Source: Spirochaetae bacterium HGW-Spirochaetae-1
GTDB taxonomy: Bacteria > Spirochaetota > UBA4802 > UBA5550
Direction of reading: 5' to 3'
NCBI GenBank assembly: GCA_002839375.1
Contig: PGXY01000002.1
Location: 473,037-537,036 of the forward strand
Length of the DNA stretch: 64,000 nucleotides
Below the pieces are notes generated by a model that did not search any database, was not told where the DNA came from, and saw only the letters and a list, made by a program, of their open reading frames with translations. Shown piece after piece: positions 1 through 64,000 of the stretch (position 1 is the stretch's first letter; the number at the start of each line of letters is the position of its first letter). Both the position numbers and the translations under genes were made by a program.

Positions 1-468
1 AGTTCCATAGACAAAATCAACAGTTAAAGCATAATTGTCTTTATCTGCGGGATCAGCATCGATGGAACGTGCATTGTATGTCGTAGATGACCAGTACACA
101 CTTGATATTGGAGAGCCAGGGCTAATATCTACACCTGGAAATATATTCTCATCGATTAGAGGGTATGTTGATCTGTACACAGCTAATATACTATGTAACT
201 CTCGTATATTAGGTAGGCGCCATTCATATTTGTTATTATCATAGTTAAGATTTTCACATATGTCCAAAGCATCTTCCCATAAAAATTTTCCCGATGATGC
301 TGAACATTCATATGTTGTATCAACTTTACCATCAGCAGTCAATGAACACCGTGTCCATACAAGATTGGTAATTGGATCAGTATATGTTATATAATCATTA
401 TTGCAATAGCTAAGAGTCAATACTGTTAGCATCATAAATGCTGCAGAGATTGCTTTTTTTATTTTCAT
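1..468 (-). CDS. DUF1566 (Lcl C-terminal domain) family putative lipoprotein, 3' end truncated by window edge
   Basis: Manual minus-strand translation from the ATG at 468-466 gives MKIKKAISAAFMMLTVLTLSYC..., i.e. signal peptide plus Cys. Downstream are the motifs LVWTRCS and EWRLPNIRELHSI typical of DUF1566. It runs off the window start, which is why it is absent from the ORF track. The plus ORF 35-244 is its antisense shadow. Confidence 0.6.
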   Translation of the reverse strand, partial: MKIKKAISAAFMMLTVLTLSYCNNDYITYTDPITNLVWTRCSLTADGKVDTTYECSASSGKFLWEDALDICENLNYDNNKYEWRLPNIRELHSILAVYRSTYPLIDENIFPGVDISPGSPISSVYWSSTTYNARSIDADPADKDNYALTVDFVYGT

Positions 469-493
469 GCTTTTGTATTAGTTCTATCTTATC

Positions 494-1270
494 TTATTGG
501 TTTCTGACACAGCGCACGAAACCATATTCGTAGTCAAAGGTATTTGAGTTTGCGACGCCATTATAGAAATTAATGGTTCTTGCATAATCACTGGAGAAAA
601 TTAAAGACGATGTCCAATATTTTTTTATATCAGTTGAGAAAGCAAGCACAAACAATTCTGTTAAGGAATTTGCAAATCCTCCAATATCCTTGTAAATAGT
701 GTTTGGAAAGAATGTTTCGTTAATTGCCGCCTCGTTTGATTCGGTATTCCCAAAATATGTAATTGAAAATAATTCATGGGAAGTAGGTAACCGCCAATCA
801 TCATAACCTGCGAAAATTAGATTTTCACAGGAGCTCTTGGCATTAGTCCATGTATATGCTCCTTCATTCGGGGGAGTCCCTGAATGATCAATACCGCTGC
901 AGTCAGCACTTGAATCAATTACGCCACCTGAATCCATTGAACATTTGGTCCACATGAGACTTGTAATGTTATCAACTACGACATCATCCCCTCCTAGAGT
1001 TTGGGATGTATATGACATGGCTGGAAGATTTAAGTAATCACTATCTTCACCGAAGTGATTGGTATTACTGTCAACTTGCCCGGTATCAGTAATGGGGAAG
1101 TATATTTTGTGTATTTGTTCTAAACCATTATAATCGACATAATTATTTTCTTCATTAATTGTATCAATCATGTCATCATCAAAGCAAGCCGATACCGTCG
1201 TGGTCAAAGTGATCAGACAGATAAGAACTATCAATCCAGGAAAATGCTGAGGTAAATTCTTTATAGTCAT
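494..1270 (-). CDS. DUF1566 (Lcl C-terminal domain) family lipoprotein
   Basis: ORF 494-1306. The first ATG at 1270 gives MTIKNLPQHFPGLIVLICLITLTTTVSAC with lipobox VSAC. Motifs LMWTKCSMD and GYDDWRLPTSHELFSI are the DUF1566 hallmark. It is a tandem paralogue of the preceding gene. Confidence 0.7.
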   Translation of the reverse strand: MTIKNLPQHFPGLIVLICLITLTTTVSACFDDDMIDTINEENNYVDYNGLEQIHKIYFPITDTGQVDSNTNHFGEDSDYLNLPAMSYTSQTLGGDDVVVDNITSLMWTKCSMDSGGVIDSSADCSGIDHSGTPPNEGAYTWTNAKSSCENLIFAGYDDWRLPTSHELFSITYFGNTESNEAAINETFFPNTIYKDIGGFANSLTELFVLAFSTDIKKYWTSSLIFSSDYARTINFYNGVANSNTFDYEYGFVRCVRNQ

Positions 1271-1625
1271 ACCCTGTTTTTTATAATCGATTAAATAATG
1301 CAGCAACTTGATTTCAATCTAAGTTTGTTATAATAGAATTGCATATTACGAATATTCTGTGTCTTTCATTAAAATATAAATAATTTTGAACCGCCCGGCA
1401 AGGTTTATTTGAACAATTTATAAAAAAATGTCGGTTATGCTCTCTAATCGAGTCTTATGTCACGCAATGTTTATGTATATAGTGAACAAAGTTAATTTTA
1501 TTGTAAAGAACAAATCAATCTCTGATTAATCAGGAATTGCACTTGTATTGTTAAGACCTGCATGGTACTTTAAATGCAAACCGTCCGGAAGGACGGATAA
1601 TCACCTTCTTACAGGATATCCGTCA

Positions 1626-3773
1626 ATGAAAAAATCATCGGGGAACCTCTCGCATAAGAAAAGAAAATTAGTCATTGCTCTTATTATTCTTACCGCGGCA
1701 ATGTCAGCAACCTGTTATGAGAATGAAGACGTGACACCACGGATGACACAGAATTCTTCCGATGGCGGTGTCTCGGGAGAAGACGGTATTTACCTTGTTG
1801 GATCCGGCATATATGATATAACCGGTCCGGCTGCGGAAGTGGGGATGATGGGATTTGCCGTCATGGAGCAGAAGACCTCGGGCATACATATGAGGCTGCG
1901 GTCCCGTGCCTTTATCATAGGCGACGGAAATAAGCGCGTGGTTTTTGTCAGCACCGATACGGGCATGATGTTCCAGGCCGTAAAAATGAAAGTAGCGGAG
2001 AAATTGCAGAGCGATCCGGAACTGGGGAAGTATTATGATGAATCCAATGTATGCCTCTCGGCCATCCATACTCACAGCGGCCCCGGAGGGTATTCCCATT
2101 ACTTCATGTATAATGTCACCATACTTGGCTTCATAGAAGATAATTTCAATGTCATAGTCGAGGGGATTTATGAATCGATAAAACGAGCCCACAATAATCT
2201 CCAACCGGGAAAAATTCTCATCAACACAGGCACACTGGACAACTGCGGATGGCAGCGGTCTGACTTCGCTTATCAAAATAATCCCCAAAATGAAAGAGAC
2301 CTGTATAAAAGCAACACGGACACCAGTTTCACTCTCCTGAAACTGGTTACGCTTGAAGGCGAGGAAGTGGGGATGATTAACTGGTTTGCCGTGCATCCCA
2401 CCAATATAGGACCGGAAAATACCCTTATCAGCGGTGATAACAAGGGCTACGCCTCCTACCTCTTCGAAAGGGACAAGGGAACGGATTACCAGGCTGAAAG
2501 GACTTTCGTCGCAGCTTTTGCCCAGGCCAATGCCGGAGATATATCGCCCAACGTTCCTTACGGCCCGGCCCCCGACAGTATCGATTTTAAAACAAACACC
2601 GGGCTGCATGAGGTCACCATGCGTCAATATGAGAAGGCTGTGGCACTATACAATGGCGCAGCGGAGTATGTGAAGGGAAGCGTGGATTTCAGGCATGAGT
2701 ATAAAGATATGAGAACACTTTTCGTTGAAGAAAAAAACTGTGTTACCTGCGCAGCGGCAATGGGAGCCTCTTTTGCATCGGGCAGTCCCAGCGATAATCC
2801 GAGCCCGGCACCTCTTTTCCCTCCCGGTGTAACGCGCGACAGCATTGACTGGACTGAAGACGCAAAAACTGCATTCCTGGCGGAATTTTTCCCGGCTGTG
2901 CTGGGGATAATATGGCCCGACACCCTGGATGAGGCATATGTGGAATGTCATGAAGAGAAACCCATTCTTATTCCCACGGGGATCATGGCATTGAACCTGA
3001 AAAATATCCCCATGACTCCCCAGATCATGCCCGTGCAGGTTCTGAAAGTGGGAAGTCTTATTATTGCTGCGCAGCCCACGGAAGTAACAACCATGGCGGG
3101 GCGGCGGCTGAAATTCTCCGTTCTCGATGAAATGAAGGGAAGCGGTGTGAAATATGCCGTTGTGGCCGGTCTGGCCAATTCGTATGCATCATACATGGCA
3201 ACAAGGGAGGAGTATGCAATGCAATCTTATGCAGGAGCATGCACACAGTTCGGTCCCAATGAACTGGCGGCATTCCAGCAGGAATTCCGCAGACTCTGCG
3301 CTGCCATGAAAAAAGGTGAAAAAGTTGAGAAGGTTATTACTCCGCCAGATCTTTCCGGAGAGCAGCATAATTTTCTTCCCGGCGTTGTCTTCGATGATAA
3401 GCCTGTGGATGTTGAATACGGTGACACCGTAGTCGAGCCGGCCGCCGAATACAATATCGGCGATACGGTTGAGGCCGTGTTCTGGGGAGGGCATCTTCGT
3501 AATAATCCCATGATCCAAAAAACGTTTCTTGAAATAGTAAAAGTTGACGAACAGGGGAATGATCTGGCTGTCGTAGCCAGGGACTGGAATCCTGAAACGG
3601 AACTTCGATGGAAGAGGGACGGTATTGCCTACTCGAAAATTACCATTCGCTGGAGAACTGAAAATGCCTCGAGGGGGATGTATGTCATCCGGCATTACGG
3701 TTATGAAAAATCCGGTTGGACCGGTCGGATAAGCCCTTATGAAGGAGAAACGAAGCCGTTTACTTTACAGTGA
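1626..3773 (+). CDS. neutral/alkaline ceramidase (N-acylsphingosine amidohydrolase) with lipoprotein-like signal
   Basis: 741-aa ORF. The HTHSGPGGY motif and GIHMRLRSRAFIIGD region match the neutral ceramidase family, and the C-terminal domain is present. The likely start is the internal ATG at 1626 (MKKSSGN...LTAAMSATC, signal plus Cys). Confidence 0.8.
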   Translation: MKKSSGNLSHKKRKLVIALIILTAAMSATCYENEDVTPRMTQNSSDGGVSGEDGIYLVGSGIYDITGPAAEVGMMGFAVMEQKTSGIHMRLRSRAFIIGDGNKRVVFVSTDTGMMFQAVKMKVAEKLQSDPELGKYYDESNVCLSAIHTHSGPGGYSHYFMYNVTILGFIEDNFNVIVEGIYESIKRAHNNLQPGKILINTGTLDNCGWQRSDFAYQNNPQNERDLYKSNTDTSFTLLKLVTLEGEEVGMINWFAVHPTNIGPENTLISGDNKGYASYLFERDKGTDYQAERTFVAAFAQANAGDISPNVPYGPAPDSIDFKTNTGLHEVTMRQYEKAVALYNGAAEYVKGSVDFRHEYKDMRTLFVEEKNCVTCAAAMGASFASGSPSDNPSPAPLFPPGVTRDSIDWTEDAKTAFLAEFFPAVLGIIWPDTLDEAYVECHEEKPILIPTGIMALNLKNIPMTPQIMPVQVLKVGSLIIAAQPTEVTTMAGRRLKFSVLDEMKGSGVKYAVVAGLANSYASYMATREEYAMQSYAGACTQFGPNELAAFQQEFRRLCAAMKKGEKVEKVITPPDLSGEQHNFLPGVVFDDKPVDVEYGDTVVEPAAEYNIGDTVEAVFWGGHLRNNPMIQKTFLEIVKVDEQGNDLAVVARDWNPETELRWKRDGIAYSKITIRWRTENASRGMYVIRHYGYEKSGWTGRISPYEGETKPFTLQ

Positions 3774-3792
3774 ATAAATGGTTTTGACATTT

Positions 3793-3856
3793 GTAGTGGC
3801 GTATATTCAGTAGGGGGCGGTTAATAAACCGCCCCCTACTGAATATACGCCACTAC
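3793..3856. repeat. perfect 30-bp inverted repeat with 4-nt loop (gtagtggcgtatattcagtagggggcggtt / aaccgccccctactgaatatacgccactac); probable bidirectional terminator between convergent genes
   Basis: Read directly from the sequence. The arms are exact reverse complements. It sits in the 94-nt gap between the ceramidase stop at 3773 and the HU stop at 3868. Confidence 0.6.
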
Positions 3857-3867
3857 TGTTATATATG

Positions 3868-4254
3868 TCAGTCTTTTTTCATTTTTGCTTTCAAAACTTC
3901 TTCTTTGAAATTTTTGTTGAAAGAAAATTTAGGAACCTTGGTTGCTTTCTTGGCGGAGATTTTTATTTCTTCACCGGTGGCGGGGTTCCTGCCGATACGG
4001 GCCTTTGTCGCCGGTCTTACTCGTACATGCAGTTTGCCGATGGTTCCAACCGGTACGCGCTCACCGGACATGACACCGGCATTGATCACATCGTAAAGGG
4101 AGTCGAGTATTTCCTTGGCCTGCTTTTTGGGCAGCTCGTGCTTTTCGGCAATGTAGCTGGAAATAGCTGTTGCGGTAAATTTTTCAGGATATTTCACCTT
4201 CGCTTTCTGCGTTGCCTTGGCAGCGACTTTTTTTTCGGTTTTCTTTGTAGCCAT
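3868..4254 (-). CDS. HU/IHF-family histone-like DNA-binding protein with lysine-rich N-terminal extension
   Basis: 128 aa. The C-terminal 90 aa carry HU signatures (GRNPATGEEIKI, arm region). The N-terminus is a K/A-rich tail (MATKKTEKKVAAKATQKAKVK). Confidence 0.8.
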   Translation of the reverse strand: MATKKTEKKVAAKATQKAKVKYPEKFTATAISSYIAEKHELPKKQAKEILDSLYDVINAGVMSGERVPVGTIGKLHVRVRPATKARIGRNPATGEEIKISAKKATKVPKFSFNKNFKEEVLKAKMKKD

Positions 4255-4355
4255 AATTACTCCTAATTAATTTCACTTGGTATTAAATAATAACTACTTT
4301 GCCATCATAAGAAAGAAATCTGTCAATATAATTTTAATAAAATCGCGGAATATTC

Positions 4356-4385
4356 AAAAAAACCCTGTATTTTGTGGGTTTTTTT
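4356..4385 (-). terminator. rho-independent terminator-like hairpin (aaaaaaaccc ... gggttttttt) downstream of plsB
   Basis: Stem with flanking A/T runs. It lies 55 nt past the plsB stop on the minus strand and is symmetric, so it could act in both directions. Confidence 0.5.
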
Positions 4386-4440
4386 GAATATTCATCCATG
4401 AGAGCGGTATGGAGTGCCGCAATGAGTGCCGTTGTTCCAA

Positions 4441-7182
4441 TCAGTGGACTTTATCTGAAAGATGCGTGTTTCTCTCATTTATCTGCTTGTTGGGGATGAT
4501 GTCAGCTCTTTTTTTCAGAAGATGTATGTTAAGGGTAAGAAGGTATTCGTGGATCATAGAGTGTATTCCTGCCAGATTTGACGGCTCCACAACCTTCAGT
4601 ATTTTTTCTTTTTTCCCCGACGATGTTTCAATAAGCATTTTACTTTTTATCAGATAATTCAACGCATTGCTGTAGTTTGCTATGGATAGAGATTCGGGAA
4701 GTTTAATCTCCTCCATGTGATACATCTGAACGCCCTTTTTACGTATAAGGTTTATGAGCTCCTTCTTTTCAGTCTTTGATGAAAGCGGGAGCAGGGTTGA
4801 AAAGGCAATGTAATATGATTCAAGATAATCCTGGATGATGGAGGCGTTGTTGCGAAGTTCAACGAATTTATTATCATGTATCTTCACCTCATCACCTTGC
4901 ATGGAAATCATCTTTTCATTCTGGAGAAATTGCAATGAGTTTCTGAATACTAATCCGGCATCTTCATCACCACGGTTAATAAACTCCATGGAAAAGAGTG
5001 ACCGGAGAGAGAGGAATATTTTTTCAATATCTCCAGCGGGAACTGATTCCCTTTCGCTGCACATAAGAACTGCCAGTGATGCATACGATAACGGGTACAG
5101 GTGATTGATTATTGTGTTTTTGTAAAAGTTAATTTTTGGTCTGTCCTCTTCATCGAGAAGATAAATATTTTCCATACTGTTCTTATCCGGCGTATTGCGG
5201 TCATCCCTGATATCGCTGATGATCCCGTCATTCATGAACTTATCAAGTATAGAATCCAGCTGTGCCGCTATGCTGTCCTGAGTTTGCAATTCTTTTGCCA
5301 GAGGAGCCTTGATTTCTGAAAAATATTGAACAAGATGAGTTATCCTGCCCAGCAGTGCTTCCTTCTGAAAACCCCGGCCAGGAGAGGAGAGCAGGGCCGT
5401 TGACACAATGGGAACGGGCATCGCCATGGCTATCTCGCTGATTTTCACCATGAGGTGATCGGCGATTTCACTAACGTCCTCTCCTGTTGTATCGTATTGT
5501 TTTTTAAGATCGCTATAATAAATGGGATCGTTGAATGAAAGATATACCTTTCCGTAATTTCTTTTCAGGAGGCCACGGCTTTTAACAAAATTGGAGGTTG
5601 ATTCGGATTTTTTTTCCTTTCCCTTGAGTTCCTTATGGTACGAATTTTCTTCAAGAATGCGGTTGTAATTTATTGTGGTGGGAACAAAAACCATGTCGCT
5701 GGCGTATCCCTCTTCGATGGCCTCTATCATGTATTTGAGTATTCCCATCTTGGGAGTGAGCAGCTTGCCTGAGCGGGTCCTTCCGCCCTCAGCGAAGAAT
5801 TCAATACTGTATCCTTCGCTGACAAGGGTCTTTATATACTGCTTAAGTATGGTTGTGTAGAGCTTCATGCCCTTGAAGGAACGGCGCATAAAAAAGGCCC
5901 CGGATTTGCGGAAGATGAGACCCATGGGGAAAAAAGTCAGGTTTGCACCTGCCACGATATGCGGGGGGATCATCTTTTCCCTGTAGAATATGCTGGATAC
6001 AATGAGATAGTCCATGTGGCTTTTATGGCTCGGGGCTATTACCACAGGACCCTTGCGGGATGCTTCCCTAATTTTTTTTATATCCTCGATGTCATATTCT
6101 ATTCCGTCGAAGATTTTCCTGAATATGAAGCGCAATGTCTTCTCGAAATATTTTATCGTAATGATGGAAAAGTCGGCAGCTATCTCATCAAAATATTTAT
6201 ATGCGTTGCGGCGCAGTTTTTTCTCAGAGAGACCTTCATCTTTCATGAGAAGCTGAATGGTATCAAGCGTATTTGAATGATAGAGAACCTGCTCCATCAT
6301 CTCCTGTCTTGATTTTATGACCGGACCCAGTATCGAACGTTTTTCATAGTCATATGTTTCCAGAAGCCTGCTGCGAATTTCCCGTGTGAGATGTTTTATG
6401 TCATCATGACCGGCAAGTTCAATTTCTTCTTTGAGGTTGATGGGAGAGGCTATCCTGACAAAGGCAGGGGTTATGCTTTTCCACATGGCGAAGAGGCCTG
6501 AGAAGAGACCCCTGTCTCCCGTTGCCCGCATTTCCATGAATGTTCTTTTTGCTTTTGTTTTTTCAGGGTTCCGGTTCCAGAAGATAATCTGGGGAAAAAT
6601 AAAAATCGGTTCTTCAATATTCTTCTGAATGCTGAGAAGATATTCAAGAGTGTCGGGCCTCTCTTTCAGATAGTTGCTGATGAAGAGCTTTTGCGATAGA
6701 AGTGCTATGAGGATGCTGTGGCCGGATTGTACTACATCTTTTATATACTCTTCGTCGGAAATGTGTGTCCTGTCAACATCACTGAAGATATCTTTGATGA
6801 AGAGATATATCCGATTGAAGAGGCCGGTGACCATTTGAAGAAGGTAGGGCGAATTCCCCAGGGCCAGTTCAGGTGTATCAAAGCCGTGGCGTCTCAGGAT
6901 GTTGTTGAGGATCAGTGTGGAAGTGATGGAGCTCTGGAACGAGCCGAATACGACGCGGCCTTTCTTGGAGTATTCTTTCAGAATAGAAAGACCTTCGTTG
7001 CCAAAATCCACTTTTCGGAAGAGCAGGTGGATTATTCTTTCGATGATGATATTTGAGCGCCTGTTAATGATGCCCTGTTGTATAAATGTGGAAACATTCA
7101 TGTCGCTTTTTCTCATTCTTGTACCCTGTTGTTCTCGATTATTTTCACCCGCCTGATGCGGATATTTGTAGCGAACTGACAT
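4441..7182 (-). CDS. plsB: glycerol-3-phosphate O-acyltransferase PlsB
   Basis: 913 aa. The acyltransferase block I VIAPSHKSHMDYL (HX4D), GAFFMRR and FAEGGRTRSGKLL align along the length with E. coli PlsB. The start is uncertain because the N-terminus is about 75 aa longer than E. coli. Confidence 0.85.
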   Translation of the reverse strand: MSVRYKYPHQAGENNREQQGTRMRKSDMNVSTFIQQGIINRRSNIIIERIIHLLFRKVDFGNEGLSILKEYSKKGRVVFGSFQSSITSTLILNNILRRHGFDTPELALGNSPYLLQMVTGLFNRIYLFIKDIFSDVDRTHISDEEYIKDVVQSGHSILIALLSQKLFISNYLKERPDTLEYLLSIQKNIEEPIFIFPQIIFWNRNPEKTKAKRTFMEMRATGDRGLFSGLFAMWKSITPAFVRIASPINLKEEIELAGHDDIKHLTREIRSRLLETYDYEKRSILGPVIKSRQEMMEQVLYHSNTLDTIQLLMKDEGLSEKKLRRNAYKYFDEIAADFSIITIKYFEKTLRFIFRKIFDGIEYDIEDIKKIREASRKGPVVIAPSHKSHMDYLIVSSIFYREKMIPPHIVAGANLTFFPMGLIFRKSGAFFMRRSFKGMKLYTTILKQYIKTLVSEGYSIEFFAEGGRTRSGKLLTPKMGILKYMIEAIEEGYASDMVFVPTTINYNRILEENSYHKELKGKEKKSESTSNFVKSRGLLKRNYGKVYLSFNDPIYYSDLKKQYDTTGEDVSEIADHLMVKISEIAMAMPVPIVSTALLSSPGRGFQKEALLGRITHLVQYFSEIKAPLAKELQTQDSIAAQLDSILDKFMNDGIISDIRDDRNTPDKNSMENIYLLDEEDRPKINFYKNTIINHLYPLSYASLAVLMCSERESVPAGDIEKIFLSLRSLFSMEFINRGDEDAGLVFRNSLQFLQNEKMISMQGDEVKIHDNKFVELRNNASIIQDYLESYYIAFSTLLPLSSKTEKKELINLIRKKGVQMYHMEEIKLPESLSIANYSNALNYLIKSKMLIETSSGKKEKILKVVEPSNLAGIHSMIHEYLLTLNIHLLKKRADIIPNKQINERNTHLSDKVH

Positions 7183-7223
7183 ATGCCGGCCGTTACCTAT
7201 AAGAAATGTACCGAACGGGTCCG

Positions 7224-8015
7224 TCAGAAACGGAGACCGTCCTGGATGGATTCGCGGGATTTATTTATAAGATCCTGTATTGTATTCTCATCGTAGGCAG
7301 ATGTATCGATTGGTTTGTGTATGGTCATTGTTGCATTGCCGGGGAAGAGAGCCATGGAGCTGGCCGGAAGAATGTCCTTGGTGCCGCTGATAGTAACGGG
7401 AAGCACGGGCAATTGCATGTCCAGGGCGAATTTAAATGCACCCTTTTTAAATTCCGTGAGATTGCCCGTTTTACTCCGGGTCCCCTCGGGGAAAAAAATG
7501 ATGGATGTCCCGCCGGTAATTCTTTTTTTTGCCTCGTTGATGGACGCCAGCGCCGATGCGTGATCGGAACGGTTGATAAAGATGTGACCGGCTTTATAGC
7601 AGTAATAGCCCAGGACCGGCGCCTTGCGAAGTTCTACTTTCATGACCCAGCGGAAGTCAAGGGGAAGCCAGCCGTATATGGCGAAAATATCAAACTGGCT
7701 CTGGTGGTTCGCCACAACCACATAGGACTGATTGGGATCAATATTTTCCTCACCTTTAAGGGTCATTCTCATGGGGGTAATAAAACTGTTGAAGCGGGCC
7801 CAGAGGATACCGCTGATCTGGCCGGCTCTCTCTCCAAAGAGCCAGATAATAGGGACGGCCGCTATAGTGAGGATTATGGTGCTGAGTCCCAGTAACGGTA
7901 AAAAAATGAGCCATTTATATATCTGGTAAACGGCAAATAATGCCTTTATTTCACGCAGTTCTTTTCCGGGAATATATAAATTTTCTTTTGCTTTTTCCAA
8001 ATTACCAAATTTCAT
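7224..8015 (-). CDS. plsC: 1-acyl-sn-glycerol-3-phosphate acyltransferase PlsC-like
   Basis: 263 aa with an N-terminal TM segment. Motifs VANHQSQFD (HX4D) and FPEGTRS are present. There is a good RBS (AAAGAGGA) before the ATG at 8015. Confidence 0.8.
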   Translation of the reverse strand: MKFGNLEKAKENLYIPGKELREIKALFAVYQIYKWLIFLPLLGLSTIILTIAAVPIIWLFGERAGQISGILWARFNSFITPMRMTLKGEENIDPNQSYVVVANHQSQFDIFAIYGWLPLDFRWVMKVELRKAPVLGYYCYKAGHIFINRSDHASALASINEAKKRITGGTSIIFFPEGTRSKTGNLTEFKKGAFKFALDMQLPVLPVTISGTKDILPASSMALFPGNATMTIHKPIDTSAYDENTIQDLINKSRESIQDGLRF

Positions 8016-8076
8016 CAGATCCTCTTTGTTTTAATAAAAAAAAATTTTTTAAAAAAACTATCAAAGTAATTTAAAA

Positions 8077-8094
8077 GGACTGACCAGTCAGTCC
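8077..8094. promoter_or_regulatory. 18-bp palindrome GGACTGAC-CA-GTCAGTCC in divergent plsC / TetR promoter region; candidate TetR-family operator
   Basis: Exact 8-2-8 inverted repeat seen in sequence, 62 bp upstream of the plsC start and 347 bp upstream of the TetR ORF. TetR-family regulators typically bind such palindromes. Confidence 0.4.
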
Positions 8095-8440
8095 GATTAT
8101 TATAGAAGATATATCATAGTCTTACTTTGTCAAGAATAATATTGTCTTTTTAGCATAAATTGGCTTCAGACATATTCTTGTTCTTATAAAGAATTTTTAT
8201 ATCAATCGAATTTAGTTATTGAGCATAAAGAACAGAAAATTAAAAATGTTGACCATCCCCATAATTATTTTTCAAAGTTTCATTATGAGATATGGTTTTC
8301 TTGAAATTGTATCAAAGAAATAAAATAGAATAAGAAAATATGGCGCAATATCAACAATCATTAAACAATTAAGCCATGTGACCGGCATTACCTGATGATA
8401 ATCGTATGATATGCAAAACCGCAGAGCAGAGAGGTAGAAT

Positions 8441-9412
8441 ATGGACAAAGAAATAGAAAGGCAAAAACGTATCGCTTTTTATAGTGAAATCGGGCAGTTT
8501 TTTTCCCCCGATGCTACCTTTAACCGTCACAGCTTTCAGCAGACCCTTGCGGAGACATATGGGAAAATAGAATATGGACAAAATGATGTAGATAATCTGC
8601 CGGGTTCAAAGGCAGCGTGGCTTACGGAATACCTGTCCAGTATTTTTGAGTATCTGCAGGAAAAGGGCATGTCGCATAAATCCATGGATATCTTCAATGC
8701 TGCCCTGGAGGTTTCAGAGTCTCATGGCATAAGCTCAATTTCCATGCCGACAAAATATCTACGACAGATGATTATCAGCTATGAGGAAAAGAAGAGTACC
8801 CGGACCGACAAGAAAATATCCCCCGATGACAAGCGAGATCTTATTTTCAGGGCAGCAGTAAAAATATTTGCAGAAAAGGGCTTTCATAAGGCTACTATGG
8901 ACGAGATTGCCTCCCAGGCAGGAATGGGCAAGGGTTCCATATACCGGCACTTTAAGAGTAAGGAGGAGCTCCTCAGGCAGCTTCTCAATGAGAAGTACGA
9001 GGAAATAATGAAGCGCATTATACAGATTTTCTCCCGTGAACGCGACGTACTTCAGTATATAAAGGAAATGATAGAGGTCTGGATCGATTTCATAGATAAA
9101 AATCACGTAGTCTATCGGTTGATACAGAATGAAAGCATCGGGCTTATCGTCGGTGAAAATACCATGTTTTATGATTACCTCATAACTCATCTGCCAATGT
9201 TCAAAGAAAAAATACTGGCCATGAACAAGGAGAACCGGCTCAAGACCACTAACTTCTACACGGTTTTTTATGGCATACTCGGTTTTATCGACGGCGTTGT
9301 ACAGAAATGGTTTAGAAGGGGGATGAATTACTCCCTTCAGGAGGAAGTTCCTGTCATAATAGAGGTCCTTTTTAATGGATTCGTTGGCGCTTCTTCTTCC
9401 GGGACGAAGTGA
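8441..9412 (+). CDS. TetR/AcrR-family transcriptional regulator with about 125-aa N-terminal extension
   Basis: The TetR HTH IFAEKGFHKATMDEIASQAGMGKGSIYRHFKSKEELL lies at residues 140-175, followed by a ligand-binding-like helical domain. The N-terminal region is non-repetitive protein-like sequence in the same frame. An alternative internal start (MPTKYL...) is possible. Confidence 0.7.
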   Translation: MDKEIERQKRIAFYSEIGQFFSPDATFNRHSFQQTLAETYGKIEYGQNDVDNLPGSKAAWLTEYLSSIFEYLQEKGMSHKSMDIFNAALEVSESHGISSISMPTKYLRQMIISYEEKKSTRTDKKISPDDKRDLIFRAAVKIFAEKGFHKATMDEIASQAGMGKGSIYRHFKSKEELLRQLLNEKYEEIMKRIIQIFSRERDVLQYIKEMIEVWIDFIDKNHVVYRLIQNESIGLIVGENTMFYDYLITHLPMFKEKILAMNKENRLKTTNFYTVFYGILGFIDGVVQKWFRRGMNYSLQEEVPVIIEVLFNGFVGASSSGTK

Positions 9413-9529
9413 TCCCGGGCCGTATAGGGAATTCACGGTGCCTTGGAAAATATGGTTGACGATTGAATCACCCTTTTTTAAATAAAATAATCGGGACGGC
9501 ATGATCGTTATGCGTTATGCTCCAATCAA

Positions 9530-10786
9530 ATGATAACTACAGGATGTACTATGGAAAGTAATAGTAAAATAATCGGTGAAAATATGTACCGGTTCCAATC
9601 GGCCCTTGCCGAGAGCGGTTCTTCTCTGGAAGACTTTATCCGTGAGAATTACACCCGGAAATGGCTTTCCGATGAGCTTTTTCATGCAGCCGCGGTGAGG
9701 ACGACATTCGTCCATGCCATAAACCAGTTCCTGGTCAATGAAGGGCTCTTCAATCTGGAAAAAGTCATGCTCAGCATTATCACCGACCCGCTGGCCCATG
9801 ACATAGAGCACACTCCTTCTATACAGTATAAAGGGCATACGTATCTGACCACGCACAGCATGATCTATAGCAAATTCCTCGCCTGTTCCAATCCAAAACT
9901 GAAAGGTATATTCGTTGATTCGCCCAATATCCGGCTTGAACTGGAAGATCCCAACAATGTGCAGCGCGGGAAATATCTGGCCGATTTTTCCCAGATTGAC
10001 ATTGAAATGCGGAGAAACAGGAATATCACCCTTGAAGACTACTACACAAAGAAGTCCATGGTGCTCGATATTCTTCGCCAGGACATGGATGTTGCGAAAA
10101 GTCTTTTCGAGAGAATGATCGTATTCGCCTGCGAGGAAATAAACAGGAAAAACAGTGAAAACCTGAAGGCCCTGGGAGTGGTGATTGAAGTGCCGAAAAT
10201 TCCTTTTCCATCCTTTCACAAGGATGATGCGGTGAAGAAACACGGCGCCAGGCACCATGAAGAAAAATGCGGTGAAGATACAAAAGCTCAGTTTTTCTGG
10301 ATCACGGGACTGCTCCGCGAGAACTACGATCTTATCTATCCGTATCTCAATGCCGACGGAACCAGGGCAGTCATGTCCGATGTCGGTTCGGAGAATATTT
10401 TCAATTATGACATACTGGCGAAAAGCATCGATTCAAAAACAGGGAAGCAGACGCAGGCCAGAGAAATTCTTTCCGGCGCTATCCGCGAGTGGCTCTTTGA
10501 ACCTATAATTGAACGCATCATCGATAACAAGGTCCTTCCCGTGCGGCCTGAAATCAGGGACGGCGGCATTGTAAATATCAATGAGCTGGGAGGATATGGC
10601 CCCTTCCTGTATTTTGCCTCCATGAAGGATGATAGCGGACGGTCCCTGTTCCCTGACACCTTCGGCGGCGGAATCGGCGTTGAGCGAAGCCTTTATGCTA
10701 TTTTGCGCGGCGATAAAATTAAGAAAATCGACGATATAACCTTTTTTGGGAAGAATCCCGATTCTCATCCGGTATATCTCTATTGA
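9530..10786 (+). CDS. class II aminoacyl-tRNA-synthetase-like catalytic-core protein (AsnRS/AspRS/AsnA-type paralogue) lacking anticodon-binding domain
   Basis: 418 aa. Motif 1-like VRTTFVHAINQFLVNEGLF, motif 2-like SPNIRLELEDPNNVQRGKYLADFSQIDIEM and motif 3 GGGIGVERSLYAIL all align with AsnS in the next gene (FRAE..., GFGLGFERL). There is no N-terminal OB fold. The antisense ORF 9515-10258 is rejected. Confidence 0.6.
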   Translation: MITTGCTMESNSKIIGENMYRFQSALAESGSSLEDFIRENYTRKWLSDELFHAAAVRTTFVHAINQFLVNEGLFNLEKVMLSIITDPLAHDIEHTPSIQYKGHTYLTTHSMIYSKFLACSNPKLKGIFVDSPNIRLELEDPNNVQRGKYLADFSQIDIEMRRNRNITLEDYYTKKSMVLDILRQDMDVAKSLFERMIVFACEEINRKNSENLKALGVVIEVPKIPFPSFHKDDAVKKHGARHHEEKCGEDTKAQFFWITGLLRENYDLIYPYLNADGTRAVMSDVGSENIFNYDILAKSIDSKTGKQTQAREILSGAIREWLFEPIIERIIDNKVLPVRPEIRDGGIVNINELGGYGPFLYFASMKDDSGRSLFPDTFGGGIGVERSLYAILRGDKIKKIDDITFFGKNPDSHPVYLY

Positions 10787-10961
10787 TATCAATTCAGCGG
10801 GGGGTCTTAAAATACTTATTCCTTTTTGGACCCTCCTGTTTCTGATATCCGTAATTATTTATCATACCGTATGCATGTTCCCCGGAAGTACTCCTTATTC
10901 CTGATGACAAATCAATACCTATGGAAACCGGGTTTGTGAAAACATTAATTCTGAACAATAG

Positions 10962-10990
10962 TTGACAAAAATACGAATCCGAATAGCTCT
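10962..10990 (+). promoter_or_regulatory. candidate promoter / shared upstream motif TTGACAAAAATACGAATCCGAATAGC upstream of asnS
   Basis: Consensus -35 TTGACA 57 nt before the asnS ATG. It shares TTGACAAAA...AATCC...TAGC with the element at 12471. The -10 is weak. Confidence 0.3.
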
Positions 10991-11018
10991 ATTCCAAACT
11001 GAAGAGGGGAGACGACTT

Positions 11019-12404
11019 ATGAATACTGCCAGTGTAAAAACCATATTGACCATGACGGGGAGCAATCAGACTCTTACTGTTGACGGCTGGGTCCGGACGA
11101 AACGTGAATCGAAGGGAGTGTCTTTCCTCGAGTTAAATGACGGTTCAACCATTAAAAATCTGCAGGTAGTGGTAGAGGCCGCCTATCCCGGTTACGAAGA
11201 GATTCTAGCGAGAATCAATACGGGTTGCAGTCTGTCCGTGCAGGGTAGACTTGTCTCTTCGGAAGGCACCGGCCAGACAGTGGAGGTTAAGGCTGAAAAT
11301 ATAACTGTAATAGGCGAAACACCGCAGGATTTTGTCCTGCAGAAAAAGCGTCACAGCTTTGAATTTCTCCGGGAGATAGCCCACCTGAGAGCCAGGACCA
11401 ACTCTTTCGGCGCCGTAGCACGGGTGCGCAGCGCCATGAGCTATGCCATACACAGCTTTTTCCAGGAGCGCGGGTTCCTGTATATTCATACACCAATTAT
11501 CACAGGCAGCGACTGTGAAGGGGCCGGGGAGATGTTCCAGGTAACCACTATCCCGTTGGAGACCGTTCCACTGGTCAATGGTCAGGTCGATTATTCAAGA
11601 GATTTTTTCGGCAAGAAGGCATCCCTTACCGTCAGCGGTCAGCTTGAAGGAGAAACATACGCCCTTGCACTGAAAAATATTTATACATTTGGTCCCACAT
11701 TCCGCGCTGAAAACTCCAATACTTCAAGGCATCTTGCCGAATTCTGGATGGTAGAACCGGAAATGGCATTCTGCAATATCACGGGAAACATGGATACGGC
11801 CGAAGAATTTTTGAAATACATCTTTAAGTATGTTCTCGATACCTGCGCCGATGACATGGATTTTTTTGACAGTAGGATAAGCAAGGGGATTATTGAGAAT
11901 TTGCAGAATATAATAGACAGTAATTTTGAGAGGGTAGCCTACACCGAGGCCGTTGAACAACTGCTCAAAGCCGGCCAATCCTTTGAGTTCCCGGTAAAAT
12001 GGGGCATCGATCTGCAGAGCGAGCATGAAAAATTCTTAACGGAAAAAATTTATAATAAACCGGTCATTCTCACCGATTATCCCCGTGAGATAAAGGCCTT
12101 TTACATGAAACAGAACGATGACGGGAAAACAGTGCGGGCCATGGATGTTCTGGTGCCGCGTCTCGGTGAAATAATCGGCGGCAGCGAACGTGAGGACAGC
12201 TACGATAAACTCGTACAGAGGATCCGTGAAAACGATCTGAATCCCGATGATTATTGGTGGTACCTGGACCTGCGCAGGTTCGGGTCGGTTCCCCACGCGG
12301 GATTTGGACTGGGATTTGAACGACTAATACAGTTTGTTACGGGGATGCAGAATATCCGCGATGTAATTCCCTATCCCAGGGCAGTTAATTCCCTTGATTT
12401 CTAA
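11019..12404 (+). CDS. asnS: asparaginyl-tRNA synthetase
   Basis: Anticodon-binding OB fold, motif 2 [21 protein letters not shown] and motif 3 [15 protein letters not shown]. The start is set at the ATG at 11019, preceded by GGGGAG with a 7-nt spacer. The ORF-track start at 10962 is a TTG. Confidence 0.9.
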
Positions 12405-12470
12405 GTTTAACGGGAACAACGGAACAGCTGATTCAGGTTCAGCGAATATCCCGTTGTTTTTGCGATAATA

Positions 12471-12499
12471 ATTGACAAAATCTCAAATCCATTATAGCA
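12471..12499 (+). promoter_or_regulatory. candidate promoter / shared upstream motif TTGACAAAATCTCAAATCCATTATAGC upstream of M18 aminopeptidase gene
   Basis: Same TTGACAAAA...AATCC...TAGC architecture as at 10962, about 65 nt before the ATG at 12540. Confidence 0.3.
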
Positions 12500-12539
12500 G
12501 TAACCCCTAAGATAATATGCCTTCAGGCAGGAGCTGCGA

Positions 12540-13835
12540 ATGGACCAGGAAACCTTTAACCGGGGACTCATAGATTTTATCAACGAATCGCCCACGGCCT
12601 TTCATGCTGTTTCCGCCATGGAAAGCATGCTCAAAGCCGCGGGCTTCAGCGGACTCAATGAATCCGATGCCTGGTCTCTGGATGAGGGAAAAGGGTATTA
12701 CGTCATCCGGAATGGTTCATCGATTATTACCTTTACCACGGGAAAAAAAGATAAACATCCTACAGGCTTCCGTATGACGGGTGCCCACACCGACAGTCCA
12801 TGCCTTAAAATAAAACCTGATCCCCTTTTGAAAAACAACGGTTATGTACAACTGGGCGTAGAGGTCTATGGCGGAGCCCTTCTGAATCCCTGGTTTGACC
12901 GCGATCTATCTATTGCGGGACGAGTGAGCTTCCTTGACGAAAAAAATACAATCCGTTCATGCCTGGTGGATTTTAAAAGACCCGTTGCCTTTATTTCGAG
13001 TCTGGCCATACATTTCGACCGGGAAGCCAATAAGAACCGCTCAATAAATGCCCAGAAAGACCTTCCTCCCATCATAATGAACATGCCTGCAGGGGAATTC
13101 TCATTTTCAGAAATTCTATCGTCGGAACTTAAAAATCAGGGACTTTGTGCCGAGGGGATATCCGTCAATGATTTTGAACTTTATCTGTATGACACGCAGA
13201 GTTCTTCATTGCTGGGCATGAACAATGAATATATAGCAGGAGGAAGATTGGACAATCTCCTGAGCTGTTATACGGGAATTCAGGCCTTGATATACAGCGA
13301 TAGGTCCAACCCGTGCATGATGGTCTGCAATGATCATGAAGAGGTGGGAAGCGTTTCTTTTACCGGGGCTCAGGGGACCTTCCTGCGGTCCGTTCTGCAG
13401 CGGCTTTCCAGGGACCCGGAAAACTATTACCGGATGCTGAGCAGGTCCATGTTTATATCCATGGATAATGCACATGGAATTCATCCCAATTATGCCGATA
13501 AATATGATATAAATCATGGTCCTGTGCTCAACAAGGGGCCGGTAATTAAAATGAATGCCGGCCAGCGGTATGCGTCGGACAGTGAAACGGTTGCCGTGAT
13601 ACGGAGCATTGCATCGGGACTGGCTATACCGCTCCAGACATTTGTGATGAGGAGCGATCTGGCATGCGGAAGCACCATTGGTCCGCTAACATCGGCTGAG
13701 GTCGGTTTGAAAACTGTTGATATGGGTGTACCAACCTTTGCCATGCATTCCATTCGTGAAGTAGCGGGTTCAACAGATCCATTTTTACTTTTTTCACTGA
13801 TTTGCGGATTTAACAGTAGCAGTATAACTATTTAG
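12540..13835 (+). CDS. M18-family aminopeptidase (aspartyl aminopeptidase-like)
   Basis: 431 aa. Motifs GAHTDSPCLKIKP, NDHEEVGS and the C-terminal MRSDLACGSTIGP are typical of M18 aminopeptidases. Confidence 0.8.
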   Translation: MDQETFNRGLIDFINESPTAFHAVSAMESMLKAAGFSGLNESDAWSLDEGKGYYVIRNGSSIITFTTGKKDKHPTGFRMTGAHTDSPCLKIKPDPLLKNNGYVQLGVEVYGGALLNPWFDRDLSIAGRVSFLDEKNTIRSCLVDFKRPVAFISSLAIHFDREANKNRSINAQKDLPPIIMNMPAGEFSFSEILSSELKNQGLCAEGISVNDFELYLYDTQSSSLLGMNNEYIAGGRLDNLLSCYTGIQALIYSDRSNPCMMVCNDHEEVGSVSFTGAQGTFLRSVLQRLSRDPENYYRMLSRSMFISMDNAHGIHPNYADKYDINHGPVLNKGPVIKMNAGQRYASDSETVAVIRSIASGLAIPLQTFVMRSDLACGSTIGPLTSAEVGLKTVDMGVPTFAMHSIREVAGSTDPFLLFSLICGFNSSSITI

Positions 13836-13875
13836 AGATATACTGGATATACATGCGGAAGACAAGGATAGGGAT

Positions 13876-15039
13876 GTGACCAAATCAAAACACAGGCATG
13901 ATCTCAATGAGGACAACGGGAAAAACGTCGACAGCATTGAGACCAGTTACAATGAATCGATAGTCCGATACTATCGGCACGTCCTGAGAAAACAGGATGA
14001 ACAGGTCCTGAAAAAAATACAGAAAATTCCCGATGACTGGGATGAGTATGATAAAACACGTCTTATATCTGACCCGGAAATTTCCGAGGATGAAAAAAAG
14101 CGGCTGTCCGATATCAAATCTAAAAAGGCCTGGGAACTGAAATTTGAAAGTCTGAATATATATTACCTGATTACTATTGAAAACACCATGATATCATGCC
14201 TCACCCATAAAATTCTCACCGATGATGAAATACATGAAGCGCAGGATTCCGTGAACAGCATCATCACGGAGATCGGCGGAAATATTAAAAATTTCAAACA
14301 TCTGCTGCTGAGCCTGGCCAAGAGGGCTGTCAGCGATCTTTATTATCTCATGATGACATTCCGTAAGTACTATTACAAACTCAATGTTGTTTTCGATGAA
14401 GATTTTCTACGATTTTGCGATGATCTCATCACTTTCTTTGATGAATACAGGGTCATGACCAGGAATATTTCCGGTTTTAAAAAGACCAGAGAATTCCTGT
14501 CCAGGTTTTTCCCCGTGAGTGCGAATAAACGGGGATGGAACATCGATGAGACGGCATTGAAGGAGTTCTTCGAAGAGGAAATAAAAGATGAGGCCAGGAC
14601 TCTCGCTGAATTAAAGAGAACCATATCTGCCGCCTACCTGTATAAGAAGAAGCAGAAAAAAGATTATGAATTTATAAAATATTATTATAATGAGCGAGAC
14701 GGGAAACTATTCAGGTATAATTTTGTTGTGAATTCCCTTTCTCAGAAATTGATAGACCAGAAGATCTCAGCCGATGTCTTCGAAGGATTTAAAAAGATCA
14801 GGGAAAATTTCATAAACCTGGTAAGGAATTTTGAAAACCGTGGCCTCCAGGGATTCGGTTCTCCCGATCTTTCTTATGGACAGCTGGTTGAGTTTATTTT
14901 TAAAGGGAGCCTGGTTCTCGAGTATTATTATCTTCGTACGCTACAGCATGACGAACTTCAGAAATTCCGAAACGATGTGCTTCATTACGTGGAGGAGGAA
15001 TATAATCAACTCAATCCCGATGCCGGGCGTTTTCGTTAA
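13876..15039 (+). CDS. hypothetical protein (387 aa, highly charged, K/E/D/Y-rich, no recognisable domain)
   Basis: Long ORF with protein-like composition and no convincing antisense alternative. Confidence 0.5.
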   Translation: MTKSKHRHDLNEDNGKNVDSIETSYNESIVRYYRHVLRKQDEQVLKKIQKIPDDWDEYDKTRLISDPEISEDEKKRLSDIKSKKAWELKFESLNIYYLITIENTMISCLTHKILTDDEIHEAQDSVNSIITEIGGNIKNFKHLLLSLAKRAVSDLYYLMMTFRKYYYKLNVVFDEDFLRFCDDLITFFDEYRVMTRNISGFKKTREFLSRFFPVSANKRGWNIDETALKEFFEEEIKDEARTLAELKRTISAAYLYKKKQKKDYEFIKYYYNERDGKLFRYNFVVNSLSQKLIDQKISADVFEGFKKIRENFINLVRNFENRGLQGFGSPDLSYGQLVEFIFKGSLVLEYYYLRTLQHDELQKFRNDVLHYVEEEYNQLNPDAGRFR

Positions 15040-15059
15040 TACGGCAACAGGGGACCATT

Positions 15060-15359
15060 TCAGGCTTTTCTTCTATCAGCGACGCGCCTGTCGTTGACTT
15101 CACAGGCAAATACATTCCGGCAGTATAGAAGTCGCTGTTTTAATCTTCTGTCACCTGTTTTCCGCCGGTCTTCAGTGCGGCGTTCTATATGGCTTTTATT
15201 GAAAATCAAACCATGGTCATAGCGTGTAGAAGTATTGTCAGTTCGTACCAGTACAAACCTAATAAATTTGGAAATATTGCTGAATATTTTGTAGAATATA
15301 ATGGTTGCCAGAGCTATTACCGAATAGAGGATGATATATTCAATTGTTGTCAATCCCAT
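15060..15359 (-). CDS. small membrane-anchored protein with basic DRR-repeat tail
   Basis: N-terminal TM helix (LTTIEYIILYSVIALATIIFYKIF), then a tail with repeated D-R-R units (EDRRKTGDRRLKQR...NDRRVADRRKA). A strong RBS (GGAGG, 9 nt) precedes the ATG at 15359. The antisense ORF 15189-15398 is rejected. Confidence 0.5.
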   Translation of the reverse strand: MGLTTIEYIILYSVIALATIIFYKIFSNISKFIRFVLVRTDNTSTRYDHGLIFNKSHIERRTEDRRKTGDRRLKQRLLYCRNVFACEVNDRRVADRRKA

Positions 15360-15434
15360 CAATTTATTCCTCCAGGGGAATTTTCTATTTATCTATAAGT
15401 AAATTGTAAGAAAGGGTGCAGAAAAAGTCAAATT

Positions 15435-15462
15435 AAAAAGCCCATTCATGTGGGCTTTTTTT
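15435..15462. terminator. rho-independent terminator-like hairpin aaaaagccca-ttcatg-tgggcttttttt
   Basis: GC stem with a T-run on the plus strand and an A-run on the other side. It lies in the divergent gap between the small DRR-repeat gene and the STAS gene. It may stop read-through from the 13876-15039 gene. Confidence 0.45.
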
Positions 15463-15536
15463 GAAAATTATCATCAATATTGGCTTGACAGTTTAACTTT
15501 GCCGTATCTTATTTTTAAATTACTTTTGACGTTATA

Positions 15537-15929
15537 ATGGTCAGGGAGCATATAGTGAGTCAAGGCTCAAATTATAATTTTTACTCATATGAGATTATTG
15601 ATGATATATTAATAATATCCATCGAACTTGAAAGACTTGATATGTACAATGTACATGATGTGCTCAATGAAACTGACCATAATTTCAAGGGTACCTCATT
15701 TTCACATGTTATAATTGAAGTTAAATCACTGAAATATGTTGATGCCACAGCCATTGGTGCTCTCATGGTGGCTATGGGAAGGATGAAAAAAAGAAAAAGA
15801 GGGGGCGATATATTTATCGTAACCGAAAGAAGCTCTCTGCTGAAGATTAAGGAACTGGTCAAGCTGGATAACCATATATTTAAAAGCAGGGAAGAAGCTT
15901 TGTTGCACATCCAAAAACTGAATTCTTAA
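15537..15929 (+). CDS. STAS-domain protein (anti-sigma-factor antagonist, SpoIIAA/RsbV-like)
   Basis: 130 aa. The sequence IIEVKSLKYVDATAIGALMVAMGRMKKRKRGGDIFIV...LKIKELVKLDNHIFKSREEAL matches the STAS fold pattern. Confidence 0.7.
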   Translation: MVREHIVSQGSNYNFYSYEIIDDILIISIELERLDMYNVHDVLNETDHNFKGTSFSHVIIEVKSLKYVDATAIGALMVAMGRMKKRKRGGDIFIVTERSSLLKIKELVKLDNHIFKSREEALLHIQKLNS

Positions 15930-15954
15930 AAAATGGATATCCAGGGAAGTAATA

Positions 15955-16422
15955 ATGAAAGTTGGATTTGTGGGAAATCAAAAAGAGATGTCAAAGCAGC
16001 AAAAAGATACTCTTATTCGTATTATGAAAAAATTAAAACATACGTATCAGAACATTGACTTCCATATGGGGAGCGCGGCGGGTTCTGACGCGGAAGCCTT
16101 TGCCATCGTTGTGGAGAACGGTCTGGTAAGCCGATTATTTTATTATCCCTCAAGTAATCCCGACGAAAATGCCTTTGATATCGAAGATCCAAGAGATCTG
16201 GAGAAGAAAGAGATAAAACTGCTGCGGCAAAAGGAGCGTACGATTTTCGAAAGAAACAGAAGCATCGTTGATACATGCGACATGATAATCGCCGTTCCCC
16301 GGGAAACATTGGAAAAAAGGGAATCTGAAACGTGGATGGCTATACGATACTCAAAAATTCAGAAGAAACGTCTTTTTACCCTCTATCCCGACGGGAAAGC
16401 AACAAAGTGGCCCACGCGATAG
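15955..16422 (+). CDS. small Rossmann-like protein with DprA/SLOG-like motif (GSAAGSDAEAFAIV)
   Basis: 155 aa. The motif resembles the GxARGIDxxAH region of DprA/SMF and LOG-like (SLOG) nucleotide-binding domains. The assignment is tentative. Confidence 0.4.
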   Translation: MKVGFVGNQKEMSKQQKDTLIRIMKKLKHTYQNIDFHMGSAAGSDAEAFAIVVENGLVSRLFYYPSSNPDENAFDIEDPRDLEKKEIKLLRQKERTIFERNRSIVDTCDMIIAVPRETLEKRESETWMAIRYSKIQKKRLFTLYPDGKATKWPTR

Positions 16423-16452
16423 CGGCCCGTCCGGATATATAAATGGCCTCTC

Positions 16453-17673
16453 TTATTTCTGACCGGAGATTTCCTCGAGTACCGTTTTTACATCACGGGC
16501 AATTTTCAGCTCTTCATTGGTTGGAACGACCAGAACAGTAACACGTGAATCAGCGGAGCTGATTATGCGTATGCCTTTACCGGTATCATTGTTTCTGTCA
16601 TTATCAATATGTATCCCCAGTTCTTCCAGGTTTTCGCAGGCCAGTTTCCGGATCAAGGGTACATTTTCGCCAATTCCTGCCGTAAATATCATAACATCAA
16701 GTCGTCCCAGGGCAGCATAATAGGCCCCGATGTATTTTTTGATCTGATACGTAAGCATTTCCACAGCGAGCCTCGATTTCTCGCACCCCTGTTCCATGTT
16801 TTGCAGAATTTCCCGCATGTCATTTTTTCCACAGATGCCGTAAAGGCCGCTTTTTTTATTCAGCATGGTGTCAATTCTTTCTATGGTGCAGCTGTTATTC
16901 TCGGCGAGAAAAAACGGAACGGCAGGGTCAAGATCTCCGCATCGGGTCCCCATCATTAGACCGGCCAGAGGGGTAAGGCCCATGGTTGTATCAACACATA
17001 TTCCCTGTTTTATGGCAGCCATACTGCTGCCGTTGCCGAGATGGATGGTGATCATGTTGAGCGTTTTTCGGTCCTTGCCGAGATGATCGGCTGCTTCCTG
17101 TGAAACAAAACCGTGTGATGTGCCGTGAAAACCGTATTTACGTATTCTGAAATTTTCATACATTTCAAATGGTATTGCGTACATGTATGAATATGGCTTC
17201 ATAGTCTGGTGAAAGGCCGTATCAAAAACGGCAATATGCTTTGCACCGGAAAATACCATCCTGGCAACTTCGATGCCGGTGAGATTGGCCGGATTATGGA
17301 GAGGGGCAAGGGGAATATTTTTTTTAATAGCGGCGATAATATCATCAGTTATTAATGCAGGGTTATGAAAATCTTCGCCGCCATGGACGACCCGGTGTCC
17401 CACCGCCTCAATTTCATCGCTGGTTTTTACAGAACCGTATTTTGAGTCGGTAAGCAAAGCTGCAATTCTGTTCAGACCGGTCCTGTGATCCGGTACCGGT
17501 TCTGTTTGCGTGAAACTATCGGTTGAGCCGTTTTTATAAACTTTATGATGTATGCTGCTGCCTTCCTGTCCGATCCTCTCTACCAGGCCTTCGGCAAGGA
17601 CTTGAATACCTTTCATGTCGAAGAGTCTATACTTTATTGAAGAGCTTCCGGTGTTTATGACGAGTACTTTCAT
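16453..17673 (-). CDS. ackA: acetate kinase
   Basis: 406 aa. N-terminal MKVLVINTGSSSIKYRLFDM plus ASKHA fold motifs. Confidence 0.9.
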   Translation of the reverse strand: MKVLVINTGSSSIKYRLFDMKGIQVLAEGLVERIGQEGSSIHHKVYKNGSTDSFTQTEPVPDHRTGLNRIAALLTDSKYGSVKTSDEIEAVGHRVVHGGEDFHNPALITDDIIAAIKKNIPLAPLHNPANLTGIEVARMVFSGAKHIAVFDTAFHQTMKPYSYMYAIPFEMYENFRIRKYGFHGTSHGFVSQEAADHLGKDRKTLNMITIHLGNGSSMAAIKQGICVDTTMGLTPLAGLMMGTRCGDLDPAVPFFLAENNSCTIERIDTMLNKKSGLYGICGKNDMREILQNMEQGCEKSRLAVEMLTYQIKKYIGAYYAALGRLDVMIFTAGIGENVPLIRKLACENLEELGIHIDNDRNNDTGKGIRIISSADSRVTVLVVPTNEELKIARDVKTVLEEISGQK

Positions 17674-17681
17674 AGCCTCTC

Positions 17682-19769
17682 CTATTTACCGGCCTGGATA
17701 GCCGTAATGATCACGGTGTTGATAATATCCGGTACTGTACAGCCCCTGCTCAGATCATTTACCGGTTTGTTGAGACCCTGCAGTATAGGACCGATTGCAA
17801 TAGCCCCGGTTTCGCGCTGGACTGCTTTATATGTATTGTTACCCGTATTAAGATCGGGAAATATAAAAACGGTGGCCTGTCCGGCTACTTCTGAATCGGG
17901 CATTTTAGTCGCGGCAACTGTTCTGGATACAGCCGCGTCATACTGTATGGGGCCTTCCATTTTCAGATCAGGGCGTATTTTTTTAGCCAGCACCGTAGCC
18001 TCGCGAACCCTGTCGACATCTTCACCGGTACCGCTGGTGCCTGTTGAGTATGACAGGAGGGCGACCCTGGGTTCAATACCGAAGATCATACCGGTTTCCG
18101 CTGAAGAAACGGCTATATGGGCAAGTTCCTCTGCACTGGGATTGGGGTTTACGGCACAGTCTCCATATACAAGAACCCTGTCTTCGAGGCACATGAGAAA
18201 GACGGAAGAAACAACGGGAACACCTGTTTTTGTTTTTATTATCTGAAGGGCTGGACGTATGGTGGATGCCGTAGAATGAACTGCACCGGAGACCATACCA
18301 TCGGCGTCTCCCAAATGGACCATCATCGTGCCGAAGTAACTTACATCATTCATGGCCGTCACTGCTGCATCCATGGTGAGTCCCTTGTTTTTCCGCAGAT
18401 TATGATAGGTGAGTGCGTAATGTTCCGTAAGTTCCGATGTCTGGGGGTCAATAATTCTCACGTTTTTCATGTCCAGACCCAGTTCTCTTATGCGGGATGA
18501 TATTTTATTTTCATCGCCTAGCAGAGTCAGTGTTACAATATCACGTGCTATGAGTGATTCAGCCGCCATAAGTACCCGATCTTCATTTCCTTCGGGCAGA
18601 ACAATGTGCATCCTTTTTTCCTTGGCTTTCTGGATGAGTCCATACTCGAACATCTTGGGAGTTATGATTTTCGTCGTTGCTTCGATGATTCGTCTGGAGA
18701 GCTCTTCTGAATCAATGTGAGTATCGAAAAGACTGAGGGCGGTCTGGATTTTATGGCTGTTTTCCGGAAGAATATCAGGTTTAAGATTCTCCATGAGAGA
18801 GGCTGTCCTGGTTATGGTCTCCGTCACTACGAGGATGGGAATTTTGAAAGGAAGCCCCTGAATGAGCTGAAGCACCATGTTGTCAATGACGAATTCAACG
18901 GTGAGGATTATGCCCGCCAATTCCGGGAAGTTTACCGATTGATTTACCATCATTGCTCCCAGAATGATGTCAACACGATCACCGGTTGTAATAATTATAG
19001 TCCCGTCTGAAAGGCCCCAGAGGTAATTTTCCAGGTGCATGCCGCCAATGGAGAATCTGTTAACGGGGCGGTTTAGCTGTTCTTCCCCGAAAAGAACAGT
19101 GGCTTTTAGATGTCTGACTATTTCGGCGATTGTGGGTGTATTGATTATGGAGCTTTCAGGCATAACCGCGATAAACTGTTCACTCAGATCGGTCTGTTCC
19201 CTGAGAATTTGACTGTACTGATCACAGCGGTCTTCATGAACGCGCGTAACAATGGTTCCGATTATTCTGCATCGCCTGGCACTGAAGGTTTCCTTAGCTA
19301 TTTTAATAGATTGAAGAATATTGTAAATTTCTTTTCTGTGGGCCGGGGTTATCAGAATAATTGGGCTGGCCAGGACTGAAGCGATGCGTGCATTTAAATC
19401 CATCTCGAAGGAGGAAGTCTCTTCTTTGAAATCAGTGCCATCGCAGAGTACAAAGTCATATCGTTCTTCCAGCTGTTTGTACTTGCGTACTATCCCCTCT
19501 AGGAATTCATCATATCTGCCGGCGGTGACGAGCTTTTCAGCTTCATCAAAGGTAAAAGCAAACATCTGTTCATCGGCAATATCAAGGCTGAAATAATTTT
19601 TTATGAGGGCGAAGTGTTCATGAGGTTTTTGTGAACCTGATATATGGACGATTGGGCGAAAATAGGCAACTTTATCAATTTTTCTCAACAGCAATTCCAT
19701 CAACCCAAGAGTTATTGCCTTTTTCCCGCTTTCCCCTTCCGTTGTTGTAAGATAGAGGTTTTTTGCCAT
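17682..19769 (-). CDS. pta: phosphate acetyltransferase (long form with N-terminal DRTGG/BioD-like domain)
   Basis: 695 aa. The N-terminal is the BioD-like regulatory domain and the C-terminal is the PTA_PTB catalytic domain. It sits immediately upstream of ackA on the same strand. Confidence 0.9.
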   Translation of the reverse strand: MAKNLYLTTTEGESGKKAITLGLMELLLRKIDKVAYFRPIVHISGSQKPHEHFALIKNYFSLDIADEQMFAFTFDEAEKLVTAGRYDEFLEGIVRKYKQLEERYDFVLCDGTDFKEETSSFEMDLNARIASVLASPIILITPAHRKEIYNILQSIKIAKETFSARRCRIIGTIVTRVHEDRCDQYSQILREQTDLSEQFIAVMPESSIINTPTIAEIVRHLKATVLFGEEQLNRPVNRFSIGGMHLENYLWGLSDGTIIITTGDRVDIILGAMMVNQSVNFPELAGIILTVEFVIDNMVLQLIQGLPFKIPILVVTETITRTASLMENLKPDILPENSHKIQTALSLFDTHIDSEELSRRIIEATTKIITPKMFEYGLIQKAKEKRMHIVLPEGNEDRVLMAAESLIARDIVTLTLLGDENKISSRIRELGLDMKNVRIIDPQTSELTEHYALTYHNLRKNKGLTMDAAVTAMNDVSYFGTMMVHLGDADGMVSGAVHSTASTIRPALQIIKTKTGVPVVSSVFLMCLEDRVLVYGDCAVNPNPSAEELAHIAVSSAETGMIFGIEPRVALLSYSTGTSGTGEDVDRVREATVLAKKIRPDLKMEGPIQYDAAVSRTVAATKMPDSEVAGQATVFIFPDLNTGNNTYKAVQRETGAIAIGPILQGLNKPVNDLSRGCTVPDIINTVIITAIQAGK

Positions 19770-19874
19770 GACTGCCTCGCTCGGTATAATGGACTACCAT
19801 GCATAATATACTGCATCTATGTCAGTCCTTCAATAGTGCTATGTATATTTTTAACATAGTATATTGGATAAATA

Positions 19875-20204
19875 ATGTATGGGATTTTCCCTCATGCCGA
19901 ATTAATGTACTTTACTCATTGCAGATATTGGGATAAATGGGGGAAAGTTTTAGTTCTCTGTATATTGTTCTGTAATTATTGGGATACATACATCATGGAA
20001 AAAATCTCCAAATTGATTCAGCTGGGTTTATTGTATTTTTTGAGAGTAATGAGGAAGGTTTTTGTAGTCATGATCATGGTCATCCTCTCATTTCTCTTAC
20101 TGTATAGCATCAAAACAGTCATGGGGATTAATCTTTTTGAGGACCTTTCCATTGTTGATTTTCTGGAATTTTTCCTTTCACTTTTTCAGGATCTGTTGCA
20201 ATGA
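19875..20204 (+). CDS. possible small hydrophobic protein translationally coupled (ATGA overlap) to downstream gene
   Basis: Hydrophobic ORF whose stop overlaps the ATG of the 20201 gene. There is no clear RBS and confidence is low. Confidence 0.25.
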   Translation: MYGIFPHAELMYFTHCRYWDKWGKVLVLCILFCNYWDTYIMEKISKLIQLGLLYFLRVMRKVFVVMIMVILSFLLLYSIKTVMGINLFEDLSIVDFLEFFLSLFQDLLQ

Positions 20205-21199
20205 CAAACATATCTGATAAAATTGGATTATCACTGACCAGGTACGTGATTCTGATCGTGATCCTGCTCATTGGTTCTATTAAACAGTCAAGTGCCCAGC
20301 TATACATGTGGACTTTCCAACTCGATAAGGCCGGACGGCAGGAGGCCTCCATCGAACTGGATCCATACTATAGCTGTGCTTATTATACAGTGGGGCTTAC
20401 CGATACTCCCATACCGAAAGAACAAATCAATTACGAATCAGAGCTGTACTGGCATATGATAAAAAATTTTTATCTTCCCCGGTTCGTACTTATTGAAGCA
20501 AGCGTATACCCCCTGCCCATTACCGGTGTCATGCTTAAAAAACATTCGCGGGATTTTTATGATGACAGCGAGCTTATCAAAGGTGTAAATTTTATCAAAG
20601 CGGTTACAGAGGGATTTCCCGAGCCATGGGCAACATCCCTGCTTATTGGAAATGTGGCAAACTTTGTCAAGGGGGAAGACAACGATATCGTAGGAAAAGG
20701 TTTTTCAGGTTTGCTGCTTAGCTTTGGGAATCAGCACATTGTCGACAACATCATGGTTGACGACTACTGGCTCGAAACGGAATTGAAACTGAAGGGCACA
20801 GATTTACGGGAAATACATTCTCTTAGTTACAGCTACGGTATAGGTGTAAAAAAGCATTTCAATGAGGAAATTCGTGATCAACTTTATATTTCTATAAAGC
20901 GCAATAGGATAGATTATCGGAAGGGAAATATGAATCCTTTCCTCGGATTCTTTGTCCGGAACACGGAACAGCAATTGCGTATGGATTTTGATCTGGAAAG
21001 GTTTTACAAAGGAAAAATATCAAAGCTGCTTGTACTTTTGGGTAAAAACTTCCCCATCGGTGATGGTTCTGTAACTCTTTCCTTCAGTGCCGGTTTTCTG
21101 AAAATATTCGGTGACAGTTACACCGGTACATTGAAACAGGAAGTGGGTCAGGAATGGATATTTTTGGTTCGACCAAATATTCATTTAAAATTTGATTGA
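20201..21199 (+). CDS. hypothetical secreted / outer-membrane-associated protein
   Basis: 332 aa. N-terminal signal/TM (YVILIVILLIGSIKQSSAQ). The beta-rich, aromatic-rich composition is compatible with a beta-barrel. Confidence 0.5.
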   Translation: MTNISDKIGLSLTRYVILIVILLIGSIKQSSAQLYMWTFQLDKAGRQEASIELDPYYSCAYYTVGLTDTPIPKEQINYESELYWHMIKNFYLPRFVLIEASVYPLPITGVMLKKHSRDFYDDSELIKGVNFIKAVTEGFPEPWATSLLIGNVANFVKGEDNDIVGKGFSGLLLSFGNQHIVDNIMVDDYWLETELKLKGTDLREIHSLSYSYGIGVKKHFNEEIRDQLYISIKRNRIDYRKGNMNPFLGFFVRNTEQQLRMDFDLERFYKGKISKLLVLLGKNFPIGDGSVTLSFSAGFLKIFGDSYTGTLKQEVGQEWIFLVRPNIHLKFD

Positions 21200-21361
21200 T
21201 TTTTTTTACCTTTATTCATCATATACATTTAAACTGAAATAAAGTCTGAATTTTCCAAGCACGACCGGGCGGAAATAACTGATGTATTTTAATATGAAGA
21301 AAGAAAATTATTTTGTTTGATTATTATAATTGTATCAGGTATTATAAAAAAGAAAAATATA

Positions 21362-21727
21362 ATGGATGTTGAAATTAAAAATTTAGAAAAGCTTATGATC
21401 GTTTACCTGAAAGGTAGGATGGATCTTGTTAAATCCAACGATTTGGAAAGAAGTCTTTTTAAACTTATCAATGAAGAAAAAGGAAAACACCTTCTTTTAA
21501 ATTTTGAAGATGTGGATTATCTTCACAGTTCCGGTGTCCGGATGCTCATTTCTCTGCACATCCGGCTGGAGGAACATGGGGCAATGCTCATGCTTTGCTG
21601 CATAAATCAGGCAGTGAAAAAAATTCTGGAATTTGTCGATATTATGGATATGATAAAAATTTTTAACAGTGAAGAGGAAGCCATCACTGCGTTTCCTGCA
21701 AGCGATGCTGGAGGATATCATGGATGA
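21362..21727 (+). CDS. STAS-domain anti-sigma-factor antagonist (RsbV/SpoIIAA-like), first of tandem pair
   Basis: The ATG at 21362 gives MDVEIKNLEKLMIVYLKGRMDLVKSN...DVDYLHSSGVRMLISL, a typical STAS fold. Confidence 0.75.
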   Translation: MDVEIKNLEKLMIVYLKGRMDLVKSNDLERSLFKLINEEKGKHLLLNFEDVDYLHSSGVRMLISLHIRLEEHGAMLMLCCINQAVKKILEFVDIMDMIKIFNSEEEAITAFPASDAGGYHG

Positions 21728-22061
21728 TACTATTAAGATAAAAAAAACCAAGGGTGTAATAATTATCTATCTTTCAGGGAGACTGGATCTGAATTCCTCG
21801 CATTTTATCGAGATGGGGATAAAGGACATATTAAAAGATGATAAAAGCAGCCACATATTGCTGAACCTTGCAAATGTTGATTTTATCGTTAGCTCCACCC
21901 TCCATATGTTCATGACGATAAAAAATGAATTAAAGAAAATGAATAAGAACCTCATGCTCTGCAATATAAATGAACAGGTTGAAAATGTATTAAAAGTAGT
22001 TGATTTGATAAATACCTTTGAAATTTACTCAACAGAAGAGGAAGCACTGGCGGTGATATAA
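21720..22061 (+). CDS. STAS-domain anti-sigma-factor antagonist, second of tandem pair
   Basis: The ATG at 21720 is preceded by GGAGG with a 5-nt spacer and overlaps the upstream stop (ATGGATGA). The protein reads MDDTIKIKKTKGVIIIYLSGRLDLNSS...VDFIVSSTLHMFMTI. Confidence 0.75.
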   Translation: MDDTIKIKKTKGVIIIYLSGRLDLNSSHFIEMGIKDILKDDKSSHILLNLANVDFIVSSTLHMFMTIKNELKKMNKNLMLCNINEQVENVLKVVDLINTFEIYSTEEEALAVI

Positions 22062-22109
22062 AAGGGATTTAATCGTTAAATATTTGGGGGGTCTTGCTTA
22101 ACTGTGATA

Positions 22110-22319
22110 TCATTCTATTATCTCAAAATGACCTGACTGAATAACAAGATATTTTTCAATAGTATAATTTTCCAGCCAGCCCAGCGCAATAAGAATCTGT
22201 CCTATTTTTTTACCCCTGTATTCCGTATTGGTTTTCTGAAAGTCAAGTGCAATAGTCACCTGTTCTCTGGTGAGCCTGTAGTCTTCTACAAGCAGTTCTC
22301 CTAATCTTCTCTTTTCCAT
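22110..22319 (-). CDS. standalone MshEN-like (T2SS-E N-terminal-type) domain protein, putative c-di-GMP-binding
   Basis: 69 aa. MEKRRLGELLVEDYRLTREQVTIALDFQ...GKKIGQILIALGWLENYTIEKYL matches the bipartite RLGxxLxxxGxxxxxQLxxAL...LGxxL MshEN motif pair. Confidence 0.5.
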   Translation of the reverse strand: MEKRRLGELLVEDYRLTREQVTIALDFQKTNTEYRGKKIGQILIALGWLENYTIEKYLVIQSGHFEIIE

Positions 22320-22643
22320 GTTTCTACCAGTCTGAAGGTTGATGAATATATTTTTTATTCCAATATAACAAATATATTCTATTTGTCAAGAATAAACCGT
22401 CCAGCCGGTAATATTTGCGGTATTTTCATATTACCTAACTCAATTATTTGGAAAAAAACTTTATTTCTTTCATATCCGTTGGGCTAACATCGGGAGGTGA
22501 TGAAGCGGCAGCCTCTTCCATGAGCAAGGAAATGGCAAAGGGGGCTATATGGATGGCTCTCTGGTAAATAGGGGAATCCTCAAGGGACAAGCTGCACATA
22601 CTCCGGACGTCTATTTGTGGGGGAGAAAAAGAATCTGATTTAT

Positions 22644-22672
22644 TTAGAAAAAGACTGCCCGTGAGGGCAGTC
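22644..22672 (-). terminator. rho-independent terminator: gactgccc-GTGA-gggcagtc followed by T-run on minus strand
   Basis: Perfect 8-bp GC-rich stem with a GNRA-like tetraloop, followed by TTTTTCT on the minus strand. It lies about 50 nt past the stop of the 22723-23058 gene. Confidence 0.55.
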
Positions 22673-22722
22673 GTGATGAAGTGTGTGAGATTAAATAGCT
22701 ACTGGCATAATTTAAAAGCCAA

Positions 22723-23058
22723 TCAGGCATGCGCCAATTCACGCTGCAGGGGGAACACCTCGGAAAGCTGGTAATTGGCATCACCCGGCATAAGATGAGC
22801 AGGATCATCACTGTCGTGAAGATAGGTGATTTCCAGTAAAGAACCGCGACATAAAAGTTCAAAAATATATGTTTTTACCGCTGTCGTGTTGATGGCTCGG
22901 ATGTGATATTTGAAATAGTCACGTTTTGGTGAAGCCAGATGACAATCAAAGCAAATATCGTTGCAACTGGCGTTATTCTGTTCCAGCCATTGTGAGATAA
23001 ATTCGCATGCCCGTTTTTGCGACACTCTCTGTTTGAAATTAAAAACATTGATATCCAT
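22723..23058 (-). CDS. hypothetical Cys-containing protein (111 aa)
   Basis: The ORF is followed by a clean terminator. It carries a CNDICFDCH motif and no recognisable family. Confidence 0.4.
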   Translation of the reverse strand: MDINVFNFKQRVSQKRACEFISQWLEQNNASCNDICFDCHLASPKRDYFKYHIRAINTTAVKTYIFELLCRGSLLEITYLHDSDDPAHLMPGDANYQLSEVFPLQRELAHA

Positions 23059-23286
23059 GATGCCCCCGTCTATATATTTTTGGGGAAAAATATGATTTTG
23101 TATATTAATTCAGTGTATACCCTAATGACACCTCATTAAGATTTGAATTAATCAGGGTAATATAATAAAATTACCAATACATGACAACTGATTAAACAAA
23201 AAAAATCATTTAATTTATAAAAAAAATCATTTTTTCCAGTGGGAACCAGGGGAGGCAAATCTAAGAACTGAAAAGCAAAGCTATTT

Positions 23287-23454
23287 TTATAGGTAATCGG
23301 TCAGTTTTTTTTGTACCTGCTCTCTGAAGAGATCTCCATGATATTTGCTTGTTTCTCTCAGAATATCATCAAGGGAAACACCCAGGCTGGTTGCTTCATG
23401 AACCATCCTGCAGTAGGATTTAATTTTATGTTGATTTGATATACGTTTTTTCAT
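23287..23454 (-). CDS. small protein (55 aa) not in ORF track
   Basis: Manual translation gives MKKRISNQHKIKSYCRMVHEATSLGVSLDDILRETSKYHGDLFREQVQKKLTDYL. A strong RBS (AAGGAG, 6-nt spacer) precedes it. It sits immediately downstream of the REC-PP2C gene on the same strand. Confidence 0.4.
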   Translation of the reverse strand: MKKRISNQHKIKSYCRMVHEATSLGVSLDDILRETSKYHGDLFREQVQKKLTDYL

Positions 23455-23549
23455 GGGAATCTCCTTAATGATCTGTTATTAAATAATCGGCATTACAAGT
23501 TCTCGGCAATAAATAACTTTTAGCGGCAAATATGAAATTCGAATATTTT

Positions 23550-25667
23550 TTATAGAGAGTTTTTCATATCAAGGGCAGTTTGGTTATCCGGGTCAATTGA
23601 AAGTATACCGTCCAGTGATTTATCGGCTTCGATGTAATTTCCATTTTCGATATAAATTTTTGCAAGATGCAGCAAATATCTTATGTTCTGGGGCAGCCGC
23701 AGGCAGACTCTTTCAGCCAGTTCACGGGCCTTTTCCAGGTTCCCCTTTGCTCTGAAACAAAAAGAAGCGGCAAACATAAGTGATGTGTCATGGGGGCGGA
23801 TATCGATATATGCGTCGCAGTATTCAGCAGCGGCTTCGTATAATTTATTATTGATCATATATCGTATAAGATTCCGAAGCAGTACTGGATTCCCCGGATA
23901 TATTTTAACGGCATCAAGCAGGACTGAGATGATATCATCTATGCTGTGTGTTTTTTCCATGTCACGTACAGCAGTTATAATGTCGCTGATTTCGTTTGTT
24001 TTATAGTTAATGGCTGGATGGAAAGAACTGATTTTGAGAAGAGACAGATCGTCTGTCAGTCTTCCCCGGGAAAGGATGGCATCAAAAATTCTTTTAAGTT
24101 CCCCGTCTCCTTCCTCGACCAAATTAAGAAACAGGTTGGAGTCTTCATTCAGCATCGGTGCGGCGGAAGCAGCATTTAACAGAATATCATCACGTCCGTC
24201 AGAGCCCATGATAATGATGTCCCCGGGTTTCATCTGCCATGTGTGGACTTGCAGTATCATGCCGGGTTCAACAACTCCCAGCTTCCAGAGCTGATGCCTG
24301 TTCTCGATAAAAGAGGCCCTGCCATCGCGATAAATAACCGTTCGTGGATGTTCAGCATTGATAAAATATACCAACCCGGTTTCATCATCGATCAATCCGA
24401 AGATGATGGAAACAAGCATGGAGCCGTCAAAGCTTTCAAATACATGCTGCAGTTCGCTATAGGTGCTTTTTATCCAGTGCTCAGGCGGCAGATTCTGTTC
24501 AATGGAGGAAAAACGAGTTCTGTTAATTATTGATTGAAATACAGCGCCAAGAACGAGCGCTCCTCCGGCACCCTGAATTGATTTTCCCATAGCGTCGGCG
24601 TTGGCAAAAACTCCGTATTTTTTCCCCTTGAGGTTAATGATATGGGCGAAGCAGATATCCCCGCCAATTTCTCGCTGCCATTTGCGGAACCGGAATTCCT
24701 TTTTCTGTTTAATGAAAAAATCGATACCGGCGTTTTCCAGCATGGAATGGTTATAGTTGAAGGGTTCAAGGAGAAGGCTGGTGAGAAAATAATCGCCATC
24801 CTGCGTGGATTTCATATCCTGGATTTTTTTCAAGGTGCTGCGCAGTTCAATTTGAACTGTTTTCAGGTCAGTTATATCCTCTCCTATGCACTGATATTCG
24901 ATTATTTCATTCTGCAGGTTCGCGATGGCCTGGATAGTCCACATCTGCCAGCGTGTCTTCCCGGCAATGAGTGAAGCGTATTCGAAGGTTACGAGGGGAT
25001 TGTCTGTGTTCAGCATTTTGATGTGGCCCGACAGCTCGTCGATTTTATTTTTGTCTATGAATTTGAACAGGCTTTCTCCCAGGATTTGCTGCCGCTCGAT
25101 CCCGAAATAAAGGCAAAGACCGTTATTTACGAAAGATATAATATTGCTTTCATCGTTGAACAGGCGCAGAATCATGATGGGAGAATTTTCTATCAGACCG
25201 CGATAACGCTTTTCGCTGAGTTCCAGTGCGATGTCTGAACGTCTTTTTTCCAGGGAAAGCTTATAGGCCTGTATGGCCGTTATTATCGAATAACCGAGGA
25301 TATCATGGGCATTGACATCGGAGAGGATATTTTTTGTAAGGTAGTCATAGGCTCCTTCCTTGATGGACCTGGCTGCAATGGTTTCATCCCCCTGGCTGGT
25401 GATGATAATTACCGGAATCAGGATACCCTTTACGGACAGCTCCTTCAATATAGCTATACCATCCACATCGGGAAGCATATAATCAAGGAGTATACAGTCA
25501 AAGTGTTCATCGGTGAGACGGGAAAAAAGGGATTCCCTTGATGAAGCGGTAGTAACCATGAAGGATTTATTTTTAGCCAGTATACGCTGGATAAGAACCT
25601 GCGTTGACTCGTCATCCTCGATGAGCAGGATTTTTATTTTGTTTTCTGTATCGTTTCTGTTCAGCAT
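23550..25667 (-). CDS. response-regulator PP2C phosphatase: REC - PAS - PP2C/SpoIIE phosphatase - TPR repeats (RsbU/RsbP-like)
   Basis: 705 aa. It opens with the receiver KILLIEDDESTQVLI...CILLDYMLPDVDGIAILKEL. A PAS-like segment follows, then the PP2C/SpoIIE core (GDYFLTS, GKSIQGAGGALVLGAV, FINAEHP, IIMGSDGRDD). C-terminal TPR repeats end the protein. Confidence 0.8.
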   Translation of the reverse strand: MLNRNDTENKIKILLIEDDESTQVLIQRILAKNKSFMVTTASSRESLFSRLTDEHFDCILLDYMLPDVDGIAILKELSVKGILIPVIIITSQGDETIAARSIKEGAYDYLTKNILSDVNAHDILGYSIITAIQAYKLSLEKRRSDIALELSEKRYRGLIENSPIMILRLFNDESNIISFVNNGLCLYFGIERQQILGESLFKFIDKNKIDELSGHIKMLNTDNPLVTFEYASLIAGKTRWQMWTIQAIANLQNEIIEYQCIGEDITDLKTVQIELRSTLKKIQDMKSTQDGDYFLTSLLLEPFNYNHSMLENAGIDFFIKQKKEFRFRKWQREIGGDICFAHIINLKGKKYGVFANADAMGKSIQGAGGALVLGAVFQSIINRTRFSSIEQNLPPEHWIKSTYSELQHVFESFDGSMLVSIIFGLIDDETGLVYFINAEHPRTVIYRDGRASFIENRHQLWKLGVVEPGMILQVHTWQMKPGDIIIMGSDGRDDILLNAASAAPMLNEDSNLFLNLVEEGDGELKRIFDAILSRGRLTDDLSLLKISSFHPAINYKTNEISDIITAVRDMEKTHSIDDIISVLLDAVKIYPGNPVLLRNLIRYMINNKLYEAAAEYCDAYIDIRPHDTSLMFAASFCFRAKGNLEKARELAERVCLRLPQNIRYLLHLAKIYIENGNYIEADKSLDGILSIDPDNQTALDMKNSL

Positions 25668-25820
25668 GGCAATTTAGTATGTTGGTGCGTCTCACTTCTA
25701 TTATCGCACTCTTGTGTAGTAAATGCAATAAAAGAAAATTCAATACTATGAAATAAAATGCGTGGACAAACCGTCCGGTAATTTGTCGAGGCGGATTACG
25801 GTGCATGATCTTTCTGGGGG

Positions 25821-25850
25821 TTGACATAGCAGACTTTTTCAGGTTATACT
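25821..25850 (+). promoter_or_regulatory. near-consensus sigma70 promoter TTGACA-N17-TTATAC(T) for DHH-CBS gene
   Basis: TTGACA at 25821-25826 and TTATAC at 25844-25849. The predicted TSS is about 10 nt before the ATG at 25868, giving a very short or leaderless 5' UTR. Confidence 0.45.
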
Positions 25851-25867
25851 TTGTTGCGGTATATATT

Positions 25868-27169
25868 ATGGGAATAAAAATTATCATCGGACATACTAAT
25901 ATGGATCTGGATTGTATCGGTTCCATCGTATTGGCAAGATATCTCTTTCCCGGCCACCTCCCGATAAAAAGCCGATTCATTCACCCCATGGCGAAAGGTA
26001 TATATAATCTTTATGAAAATCAGCTTAATTTCCTTACCATGGAGGATATCAAGAATGAAACCCCTGAGCGCATAGTCATTGTCGATACACGAGATATGGA
26101 CAGGGTTAAAGAGGTGCTTGACTGCTATCCTGATTTTAAGGGAGAAATTGAAATATATGATCATCACCGGGGGCACAACAGTGATTTCCCCGAGGCTCTT
26201 GTTCACGAGGGTGATAGCGGTTCAAATACATCTCTTCTGGCCATGGAAATCATGAATCGCAGTATAAAGATATCTCCTGACGACGCAACAGTAGCCCTGG
26301 CCGGAATTTATGCCGATACCGGAAATTTTACCCATTCCAATATTCAGGCTATCGATTTTAAGGCCGCCTCCTTTCTTGTGGAAAGCGGAGCATCGACTAA
26401 AATTCTGAGTACTTTTATGAAAGCTCTCAAGGAAGACCATCAACTGGAACTTTTTCACGGCATAGTGAACCAGATGGTTTATCAGGAGATAAACGGGAAT
26501 TTTATAATATTCAGCTATATGGCCATGGAAAAACAGGCGGGCGGACTTGCTGCCGTGGTGGAAAAACTCTTTGAAATAGAGAATCCCGATGCAGTCTTTG
26601 CCATATTCGCCTTTAAAAAGGACGGCAGTGTTCTTATTATCGCCCGCAGTCAGAAGTCGGATATTGATCTGGATGCTATTCTCGGTCATTTTGGCGGGGG
26701 GGGGCATGCACAGGCCGCTTCAGCCTTGCTCAAACACAGCCAGGGCAGGGATGTGCTTGAGACTTTATTGCGGCATCTGAAAACCAGCCTAATACCGGCC
26801 CTTACCGCCGACGAGGTCATGACAAAAAACGTATACTGCATCTCGGCAGGCTGGACTCTCAAAGAAGCGTCAATTTTCCTTGAGAACGCTGATCACGGCG
26901 GAGCTCCCGTCATTGATGAAGATAGCAGAATTGTTGGAATGCTTACATTGCGCGATATTATGAAAGGCAGGAAGACGGGACAGATCAATGCACCGGTGAA
27001 GGCGTACATGAAAAAAAAGATCATATCATGCTCCAGGACCACTACGTTGCGTGAAATTGAGCACATGCTTTATGAAAATAATATTGGACATCTCCCTGTC
27101 CTGGATGGAGAGCTGGTGGCTGGTATTATCACCCGTTCCGATATCCTCCGCTTTGCCGAGAAGCTGTAA
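25868..27169 (+). CDS. DHH-DHHA1 phosphoesterase with tandem C-terminal CBS domains
   Basis: The ATG at 25868 gives MGIKIIIGHTNMDLDCIGSIV, a DHH motif I. DTGNF and GGGGHAQAAS mark the DHHA1 domain. Two CBS motifs follow (VIDEDSRIVGMLTLRDIMKG and LPVLDGELVAGIITRSDIL). Confidence 0.75.
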   Translation: MGIKIIIGHTNMDLDCIGSIVLARYLFPGHLPIKSRFIHPMAKGIYNLYENQLNFLTMEDIKNETPERIVIVDTRDMDRVKEVLDCYPDFKGEIEIYDHHRGHNSDFPEALVHEGDSGSNTSLLAMEIMNRSIKISPDDATVALAGIYADTGNFTHSNIQAIDFKAASFLVESGASTKILSTFMKALKEDHQLELFHGIVNQMVYQEINGNFIIFSYMAMEKQAGGLAAVVEKLFEIENPDAVFAIFAFKKDGSVLIIARSQKSDIDLDAILGHFGGGGHAQAASALLKHSQGRDVLETLLRHLKTSLIPALTADEVMTKNVYCISAGWTLKEASIFLENADHGGAPVIDEDSRIVGMLTLRDIMKGRKTGQINAPVKAYMKKKIISCSRTTTLREIEHMLYENNIGHLPVLDGELVAGIITRSDILRFAEKL

Positions 27170-27378
27170 CAGAGGCTCCGCTAATAAGACATACATCATA
27201 TTCTTTTTCTCTATTTCATGGGTGTTCTGACAACAGGCGGTTTTTCAGAAACAGATATAATAAATCTTGACTTTATGTATATGTATGATACTTTTCAATA
27301 AACTTGTATATGTAAAGTCATATATTAAAAATGATTGGTACATATTATATATGGAACAATATCCAGAAGGAGGCTTGT

Positions 27379-27600
27379 ATGGCATTTATAACCGATAAAA
27401 TAAAGAAGAACGCCGAAGAATGTCGTGAATATGTTGAAAAGGCTCTGAGCGCGGCTGATAAAGATGGAATCCTTTTCGGAGAACTTCAGGCATTGGTTAA
27501 ATCCCTGGTAAATGTGGCACCTGGCAGGAAAGATTTTGAAAAAGTATATGGGATGTCCCCGTCGGAATATTTCATGAAGCAGATTGAGAAATACCGTTGA
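27379..27600 (+). CDS. small hypothetical protein (73 aa)
   Basis: The ATG at 27379 is preceded by GAAGGAGG. The protein reads MAFITDKIKKNAEECREYVEKALSAADKDGILFGELQALVKSLVNV..., with helical, charged composition. Confidence 0.45.
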   Translation: MAFITDKIKKNAEECREYVEKALSAADKDGILFGELQALVKSLVNVAPGRKDFEKVYGMSPSEYFMKQIEKYR

Positions 27601-27677
27601 TATGTTGACTGACGTGCTTACTATTTCCTGTTTTTATGATAACCGTTAAAATGTATTGCATTTTTCAGGCCTGAAGC

Positions 27678-27745
27678 AAATGTTGCTTTTGGCGCTGCAT
27701 TTTCAGCGGGTTCGGTACGGAGCGTCAGCAACATTTATTTTCGGA
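27678..27745 (+). terminator. extended stem-loop (aaatgttgct ... agcaacattt, 39-nt structured loop) followed by T-run; probable terminator/attenuator
   Basis: 10-bp outer stem with an inner cgctg/cagcg helix seen in sequence. It lies in the 156-nt gap between the small gene and the MBL gene. Confidence 0.35.
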
Positions 27746-27756
27746 TTTTTATTGCT

Positions 27757-28662
27757 ATGATAAAAAAGATAACTGACCGCATTTCAGCGGTTTTTACTGA
27801 AGATGGTTTTTCATCGGGAAACTGTGTCCTGGTTGAAGATACGGTCAATCTCATGATTGACAGCGGTGCAGGCCGTGCACTAAAGGAAACGAGGCCGGAA
27901 CGGATAAATATCCTCCTCAACTCCCACCATCATATAGACCACATGGGCGGCAATGACTTCTTCCCCGCAGCCGTAAAAATGGCACATCCCCTGGAGATTG
28001 AATTCATGCAGGTGCCTGAAAAACTCAGCGCCACCGACGCCTGGAAGGAACTCATGGATCAGGACTGCATTCTCCATGCCAGGGAAATAAACGGACGCCC
28101 CAACCGGTTGTACCAGCCCTGGCATATCGATGAGATTATGCAGCCGGGCCAGGTCATAGAGTGCGGCCATACCCGCATTCGTGTAATTCACACGCCGGGC
28201 CATACGGCAGGTCATTGCTCCTTTCACTTTCCCGAAGAGAATATCCTTTTCCTTGCCGACATATGTCTTTCCAAGGTGGGGCCCTGGTACGGCGGCAGCG
28301 ATTCCAGTGTCGACGACTTCATCCATTCGATCAATGCCGTGCGTGAGATGAAACCCGAAATGGTGGTGACAGGCCATTACACGGATATACTTCGGGAGAA
28401 TATCGACGCGATCCTGGTGGAGTACCGCGATAGAATCCTGAAGCGGGAAGGGCGGATACTTGATTATTTGAAGGATACCCCGTCAACCATTCATGAGCTT
28501 GCCGGAAAGCGATTCATATACCCCGATCATCCCAATCCATTTGTCGTGTACTGGGAAAAAAGTATGATAATGAAACATCTGGAACGTCTCATGGGGCTGG
28601 GAGAGGTGACCCGGGAGGAAGGCAACCGCTTCAGAACAACAGTGACTGCCTCCAGTATATAG
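27757..28662 (+). CDS. MBL-fold metallo-hydrolase
   Basis: HxHxDH motif NSHHHIDHMGGN plus downstream His/Asp ligands (HTPGHTAGH). 301 aa. Confidence 0.75.
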   Translation: MIKKITDRISAVFTEDGFSSGNCVLVEDTVNLMIDSGAGRALKETRPERINILLNSHHHIDHMGGNDFFPAAVKMAHPLEIEFMQVPEKLSATDAWKELMDQDCILHAREINGRPNRLYQPWHIDEIMQPGQVIECGHTRIRVIHTPGHTAGHCSFHFPEENILFLADICLSKVGPWYGGSDSSVDDFIHSINAVREMKPEMVVTGHYTDILRENIDAILVEYRDRILKREGRILDYLKDTPSTIHELAGKRFIYPDHPNPFVVYWEKSMIMKHLERLMGLGEVTREEGNRFRTTVTASSI

Positions 28663-28673
28663 GAATACCGCCG

Positions 28674-31634
28674 TTACAGACCGAATTCGGTCCTCTCTAT
28701 CAATTCCATCTGCATTTCCCGGTTAAGCGTTACAAAATATGCGTTATATCCTGAAATGCGAACCAGGAGATTCTGATATTTTTCAGGATTGGCCATGGCG
28801 TCTCTCAGCGTGTCGGAATTAATTACGTTGAACTGCATCTGCATGCCTCCCAGGTCAAAATATGTCCGGACATAGGAGTGCATGGCATTGACGATTTCTT
28901 CACGCGTGTCACGAACGTCGGGAGACAGCTTTACGTTGAAGGCGATATTATTATCCATGCTTCCCGGAATCAGCTGCGCCACGTCATGTATATTATCCAG
29001 AAAATTTTTCGACGCTCCGGGCTGCGGGGTAAGACCCGGTGTAAAAGCCCTGCCGTCGAGACGTCCCGATGGCAGAGTTCCTGAAAGTGTTCCGTATGCC
29101 ACATGCTGAGACATGGACCAGAATCCGGCCGTATAGGGCCCGCCGCGGAAATTGGTGTGTGTACTCCAGGCTTCATGTATGAAGGATGCTATCCGCTGCG
29201 CCATCTCCATGGCTTCCCGGTCTCCTGACCCGAAGAGGGGAACTTTTCGCCGTACAATACTCATGAGGGCTGGATTGCGGGAAAAATCCGAATCTATGGC
29301 TTTCTTCAGTTCCCGGAAAGAAACAGCCTTTTCATCATATATGAGTTTTTTTATTACCATCATGGAATCAGTCACATCGGCAAGTCCGATATTGGATGTA
29401 CCTGAAGAATTATACCGTGCACCTCCCCGGGTAACATCGATACCGTTTTCGATTGCACCGTCAATGAGTGAGCTGAGAAAAGGGGTGGGCCTGAGTACTG
29501 CATGGGCCTGCGCCAGGAGATTATTCAACATGACTGACTGGTCTATGAGAAACCGTTGTTGCTCCGTAAAGGCTCGAAAAAAATCTTCGAAATCAGGAAA
29601 TTGGTCCTTTTCAATGTCCCCCGTTTCAGGTCCAAACTGCTGATTCATGTGGGGATGTCTGCCGTTATTGAGGGCCATTTCCAGTGCCGATACCATGTTC
29701 ATGAGTATGGATCCCGTGTGTCCCATGTGTCGGCCCGAAAGTGTGGGTTCAACGCAGCCCGTGGCCGACCAGTCATGAATATGCCGCTCTTCGTAACCCT
29801 TGTCCGCAAGTGACAGAAAAACGGCGCTGTCATTATGCATGGACGGCGTGGCGGCAGTGGTATAATTAACTTCACAGAGACGTTTCAGATAGGTATCACT
29901 GTTTGTGCCGGGATGAAACCGGGCATTTATATTGGGATCCCGGATGGAAAGCATCTCCGTGGCTTTCAGGAAAATATATGTCATATCATTGACACCATCG
30001 TCTCCACCGGGAGTTATTCCTCCCAGCGTGACGGCCTGATCGGAAGAACTGCCGCCGAAGAGATAGTTGCCGATATCGGGCACCGTGGGAAGATGATCGG
30101 TGCCGCGCATAAGAAGACATCCCGTCAGTTCAATGGCTTTTTTTATATACGATTGTCTTTTTTCCCCTGATGAAATTTCCTGCATATCATTGATGAAATA
30201 AGGATTGAGCCATTGATCGAGGCGTCCCATGGAAAGCCCCGTGTTAGTGTTCTCCATATGCAGGGCAATCCAGACAATCCAGATCACCTGGAAGGCCTCA
30301 TGAAGCGTAGCGGCAGGATTGCGCGGCACCCTGTCACAGATATCGGCTATCTCCACCAGTTCATCACGTCGTGACGTGTCATCTTCCAGGGCAGCTCTGC
30401 GGCGCGCTTCACCGGCCAGATTAGAAGCATATATATTGAGGCCTTCAAGCGTGATTTTCATGGCTGTTAGACTGTTTATTTTGTCCATGTCCGTTTTTCT
30501 GTCCAGAGAACCCAGGCGTTCATCGATTTCCTTGATGATTCCTGTTGTGCCTCTGCCAAGAATGGATGGATAGTCCGGGATGGTGTGGGATATTCCCACG
30601 GATTTCCACACGAAATAATACACCCACCGTTCTTCGATTTTCATACACAGGGGATAATCGTTATTACTTCGAACATATTCCTTGAAGTTACGATGTATCC
30701 AGAAGGGAAAAATATCCCGGTGAAGCGTGAGGGCATCTTCAGGTGATATGCTGTAGGGATTGAGAGTGCGGTGTTCAAGGGAGTTCAGCTCGCCCCATAA
30801 CATGCCGGCATGGGCGTCGGGATAAAGAAGGACGCCTGCCGGTTCTTTCGACGTGGTGGTCCCGGCCAGGATTGATCCTTCCGCTATGACGGGTTTTTTT
30901 TTATCCATGAGGTGCTTGAAGGCCATGGCCTGCCGAAGCACCGGGATCCAGCAATGTTCTTCCTTATCGGTTTCAAATCCATGTTCCCTGAACCATTCTG
31001 TCAGGAGCCTGGGGCGTTCAATGCAAACGACGGGTTTAGCGGTGAAATGTTTTTCCAGCATTCTTTCAAGTCGGGGGAAATCAGCAAGGGTGTATTCACC
31101 CAGGTAGGGATCGTTCAGGTATTTTACGTTACGGTCTATTGAACCGGCCTTCAGGGGATTCCGGCTCCTTTCTTTCATTCTTGAACTGTAATCAGTATTG
31201 GCATGGCCTTTTAGTTGTTTTTTATCTTTGATATATTTTTTATTTTTAACAGTGAGCATTTTGCCATGGACTTTCCCCAGCAGAAGAGAAACGTAATAAT
31301 TGAAAAGTTGCAGGTATGCAATATTGCCGTCGAGAATCATTTTATTATTCAATATCAGGCTGAGCATTTCATTGGGAGTTATAAGAAGCATTTCCCATAA
31401 TGTTTTATTAGTGCTGAACCGGAGAATAACCTCGGCAGCTTCAGGAGTGGTTTTATGAACAAAAACCCGGCCTCCTTTGAACGATATTGCCCTGTCCACG
31501 CTGCCCGTTTCAGTTTTAAAACCGATAGTGAAATTATACCATCCTTCACAGTGTTGAAGATAGGTATTAAATCGCTTGTTTTTATTAAAAACGAAGGCCA
31601 TAGTATACAGTAATAGAAATATTATCATGTTCAT
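28674..31634 (-). CDS. glycyl-radical enzyme, PFL2/dehydratase (single-Cys GCVEP) clade, with about 180-aa N-terminal extension
   Basis: The C-terminal glycyl-radical motif is LVRISGYNAYFVTL and the active-site loop is WSATGCVEPTLSG. The canonical GRE N-terminus begins about residue 185 (FPRLERMLEKH...). The extension opens with a hydrophobic helix, MNMIIFLLLYTMAFVF. There is an RBS (GGAG, 10-nt spacer) before the first ATG. Confidence 0.8.
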   Translation of the reverse strand: MNMIIFLLLYTMAFVFNKNKRFNTYLQHCEGWYNFTIGFKTETGSVDRAISFKGGRVFVHKTTPEAAEVILRFSTNKTLWEMLLITPNEMLSLILNNKMILDGNIAYLQLFNYYVSLLLGKVHGKMLTVKNKKYIKDKKQLKGHANTDYSSRMKERSRNPLKAGSIDRNVKYLNDPYLGEYTLADFPRLERMLEKHFTAKPVVCIERPRLLTEWFREHGFETDKEEHCWIPVLRQAMAFKHLMDKKKPVIAEGSILAGTTTSKEPAGVLLYPDAHAGMLWGELNSLEHRTLNPYSISPEDALTLHRDIFPFWIHRNFKEYVRSNNDYPLCMKIEERWVYYFVWKSVGISHTIPDYPSILGRGTTGIIKEIDERLGSLDRKTDMDKINSLTAMKITLEGLNIYASNLAGEARRRAALEDDTSRRDELVEIADICDRVPRNPAATLHEAFQVIWIVWIALHMENTNTGLSMGRLDQWLNPYFINDMQEISSGEKRQSYIKKAIELTGCLLMRGTDHLPTVPDIGNYLFGGSSSDQAVTLGGITPGGDDGVNDMTYIFLKATEMLSIRDPNINARFHPGTNSDTYLKRLCEVNYTTAATPSMHNDSAVFLSLADKGYEERHIHDWSATGCVEPTLSGRHMGHTGSILMNMVSALEMALNNGRHPHMNQQFGPETGDIEKDQFPDFEDFFRAFTEQQRFLIDQSVMLNNLLAQAHAVLRPTPFLSSLIDGAIENGIDVTRGGARYNSSGTSNIGLADVTDSMMVIKKLIYDEKAVSFRELKKAIDSDFSRNPALMSIVRRKVPLFGSGDREAMEMAQRIASFIHEAWSTHTNFRGGPYTAGFWSMSQHVAYGTLSGTLPSGRLDGRAFTPGLTPQPGASKNFLDNIHDVAQLIPGSMDNNIAFNVKLSPDVRDTREEIVNAMHSYVRTYFDLGGMQMQFNVINSDTLRDAMANPEKYQNLLVRISGYNAYFVTLNREMQMELIERTEFGL

Positions 31635-31672
31635 TTGATGTTCTCCGTTTCTTGAATAATACGAGCCATAAA

Positions 31673-31700
31673 CATTGTTAATTTAACACTGTTAATTTAA
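31673..31700. promoter_or_regulatory. tandem 14-bp direct repeat cattgttaatttaa / cactgttaatttaa containing palindrome TGTTAA-T-TTAACA, in GRE promoter region
   Basis: Seen in sequence 40-65 bp upstream of the GRE start codon. A candidate transcription-factor site. Confidence 0.35.
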
Positions 31701-31787
31701 AAGTCAAGGTTTTTACTGAATTATAACTGAGATTTAAAGTTTTTTTTTCTTGCTATTTCGTTTCAATATACTAGGCTAAAAACATTA

Positions 31788-32168
31788 GTGTATATCAGGG
31801 TAGAGACTTGTTATTTATACAGGAATATGGAAAGTAATTCAGTTCATCCATTCAGTGAAGACCAAGTAAAAACGATCACCCTGGAATTCTACCTGGAGGA
31901 TATGCAATTATTCGTTCGTTATAACAACCAGACGCATCTATTCCGGGATTTCTGGAAACAAACTGAAGGGGCTGAACTAATCTGCCGCCGGATTTATGAA
32001 GCCTTTTTAATCCAGCATCGGGAACTTTTGGAAGATATAGCTGTTTCTTCGAAAAACTGGCTGGAGACCTTTCTTAAAATTATAAATAATCATCTTAGTG
32101 AAAAAACACCGATACTCGATGTCTTTATGCGTGCGAATGGAGACGTGATTATTAATCTTGAAAGATAA
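31788..32168 (+). CDS. hypothetical protein (126 aa)
   Basis: ORF only, with no recognisable motif. Confidence 0.35.
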   Translation: MYIRVETCYLYRNMESNSVHPFSEDQVKTITLEFYLEDMQLFVRYNNQTHLFRDFWKQTEGAELICRRIYEAFLIQHRELLEDIAVSSKNWLETFLKIINNHLSEKTPILDVFMRANGDVIINLER

Positions 32169-32239
32169 TCCTCGGTAGAGTAGCATTTATTGTGCATTTT
32201 GTTCATCAAATTACAGGATAAGGACGCAAGTAACCATTA

Positions 32240-32698
32240 ATGCTGATTGTACTCCTCGTTTCATTGCTTCTCATTTCCTTCCTGGTGCATATTAATTTTA
32301 TTCTCAAGTATATTATCAAAAGAGAAAACGTATACTACAAAGGATTCATCATAACAATCTTCTCCAATTTTATCATTGCCGGCATTCTTATTGTCATAGC
32401 ACTCACGAAACCGGAGCTCATACGCGATCTGGATATGACTATCCTTGTATGGGCATTGTCGGGAGTTATCATGACAATGCTGCTTCTCATGAAAATCTCC
32501 ATATTCAGAAATATTTACAAACGATCCAAATTGCCGGAACATTATCATCTGAATTTTTTTGGGAAAAAAGTGCTTCACGGTACTGTAGTTAAGCCGGCGG
32601 AAATAGTGCTTTTTTTTGGTTCTATTCCTTTTTTCCTTATTGCGGGAGCCTATTTTATAGCCAGAATAATCAATTTTATCATGTATAAACATTTATAA
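32240..32698 (+). CDS. hypothetical integral membrane protein (4 predicted TM helices)
   Basis: Four hydrophobic stretches. The antisense ORF 32261-32692 is rejected on composition. Confidence 0.45.
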   Translation: MLIVLLVSLLLISFLVHINFILKYIIKRENVYYKGFIITIFSNFIIAGILIVIALTKPELIRDLDMTILVWALSGVIMTMLLLMKISIFRNIYKRSKLPEHYHLNFFGKKVLHGTVVKPAEIVLFFGSIPFFLIAGAYFIARIINFIMYKHL

Positions 32699-32850
32699 AA
32701 ATTTTAATTTATTTGTGGATTTTTTAAAGCTCTTTAAAATAATGTTCATGAATAATTCATGGTATATTTATTAATAGTTGATCGTAATAATCTTTCATGT
32801 TATTATGATGATTGTTCTATAGCATGCAGGCAACTCCGGGAGGAATAACA

Positions 32851-33891
32851 ATGCTCGGCCTTTTTACTCCAGATATAGAGAGACTGAAAAGAAACAAGGA
32901 TATCAAGGAACTTATAAAATGCCTGAAACATACTAGGCCGGAAATACGTTCCAGGGCATTTGCAGCTCTTTCACCATTTTCACAAAACGCCGAGGTGGTG
33001 GAGGAGCTAAAACAGCTGATTAACGACCCCGATTCGCGCGTAAGAACACTCGCCCTGCTGAAATTTGCTCAGATTGGTGATGAAAATATTATCAGCGGTC
33101 TGCGTACCATAATCGTTAATGGCACTCCCAATGAAAAAATAGAACTCCTCCGCATCCTTGCTGATAAAAAGGAGAACCTTGCCAACTCATCGGAAATTAT
33201 TTCCAGGATACTTGTACAGGCCCTCAATGACAAGAAGATGATGGTGCAGTTTGAGTCTATGCGGACCATAGGGAAGATGAAACTTACTCATGCGATTCCA
33301 TATATCGTAGAAAAACTCAGCGACACCCATTTTAAAATACGGAAAGAAGCCGTCAAGGCTCTGGGAATGATTGGCACTGATGATACTGTCGATCATATCA
33401 TCGGGACACTGATGGACAACAACAACGATGTAAGAAACGCAGCTCTCGAAGCACTGAAAATGGTGGAATCGGACCGGGCTAAAGAGGCCCTTGGTGATGC
33501 ACCCTTCATGATATTGGCAAAAAAGATGAGCCAGAGCAGTGCGCAGCGACAGGAAACTATCCGCAGTATCGGTAAAAATAAGATGACCTTCGGCCTTCCT
33601 CTTCTGAAAAGGGCTCTCAGTGATGAATTCAAGTCAGTGAGAATAGAGGCAATTACATCCATAGGCAGTTTGCGGGACCGTTCCTGCATTGAGGATGTGG
33701 GGAAAATGCTTGATGATAAGTACTGGGACGTACGCATGGAAGCGGTGCTGTCACTGGAAAAACTGGTCGATGCGTCATCACTTCCATTCCTTGAGCGGGC
33801 AATGAAGGATAAAAATTCCAACGTTAAAAAGCAGGCGGACAAGTCCTTTAACACGTTGAGGTATCGCCTGGAAAAACTGGGCCGGCTTTAA
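32851..33891 (+). CDS. HEAT-repeat (PBS-lyase-type HEAT) protein
   Basis: Multiple repeats of the D-x-(V/I)R-x-x-A-x-x-(A/S)LG type (DSRVRTLALLKFAQIGD, DVRNAALEALKMV, SVRIEAITSIGSL, DVRMEAVLSLEKL). The start at 32851 is preceded by GGAGG with a 7-nt spacer. Confidence 0.6.
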   Translation: MLGLFTPDIERLKRNKDIKELIKCLKHTRPEIRSRAFAALSPFSQNAEVVEELKQLINDPDSRVRTLALLKFAQIGDENIISGLRTIIVNGTPNEKIELLRILADKKENLANSSEIISRILVQALNDKKMMVQFESMRTIGKMKLTHAIPYIVEKLSDTHFKIRKEAVKALGMIGTDDTVDHIIGTLMDNNNDVRNAALEALKMVESDRAKEALGDAPFMILAKKMSQSSAQRQETIRSIGKNKMTFGLPLLKRALSDEFKSVRIEAITSIGSLRDRSCIEDVGKMLDDKYWDVRMEAVLSLEKLVDASSLPFLERAMKDKNSNVKKQADKSFNTLRYRLEKLGRL

Positions 33892-33920
33892 CAACAAACA
33901 AATTACACGTCATGTAAAGG

Positions 33921-35519
33921 TCAGAATATACTGATCTTGCTTTTTAATTTTTCCGCCATGGTAGTGACATCCTTTGATGTATCAGAAAGCTGCATAGCCG
34001 CCGAGGCGATTGACTGTGTGGCTTCATTTATGGTGCCGATGGATTTTGAAACTTCAGAAATGGCAGTCTGTTGTTCCCGCGTAGAAATGTTTATCTCCTC
34101 TGACTTGTTTTTTACATTCACTGAATGTTCTCCGACTATTGCATTGAGTTCGAACTGGATGGTCATGAGGCCATTGATACGGCTCATACTGTCGCTGATT
34201 GTATTTATATTCTGAATCGTTTCTCTCATGATGCGGACTGTGTCCTGAACGTTGGTAAGTCCCTGAAAAATCTCCTGTTCCGTTGCATTGATCAGCAAGG
34301 AAATTTCCTTGAGACTGTCTCCGGTTTTAATGGCAAGCTTTGAGATTTCATCGGCCACTACGGCAAAACCTCGCCCCGCGTCCCCGGCGCGTGCAGCTTC
34401 AATCGCCGCGTTAAGCGAAAGAAGAGATATCTGGTCGGAAATCCCATTGATAACATCGACAACAGTGGTCATCTGTTTTGCCCGGTCATTCATGGCATTG
34501 ATGGTCTGATGCATAAGATCCAGTGATTTTTCGCCTGTGAGGGATTTTTTGGATGTTTCATCGGATAAAAGCATGGCTGTTTCAATCATGGAATGCATGT
34601 CATTTATCGAGTCGGAGAGCTGCTTCATTTTATCCATGAGTATTCCCTGACTGGTGAACTGTTCATCCACGTTGGAAGCCTGAAGATCCATGGTGGCATG
34701 CACTTCTTCAACGGCAGATGTTATCTCCTCAGCTGATGCTGCCTGACTCTGGGTGTTCTCGGAAAATGTTTCAGTTGCCCTTGACATCTGTTCAGAAGAT
34801 TTGTGGAGATCAAGGGATATCTCGCTTACTGACTGCAGGAGGTCTTTTATTTTCACGTACTGGTTTAAATTTTTCTCCGATTCGTCCTTCACATCATTAA
34901 TTGCATCTTTGCTCAATTTTGTTATGAGCAGGGCAAGGGCGAAAGTGAGCATGATGGTGAGGAGGCTGTCAACCATGCCGGTCTGGGCTACATGATTGTC
35001 TATGAGGCCCATATTTTTTATGGCAATGAAGAGGAAAATATCCGTGATTATGAAGGCGCCAGAAAGGATGCTGGTCCACATGCTGGCGCAGAAAAGGGCT
35101 GAAAAAATAATAATGGCCGGAGCCAGATATATCATTGAAGAAAATCCCATGAGGGGGGTCTGTACCATCTGAAAGACTATTCCAACAATAACGGTGATGG
35201 CCGTTGCGAGGCTTGTTATATTTGCCGCAAGATAGTATCGACCGACCCGAAGGAATAACAGGCTCAGTGAAGATCCCAACAGGGGAGGAATAGCCAGGCT
35301 GAGCGGTCTCAAAATATCTCCACGAATCTGGTATACAACGGGCGGTACGGGGATTACGAGGAGTATTACAGCAATGTTCATGTACGTCAGGAGAATGGCT
35401 TTCCGTCTGACAATCATGGATGTGTCTCGAAGATTTGCGGTAAAATAATGCCTGATTTTTACCCACATACTATCACCTTTGTGTTTCCGGGATTCAATGT
35501 TCTCTGGAATTTGATTCAT
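33921..35519 (-). CDS. methyl-accepting chemotaxis protein with polytopic N-terminal membrane domain
   Basis: The MCP signalling-domain hallmark LSLNAAIEAARAGDAGRGFAVVADEISKLA is present. The N-terminus has about 6 TM helices and no periplasmic ligand-binding domain. Confidence 0.85.
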   Translation of the reverse strand: MNQIPENIESRKHKGDSMWVKIRHYFTANLRDTSMIVRRKAILLTYMNIAVILLVIPVPPVVYQIRGDILRPLSLAIPPLLGSSLSLLFLRVGRYYLAANITSLATAITVIVGIVFQMVQTPLMGFSSMIYLAPAIIIFSALFCASMWTSILSGAFIITDIFLFIAIKNMGLIDNHVAQTGMVDSLLTIMLTFALALLITKLSKDAINDVKDESEKNLNQYVKIKDLLQSVSEISLDLHKSSEQMSRATETFSENTQSQAASAEEITSAVEEVHATMDLQASNVDEQFTSQGILMDKMKQLSDSINDMHSMIETAMLLSDETSKKSLTGEKSLDLMHQTINAMNDRAKQMTTVVDVINGISDQISLLSLNAAIEAARAGDAGRGFAVVADEISKLAIKTGDSLKEISLLINATEQEIFQGLTNVQDTVRIMRETIQNINTISDSMSRINGLMTIQFELNAIVGEHSVNVKNKSEEINISTREQQTAISEVSKSIGTINEATQSIASAAMQLSDTSKDVTTMAEKLKSKISIF

Positions 35520-35907
35520 ATTATACTCCTGATACCTGATGGAGAAGTTGATCGTGCAAATTTAGAAAAGGGAAAATTAACTTATGATATACCGATCCCT
35601 AATTCATTATCGAAAGTATGTATGATAACAATTAAATAATATCAAAATAATATATTAAAAATATACACATAAAAATTTAATATACATAAAAGAATTGAAT
35701 TTATATCAATGAACAAGGTTTATTGTTGTGAATAAACCCCCTGGCTGCACATAACAAGTTTAATTTGATCAGGCACAAAATAATGCTGATTATATTATAG
35801 ATACGAAAAAATTATTACTTGAAAAAAATCGGGTCTCTGCATTTTTTTGTTATTCTATTCAAATTTCGGAATAGAATGGCCGGACCTGATACATACTATT
35901 TGAGGAG

Positions 35908-36306
35908 ATGCGGGGTAATCATATGATACAGCTGGATTTTGATAAACAGGGAGGAATGGTTCCGGTAATAGCCCAGGATTACAGGACTAATGAGGTACTC
36001 ATGCTGGCCTACATGAACAGAGAGGCCTGGGAGCTTACATTGAAAACCGGGATCGTTCATTATTGGAGTCGCTCAAGGAATAAATTGTGGAAGAAGGGAG
36101 AATCCTCGGGCAATATGCAGGAAGTAAAGGAAATCCGGGTCGATTGTGATGATGATACGCTGGTTATTAAGGTAAACCAGGTTGGTGATGCGGCATGTCA
36201 TGAAGGATACAAAAGCTGTTTTTTCCGCGTCGTCGAAGGCAATGTATTGAAAGTGGACGGCGTGCGGGTCTTTGATCCTGCCGATGTATATGGAGAAAAA
36301 AAATGA
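35908..36306 (+). CDS. hisI: phosphoribosyl-AMP cyclohydrolase
   Basis: [30 protein letters not shown]...[14 protein letters not shown] is typical of HisI. The start is ambiguous between 35908 and 35923. Confidence 0.85.
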
Positions 36307-37196
36307 AAAAGCAGATAAAATTGGGTATTCCCAAGGGGAGCCTGGAAAAATCCACAATGGAGCTTTTTAATAAGGCGGGATGGAATATCTCAGTTTCTTC
36401 GAGGAATTATTTCCCGTCCATCGATGACATTGATATATCGTGCTCGTTGATCAGGGCCCAGGAGATGGCCCGATATGTCGACAGCGGAGTCCTGGATGTG
36501 GGGCTTACCGGACTTGACTGGATTCTCGAGAATGAGGCTGATGTAGAGACAATATCGGATCTCATATATTCCAAGGTATCGACAAGAAAGGCTAAATGGG
36601 TCCTGGCTGTTCCTGATGATTCATCCATATCAAAGCTTGAGGATTGTGCCGGTAAAACTATCTCCACCGAGCTGGTCAATTTCACCTCAAAATATTTTCA
36701 GGAGAGAAATATCCCGGTTAATGTAGAATTTTCCTGGGGGGCCACGGAGGCAAAAGTCGTGGAAGGACTTGTTGATGCCATTGTGGAAGTAACGGAAACC
36801 GGGTCAACTATCAAGGCTCATGGATTGAAAATAATACACACCCTGCTGGAAACGAATACTAAGCTTATAGCTAATAAAGCGAGTATGCAGGATGAGTGGA
36901 AGAGCAACAAAATCAAGCAGATAGCCCTTCTTCTCAGGGGAGCCCTTAATGCCGGGAAGCTGGTGGGAATTAAAATGAATGTTCCCGAGGATAAGATAGA
37001 AAAGGTCGTGGGCATTATTCCCAGCCTGACAGCTCCCACGGTTTCACAGCTCTATAAATCTCAGTGGCTTTCCGTCGAATCAGTAATTAACGAAGATGTT
37101 GTAAGAGAAATAATACCGCTGCTCATTGAAGCGGGTGCTGATGGAATCATCGAATATCCGCTGAATAAAGTGGTCAATAAAAATGATATAATGTAG
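36303..37196 (+). CDS. hisG: ATP phosphoribosyltransferase, long form
   Basis: [27 protein letters not shown]... with the C-terminal regulatory domain, 297 aa. It overlaps the hisI stop (ATGA). Confidence 0.85.
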
Positions 37197-37387
37197 TCAT
37201 CACACTGAAAGCAGGTAAAGACAAACTTTATTTTGTGCAATGATAACTCTACCGATGATGTTAGCAAAGGGATGTTAAACATTATGAAAAATAAAAAACT
37301 GTATCGGATAATTTCTATCTGATACAGTTTTTCTCATGAAGACAAAATATCAGTTGGCAATTTTATTCCAGGTATATAATCGTGCTG

Positions 37388-37612
37388 TTATGATATGCCC
37401 GGATACATTTGATAGGGCTTTTTGCCATAGATTTTTTCAAAATCCATTGCAAAGGGACAAACATTACAGCTGATTCTGACAACACCTTCTGCAACGATCT
37501 GAGCCTGTTCGTTAAGGACTCCTCTGGAGTCGATGTTGTTTCTCATTTTCATGATCGCACAATCGTTACATTTTTTAGCATTTTCCTTTACTCGATAACT
37601 GATTAGTGACAT
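37388..37612 (-). CDS. small Cys4 (CxxC...CxxC) putative zinc-binding protein
   Basis: 74 aa with CNDCAIMKM...CNVCPFAM. A strong RBS (GGGAGG, 5-nt spacer) precedes it. The antisense ORF 37409-37606 is rejected. Confidence 0.5.
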   Translation of the reverse strand: MSLISYRVKENAKKCNDCAIMKMRNNIDSRGVLNEQAQIVAEGVVRISCNVCPFAMDFEKIYGKKPYQMYPGIS

Positions 37613-37951
37613 CTGTACCTCCCTATTATAATATAAACATTTTCCCAGTTTGCAATATTCAAGAAAATGTTAAGTAAACAAATCAATGAATCTATATATA
37701 ATTTAGACAATTTTGATCCGAAAAAGCGAGCATTTTTTTTTAAAAACAAAAAAATTATAAAAGAATCATAATAAGTCATCATAAGAATGATGCCGGGTGA
37801 GTGTAACGACCGAAATAACCGTATTTTTTTAGTTCCCCTAATAAAAAACCTTGTTGATACCAGTCTCAATAAGGTAAAAAGTGATTGCCTGAAAATTCAA
37901 TTTGTAGAACAGTAATAATTGTTAAAATATCAATAAGGGAAATAGATATTA

Positions 37952-39448
37952 ATGAACTCAAAACCTGAAGAGACTCCGCAAATAAAAAACAGAAATTTAT
38001 TCTTCTCAGTTATTTCTTTATTCGCCCTCATCCTGGTGCCTCTGTTTATCCTTTTTACGATCATGTATGCCGTGCTCACGAGTAGTTTGCCGTATGTAAG
38101 CCTTCTGAAAAATGCCAGGCTCGTGGAAACATTTATCCATGCAAAAAACTGGCAGATGGAGGAGCAGATAAAAGAAGAGATTGAACAGAAAGTTCATCTG
38201 GAAGAATATAAGGTCGAGTTTAAAAGAATAAAAGCTGATTACGATAGTAAACAGGCCCATGTGAATGCAATACAAAAAGTCACGGAATATGACACACTGA
38301 AAAAACAGAGGAAGGAACTGGCCCGCCTTTCCTGGAAAAAGGCTCCCGGGATATTCAATAACGAAAATGAATTTAAGCAATATAAGGATGATGAACTGCA
38401 GCAATTGGATATAAAGATTGATGCAATTGAAAAGTATCGCGATCAGAATGAAGATGAAATTGAACGTGCCCGGGATGAATTTTCCGATGCGGAAGACGCC
38501 TTTGATGATGCCATGGATACCATGGAGGATAAGGAAGAGGAGGCGCAGGACATCATCAAGTCTCATAAAAACAGCTTCATGGGGAAGATATATTCCGATA
38601 TAGAGATCATCAGCCCGCCGCTCACCGAGGAATTAAACCAAAGGTTTATATCGGTGCCGGTTAAAAGGGAAATTGAAAAGTTTCTCTATTTCATGACCCA
38701 TTATGAAAAACAGGTCGAGAATGGCAACGTGTATCGCGATGGGCTCAATCTTTCCGGTCAGGGCTTGCAGGATACATTGAAAGTACGGATTCCGGGTTTT
38801 GAGATAAGCCTGTGGGTTGAGGACGAGAAAAACGGGATCCCGCAGAAAAGGCATCTGCTGAGTGAAGTTTTCGTTGATAAAATAGATGAACTCGAAAACC
38901 TGAAAAATAGAACACTGCTTGCAAATCTTTTCAGATTTTCCGACTCAGGACTGGCCGAGAGATTCAGTCGCTCCTATTTAAAAAAAGCCCGCTTAACGAT
39001 TGACAACGGAATCATTGCCATGGAAAAGATCGAACTTTCGGGAACAAGCGCTGAAAAGATGGAAGTATTAATGAAAGTATTGACGTGGGGGAAATATGCC
39101 GCTGTGGGACTACCTGTATTAGCACTGTGTATGATTCTTTTCATTATTTTTTCATCCGCAGAGAGAGAAAGAAAGATTCGTAGTTTGAAAAGAATTTTCA
39201 TTTATCCAGGTGTTTTAATGATTGGTCTTGGTGTAATTATGGCAGGCATGGCCTTCAACATCAATAATATTCTCCCCGATTTATTTGCGAGTCCTTTCGT
39301 TCAGATATATATGAAGAGAATATTTCTGCTAGCCACGCTGCACGTCTGGGGACCGGTTGTTGCGGTATTTGTTGTTCTGGCAATCACCGGTTCTTTCTTA
39401 AAAACAGGAATTAGCGAAAATGAGAATAAATCATCTGCCGTCGATTGA
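37952..39448 (+). CDS. hypothetical membrane protein with central coiled-coil and highly acidic segment
   Basis: An N-terminal TM helix, then about 200 aa of heptad-like charged sequence (DAEDAFDDAMDTMEDKEEEAQD), then 3 C-terminal TM helices. Confidence 0.5.
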   Translation: MNSKPEETPQIKNRNLFFSVISLFALILVPLFILFTIMYAVLTSSLPYVSLLKNARLVETFIHAKNWQMEEQIKEEIEQKVHLEEYKVEFKRIKADYDSKQAHVNAIQKVTEYDTLKKQRKELARLSWKKAPGIFNNENEFKQYKDDELQQLDIKIDAIEKYRDQNEDEIERARDEFSDAEDAFDDAMDTMEDKEEEAQDIIKSHKNSFMGKIYSDIEIISPPLTEELNQRFISVPVKREIEKFLYFMTHYEKQVENGNVYRDGLNLSGQGLQDTLKVRIPGFEISLWVEDEKNGIPQKRHLLSEVFVDKIDELENLKNRTLLANLFRFSDSGLAERFSRSYLKKARLTIDNGIIAMEKIELSGTSAEKMEVLMKVLTWGKYAAVGLPVLALCMILFIIFSSAERERKIRSLKRIFIYPGVLMIGLGVIMAGMAFNINNILPDLFASPFVQIYMKRIFLLATLHVWGPVVAVFVVLAITGSFLKTGISENENKSSAVD

Positions 39449-39568
39449 TCCACCTCATTACAAGGAATGCCGGTAATGATGGGATTGAATTTACAGGGAC
39501 AGTTACTGTTTTATAAAAATTAAAAATGTCATACGCAATTGTTACCAACTCATTTATACGAGGTTGCC

Positions 39569-40489
39569 ATGTCAGATCAATTGATGAATACAAAGGAAAT
39601 AGCTGAATACCTGGGAATACATGAAAAACAGGTGTATGCCCTGATCAAAGCAAAGAGAATCCCCTGTACGCGGGTTACGGGAAAGTGGCTATTTCCAAAA
39701 CATCTCATTGATAACTGGATAAATGATCAATCCAGGTTCGGTGTAGAGGGAGGCATTACTGAGACGGAAGGACGCCGGGACATGCTTCTCTCGGCAGGAA
39801 GTAATGACCCCATTCTGGATATACTGCTCAGTTCGATGAAGGGAAAACACGAAGAATTTCTTATATTTCACTGCAATACAGGGAGCTTGAATGGGCTTGA
39901 TCTGCTGGCAAAGAATAATGTCGATATTGTCTGGTGCCATCTCTATGACCAGGAATCGGGGACATATAATATTCCATATATTAAATCATATTTCCCCGAG
40001 AAAAAAATCGCCGTGGTGCACCTCTTTTACCGAGAACAGGGTTTTCTTCTCGCGCCGGACTTAGCAGGGAAAGTACAGTCTTTTGAAGACCTTACCGATC
40101 GGCAGGTTAAGTTTATTAACAGGCAGAAGGGATCGGGAACAAGGCATTTCCTCGACTATAATCTCAATAAAAGATCCATTGATCAGCATAAGATAAACGG
40201 GTACGATAACGAGGTATATACGCATACCGAGGTGGGGCTTACCATTTTTTCAGGGAAGGCCAATGCGGGTGTTGCCACTATCGCTGCAGCTAAGATGTTC
40301 GGGCTCAGTTTTGTTCCACTGGTGAAGGAAAGCTACGACATGGTGGTTTCACAGGAAACTTTTTTCAACCAGGGAGTACAGGCCTTTATTGATACACTGA
40401 ACTCCGACGATTTTCGCGGCAGGGTAAAGCCCCTTGGAGATTATGATTTCAGCAATTCCGGGAAAATTCTGTATTCATCTTCATCGTGA
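39569..40489 (+). CDS. DNA-binding protein: N-terminal HTH (excisionase/MerR-like HTH_17) fused to periplasmic-binding-protein-like (molybdate/tungstate PBP-type) domain
   Basis: NTKEIAEYLGIHEKQVYALIKAKRIPCTRVTGKWLFPKHLIDNWI is an HTH_17-type helix-turn-helix. The C-terminal 230 aa resemble the PBP-like domain found in COG1910-type regulators. The start is the ATG at 39569, preceded by GAGG. Confidence 0.55.
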   Translation: MSDQLMNTKEIAEYLGIHEKQVYALIKAKRIPCTRVTGKWLFPKHLIDNWINDQSRFGVEGGITETEGRRDMLLSAGSNDPILDILLSSMKGKHEEFLIFHCNTGSLNGLDLLAKNNVDIVWCHLYDQESGTYNIPYIKSYFPEKKIAVVHLFYREQGFLLAPDLAGKVQSFEDLTDRQVKFINRQKGSGTRHFLDYNLNKRSIDQHKINGYDNEVYTHTEVGLTIFSGKANAGVATIAAAKMFGLSFVPLVKESYDMVVSQETFFNQGVQAFIDTLNSDDFRGRVKPLGDYDFSNSGKILYSSSS

Positions 40490-40509
40490 TTGGGTATATC
40501 GATCTGCTA

Positions 40510-41274
40510 TCAGGATTGGGACAGAGCCGTGCTGATATCATGAAGAAAGGTATATACTGCTTTTTCATACGCCTGGGGTTCCTGCTCCATTATCCTGAGT
40601 ACTTTGCTGCCGATTACTATTATGTCGGCAAATCGGCCGATCTCAAGGGCCTTCTGAGCGGAATCAATGCCGAAACCTACAGCTACGGGCATTCCCGTTA
40701 TTTTTTTAACCGTCTTCACGTATGCGCCCAGCTTCTTATTAATATCCTTCGCGTTACCCGTTATACCTATTCGTGATGTACAGTAAATGAAACCGCCGGC
40801 ATAGTGTCCGATCAGAGCAAGCCTTTCACGTGACGTTGTGGGAGAGATGACATAGACCGGTTTTATTCCCTTCTCCAGGCAGGAACGGTAATACAGTCCG
40901 CCATCTTCCTCAAGGGGGATGTCGGGAACGATAAGGCCGTACATGCCGCATCGGGCAGCCTGACCGATAAAATTCTCAACACCGTAATTAAACAGAATAT
41001 TGTAGTATGACATGAAGAGAAATGTAACGTTCTGATACTGGCCGGCCATATCCCGCGCAAAATCAAGACAATCTTTTACCGTTGTCCCGTTGTTCAGTGA
41101 CGACTGGTTGGCGTGGAGGATGGTGGGGCCGTCGGCAACGGGATCGGAAAAGGGAATCTGTATTTCGATATACGCAACTCCTGCCCGGGCCATGGCGCCG
41201 ATGAGTTTTCGATTATCATCAAAAGAAGGATAACCGGCCACGATGTGGGTCATGATACCTGGTCGTTCTTTCAT
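40510..41274 (-). CDS. trpA: tryptophan synthase alpha subunit
   Basis: IVAGYPSFDDNRKLIGAMARAGVAYIEIQIPFSDPVADGPTI. Confidence 0.9.
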   Translation of the reverse strand: MKERPGIMTHIVAGYPSFDDNRKLIGAMARAGVAYIEIQIPFSDPVADGPTILHANQSSLNNGTTVKDCLDFARDMAGQYQNVTFLFMSYYNILFNYGVENFIGQAARCGMYGLIVPDIPLEEDGGLYYRSCLEKGIKPVYVISPTTSRERLALIGHYAGGFIYCTSRIGITGNAKDINKKLGAYVKTVKKITGMPVAVGFGIDSAQKALEIGRFADIIVIGSKVLRIMEQEPQAYEKAVYTFLHDISTALSQS

Positions 41275-41275
41275 T

Positions 41276-42523
41276 TCAGTATCCTTCTTCCACTTTTGAT
41301 TTCAGGAATTCGATCCATTCCCTGTCTTTGAGGGCTTCGGCAATGATGAAGATATCTTTATCACCGCGTCCCGAAATATTGATGACGATTATTGCGTCTT
41401 TGCGGGAATTTTTCGCAACGGCGATTCCCCGGGCAACGGCGTGGGAAGATTCCAGGGCCGGGATGATTCCTTCGGTGGAAACAAGGGTCTTCAGGGCTTC
41501 CAGTACCTCTTTGTCCGTGACGGACTGGTATTCAACCCGTCCCAGGCTGTGAAGATAGGCGTGTTCGGGCCCTATTCCGGGATAGTCGAGGCCCGCCGCT
41601 ACGGAATATGTGGGAAGGGTCTGGCCGTCGTGGTTCTGGAGAAAAACAGAGCGGTATCCTTCGATAATGCCCTCTTTGCCGCCCTTGAAGCGGACGGCAT
41701 GCTTTCCGGAATTGATGCCCAGACCTCCCGCTTCCACGCCTATCATTGCAACTGCTTCATCTTCCAGGAAGGGGAAAAAAAGTCCGATAGCATTACTTCC
41801 GCCGCCGACGCAGGCAATGAGGTAGTCGGGATTCCTCCCTTCATATTCCATGATCTGCTTTTTCACTTCTTTGCCGATGACGGACTGAAACTCACGCACA
41901 ATGACCGGGTAGGGATGGGCGCTCAGGGCCGATCCTACAAGGAGGTGTGTTGTTTCCATGGTTTCGATCCAGTTCCGGATCGATTCGTTGACCGCATCTT
42001 TCAGCGTCATGCTGCCCGTGGTTACCGGCGTCACCGTGGCCCCCAACTGCTGCATCCAGAAAACATTGGGGCGCTGGCGCTTTATATCCTTCAGCCCCAT
42101 GAATATTTCGCACTCAAAGCCGAACTTCGCTGCAACGGTAGCCGTGGCGAATCCGTGCTGGCCGGCTCCTGTCTCGGCAATGAGTCTTTTTTTTCCCATC
42201 CGTTTCGCCAGCAGAGCCTGGCCGATGGCATTGTTTATTTTATGCGAACCCGTTTGTCCCAGGCCTTCAAGTTTCAGATAGATTTTACCACCCTTCAGCT
42301 TTTTAGTGAGATTTTCTGCATAATAAAGTGGAGTGGGTCTGCCGGAAAAAGTTTTAAGCACGTGATGATATTCTTCCATGAAACTTTTATCGCTTCGTGC
42401 TTCCAGGTAGGCTTTTTCCAGTTCTTCAAGGGGAGGGATGAGCATTTCAGGAACATATCTTCCGCCATAGACACCGAAATGGCCGCCGGTCTTGAAAGGA
42501 TTTACTATGAGCTTTCTTTTCAT
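41276..42523 (-). CDS. trpB: tryptophan synthase beta subunit
   Basis: PLP motif GQTGSHKINNAIGQALLAKRMGKKRLIAETGAGQHG, 415 aa. Confidence 0.9.
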   Translation of the reverse strand: MKRKLIVNPFKTGGHFGVYGGRYVPEMLIPPLEELEKAYLEARSDKSFMEEYHHVLKTFSGRPTPLYYAENLTKKLKGGKIYLKLEGLGQTGSHKINNAIGQALLAKRMGKKRLIAETGAGQHGFATATVAAKFGFECEIFMGLKDIKRQRPNVFWMQQLGATVTPVTTGSMTLKDAVNESIRNWIETMETTHLLVGSALSAHPYPVIVREFQSVIGKEVKKQIMEYEGRNPDYLIACVGGGSNAIGLFFPFLEDEAVAMIGVEAGGLGINSGKHAVRFKGGKEGIIEGYRSVFLQNHDGQTLPTYSVAAGLDYPGIGPEHAYLHSLGRVEYQSVTDKEVLEALKTLVSTEGIIPALESSHAVARGIAVAKNSRKDAIIVINISGRGDKDIFIIAEALKDREWIEFLKSKVEEGY

Positions 42524-42527
42524 TGGA

Positions 42528-44027
42528 TTATTTCCAGTTCCGGAGCAGATTTACGAGAATTCTTACACCGTAACCCGTGGCGTTTTTGGGACGATACCCC
42601 CTCGGCTTGGAATACCATGCCGTCCCGGCTATATCCAGGTGCGCCCATTTGGTGTCCTGAATGAAATTTTTCAGGAAGGTGGCCCCGTGTATCGTCCCGG
42701 CGTTTTTTTCACCGGGTATATTGCAGATATCGGCCGTATCGGATTTAAGATTTTCTTCGTACTCGTTGTAAAGCGGCAGCGGCCAGATTTTTTCACCCGT
42801 ATCCTCGCCGGCCTTTCGTATTTTTTCCGTCAGTTCTTCATCGTTGGACAGCAGGGCGGCCGTTATTTCTCCGAAAGTAACGACACATGCGCCGGTTAGT
42901 GTGGCAAGATCTATGATGTACTCGGGCTTCAGGGTTTTTTCCGTGAAGCTCAGTGCATCGGCAAGTATGAGGCGCCCTTCGGCGTCGGTATTGCCGATTT
43001 CCACGGTCTGTCCATTATAGGCGGTGAAAACATCTCCGGGCCGGTATGCATCGCTGCTGAGCATGTTCTCCGTGAGCGGTATTACGGCATGGATATTTTT
43101 TCTTATTTTCAATTCAACGGCTGATTTAAAGGCAAAGAGAACAGCTGCGGCACCGGCCATATCCATTCTCATGGTCTCGATGGAGCCGGAAGGCTTGAGG
43201 TTCATGCCACCGGAGTCAAAGGTGATGCCTTTACCTATCAGGGCGATTGATTTTTTTTCCGCGGGTGCGCCCCTGTATGTAAGGACAATGAGGCGAGGTT
43301 CTTTTTTGCTTCCCTGGTTTACGGCCAGAAGAAGACCCATCTTCATCTTTTTCAGTTCCGCTTTCCCGTAGATTGTGCAGGAAACATCCTTCAGAGAGAC
43401 CATGCCTTCCGCAAGTTTTGCTATACCCTGGGGATCACTGTTATATGTTGTATCATTTACAAGGTCGCGGCACAGGAGCGTGTTGCCTGATATAATTTCT
43501 ACTTCCTTCAGGATTGATGCAGCTTCTTTATTGTCGCTGCAGAAGGAGGCATGTGCAAGAAGGGGTTTCTCGTCATTTTTGGTTTTGAATTTGGAAAATG
43601 AATAGTTGCTGAGGGTGACACCTTCAGCAAGGGATCTCAGTGTTGTCTCATCAGTAAGTTTTTTAATGACCGGTATGATGATATGAATAGTGCTGATTTT
43701 CTGGTTTCTGCACAGGGATGTAACATTACCTGAAGAAATCCGCAGGGATTCACCGGTGATATCCTGCTCTTTCCCCAGGCCGCAGATAATGAGAGACGGT
43801 GCTCCGCTCAGGGGAACAAAAAGCATATCCCCCTGTTTCCCTTTAAATACGCTGAGATCAATGGTGTTTGCAGCTTTTTGTATGCCTGCGGGCAGTAATG
43901 AGGCGACTGAACCATTCTGTTCTTCCGTGACAAAAAGAGCGTAAGTATCGGTCGTTTTATAGATCCGGGCTGATTTTTCAACCGTCAATTTCATGAAGGA
44001 CTCCAGGTAAATAATGATATCCCGCAA
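42528..44027 (-). CDS. pepA: M17 leucyl aminopeptidase
   Basis: NTDAEGRLILADAL signature plus metal ligands. Confidence 0.85.
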   Translation of the reverse strand: MRDIIIYLESFMKLTVEKSARIYKTTDTYALFVTEEQNGSVASLLPAGIQKAANTIDLSVFKGKQGDMLFVPLSGAPSLIICGLGKEQDITGESLRISSGNVTSLCRNQKISTIHIIIPVIKKLTDETTLRSLAEGVTLSNYSFSKFKTKNDEKPLLAHASFCSDNKEAASILKEVEIISGNTLLCRDLVNDTTYNSDPQGIAKLAEGMVSLKDVSCTIYGKAELKKMKMGLLLAVNQGSKKEPRLIVLTYRGAPAEKKSIALIGKGITFDSGGMNLKPSGSIETMRMDMAGAAAVLFAFKSAVELKIRKNIHAVIPLTENMLSSDAYRPGDVFTAYNGQTVEIGNTDAEGRLILADALSFTEKTLKPEYIIDLATLTGACVVTFGEITAALLSNDEELTEKIRKAGEDTGEKIWPLPLYNEYEENLKSDTADICNIPGEKNAGTIHGATFLKNFIQDTKWAHLDIAGTAWYSKPRGYRPKNATGYGVRILVNLLRNWK

Positions 44028-44209
44028 AACAGGATGTGTTCACCACTAAACATGAAAGTGATGATGTCAAGAATAATAGCACGAAAGAATCTGTAAATAT
44101 TTCAATTGAATAAAAAAATTTTTGACGTAATTGAATGCATGGGATATGAATGATTCCCGGGAATTGTTTATCAGGAAAAAGCATTGTATTCCCGTATAAA
44201 AGGTGCACA

Positions 44210-47200
44210 GTGAAATTTATCACGGATTTTCACATTCATTCCCATTTTTCCATTGCAACCAGCAGGAGGCTCATTCCCGAGTACCTGGAATTGTGGGCAC
44301 GCATCAAGGGTATAAATGTGCTGGGGACCGGTGATTGCATTCACCCCGGCTGGCTTAAAGAATTGAGAGATAAACTTGAACCGGCTGGAAACGGTTTTTA
44401 CCGGCTCAAAGACCAGTATCGGCTTCATGAGTCAAAAGCACTGGCATCGTCCATTCTGCCCGGCGACATATATTTTATGCTTACCGGTGAAATCAGCAGT
44501 ATTTATAAAAAGGACGGTCGTGTACGGAAAGTACATAACGTATGCGTATTTTCCGACTTTAATTCGGCACTGGCAGTTCAGGCCAGGCTGGACAAACTGG
44601 GAAACATAACATCGGACGGACGGCCCATCCTGGGTCTCGATTCAAAAATACTTCTGGATATGGTGCTGAACGCCTCACAGACCTCTTTCCTTATACCCGC
44701 CCATATCTGGACCCCGTGGTTTTCCGTTCTGGGGTCGAAGTCGGGATTCGACCGGCTTGAGGAATGCTATGAGGATCTCACCGGCAATATTTTTGCCGTA
44801 GAAACCGGACTCTCGTCGGACCCTGCCATGAACTGGACATGTTCGTTTCTCGACAGGTTCAAACTCGTATCAAATTCCGATGCCCATTCTCCGGACAAGC
44901 TGGGTCGTGAAGCGAATTTATTCGACTGCGAACAGAGTTATCGCGGCGTGTATGATGCTCTCAGGGGAGACAGCGGATTTGAGGGAACGATCGAGTTCTA
45001 TCCCCAGGAGGGAAAGTATCACTATGACGGACATCGGAAATGCGGGATATGCTGGGACCCCCTGGAGACCATAAAACACAGGGGGATATGTCCGGTCTGC
45101 GGCCGGGAGGTAACGAAGGGAGTCCTCTACCGAATGGCGGAACTTGCTGACCGGACCGATATATCCACGGCGTCGGAGAAAAGAATGTATTACAGCATTA
45201 CACAGCTTTCCGATCTCATTGCCGAAATACTTAACATTAAAAACAGCGGCGCTCAGGCGGTACAGAGGGAGTATTTCAACCTGATACGGTCCACAGGTTC
45301 GGAATTTTACTGTCTGCTTTTTGCCGATATTGAAGAGATACGGGAAAACAGCTCTGAAATCATGGCGGAAGGAATTGCCAGGATACGTCGTGGTGAAGTT
45401 ATCATCGAAGAAGGATTCGACGGTGAATTCGGCAGAATCCGCGTGTTCCGGAAAGGAGAAAATGAAATGTTCGAGGGACGTGGTCTTTTCCCGGCCAGCC
45501 TTCCTGAACATGTCGGTAAAGCAGAGGCATATCCCGATCAGTGGTCTGTAAAATTTGATATATCGGCCTTCAAAGCCCTTGCTCCCATGAGAAACATTTC
45601 TGAATACATACCGGTGACCGATGGAAAAAAACTCGAAAGTCAACCGGCAGACTCGTTTACCGAAGAGCAGCGTATGGGGATACGGCACGGCAGCGGTCCC
45701 TGCATGGTTATTGCCGGTCCCGGTTCAGGAAAAACAAGGATACTCACGGAGAGGATATCCCGCCTTATTAAAAGCGGCGAGGCTCATCCTGAGAATGTCC
45801 TTGCTGTTACATTCACCAACAATGCCGCCCGGGAAATTCGGGACAGGCTGAGGAAATCACTGGATCCCCCCTATCCTGAAATTATGACATTCCATTCTCT
45901 GGGTCTGTCAATTTTAAGGAAGCACTGTTCACGTTTTAATCGGGACGCCGGTTTTGACGTAATTGACGGAAAGAGGACAGAGCAGATAATCAATACAATC
46001 TGCGGGAATAAAAGAGAGACCGGCAAAATAATAAGCGGCATAAGCAGATACAAACAGGGTATTACCGATGATATCAATTCGGCCGACATCCTCGATGAAT
46101 ATGAAAAGGAGTTGATTAAGAGGAACTCCTTTGATCTCGATGATCTTATTCATCTGCCGGTCCTGCTCCTGTCGGAAGATGAAGACGTCTGCGCAAAATA
46201 CAGAAACAGGTACCAGTGGCTTCTCATAGACGAATACCAGGACATAAACCGGCGGCAATACCAAATGGTTCGCCTCCTGACCCATGGAGAAAATCCCAAT
46301 ATATTTGTGATCGGCGATCCGGACCAGGCAATCTATGGATTCCGCGGCTCCGATATCCGGTTCATCCGTTCCTTCAGTGAGGATTTTCCCTCGTCTCGGA
46401 CTCTGCGTCTTTCCAGGAGTTTCCGTTGTCCCGATGCAGTGCTTGCGGCAGCTTCCCAGGCAATCGGATCAACACAGGTCATGACCGGTGAACGCGGTGG
46501 AATTAAAATCCAGATACAATCGGTTCCGACGGAAAAGAGCGAGGCAGAATGGATCGCTTCAACAATCGAAGCCATGATTGGCGGTGTCAGAAGCTTCTCC
46601 ATGGACAGCGGCGTCAGTGACGGGTATTCCATTGATGGCGATAGCGGTTTTTCCGACTTTGCCGTTCTGTGTCGTTCGTCGTTGTTATTCGAACCGATTG
46701 TCGAAGCCTTCGGCAACCATGGCATCCCCTGTCAGCAAATAGGCCCGGACCCCTTTTACTTTAATGAACCCTATTACGGAACGATACGGCTGCTTCATCA
46801 TGCCTATTATAAAAATACAGGAAGTGATTTTCCCGATGAAATTGTAAAAGAAATCAGCTTGCTGATTGATAACGAGAAGGACATGCTTACCGTCACGGAA
46901 ACGGCTTTACGACGAAGAGATGCGTCTGCAGAAGAGATTAAAAAATTCAATCGCTTCTGCAGCAGGTATGAAAACTATACGGATTTGTTTCAGGCCCTGG
47001 CGATCAGGAACGGGGTTGATGACCTGGATATAACAGCCGATGCCGTTTTTATCATGACAATACATGCCGCCAAGGGCCTGGAGTTCAATCATGTTTTTAT
47101 TCCCGGCTGCGAGGAAGGAATAATTCCTTTTACGATCTTCGGCGGCAGGGAACAAGAAGAACTTCTTGAAGAAGAACGACTGTTTTATGTGGGAGCCACA

Positions 47201-47371
47201 AGGACAAAAAGAAATCTTTTTCTGTCCCACGCCCATGTCCGGCATATAAAAGGTCGTGTTCTGAAACAGCCGGCCACCAGATTTTTAAAAAAAATTGAAC
47301 TTGACTTGTTGAATTTTAATGAAAGAATATTTTTTAAAAAAGAAGATGAGCAGCAACTGGAGCTGTTCTGA
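44210..47371 (+). CDS. fusion protein: N-terminal PHP-family phosphoesterase with Zn-ribbon (COG1379-like) + C-terminal UvrD/PcrA-type SF1 helicase
   Basis: The PHP motif I FITDFHIHSHFS sits at the N-terminus. A Zn-ribbon follows at residues 430-460 (CGICWD...CPVCGRE). The helicase core (from about aa 510) has Walker A (AGPGSGKTRIL), motif II (DEYQD), motif III (GDPDQAIYGFRG) and motif VI (VGATRTKRNL). The probable start is the GTG at 44210, preceded by AAGGTG; the ORF-track start is 44150. Confidence 0.75.
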   Translation: MKFITDFHIHSHFSIATSRRLIPEYLELWARIKGINVLGTGDCIHPGWLKELRDKLEPAGNGFYRLKDQYRLHESKALASSILPGDIYFMLTGEISSIYKKDGRVRKVHNVCVFSDFNSALAVQARLDKLGNITSDGRPILGLDSKILLDMVLNASQTSFLIPAHIWTPWFSVLGSKSGFDRLEECYEDLTGNIFAVETGLSSDPAMNWTCSFLDRFKLVSNSDAHSPDKLGREANLFDCEQSYRGVYDALRGDSGFEGTIEFYPQEGKYHYDGHRKCGICWDPLETIKHRGICPVCGREVTKGVLYRMAELADRTDISTASEKRMYYSITQLSDLIAEILNIKNSGAQAVQREYFNLIRSTGSEFYCLLFADIEEIRENSSEIMAEGIARIRRGEVIIEEGFDGEFGRIRVFRKGENEMFEGRGLFPASLPEHVGKAEAYPDQWSVKFDISAFKALAPMRNISEYIPVTDGKKLESQPADSFTEEQRMGIRHGSGPCMVIAGPGSGKTRILTERISRLIKSGEAHPENVLAVTFTNNAAREIRDRLRKSLDPPYPEIMTFHSLGLSILRKHCSRFNRDAGFDVIDGKRTEQIINTICGNKRETGKIISGISRYKQGITDDINSADILDEYEKELIKRNSFDLDDLIHLPVLLLSEDEDVCAKYRNRYQWLLIDEYQDINRRQYQMVRLLTHGENPNIFVIGDPDQAIYGFRGSDIRFIRSFSEDFPSSRTLRLSRSFRCPDAVLAAASQAIGSTQVMTGERGGIKIQIQSVPTEKSEAEWIASTIEAMIGGVRSFSMDSGVSDGYSIDGDSGFSDFAVLCRSSLLFEPIVEAFGNHGIPCQQIGPDPFYFNEPYYGTIRLLHHAYYKNTGSDFPDEIVKEISLLIDNEKDMLTVTETALRRRDASAEEIKKFNRFCSRYENYTDLFQALAIRNGVDDLDITADAVFIMTIHAAKGLEFNHVFIPGCEEGIIPFTIFGGREQEELLEEERLFYVGATRTKRNLFLSHAHVRHIKGRVLKQPATRFLKKIELDLLNFNERIFFKKEDEQQLELF

Positions 47372-47392
47372 TCGGTCTTTTCAGGAGAGAAA

Positions 47393-48958
47393 GTGCGTTA
47401 CATGAAATTATTCGGGGCATTTATAATGATTACGGCATCCCTTCTTTTCGAAGGGTGCAGCAAGGATATAATGACGGAAAAAGAAGGCAATAACTCCTTC
47501 TCAACGGCAAATCCCCTGGTGCTGCAAAAACCGGTCCAGGGATTTCTTGATACTGCCGAAGACATTGATTTATACTCTTTTTCAGTCGATAACCTGTCGA
47601 CATTGGATATCCGCCTTTCGGGAATAAAGGGAGTGAACAATGCTTTTTCAGTCTGGAAAGGCGGTGATCAGCCGGTACTTATGAAGCTGGTTGATGACAA
47701 CAGAAAATCTTCCCCGGAAAGAATGGCCAATTTCTGCGCTGAGCCCGGGATGTATTATATCTCAGTACAGCATGGAGACCGTGACCGTAAAAGGGGCGCT
47801 ACGGATTCTTCCTATACTCTCACCGTAGACTACCGCGATTCCCTCAGCGAAGAGATCGAGCCAAATGATAATCGAATGCAGGCTACCCCGCTGACCATGA
47901 ACAGCGAGATAACGGGATATTTCAGCCCCGCTTACAACAGGCTCAATGAACAAGGCAATCCGCCATTCCGGGAAGAGGACTGGTATTCGATACAGGTGGA
48001 ACTTGACGGGGAGAAACCGCTTTTACTCGACGTGGTGCTATCCGAAGTTCCTGGAGTTAACTCCATCATCAGCTTTTTCGGAGAAAATACTGAACCTATC
48101 GCTGTGACAGATTATAATGCCACGGGAATGGCGGAAGAAATAAAGGGTATGGGTATTACCGTTTCGGGAACATATTATATCATGATCACCTCCAGGGGAT
48201 ATCAGGTTCAGGATGAGAAGCCCTATTATCTGAATGTGTCCTCGCGTGAATACGACTCAACTCATGAACTGGAACCGAACAATAGCCGGGAGAATGCCAA
48301 TACAATCGGTAATAATTCCATCTACGCAAGGTTTAATACGCCTGACGATCGGGATTTTTTCCGGTACGAGGGCAGCGCTGTTGCAGGCGTTTACCGCATT
48401 GAAGTTCAGCCCGACGAGACAAGTGATGTTGTACTGGCTATATACACGCAGAAGGGGAAACGTTTGATCGAGATAAATAACGCACCGGCGGGCGGGAAAG
48501 AAATATATCCCAATCTGAGCATCAGGAATGAATTTTATTGCGAGGTCTATTCCAAGTCTCCTGTTCCTACCGCATCAAATGAATACACTCTGCTTGTGGA
48601 ACCCCTGGAGAATATCAGGAATATGGAAAACGAGCCCAATGACAGTAAAGAATCAGCTACTCTTATCATCGATGATTCTCTCCGGGGCTACATAAGCAGG
48701 AAAGATGACAGGGATTATCTCCTGGTTCAGTATGATTCCAGGAGAAGAGTGGAGTTTGAGATCAGGGGCGTTAAAGATGGTGTCATTAAGGTTTCAGTTA
48801 CCGATCCCCTGGGATATATTTTAAAGTCCGTGAAGGTTGTCGGTGATTCAGTACAAACACTTACTGAAATGATAGACAGAAAGGGATATCTCATCATTGA
48901 ACCTGAGCAGGCAAATTATGAAAATCCCTATGAAATAAATCTGCGAGGGCATAAATAA
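47393..48958 (+). CDS. lipoprotein with four tandem PPC-like (pre-peptidase C-terminal-like) beta-sandwich repeats
   Basis: Signal plus lipobox MKLFGAFIMITASLLFEGC. There are four repeats of about 110 aa, each opening with E-x-E-P-N-(D/N)-S...A..I and carrying D-x-D-(Y/F)-(Y/F/L) (EIEPNDNRMQA, ELEPNNSRENA, ENEPNDSKESA, EGNNSFSTANP). Confidence 0.6.
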   Translation: MRYMKLFGAFIMITASLLFEGCSKDIMTEKEGNNSFSTANPLVLQKPVQGFLDTAEDIDLYSFSVDNLSTLDIRLSGIKGVNNAFSVWKGGDQPVLMKLVDDNRKSSPERMANFCAEPGMYYISVQHGDRDRKRGATDSSYTLTVDYRDSLSEEIEPNDNRMQATPLTMNSEITGYFSPAYNRLNEQGNPPFREEDWYSIQVELDGEKPLLLDVVLSEVPGVNSIISFFGENTEPIAVTDYNATGMAEEIKGMGITVSGTYYIMITSRGYQVQDEKPYYLNVSSREYDSTHELEPNNSRENANTIGNNSIYARFNTPDDRDFFRYEGSAVAGVYRIEVQPDETSDVVLAIYTQKGKRLIEINNAPAGGKEIYPNLSIRNEFYCEVYSKSPVPTASNEYTLLVEPLENIRNMENEPNDSKESATLIIDDSLRGYISRKDDRDYLLVQYDSRRRVEFEIRGVKDGVIKVSVTDPLGYILKSVKVVGDSVQTLTEMIDRKGYLIIEPEQANYENPYEINLRGHK

Positions 48959-49425
48959 TGAAAAGGTTTTATGGATATAGTATACTGTTGTTTTTCTCTA
49001 TGATTGTGTTGCTGACCGCCTGTAAGACACCACCCGGTATTGATGGCCAGGGGGGCGATATTATCCAGCCCGGGGCTTACAATGTAAAATTCATCGCCCT
49101 TGACAGGAGTATTACTGATCCAGCCATGGACAGACGCACGTATTATAAGGTATTTATAGACAAGGTGGAGTCGGGAAGGACCACGACAGGCCTGGAATCG
49201 CAGGAAAAATCCTTTGAAACAACACTGAGCAGCAATCGTCATCTTCTCATGGTGGAAAAATGGATTCTTGATGAAAAAAAGGGTCAGTATATAAAACTTA
49301 ACAATATAGAACAGCCGAAACCCAACTATATCTATTTTAGCGCTTCGGCCAACAGGATTATCACAATTGTCATGGAAACGGATAGCGAGGGAAAGGCGCG
49401 TTTTATTGTTGATTTTGGTAATTGA
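48958..49425 (+). CDS. hypothetical lipoprotein (155 aa)
   Basis: MKRFYGYSILLFFSMIVLLTAC lipobox. It overlaps the previous stop (TAATG). Confidence 0.5.
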   Translation: MKRFYGYSILLFFSMIVLLTACKTPPGIDGQGGDIIQPGAYNVKFIALDRSITDPAMDRRTYYKVFIDKVESGRTTTGLESQEKSFETTLSSNRHLLMVEKWILDEKKGQYIKLNNIEQPKPNYIYFSASANRIITIVMETDSEGKARFIVDFGN

Positions 49426-49447
49426 AAAATGAAGGGTTTATACGATG

Positions 49448-49483
49448 ATCGCAGCCGTCTTATGCAAAGTCGGCTGCGATTTT
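49448..49483 (+). terminator. rho-independent terminator atcgcagccg-N13-cggctgcgat + TTT
   Basis: 10-bp GC-rich stem 23 nt after the lipoprotein stop. Confidence 0.45.
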
Positions 49484-49542
49484 AATAAGGGAACCTCTAT
49501 AAATCATTATTTGGATGTTCCCTTGTGGGCACAAACATCGGG

Positions 49543-49587
49543 AAAATAAGGTTTTTTCATTTTGTAGTTAATGAAAAACCTTATTTT
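49543..49587 (-). terminator. long A/T-flanked hairpin (aaaataaggttttttcat ... atgaaaaaccttatttt) downstream of minus-strand gene ending at 49608
   Basis: About 17-bp stem with a single bulge, seen in sequence. Confidence 0.4.
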
Positions 49588-49607
49588 TAGAGGTGCCCAT
49601 AAATGAC

Positions 49608-50627
49608 TTAGATGGCATCATCTGCCTTGCTTTTGCTGCTCGAGACCTGTGCCTCTTCGGCATAATACTTCCGGGCTACTTCCATGGGGACAACATAGTC
49701 CTGCCTTGCGTTCCAGAAGATGAACCCCTTTATACCGGCATCATGCACAGCTTTGATTTGATACCGGACATAATCATCATAGGCATTGGGTCCCAGTTTC
49801 ATTTTAAATGCCTGGATGTAAGTGACTATCTGGGCGCTTTTTGTCCGTTCAGCTGCTTTCTTAGAGGTAATATATACCGTATGATAAGGATCATTCTGCA
49901 GCTTCTTGCTCCAGGTGTAATGAGAGGGATAGGCCATGGGGCAGATAACATCTACAACCTTATCCAGACCTTCCATGCGCTGTCCTATCAAGTCACTGCT
50001 ATTGAGGGGAATTCTTCCGAATACATCGGCGGCAATTTTAACGTTGTATTTTTTGAGATGGTTTTTTGCTCTGAGCAGGAAACCCTCAATAAAGGCATAA
50101 CGGTCGTTTAATTTAAGGTGCCTAAGGCGGCTTGAATCATTAAACCGGATATAGTCAAACTGGATTTCTTTGAATCCGTTTTGGCATGCGCTTTCGGCGA
50201 TTTCCAGTTTTTCCTGTATAACGCTATCAGGAATAGGATAGGTTTTCAATCCCTCGGGGAATACGACGATCCTGGCGATACAATGTATGTTATTATCCTG
50301 GCAATACTGAACATTTTCCGGCGGGACAATGCATTTCTTATATCTGGAACTCTGACAATCCATGACGAAGGTATTGATATTGGACTTTTTTGATTCTGAC
50401 ACAAAGCCCTTGAGCTTTTCAAGGCTTTTAGCCGAGACAATATTGAGATAAATTCCCCGATAGAAATCAGGATATGTGTATACAGCGGATTTGACCGGTT
50501 CTGCCTGATCTTTTTGCTTATCGCTGGCGAAGATATTATTTTCCGATGCTTTGCTGATGATTCCAAACTGGCTTTCAATGACGAAAAATGCAGCAACGAC
50601 AAGTAAGGCTAGATATGCTTTTTTCAT
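49608..50627 (-). CDS. secreted hypothetical protein, possibly glycoside-hydrolase-like TIM barrel (DUF4015/GHL-type)
   Basis: N-terminal signal peptide (MKKAYLALLVVAAFFV). Motifs FDYIRF and FIFWN resemble GH-like families. The assignment is weak. Confidence 0.45.
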   Translation of the reverse strand: MKKAYLALLVVAAFFVIESQFGIISKASENNIFASDKQKDQAEPVKSAVYTYPDFYRGIYLNIVSAKSLEKLKGFVSESKKSNINTFVMDCQSSRYKKCIVPPENVQYCQDNNIHCIARIVVFPEGLKTYPIPDSVIQEKLEIAESACQNGFKEIQFDYIRFNDSSRLRHLKLNDRYAFIEGFLLRAKNHLKKYNVKIAADVFGRIPLNSSDLIGQRMEGLDKVVDVICPMAYPSHYTWSKKLQNDPYHTVYITSKKAAERTKSAQIVTYIQAFKMKLGPNAYDDYVRYQIKAVHDAGIKGFIFWNARQDYVVPMEVARKYYAEEAQVSSSKSKADDAI

Positions 50628-50973
50628 AGTATCCCCGAATATATATTTTTTATCTGGTGAGCAGTTATGCGTAAATCCATGCCGTGAATTATGCTATTTT
50701 ATACAATATCGGCAGTTGCAGACAGATTTAATACCACAATCATGGCTGACAGTGTCAAGATTTTTATATGTTCAGAAAATTTTTAAAAATGTTCCGGGCA
50801 TGGAAGTACAATTCCTATGTATATTTAATTATTAAAAAATAACTATTTATTCGGTTGACGTTGATATCATTTTTTAGTATTAATAATACAGAGAGTCTGA
50901 TTTTTCTGCACTTCCCACATTTTAGGATAATCATTCACCTATACAATGATAATTATTCAGGAACAAACGTAAC

Positions 50974-52761
50974 TTGCATATTCCAAAAGAGACCATTGAG
51001 TTGATCCGTGAGAGATGTCACATCGAAGAAATTATTCAGCGATATGTTCCCTCACTAAAAAAAAAAGGTAAGAACTATCTCGGGCTCTGTCCCTTTCATA
51101 AAGAAAAAACCCCATCCTTCACCGTGACAGAGGACAAACAGATATTTTACTGTTTCGGATGTCATACCGGGGGCAATGTCTTTACTTTCATTTCAAAAAT
51201 TGAACGGCTGGATTTCCCCCAGAGCGTAAAATTTGTTGCCGATATCGTAGGCATTGAAATTAAAGATGAAGGCAGGAACGATGAACACCGTATTTTTGAT
51301 GAAATGATTCGTATTAACACCTATGCCATGAATCTCTACAGTAAATTTATCATGTCAGCATCAGGAAAGGAGGGCAGGGATTATATAACGGCCCGCGGCA
51401 TAAAACCCGAGTATATTGATACTTTCAAGCTGGGATTCGCGCCCGATTCCTGGAATTTTCTTCTCAACGGATTGAATAAAAAAAAAGCCAGCCTGAAACT
51501 GGCAGAACAAAGCGGTCTCATAAGCGCTTCACAGAAAAATGAAGGACAGTTCTTTGACCGTTTCAGAAAAAGGATCATTTTCCCGATTTTTGACATCAAT
51601 AATCGTGTGGTTGCTTTCGGGGGAAGGGTTATCGATAATAGCAATCCCAAATATCTCAACTCTCAGGAATCGGAATTATTTAAGAAACGAAATATTCTCT
51701 ATGGAATGCATACGGCCCGTGATCACATTCGTGAAATGAACCGCGCCATTATTGTGGAAGGGTATCTGGATGTTCTGGGCTGTCATCAGGAAGGAATTAA
51801 AAATGTTGTCGCTCCACTGGGCACGGCCCTGACGGAGAGCCAGGTACGCATGCTGTCACGGTATTGCGGGGAAATAATTCTTCTTTTTGATGCAGATTCG
51901 GCTGGAATAAATGCGGCACTCAAATCGCTGCAGATAGAGGACGATGTGACCGTGGATATACGGATAGCCACGCTTCCTGAAGGGGATCCCTTTGAATTCA
52001 TCCAGAATAAAGGGGTCCGCGAATTTATGGCCATTGTCGACAAGGCCCAGAAACCAGTGGATTTCAGAATATCCAGAATTATGACCGTTGCACAGAAACA
52101 GGGACCGGTAAAAACATTGATGCAACTTTTTTCAGCTATTTCAAGTCTAAACATGGAGTCTGAAAGGAGCATTTATCTGAAAAACATCAGCTCAATGATG
52201 AAGATAGATGAAAACGCCGTACGAAGAGATTTTTTAAAATATATCAAAGAAGGCAACAGTACTAGTGCGTCATCTGTCGATAATAAAACAAGCAAAAGCT
52301 CTGAAACTGAAAATTTCCTTACCAGGGGATACAGGGATCTTATTAAACTGCTCTGTTTTTATCCCGAACTGATTGACAAGGCCTATATAGATTTCTCCGA
52401 AGATGAAATCACTGATGCCGTATCCAGGAAGATATATAACAAAATTATGGAACTTCATCACGCTGAATCGGGTTTCTCTATAGATAAATTATTTGACTTT
52501 TTTGTCGACGGAATTGAAATGGACTTTTTGAACCGAATATTACATGACGATTTTTCTCTGGAAGACCCCAAATCTGCATATTCAGAAATATATCTCAGTA
52601 TGAAACTTTACGAGATCGATGGTAAAATTGACAAATATGTGGAATTGATAAGAAGCAACCACCCGTCACTGAATGAATATCTGACAGAAGTAGAAATCCT
52701 GAGAAGAGAAAAAGAAAAGCTTTCCCATTACATTTACAATAAAGGTAAAACACTGCAATAA
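50974..52761 (+). CDS. dnaG: DNA primase
   Basis: CHC2 zinc finger CPFHKEKTPSFTV...FYCFGCHTGGNVFTF and TOPRIM IIVEGYLDVL. A TTG start is implied by the ORF track. Confidence 0.9.
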   Translation: MHIPKETIELIRERCHIEEIIQRYVPSLKKKGKNYLGLCPFHKEKTPSFTVTEDKQIFYCFGCHTGGNVFTFISKIERLDFPQSVKFVADIVGIEIKDEGRNDEHRIFDEMIRINTYAMNLYSKFIMSASGKEGRDYITARGIKPEYIDTFKLGFAPDSWNFLLNGLNKKKASLKLAEQSGLISASQKNEGQFFDRFRKRIIFPIFDINNRVVAFGGRVIDNSNPKYLNSQESELFKKRNILYGMHTARDHIREMNRAIIVEGYLDVLGCHQEGIKNVVAPLGTALTESQVRMLSRYCGEIILLFDADSAGINAALKSLQIEDDVTVDIRIATLPEGDPFEFIQNKGVREFMAIVDKAQKPVDFRISRIMTVAQKQGPVKTLMQLFSAISSLNMESERSIYLKNISSMMKIDENAVRRDFLKYIKEGNSTSASSVDNKTSKSSETENFLTRGYRDLIKLLCFYPELIDKAYIDFSEDEITDAVSRKIYNKIMELHHAESGFSIDKLFDFFVDGIEMDFLNRILHDDFSLEDPKSAYSEIYLSMKLYEIDGKIDKYVELIRSNHPSLNEYLTEVEILRREKEKLSHYIYNKGKTLQ

Positions 52762-52839
52762 TGTGGTTTATTGACATTTTAGATTTTAATCTCAAGGATT
52801 GAGCAGGGGATTAAAAATTCTTAATTAAGGATAATATCA

Positions 52840-54615
52840 ATGAGTAAAAATGATCTGGTACTGGAAAATATCGAAGAAGTTAAAAAGCTGATTGAGATCG
52901 GCAAGATAAACCATGAAATAACTTATGATGAGATCAATGATATCCTTCCCGACAAGCTTCTCAATTCAGACAAGATTGATGATATTTTCATATTACTGAA
53001 TCAGCTCGGAATTGAAGTCGTTGAGGAAAGCACGCGCAAGGCGGCGAACGCGCCGGTTATTCCTCTCCCAGCGAAAAAGAAAGCAGCCTCGAAAAAAGCC
53101 TCGGCAATGTCAGATGATGCCTCCCACGTAGATGATCCTATACGTCTCTATCTAAAAGAGATCGGCAAGGTATCGCTTCTTTCGGGAGATCAGGAAGTGG
53201 ATCTGGCAAAAAGAATTGAGGACGGTGAAATCCTCATCGAGAAGGCCGTTATCAATTCAACACTGCTGGTGAATGAGCTTATAAAGAATCACTCCAAGGT
53301 GAAGAGCGGCAAGATAAAACTTACCGAGGTAATGCGAGTCAACCGGCTTTACTATTTCTCCTCCATTGATATGAAAGATCTGGAAAACCGTTATACTGAA
53401 AAGATGAAGATCATCATCGAAGAGGATAATAAAATCCTGAAGATGACGAGTAAACTCAAGAAAGTTGATGAAGACTCGAAGGATGCCCTTGAGTTGAACA
53501 AAAAAATCGATGATTCGCGTATACGGATCAGGGAATCTGTTTCAGATCTCGGTATTAATGAGGGCGAAATAACGAAGATGTCCTCCAAGATACAATCCAT
53601 GGTTTCCAGGATCAATGATACCTACTACTTCTTCAAACTCATTGAGGACAAATACAATAAGGACATAAAGGAATTAAAGCATTTCGCCCGCAAGGTGGAA
53701 AAAGGGGAAGATATTACAAAGATAATAAAGGAATCCAATATTCCCAATGAAGAAGAATTGCTGGAAATTGTCAAGGATGTCCGCAACAATGAACGCAAGA
53801 TCAGAAGGATAGAGCAGGAAGCCGGAGCCTCGGCCGATGATATTATGGAGTGGGGAAAGCAGATCGCCCACGGCCAGAGAAAAATATCAATTGCGAAAAA
53901 GGAACTGATAAACGCGAATCTCCGTCTCGTAGTCTCGATCGCAAAAAAATATGCCAACCGGGGAATGCATTTTTTCGACCTCATACAGGAAGGCAATATC
54001 GGTCTAATCAAGGCCGTTGATAAATTCGAATACCGGAAGGGCTATAAATTTTCCACATACGCAACCTGGTGGATCAGGCAGGCAATCACGCGAGCCATTT
54101 CCGATCAGGCCAGAACGATTCGGGTTCCCGTACACATGATCGAGCAGATCAACAAGGTCATGAGAGAAACCCGTTTGTTCCAGCAGGAATTTGGCCGGGA
54201 ACCCAATCCCGAGGAACTTGCCGATCGCCTGGGATGGCCCGTAGCGAAAGTAAAGGCCGTAAAAAATGTTGCCAGGGAGCCTATTTCCCTTGAAACACCC
54301 GTAGGCGAAGAGGAGGATTCTCTTCTGGGCGATTTTATCGAGGATAAAGAGGTCGATTCTCCTGTTAATACAGCGGCATATCGTCTCCTTCATGAACAGA
54401 TATCATCGGTCCTCAATACACTGCCGGCCAGGGAGCAGAAGGTAATACGAATGAGATTTGGACTTGATGACGGCTATTCCCACACCCTTGAGGAAGTTGG
54501 ATATGTTTTTAAAGTAACCAGGGAACGGATTCGTCAGATCGAGGCTAAGGCGCTCCGCAGACTGCGACATCCCACCAGGGCAAGAAAACTGAAAGACTAT
54601 CTGGATTATATGTAA
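52840..54615 (+). CDS. rpoD: RNA polymerase primary sigma factor (sigma-70)
   Basis: Region 2 [14 protein letters not shown], region 4 [26 protein letters not shown], and an acidic/lysine-rich region 1. It follows dnaG as in the conserved macromolecular-synthesis operon. Confidence 0.9.
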
Positions 54616-54627
54616 GATTGGATTTCA

Positions 54628-54664
54628 GTGTCATGTCATGTGTGTTAATCCACTGACATGACAC
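54628..54664. promoter_or_regulatory. 11-bp perfect inverted repeat GTGTCATGTCA-N15-TGACATGACAC between rpoD stop and next start
   Basis: Seen in sequence. No T-run follows and it ends 12 nt before the ATG at 54677. It could be an operator, a processing site or a translational control hairpin. Confidence 0.35.
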
Positions 54665-54676
54665 GATTGAATCATT

Positions 54677-57019
54677 ATGGCAATACGGTCACAGTTTAAA
54701 AAAATATCAATTATCGGTGCCGGATCCTGGGGCACATCAATTGCGTTGACGATCGCCGAAACGTATCCTGATATTACCATATACATGTGGGCATATGAAA
54801 AAAATGTCGTATCTTCCATAAATAGCAGGCATGAGAATATTCAGTTTCTACCCAATGTTATTCTGCCAACCAACATCCGCGCCACGGGAAGCATCAGGGA
54901 AGCCGTATCAGATTCCGATGTCATCCTCATTTCCACGCCGTCAAAGGTAATCCCGGACATTGCTCAGCGGATTCATAAACATCTTGATCCCAAAAGCCAT
55001 GTGGGTTTTCTGACAAAGGGGTTTTGTAAATATCAGGATGAAGTACTGACCATATCACAGACAATCGGAAAAATTATCCCGGAACTGAAGGACCGGGTAG
55101 TCGCCATATACGGACCGAGTCATGCAGAAGAGGTGTCACTGCACTACCATACCTGCCTCAATGTGGCGGGTAAAAACGTTACATCACGGAAGATATTCAT
55201 ACATTTTTTATCGTCGCATTCCATACAGTGCCGGGAAACTGATGATATCATCGGTGTCGAGATGGGAGGTACCTTGAAGAATCCCGCCGCCATCGCGGCC
55301 GGAATGATAAGTGTCCTTCCGAATTGCGGAGATAATCTGTCTGGAGCGCTCATTTCCGAGGCATTAAAAGAGATGCTGAAGATCGGGAGGTTGTTCAATG
55401 TTCGTGACGAGACTATCATTGATATCTCCGGTCTTGGAGACCTGGTCGCCACGGCTCTCAGTGACCACAGCAGGAACCGTCGTTTCGGTAAAGATATCGG
55501 CTTGCAGATCATAGAGAAAGGGAATGCGTTACGTTTCATCGATCGTGTCCTCCTCAGGTTCAAACCACAGTTTGTCCTGGAAAAGATGAGTGAAAATCTT
55601 CACTATCTGGCGGAAGGTGCCTATGCCATTGAACCCCTCATTGAACTGGCAGAAGCAAATGGTATTTCAATACCCGTTTATCGCTCTTTGTACGAGGTGC
55701 TTCTGAACAAGAAAGATCCTTCATTGCTCATCGAGACGATCAAAAATCCCGATAAGTTTGAGGAAATATACCGCCGTACTAAAATCCAGATCAGCGACAA
55801 GAAAAAGGGTCTGGAAAATGTGGGGGGCAGGGCCTTCAGGAGTATCATAGAAGGGAGGGTCCTCTCGTCATTTATTGCAGCCGATGGCAGCTCATCTGAT
55901 ACGCCTATTCCCCTGGAAAGTGTTATCAATAATATCAATGAATTGAGAAACCAGAGTAGCCTTTACGGTTCGAGTGTTGAAGAGAATAAAAGATTAAATG
56001 CCATAACAGACAAAAATTATGAGAAACCCCTGAAGAGACTTATCAATCATTATGTTGATGATGTAGCTGATCTCTACACTGTTTTCTTCAACAGGACTGG
56101 CATGATCATCCTCTCATTTCTGAGAGTGATAAACAGGTTGTCAGGCAATGGAGGAATCCTGGATATTTCTGGCGATGTAGACCAGATCCGTAATTTATCT
56201 GATATGGGAAATCCTCTGTATGTCTGCTCTTATAGTTCTATTTCTGACCTGTTTATCCTGATTTTTTCAATAAAAAAAGCCCGTCTGCCATTCCCCCGAT
56301 TCATGGTAGACAGTGACAAGGTGAAAACATCGCTGGAAAAAATGGCTATCAAGCTCATGGGGGGATTTATCATTGATGCATCAAAAATAAACAATATCGT
56401 GTACCGGGAAGTAGTAAAACAATACCTGTCAACGTTGACCGAAAATGGGGTCCCCTTTCTTTATTTTCCCGAAATTGCCCATAAAACATCAGTTCAGAAC
56501 GCTATAGGAGCTGATTCATTTTATTCTATGATTTCAGATATCATTTTCCGGCACACTGTTGAAATTCTTTTAATACCCATGGAATTGTCATATGCCAGTT
56601 CCATGGATGAATCAATCCTGTCATTGATGGCGCTTAGAAAACATATGAGCCGCAGCGCTATGATCAATTTTTCAGAGCCTGCATTTCTTTCGGAATTTAC
56701 CAAGGAAACCGAATCTATTACCACTTTAGGAGAAAAGGTACAAAAGATATGGAAGCGTGATAAAAAAATATTTCCCCATGTCATGGTATCTAAAATCCTG
56801 CAGGACAATAACTTTGAAATTGAATTGAAACAGCTGGAATCAGCTTCATATAAATATTTCAGAATATTGCAGGTTTCTCCTCCCAGCAAAATGAAAAAGT
56901 TTCTCAATGCCGGGGTAAATTCTCTGAAGAAGGAAAAGACGATTATAAAGGAAAATGGTATGCTGAAAGTCCTGAAAAGGATGGAGGTTGAGAATTACGC
57001 CGCACTCTTGTTAAAGTAA
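54677..57019 (+). CDS. gpsA: fusion: NAD(P)H-dependent glycerol-3-phosphate dehydrogenase (GpsA) + C-terminal PlsB-like acyltransferase domain with HX4D changed to YX4D (probable pseudo-acyltransferase)
   Basis: The N-terminal 340 aa carry IIGAGSWGTSIALTIAE and the GpsA fold. The C-terminal 330 aa align block by block with plsB in this window (VIAPSHKSHMDYL vs YVCSYSSISDLFIL; GAFFMRRSF vs GGFIIDASK; FAEGGRTRSG vs FPEIAHKTSV; ILKQYIKTL vs VVKQYLSTL). Confidence 0.8.
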   Translation: MAIRSQFKKISIIGAGSWGTSIALTIAETYPDITIYMWAYEKNVVSSINSRHENIQFLPNVILPTNIRATGSIREAVSDSDVILISTPSKVIPDIAQRIHKHLDPKSHVGFLTKGFCKYQDEVLTISQTIGKIIPELKDRVVAIYGPSHAEEVSLHYHTCLNVAGKNVTSRKIFIHFLSSHSIQCRETDDIIGVEMGGTLKNPAAIAAGMISVLPNCGDNLSGALISEALKEMLKIGRLFNVRDETIIDISGLGDLVATALSDHSRNRRFGKDIGLQIIEKGNALRFIDRVLLRFKPQFVLEKMSENLHYLAEGAYAIEPLIELAEANGISIPVYRSLYEVLLNKKDPSLLIETIKNPDKFEEIYRRTKIQISDKKKGLENVGGRAFRSIIEGRVLSSFIAADGSSSDTPIPLESVINNINELRNQSSLYGSSVEENKRLNAITDKNYEKPLKRLINHYVDDVADLYTVFFNRTGMIILSFLRVINRLSGNGGILDISGDVDQIRNLSDMGNPLYVCSYSSISDLFILIFSIKKARLPFPRFMVDSDKVKTSLEKMAIKLMGGFIIDASKINNIVYREVVKQYLSTLTENGVPFLYFPEIAHKTSVQNAIGADSFYSMISDIIFRHTVEILLIPMELSYASSMDESILSLMALRKHMSRSAMINFSEPAFLSEFTKETESITTLGEKVQKIWKRDKKIFPHVMVSKILQDNNFEIELKQLESASYKYFRILQVSPPSKMKKFLNAGVNSLKKEKTIIKENGMLKVLKRMEVENYAALLLK

Positions 57020-57967
57020 TGCATCCGCTGATAGATTCTGCCATATAGTGTATATGTCCGATGAGTTTTTTATCTCCACCGCCATAGTTCTGAATTTTAA
57101 CAAAATTCCATCATAGATAAAATGAATTTTTGATTTAACAGGAGAATCTGCAGACTCAAGTGAACTGTCATGCGGTACAATGACAATGTATTTCGACAGG
57201 GAGAGAATGTAAATTACCGAATCAAGATTGTGGTAGTGGTATAGTGTATGATAAATTTCTTCAGAGACATCGGCAATGGTCTTGATTCCCATATGGGCGA
57301 ATGTATCAGTAAAAGATTCAAATCGGTAAATATGGGCGGTTACTTTCATGTCGGATTCAAGAAATGAGGCAATGATGTTTTTTAATTCGCTGCCAATTCC
57401 TGCATAAAGATCGAGACTGACATTCCTGGGGAATTTTAAACTTCTGACGAGAACGGACCGGATCATGTCACAGAAATATTCGAAAGCACTGCTGGAAAAA
57501 TATGATGATGATGATATGGTTGCGATAATTCTGCTTTTTTCAACGGGATGCAGATAACGCGCCAGTAGTATATAGGAAAGCCTGTCGTCCCCGCTTATGG
57601 GCAGGGATGTAACGGTATCATTTTTAATAAGATTTCTTCCCGATTCAAGAATGGTCTCGGCAACAGGGATAAGGTTATCATTCCCTGTAAATATAACCGG
57701 TGACCACTTACCATCGATTTTTTCAAAGAGAGCGGTCAATTTGGCAAAATTATTAACAGTGTGATGATAGAAAATACCCTTTATATAGCTGCCCTTGTCT
57801 TCTGAGGCGGGTGTTTTTTCAAAACCTGCATATTCTTCCATGAGAGAACGATATGCACTTTTAGCCTGGCTGACTGAAATATCATTGTCGACAAAAGATT
57901 TGATTGCATCCTTTATTCTGATAAGCAGAGAATTTGATTGATTTTCCGTATTCATTATTCTGCACAA
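57011..57967 (-). CDS. hypothetical protein (318 aa)
   Basis: ORF with protein-like composition and a convergent 9-nt overlap with the gpsA-fusion 3' end. Confidence 0.45.
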   Translation of the reverse strand: MCRIMNTENQSNSLLIRIKDAIKSFVDNDISVSQAKSAYRSLMEEYAGFEKTPASEDKGSYIKGIFYHHTVNNFAKLTALFEKIDGKWSPVIFTGNDNLIPVAETILESGRNLIKNDTVTSLPISGDDRLSYILLARYLHPVEKSRIIATISSSSYFSSSAFEYFCDMIRSVLVRSLKFPRNVSLDLYAGIGSELKNIIASFLESDMKVTAHIYRFESFTDTFAHMGIKTIADVSEEIYHTLYHYHNLDSVIYILSLSKYIVIVPHDSSLESADSPVKSKIHFIYDGILLKFRTMAVEIKNSSDIYTIWQNLSADALL

Positions 57968-58021
57968 TTTAAGATTTACTTTGTAATATTATCGGTTCTG
58001 GCAAAACTGTGCAACGGTTTT

Positions 58022-59323
58022 TTACAGAGAAGATATTAATTTTTCAGTTATAGAAAGGGCCGTATCGTATATACGGAACGAACCGGTAAAAAGCAGTACA
58101 CGGTTGTCCACCGGCAGACCTGTAATGTTTTTAAGAAGCTGGTGCTCGTCCCGGGAAATGGAATGGAACCGTGGATGTCCTTCGATCTCTGGATCATAAC
58201 TCCGGTTATCATCGCCCGGACCATAATAATATAGTATGGGAATCGAAGAGCCTTCCAGTAAATTGAAAATATCTTCATAGTCCTTATCCTTCATAACGGT
58301 GATGATGGCGTAAATTCGGCCAAGCATATATTTTACACGTATGGTTTCTATCAATGCACGGATAGCAGATGGATTATGGGCTGGATCAAAAATAACGGGA
58401 GGTGTCTCCTGGATGATGAAGAAACGGCCAGGAACCTGTGTATCAGATACAGCCATCCGCATCGTTTCTAAACTCAGTTTCTTAAAAACCGGCATGAGCA
58501 TGATAGCTGCAGTCAGTGCCAGGGAGGCATTTCGCATTTGTTCATGTACGGGTGACTGAAGATTTACATTCTGTAAATGAATCTCTTCGTTGCTGTAATT
58601 AAAATCATAATTAAAGCAGACATGATGTGGCATGGATGGAATCCTGGCGCACCTGAAGTCTTCGCCGAGAGTAAGAAGTCGGGAACCCATGGATTTGCTT
58701 TCGCGTAAAAGGATATCACGGATTTCGGGATCATGGTTGGAAGTAATGACCGGGATATTTTTTTTTATGATGCCTGCCTTTTCAGCTGCTATTTTATCTA
58801 TGGTTTCACCCAGTATGGAAGTATGGTCTAACGAAATATCAGTTATAATAGAACAAAGGGGGATGATTATATTTGTTGAATCCTTTATTCCACCCAGGCC
58901 TGTTTCAATGATGGCAATGTCAACCGAACTTTCATGAAAAAAGAAGAATGCAGCTGCTGTGAGAACATCGAAATAAGTAGGTGTAATGGTTGGAAATGAA
59001 TTCATTACCTCGCGGATTTTAGTCAAATAGTTCCCCAGTACTTCGTCATCAATTGGCTCATTGTCCACCAGCATCCGTTCATTAACGCTGTGTAGATGGG
59101 GCGATGTATAAAGACCGGTTTTGTACCCGGCAGCTTGAAAAATAGTATTGAGGAACCATGCCGTGGAGCCTTTACCATTGGTCCCGGCAATATGGATACA
59201 TTTTATTTTACGATGAGGATTGCCGAGTTTATCAAGAAGCAAAATAATGGACTCAAGGGAATAACCGGTATATCGAGTTTGTTTCTCGTTATTTATGAGT
59301 TCCCGGAGTATGTCTGTAGTCAT
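58022..59323 (-). CDS. folC: folylpolyglutamate synthase / dihydrofolate synthase (Mur-ligase family)
   Basis: P-loop HIAGTNGKGSTAWFL and Mur ligase middle and C-terminal domains. Confidence 0.8.
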   Translation of the reverse strand: MTTDILRELINNEKQTRYTGYSLESIILLLDKLGNPHRKIKCIHIAGTNGKGSTAWFLNTIFQAAGYKTGLYTSPHLHSVNERMLVDNEPIDDEVLGNYLTKIREVMNSFPTITPTYFDVLTAAAFFFFHESSVDIAIIETGLGGIKDSTNIIIPLCSIITDISLDHTSILGETIDKIAAEKAGIIKKNIPVITSNHDPEIRDILLRESKSMGSRLLTLGEDFRCARIPSMPHHVCFNYDFNYSNEEIHLQNVNLQSPVHEQMRNASLALTAAIMLMPVFKKLSLETMRMAVSDTQVPGRFFIIQETPPVIFDPAHNPSAIRALIETIRVKYMLGRIYAIITVMKDKDYEDIFNLLEGSSIPILYYYGPGDDNRSYDPEIEGHPRFHSISRDEHQLLKNITGLPVDNRVLLFTGSFRIYDTALSITEKLISSL

Positions 59324-60195
59324 GGCTGTGCCGTATCGGATATGCTCGCCGTTCTATTCTGCAGGGCATCCTTGAGTGCCTCCCTCATAATTTCCAGAGG
59401 AGCCTGCATCTCGGTCCATAATTCGTATTGCTTTATTCCCTGGTAGAGAAGCATCTCGATTCCTTTAATAACATTGCAGCCCCTGCCAGTGGCCTCGGTG
59501 AGAAGCCGGGTCATGTCAGGAGTATAAACGATATCAAAAACCGTGTGACCGGCATGAAGTACATTTTCCCGCAGGGGCGTATTGTCAGTGTTGGGCGACA
59601 TGCCCACCGATGTAGTATTTATAATAATATCTATATCAGCCATATATTCCCGGGTTATTTCATCAAGGGATATGATTGAGATATCGTTATATTTTTTCAT
59701 GAGGTCCTTGGCCAGCATGGAGACCCTGGATATATCTCTGCCGGCTAGCGTAATGGAAGCGCCCTGCAGGAGGAGCGTAAAGGCGATGGCACGGGCCGAT
59801 CCTCCGTTTCCGAGAATGAGTATGCGGGCTTTTTCCAGAACAGGATGTACTTTCTGCAGTGCCATAAGGGCGCCATAGCCGTCAGTATTATATCCCCATA
59901 TAATTCCCTGCCTGTTTACAAGTGTGTTGACAGAACCGATATCGGAAGCGAGTTCATCGATTTTATCTATATATTGAAGTACATCGATTTTAAACGGTAT
60001 GGTGATGCTGGCTCCCTGTATAGCGAGATTTTTCATAGCTGCCAGTGCCTCTTTTATCGAGGTGGGTTCAAATGCCAGGTATACGGCGTCGATATTTTGG
60101 GCCTGAAAGGCGCGGTTATGCATGCTGGGTGATAGTGAGTGTTTTGCCGGATTGCCGAAGATGCAATACATTTTAGTTTTGGATGTTATGTTCAT
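59320..60195 (-). CDS. aroE: shikimate dehydrogenase
   Basis: MYCIFGNPAKHSLSPSMHNRAFQA...ILGNGGSARA NADP-binding motif. Confidence 0.85.
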   Translation of the reverse strand: MNITSKTKMYCIFGNPAKHSLSPSMHNRAFQAQNIDAVYLAFEPTSIKEALAAMKNLAIQGASITIPFKIDVLQYIDKIDELASDIGSVNTLVNRQGIIWGYNTDGYGALMALQKVHPVLEKARILILGNGGSARAIAFTLLLQGASITLAGRDISRVSMLAKDLMKKYNDISIISLDEITREYMADIDIIINTTSVGMSPNTDNTPLRENVLHAGHTVFDIVYTPDMTRLLTEATGRGCNVIKGIEMLLYQGIKQYELWTEMQAPLEIMREALKDALQNRTASISDTAQP

Positions 60196-60427
60196 TCTTT
60201 CACCCTGAAATATTCAATGTCATCACGCTTTTAATATAAAATCTGGATACAGAATTTTGTCAATGGAATATTGCACAAGTTTTCCTATCTTTGATATTTA
60301 TGTGCGCGTAATTAATGCTAAAAAATTTTAATCAAATCCAATAAAATATTTACATATGTTTCAATATTTCCTATATGAATTATGGAGAAATCTATAAATC
60401 ATGGTTAAGAAAAGGATGGTTCCTTGA

Positions 60428-61357
60428 ATGGACACAGTTGGGATAATTATAAACGCTAATGCTAAAAAAAACAGGAAGATGAAAAAGGACCTGGAATCAT
60501 TATACAGGGAAATCGGCGGCCAATATGTCGATGTACAGCTTACGAGCAGCCTTGATCAGCTTAGTGCTGTAATCCGTGATTTTAAAAAGAAAGGTGTATC
60601 CTACCTGGGAGTGGCCGGCGGCGATGGATCACTGCATCATGCCATGACGCGCGCCATGGAAATTTATGGAGAAGGAAATGTGCCGCCTCTGCTGATTCTG
60701 AAGGGAGGGACCATGGACAATGTTTCCAGGTCCATTTTTCTCAAAGGAAAAGGTCCGGAAATATTGAAACGTCTTATAAGCCGGTTGAAGAGGAAAGAGG
60801 CTATTTCACTGCAGACACGAAGTACAATGAAAATTAATGATAGTTACTGTTTTCTTTTCGGAACTGGATTGGTCACTAATTTTCTGAACGAGGTATACGG
60901 TGGCCGGGAAAAAGGCCTGGTCAGGAATCTCCAGGTTATATTTCGTGCCGTGAAGGAAATAGTGAGCAAACCGGCTGGAGCATCCATATTTGACGGGATA
61001 TACGGTGAATTCATTGTCGATGGGGAAAAACTGGATATTACCTATTCATCAGCTATCCTGAGTGGTACCGTTGAACACATCGGTATGGGGTTTTCGCCCC
61101 TGTCGCGTGCCTTGGAAAATCAAAATTCTTATCACGCCATTATCAGCGGTATTCCTCCCACCACATTTCTGAAAAACCTTTATAAGATAAAAAAGGGTAA
61201 AGCGATATGTCACCCGCTGAATTACGATATTTTGCTGAACCGATTGCTTATCAAATGTCCCGGCCCTTTTCAGTATACCATGGATGGAGATATTTATGAA
61301 TCACCGGGAGAATTGGAGGTTGTGCTGGGGCCGCAGGTTAACCTTGTATCGGTATAA
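60428..61357 (+). CDS. diacylglycerol-kinase-catalytic-domain lipid kinase (YegS/BmrU-like)
   Basis: GVAGGDGSLHHAMTRA (GGDG motif). 309 aa. Confidence 0.75.
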   Translation: MDTVGIIINANAKKNRKMKKDLESLYREIGGQYVDVQLTSSLDQLSAVIRDFKKKGVSYLGVAGGDGSLHHAMTRAMEIYGEGNVPPLLILKGGTMDNVSRSIFLKGKGPEILKRLISRLKRKEAISLQTRSTMKINDSYCFLFGTGLVTNFLNEVYGGREKGLVRNLQVIFRAVKEIVSKPAGASIFDGIYGEFIVDGEKLDITYSSAILSGTVEHIGMGFSPLSRALENQNSYHAIISGIPPTTFLKNLYKIKKGKAICHPLNYDILLNRLLIKCPGPFQYTMDGDIYESPGELEVVLGPQVNLVSV

Positions 61358-61381
61358 TGCCCACTCCTCATGACAGCAGCA

Positions 61382-63106
61382 TCAGGAGATGATAATCGTT
61401 GCAAGGAAAATGGCTATGGATAAAAAGAAATTGGCATCGATTATAAATTCATATCTCAGCGTTATCAGATATCTTATTTTAACCAGTCTGTTGATAAGTA
61501 CTGAATAATAGAGAAGGGGGAGTATCATCAGCAAAAAGAGAAATTGTCCTTCCAGGACTACATGGATTATGCACATCAGACTTGTGAGTGCGGTAAGAGT
61601 ATGTGTAATATATTTGGCCGCATCAATTCCGAGCCAGATGGGGATAGTGTCTCTACCCATGATGAAATCACCCTGAAAGGCTATGATGTCGATGAGGATG
61701 TGCCGAACCGTAATCATAGTGATTGTGAAAAGAGAAATAAATAGAATCGATGTCCATGGAACATGTGTATTAATGAGAGGAAGCAGTGTCGTGACAATGA
61801 GCCACCCTAAACCTGTAATTATTTTGGAATTGTAGACTTTGCGAGCCAGGGGAAAGCTAAGCGAGTTCATTATTCTTTTCACAGGAGATGTAAAATAACT
61901 GAATCCGAAGATGTAAGAAAACAGTAATAGAATAATTTGATCTAAACCGGAACTTCTCATCAAGTAGAACGACATGGGAATCGAAACCAGGGAAAAAAAG
62001 ATGAGGGCTTTCCCATATTTCTTATAAATTCCATATTTATATGAGTTGCTTTCCCGCAGGAAGGCCCTGTCAAAATAATTATTGAAAGAATACATGGAAA
62101 ATATATACAGCATGGAGACCACGGGGTAAGTTAACCCATGCTTTGCCGTGATTGCCGATTGAATAAACAGTGTCAGCATAAAAGCGAACAGAGATGAAAT
62201 AATATTTGTCCTTGTTATAAGTTCTATTACATTTTTTATGTGCTTGATGAAGAAATTGCTGTTCCTGAACTTAATATCATAGAGCTTCTCAAGAACGTTG
62301 TTGATAATCCATCCCGGCGTCGATGCCCCTGCTGTAACAAGAACTGATTTTGAATCGGTAAAATCCTTCCACTGAAGTTCCTTTTCAGTCTCCACATGGA
62401 ATGTCAGGAGCCCGTTTTCCCTGCCTATGCCGGCCAGTCTTGATGTATTGGCCGAGTTTTTCCCGCCTACGACAATAAGTGTATCAAATTTTTCCTCTAT
62501 GGCTTTTCGCACGTCATCCTGCCGATGCCGTGTCGAATCGCAGATGGTGTCCATCACCGTGAGATTTTTCAAGGATTTTTGGAGTATCGGAATGATTTTT
62601 TCAAAAAGGTCCCGGTCGAAAGTGGTCTGTGAGACCAGCAAATATTTCTCTGCAGGTGGAATTTCAGCTGCCTCAGTTGCTGATGCTATAATAGTCACAC
62701 CTGCCGATGCATAGCTTTTAAGTCCGATAACCTCGGCGTGATCGCTGTCACCCAGTATGATGGTATAATGTCCCTGTCGGGAATATTTTTTTATCAGGGA
62801 TTGTACATTGGCCACGCGCGGACACGTCAGGTTAATGCACCGTGTGGCCTCACTTTTTAGATAACGGTTATCTTCAATGGGTATTCCATGAGTTCTTACG
62901 GCAACTTGCTTCCCCTTTATTCCCGAGAGATCATGGATTGTCTGCAATCCCCGACGGTGAAGAATATTCACTGTCTGTGGATTATGTATGAGAGGGCCGT
63001 ATACAAAAATCGTTTCGTCGTTATTGTTGAGTTCATTGACGATCCTGAGGATGGCATTTCGAACACCGAAACAGAATCCCGAATGTTGAGCCAATTGTAT
63101 TTTCAT
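61382..63106 (-). CDS. ispH: fusion: IspH/LytB (4-hydroxy-3-methylbut-2-enyl diphosphate reductase) + C-terminal UbiA-superfamily polytopic membrane domain with degenerate Asp-rich motifs
   Basis: The N-terminal 280 aa have the three IspH cysteines (FCFGV, LTCP, ICDST). The C-terminal 290 aa form about 8 TM helices carrying NNYFDRAFLRE (vs UbiA NDYxDRxxD) and QGDFIMGRDTIPIWLG (vs DxxDDxxxGxKST). Confidence 0.8.
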   Translation of the reverse strand: MKIQLAQHSGFCFGVRNAILRIVNELNNNDETIFVYGPLIHNPQTVNILHRRGLQTIHDLSGIKGKQVAVRTHGIPIEDNRYLKSEATRCINLTCPRVANVQSLIKKYSRQGHYTIILGDSDHAEVIGLKSYASAGVTIIASATEAAEIPPAEKYLLVSQTTFDRDLFEKIIPILQKSLKNLTVMDTICDSTRHRQDDVRKAIEEKFDTLIVVGGKNSANTSRLAGIGRENGLLTFHVETEKELQWKDFTDSKSVLVTAGASTPGWIINNVLEKLYDIKFRNSNFFIKHIKNVIELITRTNIISSLFAFMLTLFIQSAITAKHGLTYPVVSMLYIFSMYSFNNYFDRAFLRESNSYKYGIYKKYGKALIFFSLVSIPMSFYLMRSSGLDQIILLLFSYIFGFSYFTSPVKRIMNSLSFPLARKVYNSKIITGLGWLIVTTLLPLINTHVPWTSILFISLFTITMITVRHILIDIIAFQGDFIMGRDTIPIWLGIDAAKYITHTLTALTSLMCIIHVVLEGQFLFLLMILPLLYYSVLINRLVKIRYLITLRYEFIIDANFFLSIAIFLATIIIS

Positions 63107-63112
63107 GGCGGG

Positions 63113-63985
63113 TTAATTCATTTTCATATTAAGAACATCTTCCTGGTCTTCCGGCTCATCAGGCTGTCCGAATTTTAAATTCAGCGGATCCCTTTTATCC
63201 ATGGGGGATTCGCCCCTCATATCCGCTGATTCCCCCTTCATGCTCGCCCTGGGCCTGGAAAAGGTCCCTTTGAGTGGTATGGTGATTTTACCTTTATTGT
63301 CTATAAAGGATGAAAGCAGAGGCTTGAATTCGGCGAACACTGTTGACTCGGGATCAAGTGATATGGAGAGGTCCAGTTTCGAATTTGGAAAAATTGGGGC
63401 CATAATTATATTACCGGAAATGGTCCCGCGGATGTCTGTTCCCGATATAAGAAACTGTTTTATTATCATCTTGTTGTTGGCAATTTCAGTATCGATCTGA
63501 ATAGAAGATATTTTGATAATAGGAGGCAGGGATATTCCTCCCATGCTGTCGGGGAGAGTCATATTTTCAAACTTGCAAAGGACGTTTTCCGTCATTAATT
63601 TGATAGTGCCGTCCGAGATAGAACCGGATTTGGGGTTAAAGGATACATCAATATTCCCGTTAATATTTCCGTCAATGCTCATCTGTAGAGAGGAATACTT
63701 AATACTGCTGATCTGAAGGTCGCCTTTGAAGGTATTGCTGAAGAGAAGGGAATAGGGGTTCAATGAGAGATTGGCAAGGATCTGCTTAATCGACAATTCA
63801 CTGCCGTTTTTAAAAGTAATATAAATATTCTCAAAAAAGGAGTCACCGATAAAACTGATGTCCATATCCTGAATAAAAATATTCTGGAAGGCTTTTTTTT
63901 CAAGTTTCTGCAGGTGCTGACGAATAATCATGTCATAGGGAAAAGTAAATATGAAAAAAATAAATGTCACAACTACAGACAGCAT
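63113..63985 (-). CDS. hypothetical membrane-anchored protein (290 aa), beta-rich, acidic C-terminus
   Basis: N-terminal TM helix (LSVVVTFIFFIFTF). It is S/I/N-rich, consistent with an extended beta structure. It sits immediately upstream of the ispH fusion on the same strand. Confidence 0.45.
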   Translation of the reverse strand: MLSVVVTFIFFIFTFPYDMIIRQHLQKLEKKAFQNIFIQDMDISFIGDSFFENIYITFKNGSELSIKQILANLSLNPYSLLFSNTFKGDLQISSIKYSSLQMSIDGNINGNIDVSFNPKSGSISDGTIKLMTENVLCKFENMTLPDSMGGISLPPIIKISSIQIDTEIANNKMIIKQFLISGTDIRGTISGNIIMAPIFPNSKLDLSISLDPESTVFAEFKPLLSSFIDNKGKITIPLKGTFSRPRASMKGESADMRGESPMDKRDPLNLKFGQPDEPEDQEDVLNMKMN

Positions 63986-64000
63986 TAGATATGTCTTGAA

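Follow-up and report, generated by a model that had tools for sequence, protein, structure and literature searches.

Does the clustering of two genes for STAS-domain antagonists, a response-regulator phosphatase and a 69-residue MshEN-like protein, as seen in the uncultured spirochaete Spirochaetae bacterium HGW-Spirochaetae-1, mark a new c-di-GMP-controlled partner switch or an ordinary dispersed signalling locus? We read the genes within a 64-kb stretch of its DNA (the window). The clustering itself is real: all six ORFs reported for positions 21317-25667 are present, their domains are confirmed (Table 1), and comparison with a 90%-identical relative reveals purifying selection on each, with dN/dS lowest for the 69-aa gene (0.03), followed by STAS1 and STAS2 (0.04-0.05), the phosphatase (0.09) and the 55- and 111-aa ORFs (0.16 and 0.17 respectively). 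The combination of the 69-aa gene, a STAS gene and a nearby phosphatase gene is confined to some four related lineages of uncultured Spirochaetota (the window with L001, L002 and L101; L003, L004 and L102; L017; L021). The locus is most likely an ordinary dispersed one, because the clustering is limited to this narrow clade, in which the whole region is collinear.

Table 1. Features of the locus and its surroundings (window coordinates)
Feature	Position	Strand	Basis or remark
Third STAS protein (130 aa), more divergent	15537..15929	+	Pfam STAS 3.1e-9
332-aa protein, N-terminal signal-peptide-like segment	20201..21199	+	Directly upstream of STAS genes, same strand
STAS1, SpoIIAA/RsbV-type anti-sigma-factor antagonist, 121 aa	21362..21727	+	Pfam STAS 2.8e-20
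STAS2, second SpoIIAA/RsbV-type antagonist, 113 aa	21720..22061	+	Pfam STAS 1.2e-18
69-aa standalone MshEN_N protein, putative small c-di-GMP receptor/adaptor	22110..22319	-	NF053729, AF2
Sigma-70-like promoter candidate for 69-aa gene	22362..22389	-	TTGACA, 16 nt, TG-extended TATATT
Transporter-gene remnant (454-aa membrane transporter; residues 74-106 and 189-203 only)	22463..22605	+	tblastn
Intrinsic-terminator-like hairpin and T-run	22653..22672	-	Downstream of 111-aa gene
111-aa protein, lineage-specific	22723..23058	-	Family searches without match
55-aa protein, lineage-specific	23287..23454	-	Weak VapB-like match
705-aa response-regulator phosphatase, REC-PAS-SpoIIE/PP2C-TPR	23550..25667	-	Pfam

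Both STAS1 and STAS2 pass the TIGR00377 'anti-sigma factor antagonist' model (68.6 and 64.2 bits; cutoff 53.45) and keep the phosphorylatable serine of SpoIIAA, in the motifs HSSG and VSST respectively; STAS1 aligns to SpoIIAA (1auz) without gaps, its SSG standing opposite DSSG, and STAS2 is also alignable to SpoIIAA. The original prediction began STAS1 at 21317, the TTG with which the mechanical ORF starts; the ATG at 21362 is the likelier start codon. Its proposal that the two genes are translationally coupled is borne out by their ATGGATGA overlap (...GGAGGATATCATGGATGA at 21709-21727), where the STAS2 ATG overlaps the STAS1 stop codon and is preceded by a GGAGGA Shine-Dalgarno sequence. 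Related genomes have a single STAS protein, to which STAS1 is orthologous (44-54% identity to those of L003, L017 and L021); STAS2 is confined to the window and its 90%-identical relatives and was not found in these three genomes. The 332-aa protein, with no match in Pfam or NCBIfam, is 58-60% identical in the same three genomes, where its gene adjoins the STAS gene every time, and has a dN/dS of 0.09. A third STAS gene lies 5.4 kb upstream, beyond the reported span and absent from the original list; its product scores 32 bits with TIGR00377, under the cutoff, and has DATA where DSSG would be expected. The next ORF, of 155 aa, does not encode a kinase.

Pfam matches to each domain confirm the REC-PAS-SpoIIE/PP2C-TPR architecture proposed for the 705-aa protein: Response_reg (1.3e-21, aa 13-114), PAS_9 (3.4e-8, aa 171-267, in a PAS region assigned to aa 154-267 overall), SpoIIE (3.2e-24, aa 353-546) and TPR_19/TPR_14 (aa 593-702). 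Across orthologues the GGD, DAMGKS, SDGRDD and DD metal-site motifs and the receiver residues D62 and K112 show little or no variation. The protein, which matches one from Spirochaetae bacterium HGW-Spirochaetae-1 with 100% identity, is presumed to be the phosphatase for phospho-STAS. That the window lacks a HATPase_c/GHKL kinase was correctly predicted: Pfam scans covering essentially every non-overlapping ORF of 100 aa or longer revealed no HATPase_c domain, and jackhmmer with SpoIIAB/RsbW-like seeds, run over every ORF of 45 aa or more in the window, found no such kinase, in a search that did recover histidine kinases in other loci. This absence had been viewed as remarkable, but dispersal is the rule in the phylum: a STAS gene lies within 8 kb of 4 of 76 Leptospira-type PP2C-TPR loci, a small RsbW-type kinase was found near none of the 76, and in Spirochaetota a PP2C gene normally has neither a STAS nor a kinase gene close by. 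The locus contains the input half of a partner switch, with identified domains and intact catalytic and phospho-acceptor residues, in a window without a kinase. We propose that the phosphatase would be switched by receiver phosphorylation from a histidine kinase encoded outside the window, and possibly by a PAS ligand too, and that it may then dephosphorylate the conserved serine of STAS1 and STAS2. Once unphosphorylated, the antagonists would in turn engage a partner whose gene lies elsewhere in the genome, either an anti-sigma kinase of the RsbW type or some other target, and this would be the output of the switch.

The description of the 69-aa ORF as MshEN-like holds for one half of that domain. 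The Pfam MshEN model misses it even at E<=1, but it matches the 53-residue NCBIfam model NF053729 ('c-di-GMP_motif, MshE-related') with an E-value of 2.4e-11 and 43.3 bits (cutoff 38), and a phmmer search of the PDB recovers PilF (6f8l, 1.5e-6), MshE (5htl, 1.8e-3) and PilB (5zfr). The AF2 model (pLDDT 90) has four helices, a predicted bundle built from two 24-residue motifs (R5-Q28 and K38-Q61); its top Foldseek match is 5htl, MshE with c-di-GMP (TM 0.77, rmsd 1.0 Å), and all nine best matches are MshEN/GSPII domains. Judged by these sequence matches and the modelled fold, the protein is MshEN_N, the N-terminal four-helix half of MshEN only. L003, L017 and L021 each have an orthologue (60-66% identity) at the corresponding place. 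A profile search for MshEN_N gathered 996 proteins at E<=1e-3; among the best 120, 54 are of single-domain and 66 of double-domain size (96-160 aa), and the labelled members of the family of 60-85-aa proteins come mostly from Spirochaetota MAGs.

Binding of c-di-GMP by this protein is plausible from the alignment and the model. The positions that contact the ligand in V. cholerae MshE (R9 L10 G11 L25 L29 Q32 R38 L39 G40 L54 L58 Q61; PMC5013675) correspond in the phmmer alignment to R5 L6 G7 V21 L25 Q28 K38 I39 G40 I54 L58 Q61, all 12 being identical or conservatively replaced, and PilF GSPII-B tolerates Lys/Leu at motif position 1 with affinity even raised (PMC11731258). The isolated VcMshEN_N(1-62) binds c-di-GMP with a KD of 0.35 uM (PMC5013675), and therefore a protein of 69-aa size is sufficient. 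We do not go beyond plausibility because motif I departs from the relaxed form of the published motif at positions 10-11, with Y14 where the turn glycine is expected and R15 at the position of I19R, a substitution recorded among those of XpsE, which does not bind c-di-GMP (PMC5013675), and because the inter-motif spacer has 9 residues rather than 5. These deviations, together with the miss by Pfam and the presence of the non-binding MshEN folds 7lkm (PilB-PilZ) and 9g1w (GSPII-A) among the structural neighbours, favour a degenerate MshEN_N that has lost c-di-GMP binding and become a pure protein-interaction module, like the N-domains of XpsE/GspE or the PilZ-binding Xanthomonas PilB. We consider such a loss unlikely, given the conservation of all 12 contacts, the pass with a curated c-di-GMP-motif model, the c-di-GMP-bound forms as closest structures, and the location of the deviating residues in the alpha1-alpha2 turn and core, outside the ligand contacts. 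Most likely the protein would take up a single c-di-GMP by means of its pair of 24-residue motifs and would serve some partner as a small adaptor dependent on the second messenger, much like single-domain PilZ proteins.

The 69-aa gene is convergent with the STAS genes. Its promoter candidate lies some 40 nt ahead of the ATG and agrees with the consensus at 11 of its 12 positions; this is a consensus match only, in a region with no more promoter-like sites than shuffled sequence. The terminator-like hairpin, with a stem of 8 pairs (6 being G-C) and then TTTTTC, would part the 111-aa transcript from the 69-aa gene. Given this candidate promoter, the convergent orientation and the terminator after the upstream gene, the 69-aa gene appears to be monocistronic, and co-transcription with the STAS or phosphatase genes is not indicated. 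The genes between it and the phosphatase are not conserved. The 111-aa protein, without a match in Pfam or NCBIfam, is shared with L001 and L002 alone (87% identity); it was not found in L003 or L021. The 55-aa protein is likewise restricted to L001 and L002 (89% identity), and its sole match is VapB-like with an E-value of 0.034. In L003 and L021 this interval is occupied by genes for a TrpR-like protein, a transporter and a small membrane protein. The transporter remnant was detected by searching the window with the intact L001 gene, which is also intact in L002 and L021.

Could the 69-aa protein nevertheless serve this partner switch as its dedicated c-di-GMP sensor, the ligand-loaded form binding STAS1/STAS2 or the phosphatase TPR and so shifting antagonist phosphorylation or partner choice? 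The MshEN_N and STAS genes remain tail to tail, their 3' ends 48 nt apart in the window, 3 nt in L003 and L017 and overlapping by 4 nt in L021, with the phosphatase within 1-3 kb, in four species-level lineages whose phosphatases are only 46-47% identical and whose intervening genes have turned over. This tight, persistent pairing is compatible with selection for linkage and counts against synteny as the whole explanation, as do two further observations: in L020 a standalone MshEN_N gene is divergent from a membrane SpoIIE phosphatase gene, and the STAS-adjacent subfamily has its own conserved signature, DY(R/L)LT, and 9-residue spacer, which could mark a specialised partner interface. A sensor role would also draw on the DYRLT signature, on the TPR protein-interaction domain, which has no assigned partner, and on the HsbA-HsbD precedent for STAS/c-di-GMP crosstalk (PMC6482189). 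Against it, more than 20 kb, the whole stretch from a HEAT-repeat gene to pta-ackA, is collinear in these lineages, so that the linkage is inseparable from plain synteny and uninformative; the predicted conservation of the neighbourhood holds inside one narrow clade and is confined to it. All but one of the roughly 4-5 other contexts of standalone MshEN_N genes, from other subfamilies, lack STAS and PP2C genes (beside glpK and a hybrid kinase, beside ACT/DUF2157 genes, in a TPR/DegT operon), phosphatase orthologues elsewhere (41-46% identity) adjoin neither STAS nor MshEN_N, and the 69-aa gene does not seem to be co-transcribed with either partner. Among 113 multidomain MshEN_N relatives none is fused to STAS, SpoIIE or HATPase_c. 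Moreover, Spirochaetota carry SpoIIE genes in such numbers (one scan gave more than 575 matches) that chance adjacency is expected. A sensor dedicated to this switch is hence improbable, and a functional module of the MshEN, STAS and REC-PP2C genes is not supported.

Taken jointly, the data are best explained, with moderate confidence, by a dispersed partner switch and a separately transcribed MshEN_N protein that stands beside the STAS genes through synteny in a single clade; the input half of the switch and the MshEN_N protein are probably independent of each other. The modest novelty lies in a large, apparently undescribed family of single-domain MshEN_N proteins of 60-85 aa.

Single-domain PilZ adaptors such as MapZ consist of a minimal c-di-GMP-binding domain that acts by binding another protein. 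The 69-aa protein resembles them in concept, as a minimal domain in need of a partner protein, but differs in fold and binding mode. With MshE (5HTL) and Thermus thermophilus PilF GSPII-B (8PDK) it shares the two tandem 24-residue motifs, the four-helix bundle (1.0 Å from 5HTL in the prediction) and the ligand-contact residues; unlike in these proteins, the domain is the entire protein, without the MshEN_C subdomain or ATPase, with a spacer of 9 rather than 5, and with Tyr for the motif I turn glycine and Arg for the next hydrophobic residue. Cyanothece cce_1044, (MshEN_N)2, is likewise small and made of MshEN_N units only, with no enzymatic domain (Wang et al. 2016, Supplementary Table 4), and the single-unit architecture is absent from the 2016 catalogue of architectures (Wang et al. 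2016). The two units of cce_1044 contrast with the one of the 69-aa protein.

The Bacillus partner switches are RsbU-RsbV-RsbW-SigB and SpoIIE-SpoIIAA-SpoIIAB-SigF. The present locus has the same SpoIIE-family PP2C phosphatase and RsbV/SpoIIAA-type antagonists with a conserved serine, but neither locus nor window holds a kinase/anti-sigma or alternative sigma gene, the phosphatase input is a receiver and PAS, and two antagonists are coupled. Links between c-di-GMP and partner switching have already been described for HsbA-HsbD (PMC6482189) and for RsiG-sigma-WhiG (PMC13232838). In the Pseudomonas aeruginosa HptB-HsbR-HsbA-HsbD pathway (PMC6482189), which has a connection to c-di-GMP signalling, a PP2C response regulator likewise sets the phosphorylation of a STAS antagonist; HsbR, however, has its own C-terminal kinase/anti-sigma domain where the 705-aa protein has TPR and no kinase, and the Pseudomonas link to c-di-GMP is on the output side, phospho-HsbA binding the diguanylate cyclase HsbD, rather than a small receptor protein.

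Most likely the locus comprises the input genes of an ordinary partner switch whose components are dispersed in the genome and, next to them, a gene from a known family of c-di-GMP receptors, in a single-domain branch that has apparently not been described. Judging by dN/dS against one 90%-identical metagenomic relative, all six of its ORFs, the small ones included, are real genes, as the original prediction had them: every ratio lies well under 1, the 69-aa gene having 0.03 and the 111- and 55-aa ORFs 0.16-0.17.

Features of the partner-switching locus and of its surroundings in the window
Feature	Positions	Strand	Evidence or remark
STAS3	15537-15929	+	more divergent STAS
155-aa ORF	15955-16422	+	begins 26 nt after STAS3
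pta and ackA	16453-19769		upstream of partner-switch genes
332-aa signal-peptide protein	20201-21199	+	ORF
STAS1	21362-21727	+	Pfam STAS, TIGR00377
STAS2	21720-22061	+	Pfam STAS, TIGR00377
69-aa MshEN_N ORF	22110-22319	-	NCBIfam NF053729
Transporter remnant	22463-22605	+	two fragments
111-aa ORF	22723-23058	-	dN/dS
55-aa ORF	23287-23454	-	dN/dS
705-aa phosphatase gene	23550-25667	-	Pfam
DHH-DHHA1-CBS gene	25805-27169	+	two C-terminal CBS domains; divergent from phosphatase
986-aa glycyl-radical enzyme	28674-31634	-	PFL-like + Gly_radical
RpoD-type primary sigma	52840-54615		31 kb from locus

The transporter remnant covers residues 74-106 and 189-203 of a multi-pass membrane transporter of 454 aa. 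The gene stands complete between the 111- and 69-aa genes in the 90%-identical relatives of the window, L001 and L002, and is intact also in L021; about 1.2 kb of it is gone from the window genome. The glycyl-radical enzyme gene is shared with the more distant L003 and L021, and its absence from relatives as close as L001 and L002 points to a recent loss or gain. The DHH-DHHA1-CBS gene is divergent from the phosphatase gene in every syntenic locus. Since nanoRNases and cyclic-dinucleotide phosphodiesterases are found among the DHH-DHHA1 enzymes, a putative nucleotide-signalling role for this protein is conceivable. Rfam and tRNA scans of the window gave no matches, and hence there is no c-di-GMP riboswitch in it.

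Pfam confirmed the predicted REC-PAS-SpoIIE-TPR architecture of the 705-aa protein (PF07228, 86.4 bits). Its sequence matches at 100% identity a hypothetical protein of Spirochaetae bacterium HGW-Spirochaetae-1, which makes this uncultured spirochaete, or a genome almost the same, the source of the window. Examination of an alignment of 11 orthologues reveals that the PP2C metal-site motifs GGD, DAMGKS, SDGRDD and DD are invariant (GGD337, D358, D490/D493 and D539/D540), and that Asp62 and Lys112 of the receiver are nearly so. The profile match and the metal-binding aspartates place the protein among the SpoIIE/RsbU-type PP2C phosphatases, and the conservation of both sets of residues suggests that it should be an active, phosphorylation-controlled phosphatase. 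A genome scan anchored on it returned mostly Leptospira HAMP-PP2C-TPR paralogues, and only four full-length matches. Two orthologues, in L023 (10454-12879) and L024 (10577-12895), loci from other genomes, reach 839-842 aa through an additional hemerythrin domain at the C-terminus. The phosphatase gene of L024 is directly followed by a 7TMR-DISM/PAS/HisKA_2 histidine kinase, likely the cognate kinase for the receiver domain, and that of L023 is followed by a large, putatively kinase-like ORF; the window has no 7TMR-DISM-type kinase gene like that of L024.

The two coupled STAS antagonists were likewise borne out. STAS1 and STAS2 match Pfam STAS (72.5 and 67.2 bits, cutoff 22.6) and TIGR00377 (68.6 and 64.2 bits, cutoff 53.45), and at GGAGGATATCATGGATGA the STAS2 start overlaps the STAS1 stop with a good ribosome-binding site ahead of it. 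The phosphorylated serine of SpoIIAA is Ser58, in the sequence DSSG. HSSG of STAS1 and VSST of STAS2 align column-for-column with DSSG of 1auz and 1th8, gapless against SpoIIAA, and with the profile matches this identifies both as SpoIIAA/RsbV-type antagonists. STAS3, which the original prediction missed, has DATA instead of DSSG, so that the phospho-serine is not conserved; its pairing with the adjoining 155-aa ORF is kept in L001 and L002, and the two may be another small signalling pair. The 155-aa ORF was considered as a divergent RsbW and ruled out, since it has no HATPase motifs and only a weak Nuc_deoxyrib_tr (nucleoside 2-deoxyribosyltransferase-like) match.

The claim that no HATPase_c kinase is encoded in the window also stood. 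Neither HATPase_c nor HATPase_c_2 turned up when essentially all non-overlapping ORFs of 100 aa or more were scanned with Pfam. A jackhmmer search with SpoIIAB/RsbW-like seed sequences, run over every ORF of 45 aa or more, found no SpoIIAB/RsbW-like kinase in the window, though the same search readily found histidine kinases in other loci. There is no cognate alternative sigma factor at the locus, and the window as a whole has a single sigma factor, a primary one of the RpoD type. Thus, from the canonical operon of phosphatase, antagonist, kinase/anti-sigma and sigma, the kinase and sigma components are missing here. The missing kinase is probably not remarkable: among 76 Leptospira-type PP2C-TPR loci, a STAS gene lies within the 8-kb flanks in only 4 and a small RsbW-type ORF in none, indicating that partner-switch components are routinely dispersed in Spirochaetota. 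Given that STAS1 and STAS2 both retain the phospho-serine, a serine kinase acting on them is expected elsewhere in the genome. The partner-switch part accordingly adds little, since dispersed PP2C/STAS sets of this kind abound in the phylum.

The 69-aa protein is the N-terminal half of the MshEN domain only. Its predicted MshEN-like character rests on a match to NF053729, a 53-position model ('cyclic di-GMP-binding domain-containing protein, MshE-related'), over residues 5-58 (E 2.4e-11, 43.3 bits, cutoff 38); the Pfam MshEN profile (PF05157), which spans the full domain of about 110 residues including the β-sheet subdomain MshEN_C, gave no match at E<=1. The protein stops 8 residues past its second motif, and therefore has no MshEN_C subdomain. 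As a verdict on the ORF, the Pfam miss is overturned by the NCBIfam match, by a phmmer search of the PDB, which recovered the N-domains of PilF, MshE and PilB, and by a fold search. An AlphaFold2 model built with 40 family members (pLDDT 90.1; helices 6-12, 18-30, 39-45 and 51-62) retrieved 5htl_B in Foldseek with TM 0.77, rmsd 1.0 Å and probability 1.00, the top 9 matches being all MshEN/GSPII; its closest structural neighbours are c-di-GMP-bound MshE and PilF GSPII-B (rmsd 1.0-2.1 Å). The modelled fold is a four-helix bundle like that of 5HTL residues 1-62.

When mapped on V. cholerae MshE, the twelve ligand contacts (R5 L6 G7 V21 L25 Q28 / K38 I39 G40 I54 L58 Q61) are identical or conservatively replaced. 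[quoted passage not shown] Motif II (K38-Q61) fits it fully, whereas motif I (R5-Q28) fits at all ligand-contact positions but not at positions 10-11, where Tyr14 stands in place of the turn glycine and Arg15 at the core position after it; the spacer is 9 residues long. Arg15 occupies the same position as I19R, which is among the changes listed for the non-binding XpsE (PMC5013675). Owing to Tyr14, Arg15 and the spacer, motif I does not fit the published pattern even in its relaxed form, and these features argue against c-di-GMP binding. The isolated MshEN_N(1-62) binds the ligand with a KD of 0.35 uM (Wang et al., PMC5013675), and in PilF a Lys or Leu at motif position 1 increases affinity (PMC11731258). 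We rate c-di-GMP binding by the 69-aa protein as slightly more probable than not.

At E<=1e-3 an exhaustive phmmer search recovered 222 cluster representatives, including several proteins of 61-85 aa, and a profile search recovered 996 proteins; the best 120 of these 996 comprise 54 of single-unit size (<=95 aa) and 66 of double-unit size, and all five single-unit proteins with an organism name among these 120 come from Spirochaetota MAGs. One phmmer match outside the window, a 4135-aa protein (P0122; E 8.9e-92), has 39 MshEN_N-like stretches. Pfam gives family members either no label or DUF4388, DUF2949 or FumaraseC_C; as these models respond to MshEN_N repeats, Pfam-based pipelines give many MshEN_N proteins a wrong annotation or none. 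The catalogue of Wang et al. holds (MshEN_N)2 and various fusions and no single-unit protein (PMC5013675), and our literature search found no published description of single-unit MshEN_N proteins. Should the 69-aa protein and its approximately 1000 relatives prove to bind c-di-GMP, no natural protein receptor for this messenger would be smaller, and they would stand to MshEN as stand-alone PilZ proteins stand to PilZ domains. Some of the c-di-GMP signalling of uncultured Spirochaetota could then be put down to them; the effectors of this messenger in the phylum are, to our knowledge, poorly known.

The original prediction went further and joined MshEN_N, STAS and REC-PP2C into one module, a c-di-GMP-gated partner switch. 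The arrangement is indeed kept in four species-level lineages whose phosphatases are only 46-47% identical, the 69-aa protein itself being 97% identical in L001/L002/L101, 66% in L003/L004/L102, and 60% in both L017 and L021. In all four, the 3' ends of the small MshEN_N gene and the STAS gene are less than 50 nt apart or overlap, and the linkage has survived replacement of the genes between MshEN_N and the phosphatase: the 111- and 55-aa ORFs and the deleted transporter in the window, as against a TrpR-like gene, a transporter and a small membrane protein in L003 and L021. However, the entire stretch from a HEAT-repeat gene to pta-ackA is collinear throughout in these lineages, so the conserved adjacency says little; a narrow-alignment search for related loci added only 2 metagenome loci, both in lineages already known. 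The 69-aa gene is, moreover, convergent with the STAS genes and has its own predicted near-consensus promoter, with a terminator after the 111-aa gene. In other genomes, neither a STAS nor an MshEN_N gene adjoins the full-length orthologues of the phosphatase, the one with an MshEN_N gene in reach having it 7 kb off, behind unrelated genes. Although one other standalone MshEN_N gene is divergent from a membrane SpoIIE, those of other subfamilies lie after glpK beside a hybrid kinase, by ACT/DUF2157 genes, or in a TPR/DegT operon. A Rosetta-stone search of 113 multidomain relatives found no fusion of MshEN_N to STAS, SpoIIE or a kinase, the partners seen being Hpt, C39 peptidase, glycosyltransferase, T2SSE and REC. 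Thus, the domain identities hold, while the gated switch is reduced to a minority hypothesis, which we regard as unlikely. Also improbable is a joint reading in which the DYRLT-subfamily single-domain MshEN_N would be a dedicated c-di-GMP sensor docking on the adjacent STAS antagonist or the phosphatase TPR tail, placing the switch under direct second-messenger control, with 60-85-aa MshEN_N proteins as a widespread minimal c-di-GMP adaptor class in Spirochaetota.

Two ORFs beside other MshEN_N genes were considered as hidden PP2Cs and rejected, the 391-aa one in L016 being a coiled-coil protein and the 340-aa one in L018 a DUF2157-like membrane protein. Directly upstream of the MshEN_N gene and on the same strand, L021 (12166-12546) and L003 (10641-11000) encode a 119-126-aa three- to four-pass membrane protein that could be its operon partner there; the window lacks this gene and has the transporter remnant in its place.

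From the domain identities and residues observed here we infer, for the dispersed input set, a phosphatase-STAS pairing in which a histidine kinase would phosphorylate receiver Asp62, and this, together with any PAS input, would set the activity of the PP2C domain towards phosphorylated STAS1 and STAS2. As output, the dephosphorylated antagonists would engage an anti-sigma kinase or other target encoded elsewhere, and a partner or substrate may be brought in by the TPR tail. Independently of this, the 69-aa protein would bind c-di-GMP and act as an adaptor on some partner.

The nearest known counterparts of such a switch are the Bacillus RsbU/RsbV and SpoIIE/SpoIIAA pairs and Pseudomonas HsbR-HsbA. 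HsbR/CrsR-type regulators combine REC and PP2C with a C-terminal GHKL kinase/anti-sigma domain, so that HsbR carries its own kinase domain, and it is connected to c-di-GMP on the output side, by way of the cyclase HsbD (PMC6482189). In contrast, the 705-aa protein ends in TPR repeats with no HATPase_c and is not of this type. In Streptomyces, RsiG-sigma-WhiG is a sigma/anti-sigma pair known to be under c-di-GMP control (PMC13232838). Given these HsbR-HsbA-HsbD and RsiG-sigma-WhiG systems, the link between c-di-GMP and partner switching that had been put forward as new is not unprecedented as a concept; the new element, if any, would be this particular receptor, whose nearest relatives are the MshEN_N of MshE and PilF and the standalone (MshEN_N)2 proteins.

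Follow-up and report, generated by a model that had tools for sequence, protein, structure and literature searches.

A widespread clade of glycyl radical enzymes with a predicted N-terminal SCP2 domain and a conserved palindromic operator

Main finding

We analysed a 64-kb stretch of spirochaetal DNA (64,000 nucleotides, hereafter the window), whose reverse strand encodes a glycyl radical enzyme (GRE) of a widespread clade. In this clade, an eliminase-type GRE barrel carries at its N-terminus a predicted SCP2 domain, joined by a basic linker, and the enzyme is probably an eliminase whose substrate is hydrophobic and hydroxylated. We are highly confident in the descriptive part of this reading, i.e. 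the domain architecture, the conservation of the catalytic residues and of the operator, and the family operon; our proposals for the chemistry and for the function of the SCP2 domain are plausible but tentative. Because the SCP2 domain stands at the front of the enzyme and a repressor site is conserved, the substrate is probably lipid-like and outside the known GRE range. To our knowledge, the characterised GREs use either small polar substrates or hydrocarbons, the latter with extra subunits needed. A literature search found no paper on an SCP2-GRE fusion or on the SCP2-fused GRE clade.

Gene, start codon and domain organisation

The following features were located (window positions):

27757..28662, forward strand: MBL-fold hydrolase of 301 aa, convergent with the GRE gene (Pfam Lactamase_B)
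28674..31634, reverse strand: complete SCP2-fused GRE ORF of 986 aa, ATG at 31634..31632 (ORF list and Pfam)
28731..29045, reverse strand: glycyl radical domain, aa 864-968 (Pfam PF01228 Gly_radical, E 2.8e-24)
28746..28760, reverse strand: RISGY motif, with the Gly962 codon at 28749..28751
29091..31073, reverse strand: PFL-like ten-stranded barrel, aa 188-848 (Pfam PF02901, E 9.8e-162)
29745..29759, reverse strand: Cys loop G626-C627-V628-E629-P630 (CXE motif), aligned with Cys433/Glu435 of glycerol dehydratase (GD)
30585..30587, reverse strand: His350 codon, equivalent of GD His164 (HMMER pairwise alignments to 1r8w, 6vxc and 9f3w)
31074..31244, reverse strand: Lys/Arg-rich variable linker, aa 131-187, beginning as an extension of the last SCP2 helix
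31245..31634, reverse strand: predicted N-terminal SCP2-fold domain, aa 1-130 (conserved motifs, AF2 model, Foldseek)
31643..31646, reverse strand: ribosome-binding site GGAG, 8 nt 5' of the ATG at 31634 (read from the sequence)
31669..31702, reverse strand: putative composite palindromic operator, i.e. a tandem 14-nt repeat (coding strand TTTTAAATTAACAG-TGTTAAATTAACA-ATGTTTA)
31680..31707, reverse strand: sigma-70-like promoter (consensus scan)

The ORF carries the glycyl radical motif LLVRISGYNAYF, with Gly962, and the Cys-loop motif SATGCVEPT, with Cys627 and Glu629 and a single Cys; the RISGY and GCVEP motifs that the initial annotation had read in this ORF are therefore real. The JGI gene call puts the start at Met12. 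Since GGAG lies 8 nt 5' of the ATG at 31634, we place it at Met1. Moreover, homologues (56-67% identity among the best 120 clusters listed, mostly near-full-length) share this start position, with the pattern MN...LL.LMA..FN. The earlier suspicion of a mis-called start is thus set aside, and a start at the internal Met125 would remove a domain kept in every homologue examined. The full-length AF2 model has a pTM of 0.90. It shows a long helix at 105-142, a pLDDT that drops to 61-77 at 131-160, and a stretch from about 161 onward that is confident yet extended. In the alignment of homologues, column conservation in the linker region is low at aa 125-165.

The N-terminal SCP2 domain

An extension of about 180 aa ahead of the GRE core had been noted previously; it corresponds to aa 1-187 and is present in the best 120 homologue clusters listed. 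With a threshold of E <= 0.01, neither Pfam nor NCBIfam gave a match to aa 1-187, no Pfam SCP2 model fits, and a PDB profile search with the N-terminal domain returned only spurious matches to designed proteins. The predicted structure points to an SCP2 fold. The AF2 model of aa 1-130 has a pLDDT of 91.8 and a pTM of 0.83, and its 45 best Foldseek matches in the PDB are all SCP2 domains, the top one with a probability of 1.00. These matches include UbiJ-SCP2, alkylsulfatase C-terminal domains and sterol carrier proteins (E down to 4.5e-5, TM about 0.6-0.67), with merely 12-19% sequence identity to the solved domains. Judged by this model, aa 1-130 is an SCP2 domain. Its conserved motifs are FN, GW.NF.VGF, TPNE.L and GN..YLQ.FN.

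We then searched 1.84 billion representatives with a profile of the N-terminal domain and obtained 110 matches at E <= 1e-10. In the subset that was inspected, all were full-length GREs (about 984-1024 aa) or N-terminal fragments reading into GRE sequence. The fusion recurs: it is N-terminal in the SCP2-GRE family, and weaker relatives of the domain are found as C-terminal fusions to another group of GREs and as stand-alone proteins of about 157 aa.

Catalytic signature and family placement

The best sequence and fold matches of the enzyme are Archaeoglobus fulgidus PFL2, the propanediol and glycerol dehydratases, HypD and CutC (Foldseek target-normalised TM of 0.90-0.93). Cys627 is matched in the alignments by GD Cys433 and by the catalytic cysteines of HypD and CutC, Cys627-Val-Glu629 aligns with the GCVE motifs of the latter two, and the Cys loop is invariant across the SCP2-GRE family. 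This CXE motif is kept by all characterised GRE 1,2-eliminases and isomerases (PMC13450708). His350 sits in an SHT motif that is also invariant in the family. It is equivalent to GD His164, the proposed acid for the departing hydroxyl (PMC13450708), and to the His of the HypD PGHT motif, while CutC has an Asp there. The CXE motif and the sequence and fold matches uphold the earlier assignment to the single-Cys, dehydratase/lyase type of GRE rather than to PFL.

Comparison with curated GRE families gave a mixed picture. The enzyme keeps the CXE motif and the His164 equivalent, but it scores below the cut-off of every curated model, including that of the TIGR01774 subfamily (499.6 vs 678.2), and falls far under those of the HypD, CutC and HpsG/HpfG equivalogs. 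In addition, pairwise alignment shows that two contacts to small diols are lost (GD Ser282 is replaced by Gly466 and GD Asp447 by Gly641), and the substrate-contact residues are unlike those of all characterised eliminases.

Promoter and operator

The promoter consists of a -35 box TTGACT (31707..31702), a 16-nt spacer and an extended -10 box TG-T-TAAATT (-10 hexamer at 31685..31680). The tandem repeat with a perfect palindrome that had been noticed 5' of the gene overlaps the spacer and the -10 box. Its two 14-nt copies start 14 nt apart and are 93% identical in one register and 86% in another; the 13 nt at 31676..31688 form a perfect palindrome, TGTTAATTTAACA. Within the window, the number of repeat matches was reached by no shuffle. 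As four of the eight matches (<=2 mismatches) are the operator site itself, the window gives no indication of a regulon.

The site is conserved across phyla in orthologous promoters, as expected of the dedicated regulator site that the initial annotation had proposed. A core TGTTAA-N-TTAACA lies just 5' of tetR in 22 of the 27 orthologous loci with tetR upstream of the GRE gene, where it comes after a TTGAC(A/T) -35 box; such a box, or a one-base variant, is equally spaced in nearly all orthologous operators. The architecture [T/G]AACA-n-(T/C)GTTAA-N-TTAACA-nn-GTT[C/A]A was also found 5' of tetR in 25 further loci, and the genome-scan set contains 24 sites in 549,314 bp, for 1.25 expected from shuffles. 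From these sequence comparisons, the repeat reads as the operator of a family-specific TetR repressor. As tetR comes first in the operon of the relatives, with the operator before it, autoregulation is implied.

Activase and repressor genes

The usual order of the family operon is tetR, SCP2-GRE, activase. The locus studied here is the only one that has the operator without an adjacent tetR. No ORF of at least 100 aa in the window resembles a GRE activase; the sole one with a CxxxCxxC motif encodes 111 aa and has no family match. By tblastn, 11 cognate activases gave a best E of 0.08 against the window, and no TetR homologue was detected there (best E 0.007). Protein searches were extended to one contig of the source genome (643,860 bp), and neither an activase nor a TetR was found among the best 120 or word-matched clusters. 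The ORF survey and tblastn thus agree with the initial annotation that no activase is encoded on either flank. The label "orphan" holds as to the lack of a local activase, but the situation is less unusual than it implied, since the activase adjoins the GRE gene in just 12 of the 40 family loci, and most family members have it unlinked. A cognate-type activase is encoded about 380 kb from the GRE gene on the same chromosome in one of the two closest relatives, and in one relative a decayed GRE lies beside a stand-alone activase. Activase specificity has been tied to the Gly loop (PMC13450708), and activase-linked and unlinked family members have the same loop, VRISGYNAYF.

Neighbouring genes and hosts

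The MBL-fold ORF ends 11 nt from the stop codon of the GRE gene and is convergent with it, as described earlier, but its link to the family is weak. In five Desulfobacteraceae loci, a co-directional MBL gene of 221-226 aa is found 3' of the GRE gene, with only 23-25% identity to that of the window; on this sequence comparison, an MBL-GRE link appears doubtful. An acyl-CoA synthetase gene recurs next to the family operon, and the neighbourhoods of the family loci contain no conserved catabolic partner genes that would mark a pathway. Among the matches listed, the hosts lean towards fatty-acid- or hydrocarbon-degrading anaerobes and digester Spirochaetota, and include Desulfobacterales (Desulfosudis oleivorans, Desulfatiferula olefinivorans), Syntrophaceae and Syntrophomonadaceae.

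Alternative explanations

The enzyme could belong to another GRE class. A hydroalkylase resembling X-succinate synthases would add a hydrocarbon to fumarate, with the SCP2 domain bringing the alkane or alkene. Such a substrate would suit a lipid-carrier domain, many hosts come from alkane- or alkene-degrading lineages, and the best PDB sequence match, A. fulgidus PFL2, has been reassigned as an alkylsuccinate synthase in some recent work (PMC13450708). We nevertheless consider this reading quite unlikely: the eliminases score 350-404 bits against 236 for MasD and 185 for BSS, and the fold ranking concurs (TMt of 0.78-0.84 to MASS and BSS, below the eliminase-type GREs). Neither the CXE motif nor the His164 equivalent varies in the family, and CXE is reported for the eliminase and isomerase classes and not listed for X-succinate synthases (PMC13450708). 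The characterised alpha subunits of these synthases require small subunits for solubility (PMC13450708), and clustering of neighbouring ORFs of at least 70 aa at 40 loci revealed no conserved small-subunit (beta/gamma/delta) genes next to the GRE gene. It is a minor but real possibility that the enzyme is instead a decarboxylase or an isomerase, with a hydrophobic acid or a cyclic ether as substrate and no 1,2-elimination. The CXE motif is not decisive for elimination, because GRE isomerases share it and the Glu of the HPAD pair Cys503/Glu505 has the same spacing from the catalytic Cys (PMC13450708); the failure at each eliminase equivalog cut-off and the divergent substrate contacts also fit this view. 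On the other side, the decarboxylases match less well (HPAD 136 bits, indoleacetate decarboxylase model 236, AAD 244), and a conserved His equivalent to GD His164 suits protonation of an oxygen leaving group. The isomerase option overlaps with the eliminase reading, because ring-opening isomerases that cleave C-O bonds use essentially the same first steps.

The other alternatives concern the state of the locus and its N-terminal region. The gene could be the stranded remnant of an operon that was broken up, with no activase or repressor left and a constitutive protein that can never be activated. The lack of both genes in the window (about 28-32 kb on each side) and in the two contig searches, the unique combination of an operator with no adjacent tetR, and the decayed GRE known in a relative all speak for this. 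Yet the ORF shows no break over its 986 codons and keeps all invariant catalytic and Gly-loop residues, and the promoter-operator and the ribosome-binding site are likewise intact. Moreover, the searches span the best 120 or word-matched clusters of one contig, and an unlinked activase does exist in one of the two closest relatives, so that we regard decay as unlikely. Short N-terminal amphipathic helices with linkers send some GREs to microcompartments. GRE compartments have their own section in a recent review (PMC13450708). Residues 1-16 are indeed hydrophobic, and a membrane anchor, as in the initial annotation, or a microcompartment-targeting peptide could take the place of a ligand-binding domain. 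In the AF2 model, though, this "hydrophobic helix" is helix 1 of a globular SCP2 domain of 130 aa with pLDDT >90 that is conserved among homologues; in these the helix is amphipathic, with variable polar leaders before it, and no shell-protein genes occur in any annotated family neighbourhood. A tethered or targeted enzyme is therefore very improbable.

Proposed mechanism and significance

We thus favour an eliminase that takes up a hydrophobic substrate. Its chemistry, the hydrophobic nature of the substrate, the function of the SCP2 domain and the regulation in trans are all inferred. In this explanation, a radical-SAM activase encoded elsewhere in the genome would put the radical on Gly962, from which it would move to Cys627. 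Glu629 of the CXE motif would deprotonate the substrate hydroxyl and His350 would protonate the leaving group on the adjacent carbon, resulting in a C-O 1,2-elimination of the dehydratase or ether-lyase type. The SCP2 domain would hold the hydrophobic tail of the lipid-like substrate and pass its polar head into the barrel, long-chain vicinal diols, alkylglycerols and glycol ethers being candidate substrates; alternatively, this domain might serve in oligomerisation or activase docking instead of substrate capture. Transcription would start from the sigma-70-type promoter, whose spacer and -10 box lie under the 33-bp composite palindrome, the presumed conserved operator of a TetR that normally sits directly 5' of the GRE gene. 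Here, operator and promoter would drive the GRE gene directly, and the repressor, like the activase, would be encoded outside the window.

A bolder and distinctly less certain proposal is that the SCP2-fused clade forms a new functional class of GREs acting on membrane-lipid-like or surfactant-like substrates, with the SCP2 domain extracting the substrate and the TetR sensing the same lipid. Such a class may, for example, cleave or dehydrate alkylglycerol or glycol ethers, or long-chain diols, without oxygen. If true, no earlier GRE would have had a substrate-delivery domain of its own, and the clade would supply a missing anaerobic route by which ether lipids or diol lipids are turned over in sediments and digesters. 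The conserved lipid-carrier fusion suggests a class of substrates that has yet to be assigned in the GRE superfamily. Since the family occurs commonly among sulfate-reducing, syntrophic and spirochaetal anaerobes, its chemistry could bear on the anoxic breakdown of lipids, ether lipids or surfactants. The cognate TetR and its sharply defined operator offer an experimental handle, since a biosensor could reveal the inducer and hence the substrate. More generally, "orphan" GREs are not necessarily defective, as the activases of the SCP2-GRE clade are often unlinked.

Comparison with known systems

QacR-type TetR repressors bind as pairs of dimers to composite palindromic operators over a promoter. 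The putative operator described here is likewise a composite palindrome of about 29-33 bp over the spacer and -10 box, and tetR is the first gene of the operon in the relatives; unlike in QacR-type systems, the locus in the window has no regulator gene.

The B12-independent glycerol and 1,2-propanediol dehydratases (1r8w, 5i2g, 9rco), which are C-O 1,2-eliminases, share the barrel and the glycyl radical domain with the SCP2-GRE (TMt 0.90-0.93, 29-31% identity), as well as the CXE motif, the GD His164 equivalent and the same type of activase, with a ferredoxin-like insert. They differ in having no SCP2 domain and in the GD Ser282 and Asp447 positions, both Gly in the SCP2-GRE; the SCP2-GRE scores below the TIGR01774 cut-off, and its operon includes a TetR but no microcompartment, alcohol dehydrogenase or aldehyde dehydrogenase partners. 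A. fulgidus PFL2 (2f3o), whose function is debated (PMC13450708), is the best sequence match with 403 bits, and both proteins have GCVE and an SH motif. This archaeal protein of 776 aa lacks the N-terminal SCP2 domain. Its score is only marginally above those of CutC, HypD and GD (372-378 bits), so that orthology is not evident. The long form of CutC (9f3w, 1150 aa) shows that an eliminase-type GRE can carry a large N-terminal extension. This extension is not of the SCP2 fold, since residues 126-279 of 9f3w align to the barrel region of the SCP2-GRE, and CutC has an Asp in place of His350.

Finally, the best fold matches of aa 1-130 are the SCP2 domains of UbiJ and of SdsA1/Pisa1-type alkylsulfatases. 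In these proteins, the SCP2 module sits beside a catalytic module and binds a hydrophobic chain, either isoprenoid or alkyl. The predicted domain described here shares 12-19% identity with them and matches no Pfam SCP2 model, and its catalytic partner is a radical enzyme.

The SCP2-fused glycyl radical enzyme and its flanking genes

The glycyl radical enzyme (GRE) under study combines a PFL-like barrel (residues 188-848, E 9.8e-162) with a glycyl-radical domain (residues 864-968), as identified with Pfam. Its radical loop is LLVRISGYNAYF, the radical residue being Gly962, and its Cys loop (SATGCVEPT) contains the single Cys627, with Glu629 after it. The initial annotation had correctly described these GRE motifs, the single-Cys loop, the flanks devoid of an activase (the radical-SAM GRE activating enzyme) and the upstream repeat. 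The features concerned are the following:

28674..31634, minus strand: one long open reading frame (ORF) of 986 aa, the SCP2-GRE
27757..28662, plus strand: MBL-fold ORF, convergent with the GRE gene and ending 11 nt from its stop codon
31788..32698, plus strand: two small ORFs (126 aa and 152 aa), divergent from the GRE promoter
22723..23058, minus strand: 111-aa ORF, with several Cys in addition to a CX3CX2C motif at residue 32

The MBL-fold gene is unproven as a pathway partner: it shares 23-25% identity with MBL genes located after the GRE in five Desulfobacteraceae loci, and these differ from it in both length and orientation. The 126-aa and 152-aa ORFs, the latter hydrophobic and probably a membrane protein, have no significant family match and no counterpart near other family members, and the remaining neighbours in the window show no conservation near family members either. 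The 111-aa ORF was ruled out as a degenerate activase, with no match to a Pfam or NCBIfam family. No riboswitch or leader RNA was detected with Rfam across positions 26000..34000. Positions 21317..25667 encode a response regulator-PAS-SpoIIE phosphatase, two STAS proteins and methyl-accepting chemotaxis proteins. Such partner-switching and signalling genes are abundant in the window, as in two loci of a related Spirochaetota genome (L002 and L124), and are compatible with a Leptospirales-like spirochaete host.

An N-terminal SCP2 domain

A protein search with the window GRE yielded 431 clusters (E ≤ 1e-10). Among the best 120, identity to it is 56-67%, and most are full-length (about 975-1030 aa). 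The N-termini of the homologues align from the first residues (MN..LL.LMA..FN.RP.L..YL...DGWINF.VGF), with two further conserved motifs (TPNE.L and GN..YLQ.FN); variation is found in a basic linker, which spans about residues 125-165. Searches by sequence only (Pfam, NCBIfam and PDB profile search) gave no match for this N-terminal domain, or spurious matches to designed proteins. We modelled residues 1-130 with AlphaFold2 from 35 sequences (pLDDT 91.8, pTM 0.83). When this model was compared with the PDB in Foldseek, each of the 45 best matches was an SCP2 domain, from UbiJ-SCP2, from sterol carrier proteins or from the C-terminus of the alkylsulfatases SdsA1 and Pisa1; the best have a probability of 1.00 and a TM of about 0.6-0.67. 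In the full-length model (52 sequences; pLDDT 86.9, pTM 0.90), the last SCP2 helix extends to residue 142 and is followed by a less confident stretch, then by a confident extended segment entering the barrel; none of the solved GREs matched in Foldseek extends over the SCP2 part.

The N-terminal extension is thus predicted to be a conserved SCP2 domain. It had been proposed that its hydrophobic first residues form a membrane tether or that the start was mis-called. Since residues 2-18 correspond to helix 1 of the predicted SCP2 fold, within a conserved and confidently modelled domain, both readings were rejected, together with that of a microcompartment-targeting peptide. The window sequence is that of the 643,860-bp contig Ga0246094_000026 of JGI metagenome 3300038334, on which the JGI gene call (P0001, at L001) starts at Met12 and gives a protein of 975 aa, which cuts into SCP2 helix 1 (31601..31634). 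Because of the N-termini of the homologues and of a GGAG box 8 nt before the ATG at 31634, we favour Met1 at 31634 as the probable true start.

We searched 1.84 billion representative proteins with a profile of the SCP2 domain, and obtained 314 hits at E ≤ 0.001, including 110 at E ≤ 1e-10. The strong hits, in the subset inspected, are full-length GREs (about 984-1024 aa) or N-terminal fragments entering GRE sequence. Weaker hits include stand-alone proteins of about 157 aa and C-terminal fusions at the end of other GREs (the protein fragments P0380 and P0387). In both of these forms, for which L088 (positions 1-2574), P0356 and P0365 are further examples, the SCP2-like module is more distant; in the fusions it follows the glycyl radical domain, in a separate group of GREs. 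As N-terminal fusions, C-terminal fusions and stand-alone relatives were all found, the SCP2-GRE pairing is recurrent and has arisen or been rearranged more than once. In the literature searched, we found no relevant paper joining GREs with SCP2 or sterol carrier domains (the sole joint match was an unrelated fungal-genomics paper) and none linking GREs with ether or diol lipid substrates. A superfamily review of June 2026 mentions no SCP2-GRE fusion and stresses that whole GRE clades are unassigned (PMC13450708).

Genomic context and activase linkage

With the SCP2 alignment as query and each species represented by a single genome, we obtained 40 loci, in Spirochaetota/Leptospirales, Desulfobacterales (including Desulfosudis oleivorans), Syntrophaceae, Bacillota, Syntrophomonadaceae and Bacteriovoracaceae. 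Desulfatiferula olefinivorans likewise has a homologue. In 27 of the 40 loci, a tetR gene (TetR_N and TetR_C_33 domains) lies directly upstream of the GRE gene on the same strand. A GRE activase (radical SAM with ferredoxin insert) is adjacent in 12 loci; none is present in about 15 loci for which 3 kb or more is available on each side. These activases form a specific clade: in metagenomes, too, its best relatives are found next to SCP2-GREs.

In the window, no ORF of at least 100 aa resembles an activase, and the best tblastn match of eleven activases from orthologous loci reached only E = 0.08, in agreement with the initial annotation. In a search of metagenome contigs with an alignment of 10 cognate activases, sample Ga0246094 was absent from the best 80 matches, and protein-database searches with the activase of locus L004 gave no match assigned to the source contig. 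The protein P0409, considered as a candidate for this contig, comes from another organism, in which the tetR-GRE locus is normal.

The nearest relatives of the window GRE come from Spirochaetota genomes assembled from metagenomes, the closest being those of loci L007 and L002 (= L020), each 66.6% identical. In the L002 genome, the SCP2-GRE is likewise an orphan, and its contig (4.8 Mb) also carries a 70%-identical activase (P0128), at a distance of about 380 kb. At this site (L124, contig_47028, 1251-4225 and 8001-8921), the activase lies about 4 kb from a second, split GRE of three ORFs (644, 92 and 69 aa), preceded by an Fe-alcohol dehydrogenase gene. The split GRE shares 39-44% identity with the window GRE over most of its length, N-terminal region included, and could be a decaying paralogue or the product of assembly frameshifts. 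Because about 15 well-flanked loci have no activase and the L002 activase is about 380 kb away, an unlinked activase is normal in the SCP2-GRE family. The Gly loop is identical in activase-linked and unlinked members, which is consistent with a shared type of activase.

In some genomes of Spirochaetota and Syntrophaceae, two SCP2-GRE paralogues lie in tandem and are followed by a single activase, at these loci:

L004, 20-5645
L005, 6994-12955
L009, 3257-9392
L013, 1865-7975

The two paralogues differ in the loop after the Cys loop (GHTNCMMFN vs. GHTGSILMN, the window gene being of the latter type), which suggests two related substrates. A gene encoding an AMP-binding acyl-CoA synthetase also adjoins the tetR-GRE unit, upstream of tetR in four loci (L016, L023, L026 and L027), downstream of the GRE in L006, and at L126 and L127 (2596-5842). 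In these last two loci, a 496-aa radical-SAM gene of non-activase type is divergent to tetR. Both the synthetase and this radical-SAM gene may be pathway partners.

A conserved predicted TetR operator

On the coding strand, the sequence upstream of the GRE reads TTGACT-t-TTAAATTAACAG-TGTTAAATTAACA-ATGTTTA, followed by 22 nt, GGAG, 8 nt and ATG. The window promoter comprises these elements:

-35 box: TTGACT
extended -10 box: TG-T-TAAATT

A repeat finder retrieved the two 14-nt copies, with starts 14 nt apart, and the palindrome was confirmed. The 40 loci, 549,314 bp in total, contain 24 sites with the core TGTTAA-N-TTAACA (at most 1 mismatch), whereas shuffled sequences give 1.25 (maximum 3). 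All 24 sites are at the 5' end of tetR and cover 22 of the 27 tetR-bearing loci, just upstream of the tetR start in 21 of them and, in L026, just inside a start extrapolated from tblastn. Their alignment extends the core to a composite palindrome, [T/G]AACA-n-(T/C)GTTAA-N-TTAACA-nn-GTT[C/A]A, and in loci of several phyla a TTGAC(A/T) -35 box precedes its start by about 8 nt; the window copy of the palindrome (31669..31702, minus strand) is an exact match. The dedicated regulator site suspected from the repeat is therefore conserved at orthologous tetR promoters, and the repeat is the predicted TetR operator of the family.

Among the 40 loci and the window, only the window has the operator without an adjacent tetR. 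No TetR homologue is encoded in the 64 kb, and a protein-database search with the TetR of L007 gave no match assigned to the source contig. The repressor may act in trans; alternatively, it was lost, and expression from the window promoter would be constitutive. We consider it improbable that the window gene is a stranded remnant; it lacks adjacent tetR and activase genes, and it retains an uninterrupted ORF and an exact operator. A search for further operator sites in the window, with a view to a regulon, found no other good one. The sole other near match to the core, TGTTAAGTAAACA at 37668..37680 (1 mismatch with the centre base free), is compatible with chance.

Catalytic class and comparison with known GREs

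The best PDB sequence match of the window GRE is A. fulgidus PFL2 (403 bits), closely followed by CutC, HypD and the glycerol and propanediol dehydratases (350-378 bits). The X-succinate synthases MasD and BSS, hydroxyphenylacetate decarboxylase (HPAD) and PFL scored far lower, and the fold ranking agreed. The GCVEP, SHT and VRISGYNAYF motifs are invariant across the SCP2-GRE family. The CXE motif defines GRE 1,2-eliminases and isomerases, and His164 of the B12-independent glycerol dehydratase (GD) protonates the leaving hydroxyl (PMC13450708); an assignment based on CXE is not exclusive, since HPAD has an equivalent Cys503/Glu505 pair (PMC13450708). We read the window GRE as a putative C-O-cleaving eliminase, or a close relative that opens rings or cleaves ethers, whose substrate pocket would be enlarged and less polar. 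A decarboxylase or an isomerase instead of a 1,2-eliminase is unlikely, HPAD being among the distant matches. A hydroalkylase is more unlikely still, with MasD and BSS also among the distant matches.

A mechanism can be proposed around the established architecture, catalytic residues, operator and operon structure of the family. The Gly962 radical would be made by an activase encoded elsewhere, and a hydroxylated carbon chain would undergo 1,2-elimination by Cys627, Glu629 and His350 while the SCP2 domain holds the hydrophobic part of this substrate. Binding of the substrate or a related lipid to TetR would release the operator. Three weak hints point in this direction: alkylsulfatases hold alkyl chains with an SCP2 domain, many of the hosts degrade fatty acids or hydrocarbons, and acyl-CoA synthetase genes are found repeatedly upstream of tetR.

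In pairwise alignments, Cys627 and Glu629 of the window GRE correspond to Cys433 and Glu435 of GD, and His350 to His164 of GD and to the His of the HypD PGHT motif, whereas CutC has an Asp at this last position. The window GRE differs from GD in having Gly466 and Gly641 in place of Ser282 and Asp447. It fails to reach the curated cut-off of any NCBIfam GRE model, even that of the broad TIGR01774 subfamily, and therefore belongs to a separate clade. Rather than a new catalytic principle, the SCP2-GREs represent a distinct and widespread GRE clade that combines a lipid-carrier domain fused to the enzyme with a regulator-operator pair of its own.

Follow-up and report, generated by a model that had tools for sequence, protein, structure and literature searches.

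The window analysed here, a stretch of 64,000 nucleotides, holds at positions 44150-47371 of the forward strand (as are all features given below) a single uninterrupted open reading frame of 1073 amino acids followed by a TGA stop. It encodes a fusion of an Endonuclease Q (EndoQ) with a UvrD-type helicase, and it is a real and intact gene, as the sequence-only reading of this DNA had taken it to be, with 120 full-length homologues of 48-91% identity. The start can be refined: residue 21 is the first residue in 114 of the 120 homologues, and it is a GTG codon (44210-44212) with an SD-like AAAGGTG just upstream. Because of both features the first 20 codons are probably untranslated, and GTG 44210 is a more likely start than 44150, giving a protein of 1053 amino acids; residue numbers in this text nevertheless follow the long frame from 44150. 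An Rfam scan of the window gave no match, and promoter and terminator consensus scans around the gene scored no better than shuffled sequences. The surrounding genes are trpA, trpB, pepA, dnaG, rpoD and two lipoprotein genes, in agreement with the earlier description of pepA, trpBA and lipoprotein neighbours, and the same synteny is found in a 91%-identical relative. The frames directly downstream, 47393-48958 and 48958-49425, were considered as possible partners and rejected: both encode lipoproteins whose conservation does not extend beyond the close relative.

By alignment and fold, residues ~21-440 are a complete EndoQ, formed by PHP catalytic, Zn-binding and helical DNA-binding domains. 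Residues 26-432 match PfuEndoQ (5zb8/7k30; phmmer E 7e-41) in an alignment that extends to Pfu residue 382, and in Foldseek the model of this half superimposes on 5zb8 with a TMt of 0.88 (rmsd 2.7 Å, ~420 columns). The hypothetical equivalog model TIGR00375 is matched as well (E 5e-37), at 128.1 bits, below its cut-off of 326.6 bits. These matches bear out the proposal that the N-terminus is a PHP plus Zn-ribbon region of the COG1379/TIGR00375 family, which later work identified as Endonuclease Q, a lesion-specific enzyme that nicks immediately 5' of dU, dI, dX and AP sites (PMC4357722, PMC5961232).

The PHP-fold catalytic domain (residues 21-284; 44210-45001) includes the PHP motif noticed earlier, FITDFHIHSHFS, at residues 23-34. 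The metal ligands of PfuEndoQ, H8, H10, E76, H84, H139, D193 and H195, align with H28, H30, E114, H129, H185, D244 and H246, which do not vary among the sequences covering these positions (114-121 of 121). The predicted lesion pocket is formed by G220-L221-S222 and the predicted wedge by W190; H185, G220, S222 and W190 are kept in 121/121 sequences, and their Pfu counterparts, H139, G169, S171 and the intercalating Trp144, are needed for catalysis and base selection according to mutagenesis or structure (PMC5961232, PMC8307549). The Zn-binding domain (residues 285-351; 45002-45202) does contain the CxxC...CxxC pattern previously described (C298, C301, C314, C317), but only 45 of 121 sequences have C301. 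The tetrad that is conserved, and predicted to bind Zn, is H295/C298/C314/C317 (HxxC...CxxC), which aligns with Pfu C249/C252/C268/C271, so that the first ligand of the fusion is a His and not the Cys of EndoQ. The C-terminal helical DNA-binding domain (residues 352-440; 45203-45469) is assigned from the PfuEndoQ alignment and from homologue records, on which it is annotated as Pfam MJ0043_C (PF27218). The fusion thus carries the same three-domain module as the known EndoQs (PfuEndoQ and TkoEndoQ, PF1551/TK0887; PDB 5ZB8, 7K30-33; and those of Bacillus pumilus and B. subtilis), at ~28% identity and with the metal ligands and pocket residues all conserved. From these intact catalytic and pocket residues we infer that the EndoQ half would nick DNA specifically at lesions. 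A 3'-5' exonuclease, as first envisaged, fits poorly with the retention of all catalytic and base-pocket residues of an enzyme that is a lesion-specific endonuclease (PMC4357722, PMC5961232).

Between the two halves lies a linker (residues 441-500; 45470-45649) that is poorly conserved (0.2 in block 451-500) and predicted to be disordered (pLDDT <50). It holds a conserved (S/G)-L-F motif (GRGLF, 45476-45490), of which the L and F are at least 90% conserved, followed by a conserved S-V-K-F-D (45545-45559). Residues ~501-1055 are, judging from profiles, motifs and fold, a complete SF1A UvrD/PcrA-type helicase whose 2B subdomain is short and which lacks the C-terminal Tudor domain. This core (residues 501-1055; 45650-47314) matches Pfam UvrD-helicase (PF00580, E 3.7e-69) and UvrD_C (PF13361, E 1.6e-29) as well as the PcrA sequence 1pjr (E 2e-69), and in Foldseek it matches 4c30_A with a TMt of 0.75, PcrA and UvrD ranging from 0.66 to 0.75. 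Walker A and motifs II, III and VI are present as originally reported, in a full set comprising motif Q (Q507), I (GPGSGKT, 523-529), Ia, II (DEYQD, 694-698), III (GDPDQ, 722-726), IV (R759), V (G976, E978) and VI (VGATR, 1014-1018, with R1018), and the motif residues are invariant among the homologues. From this family membership, 3'->5' translocation and unwinding may be expected.

The protein shares all helicase motifs and the 1A/1B/2A fold with UvrD, PcrA and Rep (TMt 0.72-0.75), and the four-subdomain fold 1A/1B/2A/2B is present by Foldseek, but several features set it apart from them. The 2B subdomain, recognised by a gap in the PcrA alignment (residues ~867-956; 46748-47017), has about 90-100 amino acids, roughly half of the ~170 found in UvrD, Rep and PcrA. 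The Tudor-like RNAP-binding domain is absent, since the alignment stops at PcrA 647/724 with 18 query residues remaining, and its place is taken by a putative clamp-binding tail. In addition, the helicase contains a family-specific loop, GGVRSFSMDSGVSDG (GGVRSFSMDSG.., residues 811-825; 46580-46624), where G811, G812 and S817 are conserved in 121/121 sequences, G825 in 120/121, and R814, S815, F816, S820 and G821 in 115-119 of 121; the pLDDT of this region is low (model residues 794-805). How the helicase relates to UvrD, PcrA, Rep and AddA was assessed from fold matches and profile scores; it reaches 336 bits with the PcrA equivalog model (cut-off 911), 252 bits with that of UvrD (965-1144) and 297 bits with that of Rep (951). 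As these scores and that of TIGR00375 all lie below the curated cut-offs, each half of EndoQ-UvrD appears to belong to a clade of its own. In the AF2 model, which has a pTM of 0.60 and a disordered linker, the inter-domain geometry is unreliable.

The extreme C-terminus carries a predicted β sliding-clamp-binding motif, QLELF (residues 1069-1073; 47354-47368), in a tail predicted to be disordered (pLDDT <50). The consensus for such motifs is QL[SD]LF (cited in PMC4858679). A Q[LM]x[LM]F sequence lies within the last 10 amino acids of 107 of the 120 homologues and occurs only once in the remaining 124,915 residues, and the motif is also present in 43 of 50 complete fused frames from species genomes. 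We regard the tail as a candidate docking site for the β clamp. A sliding-clamp motif is common to EndoQ and the fusion, archaeal EndoQ binding PCNA through a C-terminal PIP box and being stimulated by it (PMC4858679), whereas the fusion has QLxLF, shifted to the end of the helicase that, with the disordered linker, adds ~630 residues to the EndoQ module.

Species genomes that carry the fused form number at least 600 and span more than 12 bacterial phyla, including Spirochaetota, Bacteroidota, Desulfobacterota, Chloroflexota, Planctomycetota and Omnitrophota; after clustering at 50%, the best 150 representatives also have the fusion. At six loci the gene is split into adjacent EndoQ and helicase genes on the same strand. 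In these split pairs both products end in QLxLF, that of EndoQ at the position of the linker GRGLF, and in Planctomycetales and Omnitrophota the split helicases lack almost all of the 2B segment. The N-terminal region thus matches its expected family, the fusion is conserved and its parts stay adjacent when separated, in line with what the sequence-only reading required. Such conservation, sometimes as adjacent genes, is Rosetta-stone evidence suggesting that EndoQ incision is coupled to UvrD-type unwinding and to the clamp. Stand-alone EndoQs without a helicase within 8 kb also exist in some close relatives (L005, L016, L023, L038, L062), nested among the fused ones, which indicates that the helicase is not obligatory for EndoQ function.

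In our view, the protein is probably a single-chain, clamp-tethered excision-repair enzyme that nicks and unwinds DNA at uracil, hypoxanthine and AP sites. The substrate range, helicase polarity, tracked strand and order of events in this proposal are drawn from homologues. The tail would dock the protein on a β clamp remaining on DNA where replication or repair synthesis takes place or has passed, by analogy with the tethering of archaeal EndoQ to PCNA through its PIP box. The EndoQ module would then flip out the lesion, be it uracil, hypoxanthine, xanthine or an AP site, and cut the phosphodiester on its immediate 5' side, so that one end has a 3'-OH and the other a 5'-phosphate bearing the lesion, with the covalently attached helicase thereby positioned at the nick. 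Because SF1A helicases move 3'->5', a helicase tracking the intact strand would peel off the lesion-bearing 5' end, as UvrD does from a MutH nick 5' of a mismatch or from the 5' incision of UvrC. Unwinding may also release EndoQ from its tightly bound nicked product, after which the displaced strand would be removed by a 5' flap nuclease or a 5'-3' exonuclease, the 3'-OH extended by a clamp-bound polymerase and the nick sealed by ligase. The 2B domain is autoinhibitory in Rep and UvrD, and its shortening here would suit a helicase acting as a tethered monomer. A helicase removal step after EndoQ had been sketched by its discoverers (PMC4357722 Fig. 10).

The logic resembles that of UvrD acting with MutH in mismatch repair or with UvrC in nucleotide excision repair, in which a damage-directed nick is followed by helicase removal of the strand, except that nicking enzyme and helicase here share a single polypeptide chain. 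This seems a better analogy than DNA-end resection. AddAB, RecBCD and AdnAB likewise have a nuclease covalently attached to an SF1A motor, but theirs is a C-terminal PD-(D/E)xK domain, whereas the nuclease of the fusion is an N-terminal PHP domain whose chemistry would be a lesion-specific nick instead of end resection, and there is no partner subunit.

A related alternative is that the helicase only assists EndoQ, by moving it along DNA, by opening duplex at forks or R-loops for cutting of uracil or hypoxanthine in ssDNA, or by simply stripping it from its product, with Pol I strand displacement doing the rest. PfuEndoQ remains on its nicked product (PMC5961232), and EndoQ cuts both ssDNA and dsDNA and stays on the product (PMC8307549), which would suit such a role, as would the closeness to the fork or replisome suggested by the clamp motif; the stand-alone EndoQs among the fused ones imply that incision alone can suffice. 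We nevertheless consider this unlikely, since nicks are where UvrD-family helicases are classically known to enter DNA in mismatch and nucleotide excision repair, and strand displacement is the simplest role for a helicase fused at a fresh nick.

It is less probable still that the protein is a single-gene anti-phage or anti-plasmid effector, whether related to Wukong or restricting phages with dU-DNA. Wukong is a CRISPR-supervised defence protein of ~1026 amino acids, encoded in type I-C loci between cas3 and cas5c, and in it an N-terminal PHP exonuclease is followed by a C-terminal ATPase; it degrades many DNA substrates as a non-specific DNase and is cytotoxic when derepressed (bioRxiv 10.1101/2024.12.27.630466). 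The fusion is superficially similar to this architecture, from which it is set apart, on Wukong's description only, by its housekeeping context and clamp motif. An antiviral role has also been suggested for Bacillus EndoQ (PMC8307549), and in PADLOC the helicase half scores against the GajB and DRT-helicase (RTasHel) models. These scores were rejected as a defence assignment, being generic UvrD matches, while the EndoQ half matches nothing; the cognate Gabija or DRT effectors (the GajA OLD nuclease, a reverse transcriptase) are absent next door, both at this locus and in 81 loci compared. Clustering of the neighbourhoods of these 81 loci gave no recurrent neighbour, the recurrent clusters being shadow frames inside the gene itself, and those common to 4-6 loci are generic (ABC transporter, SDR, response regulator, DXP synthase, LeuRS). 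No recurrent cas or defence gene was seen among them. A search of 50,697 phage records for EndoQ-like sequences gave no match, and the plasmid search gave only one, a stand-alone EndoQ on a 733-kb Brevibacillus replicon (megaplasmid), beside a NUDIX gene. Moreover, conserved β-clamp motifs typically occur in proteins of replication and repair, and a conserved lesion-selective pocket argues against an indiscriminate DNase. The trpBA, pepA, dnaG and rpoD neighbours, in a synteny shared with the 91%-identical relative, favour repair over defence, as had been proposed.

The idea of a functional analogue of AddA/RecB/AdnB, with a PHP exonuclease resecting double-strand breaks, appears very improbable: some PHP domains are known 3'-5' exonucleases, and AddA, RecB and AdnB are among the weaker sequence and fold matches through the shared SF1A core, but the N-terminal half is specifically EndoQ, including its Zn-binding and helical domains and base-flipping pocket, no RecB-family PD-(D/E)xK domain is matched in Pfam in a protein that ends 18 residues past the helicase core with a β-clamp tail, no AddB/RecC/AdnA-like partner gene lies nearby, and the addA and recB models score only 132-134 bits against cut-offs of ~700.

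We thus think it likely that the fusion is an uncharacterised and very widespread bacterial repair enzyme, neither an end-chewing nor an anti-phage nuclease. EndoQ was found in 2015 in hyperthermophilic archaea, and the downstream step, 'removal by helicase activity', was only sketched (PMC4357722); if the nick-and-unwind proposal is true, the fusion would show that incision by EndoQ is followed by a helicase step, in a pathway present in more than 12 phyla, cultivable species included. We are evenly divided on the broader claim that EndoQ-UvrD forms the core of a major glycosylase-independent bacterial pathway removing uracil, hypoxanthine and AP sites, in which one clamp-tethered polypeptide both incises and unwinds. 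In the literature that we searched, we found no description of the EndoQ-UvrD fusion or of its helicase, nor a measurement of the activity of any fused member. The picture given there, of an enzyme that is mainly archaeal and in bacteria restricted to 'limited groups', does not hold, as the bacterial fused form is very widespread. EndoQ is already a reagent for dU detection, so its coupling to a helicase could have practical interest. A 2016 supplement already listed long, clamp-motif-bearing EndoQ homologues from bacteria, with the cultured hosts Geobacter metallireducens, Zymomonas mobilis, Desulfovibrio vulgaris and Rhodothermus marinus, which makes the idea directly testable. Public records call these proteins only 'UvrD-helicase domain-containing protein', a name that hides the nuclease.

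The gene under study is a single uninterrupted open reading frame in the window (44150..47371, + strand, 1073 codons plus TGA), and the motifs quoted in the sequence-only reading were all found in it: the PHP-domain motif FITDFHIHSHFS (residues 23-34), CGIC (298-301), CPVCG (314-318), GPGSGKT (523-529), DEYQD (694-698), GDPDQ (722-726) and VGATR (1014-1018). Since 114 of the 120 homologues begin at query residue 21, and a GTG at 44210 (+) has the Shine-Dalgarno-like AAAGGTG just 5' of it, the annotated ATG is probably 60 nt too far upstream, which would make the protein 1053 aa long. Residue numbers here follow the 1073-aa frame.

The N-terminal half has no significant match in Pfam, and the NCBIfam model TIGR00375 covers residues 125-430 (E 5e-37, 128 bits) below its cut-off of 326.6 bits. 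When residues 1-500 were compared with solved structures using phmmer, they matched Endonuclease Q of Pyrococcus furiosus (PfuEndoQ, PDB 5zb8 and 7k30, E 7e-41), with an alignment unbroken from query residue 26 to 432. An AlphaFold2 model, obtained from a 60-sequence alignment (mean pLDDT 82.8), places this half onto 5zb8 with a target TM-score of 0.88 and an rmsd of 2.7 Å. The metal ligands of PfuEndoQ are H8, H10, E76, H84, H139, D193 and H195, while H139, G169 and S171 keep T and A out of the pocket, and W144 is the proposed wedge (PMC5961232, PMC8307549). By alignment, the corresponding query residues are H28, H30, E114, H129, H185, D244 and H246 for the metals, H185, G220 and S222 for the pocket and W190 for the wedge, all invariant in those of the 120 homologues that cover each position. 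Given these matches in sequence, fold and active site, the COG1379/TIGR00375 family of PHP and zinc proteins, in which the sequence-only reading had placed this half, is the family now called EndoQ. The placement holds, whereas the exonuclease chemistry proposed for the PHP domain has to be abandoned, as EndoQ is not an exonuclease and incises directly 5' of dU, dI, dX and AP sites (PMC4357722). The helical domain is Pfam PF27218 ('MJ0043_C'), as recorded on homologues. Both pairs of the proposed CxxC...CxxC Zn-ribbon are present, but Cys301 is not conserved (found in 45 of 121 sequences, with R, V or K in most homologues), and the invariant tetrad is instead H295, C298, C314 and C317 (window 45032-45100, residues 295-317). 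The bacterial clade of the query thus has an HxxC...CxxC site, in contrast to the C4 site of archaeal EndoQ.

The C-terminal half, residues 501-1055, is an SF1A helicase. Pfam UvrD-helicase (E 3.7e-69), UvrD_C and AAA_19 match residues 504-1027, the closest solved relative is PcrA (1pjr, E 2e-69), its fold matches those of UvrD and PcrA (TMt up to 0.72-0.75), and the helicase motif residues are all invariant among homologues, bearing out the earlier description of a complete UvrD/PcrA-type helicase. The identity of the protein's parts is close to certain. Judged by its NCBIfam equivalog scores for PcrA, UvrD and Rep (336, 252 and 297 bits, where the cut-offs exceed 900), the helicase is not an orthologue of any of the three. 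In the PcrA alignment the 2B subdomain region is about half the usual length. This alignment stops at residue 647 of the 724 in PcrA, and as the query continues for just 18 residues beyond that point, it lacks the C-terminal Tudor-like domain. A 15-residue loop, GGVRSFSMDSGVSDG (window 46580-46624, residues 811-825), predicted to be disordered in the model, varies hardly at all across the fused family; the split helicases of Omnitrophota retain part of it, and those of Planctomycetales have a shortened form.

Scanned against a single genome for each GTDB species, the EndoQ-domain alignment matched at least 600 stretches, all confirmed by tblastn. The best 80 of these loci belong to Spirochaetota, Elusimicrobiota, Margulisbacteria, Bacteroidota, Fibrobacterota, Cloacimonadota, Chloroflexota (Caldilineae), Planctomycetota, Desulfobacterota (including Desulfovibrio), Omnitrophota, KSB1, Aminicenantes and Patescibacteria. 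Taking Walker A and motif II within one ORF as the criterion for fusion (products of ~800-1200 aa), 49 of the 65 loci with a complete ORF are fused, and two more (L064 and L065) are likewise fused with a variant motif II. EndoQ stands alone (408-455 aa) at 13 loci, six of which, one deltaproteobacterial, two from Omnitrophota and three from Planctomycetales, have a helicase gene directly after it on the same strand; at five others no helicase was found within 8 kb. The fusion is conserved, and at the six split loci the EndoQ and helicase genes remain neighbours. Against the helicase profile of the fusion, the six split-locus helicases reach 369-616 bits. Those of L040, L057 and L059 (Planctomycetales) and L069 and L076 (Omnitrophota), with 369-435 bits and 484-513 aa, lack almost the whole 2B segment and are, for this reason, natural 'delta-2B' UvrD-type helicases. 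A rough NJ tree places the stand-alone and split forms within groups of fused ones, so that fission or loss has occurred on several occasions. A profile search of 1.84 billion representatives gave 4269 EndoQ-like proteins (1209 at E<=1e-30), and nearly all of the best 150 are 950-1370 aa long.

The last residues of the protein are QLELF, in a tail that is disordered in the AlphaFold2 model. Q[LM]x[LM]F lies within the final 10 residues of 107 of the 120 homologues and occurs only once in their other 124,915 residues; it is also present in 43 of 50 complete fused ORFs from the species genomes, the remaining seven having near-variants. The consensus for bacterial beta-clamp binding is QL[SD]LF, and in archaeal EndoQ a PIP box at the C-terminus mediates binding to PCNA (KD 55 nM), by which the enzyme is stimulated (both in PMC4858679). 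In split pairs QLxLF ends both products, except for the L040 EndoQ, in which QLSLW is internal; at the five delta-2B loci every helicase has QLxLF or QMxLF at its C-terminus, and in four of them so has the EndoQ encoded upstream. The disordered linker of the fusion (residues 441-500) contains (S/G)-L-F, at least 90% conserved among homologues, precisely at the position at which stand-alone EndoQ in split loci ends with QLxLF, and it may be a vestigial or second clamp site.

The gene lies among trpA, trpB, pepA (divergent), two lipoprotein genes, a DUF4015 gene, dnaG and rpoD, an order identical in a 91%-identical relative on contigs of 248 kb and 92 kb, and elsewhere the window holds the usual housekeeping genes of an anaerobe (e.g. 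pta-ackA, a PFL-like glycyl-radical enzyme and a class II aaRS). When the flanks of 81 loci were clustered, no neighbour recurred and the small clusters consisted of generic families; together with the housekeeping neighbours, this upholds the preference for repair over defence already expressed in the sequence-only reading. PADLOC matches are confined to the generic UvrD half. No EndoQ-like sequence was found in 50,697 phage records, and the only match in 72,556 plasmids is a stand-alone 'endonuclease Q family protein' on a 733-kb replicon of Brevibacillus laterosporus (L081; NZ_CP011075.1, 494548-495729), which is encoded in housekeeping surroundings directly after a NUDIX hydrolase gene and ends in ...KVMEEKGE, without QLxLF.

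We consider it likely that the protein is a clamp-tethered repair enzyme that nicks at deaminated bases or AP sites and then unwinds. The tail would tether it to the beta clamp, the EndoQ module would nick 5' of the lesion, and the attached 3'->5' helicase, moving on the intact strand, would peel off the lesion-bearing 5'-phosphate strand, leaving a 5' nuclease, a polymerase and a ligase to complete the repair. The same logic is seen with UvrD, which unwinds from the MutH nick 5' of a mismatch or from the UvrC 5' incision. In Rep and UvrD the 2B domain exerts autoinhibition, so that its shortening here fits a helicase working as a tethered monomer. In their own scheme, the discoverers of EndoQ included a step of 'removal by helicase activity' (PMC4357722 Fig. 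10), which matches this mechanism. PfuEndoQ remains on nicked DNA (PMC5961232), and unwinding would also release EndoQ from its product; that the motor assists only search or turnover, with no strand excision, seems to us unlikely. Still less probable is a defence effector such as Wukong, a protein of ~1026 aa that combines a PHP exonuclease with a C-terminal ATPase, degrades many DNA substrates, is toxic on derepression and is found inside type I-C cas operons (preprint 10.1101/2024.12.27.630466). Judged against the published description of Wukong, EndoQ-UvrD is unlikely to be its equivalent, given the housekeeping surroundings, the lack of cas genes next to its loci, the clamp motif and a lesion-selective pocket that is conserved. 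The end processor analogous to AddA/RecB/AdnB that had been proposed earlier is very improbable, because the nuclease half is EndoQ, neither an exonuclease nor a nuclease of the RecB type, and a partner subunit is lacking; of that proposal, the domain calls and the leaning to repair survive.

Both domain families and the 'nick then UvrD' logic are already known. In the EndoQ literature the enzyme still counts as a mainly archaeal one that is shared by 'some limited groups' of bacteria (PMC6202378), and NCBI names the long bacterial homologues 'UvrD-helicase domain-containing protein'. Shiraishi et al. 2016 (Supplementary Fig. S1) list ~34 bacterial 'EndoQ homologs' with the clamp motif at 941-1244, including those of Geobacter metallireducens, Zymomonas mobilis, Rhodothermus marinus, Caldilinea aerophila, Desulfovibrio vulgaris and Treponema azotonutricium, and their lengths and terminal motifs agree with the loci found here. 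Nowhere in the literature searched, that paper included, is the extension called a helicase or an activity reported for these proteins. The EndoQ-UvrD family, of which the gene in the window is an ordinary member, is thus built of familiar parts and already half-noticed in literature and databases, and represents a widespread, testable repair architecture that bears on an open question about the EndoQ pathway.

The two lipoprotein genes (47393-48958 and 48958-49425) start 22 nt past the stop codon of the fusion gene; both products have a signal peptide and a Cys lipobox and find conserved counterparts in the 91%-identical relative alone, and the first has about four internal repeats starting 'EPN(D/N)' and a faint PPC-domain signal. 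For two further ORFs, 13876-15039 (387 aa) and 37952-39448 (498 aa), Pfam gave no match at E<=1e-5; the second of them is conserved at the syntenic locus (L082) of the close relative. Elsewhere in the window, a full-length homologue of neutral/alkaline ceramidase (1548-3773; Pfam Ceramidase_alk, E 1.6e-158) adjoins a GPAT-like acyltransferase gene (4441-7182), a pair that points to a possible metabolism of sphingolipids or unusual lipids in this organism.
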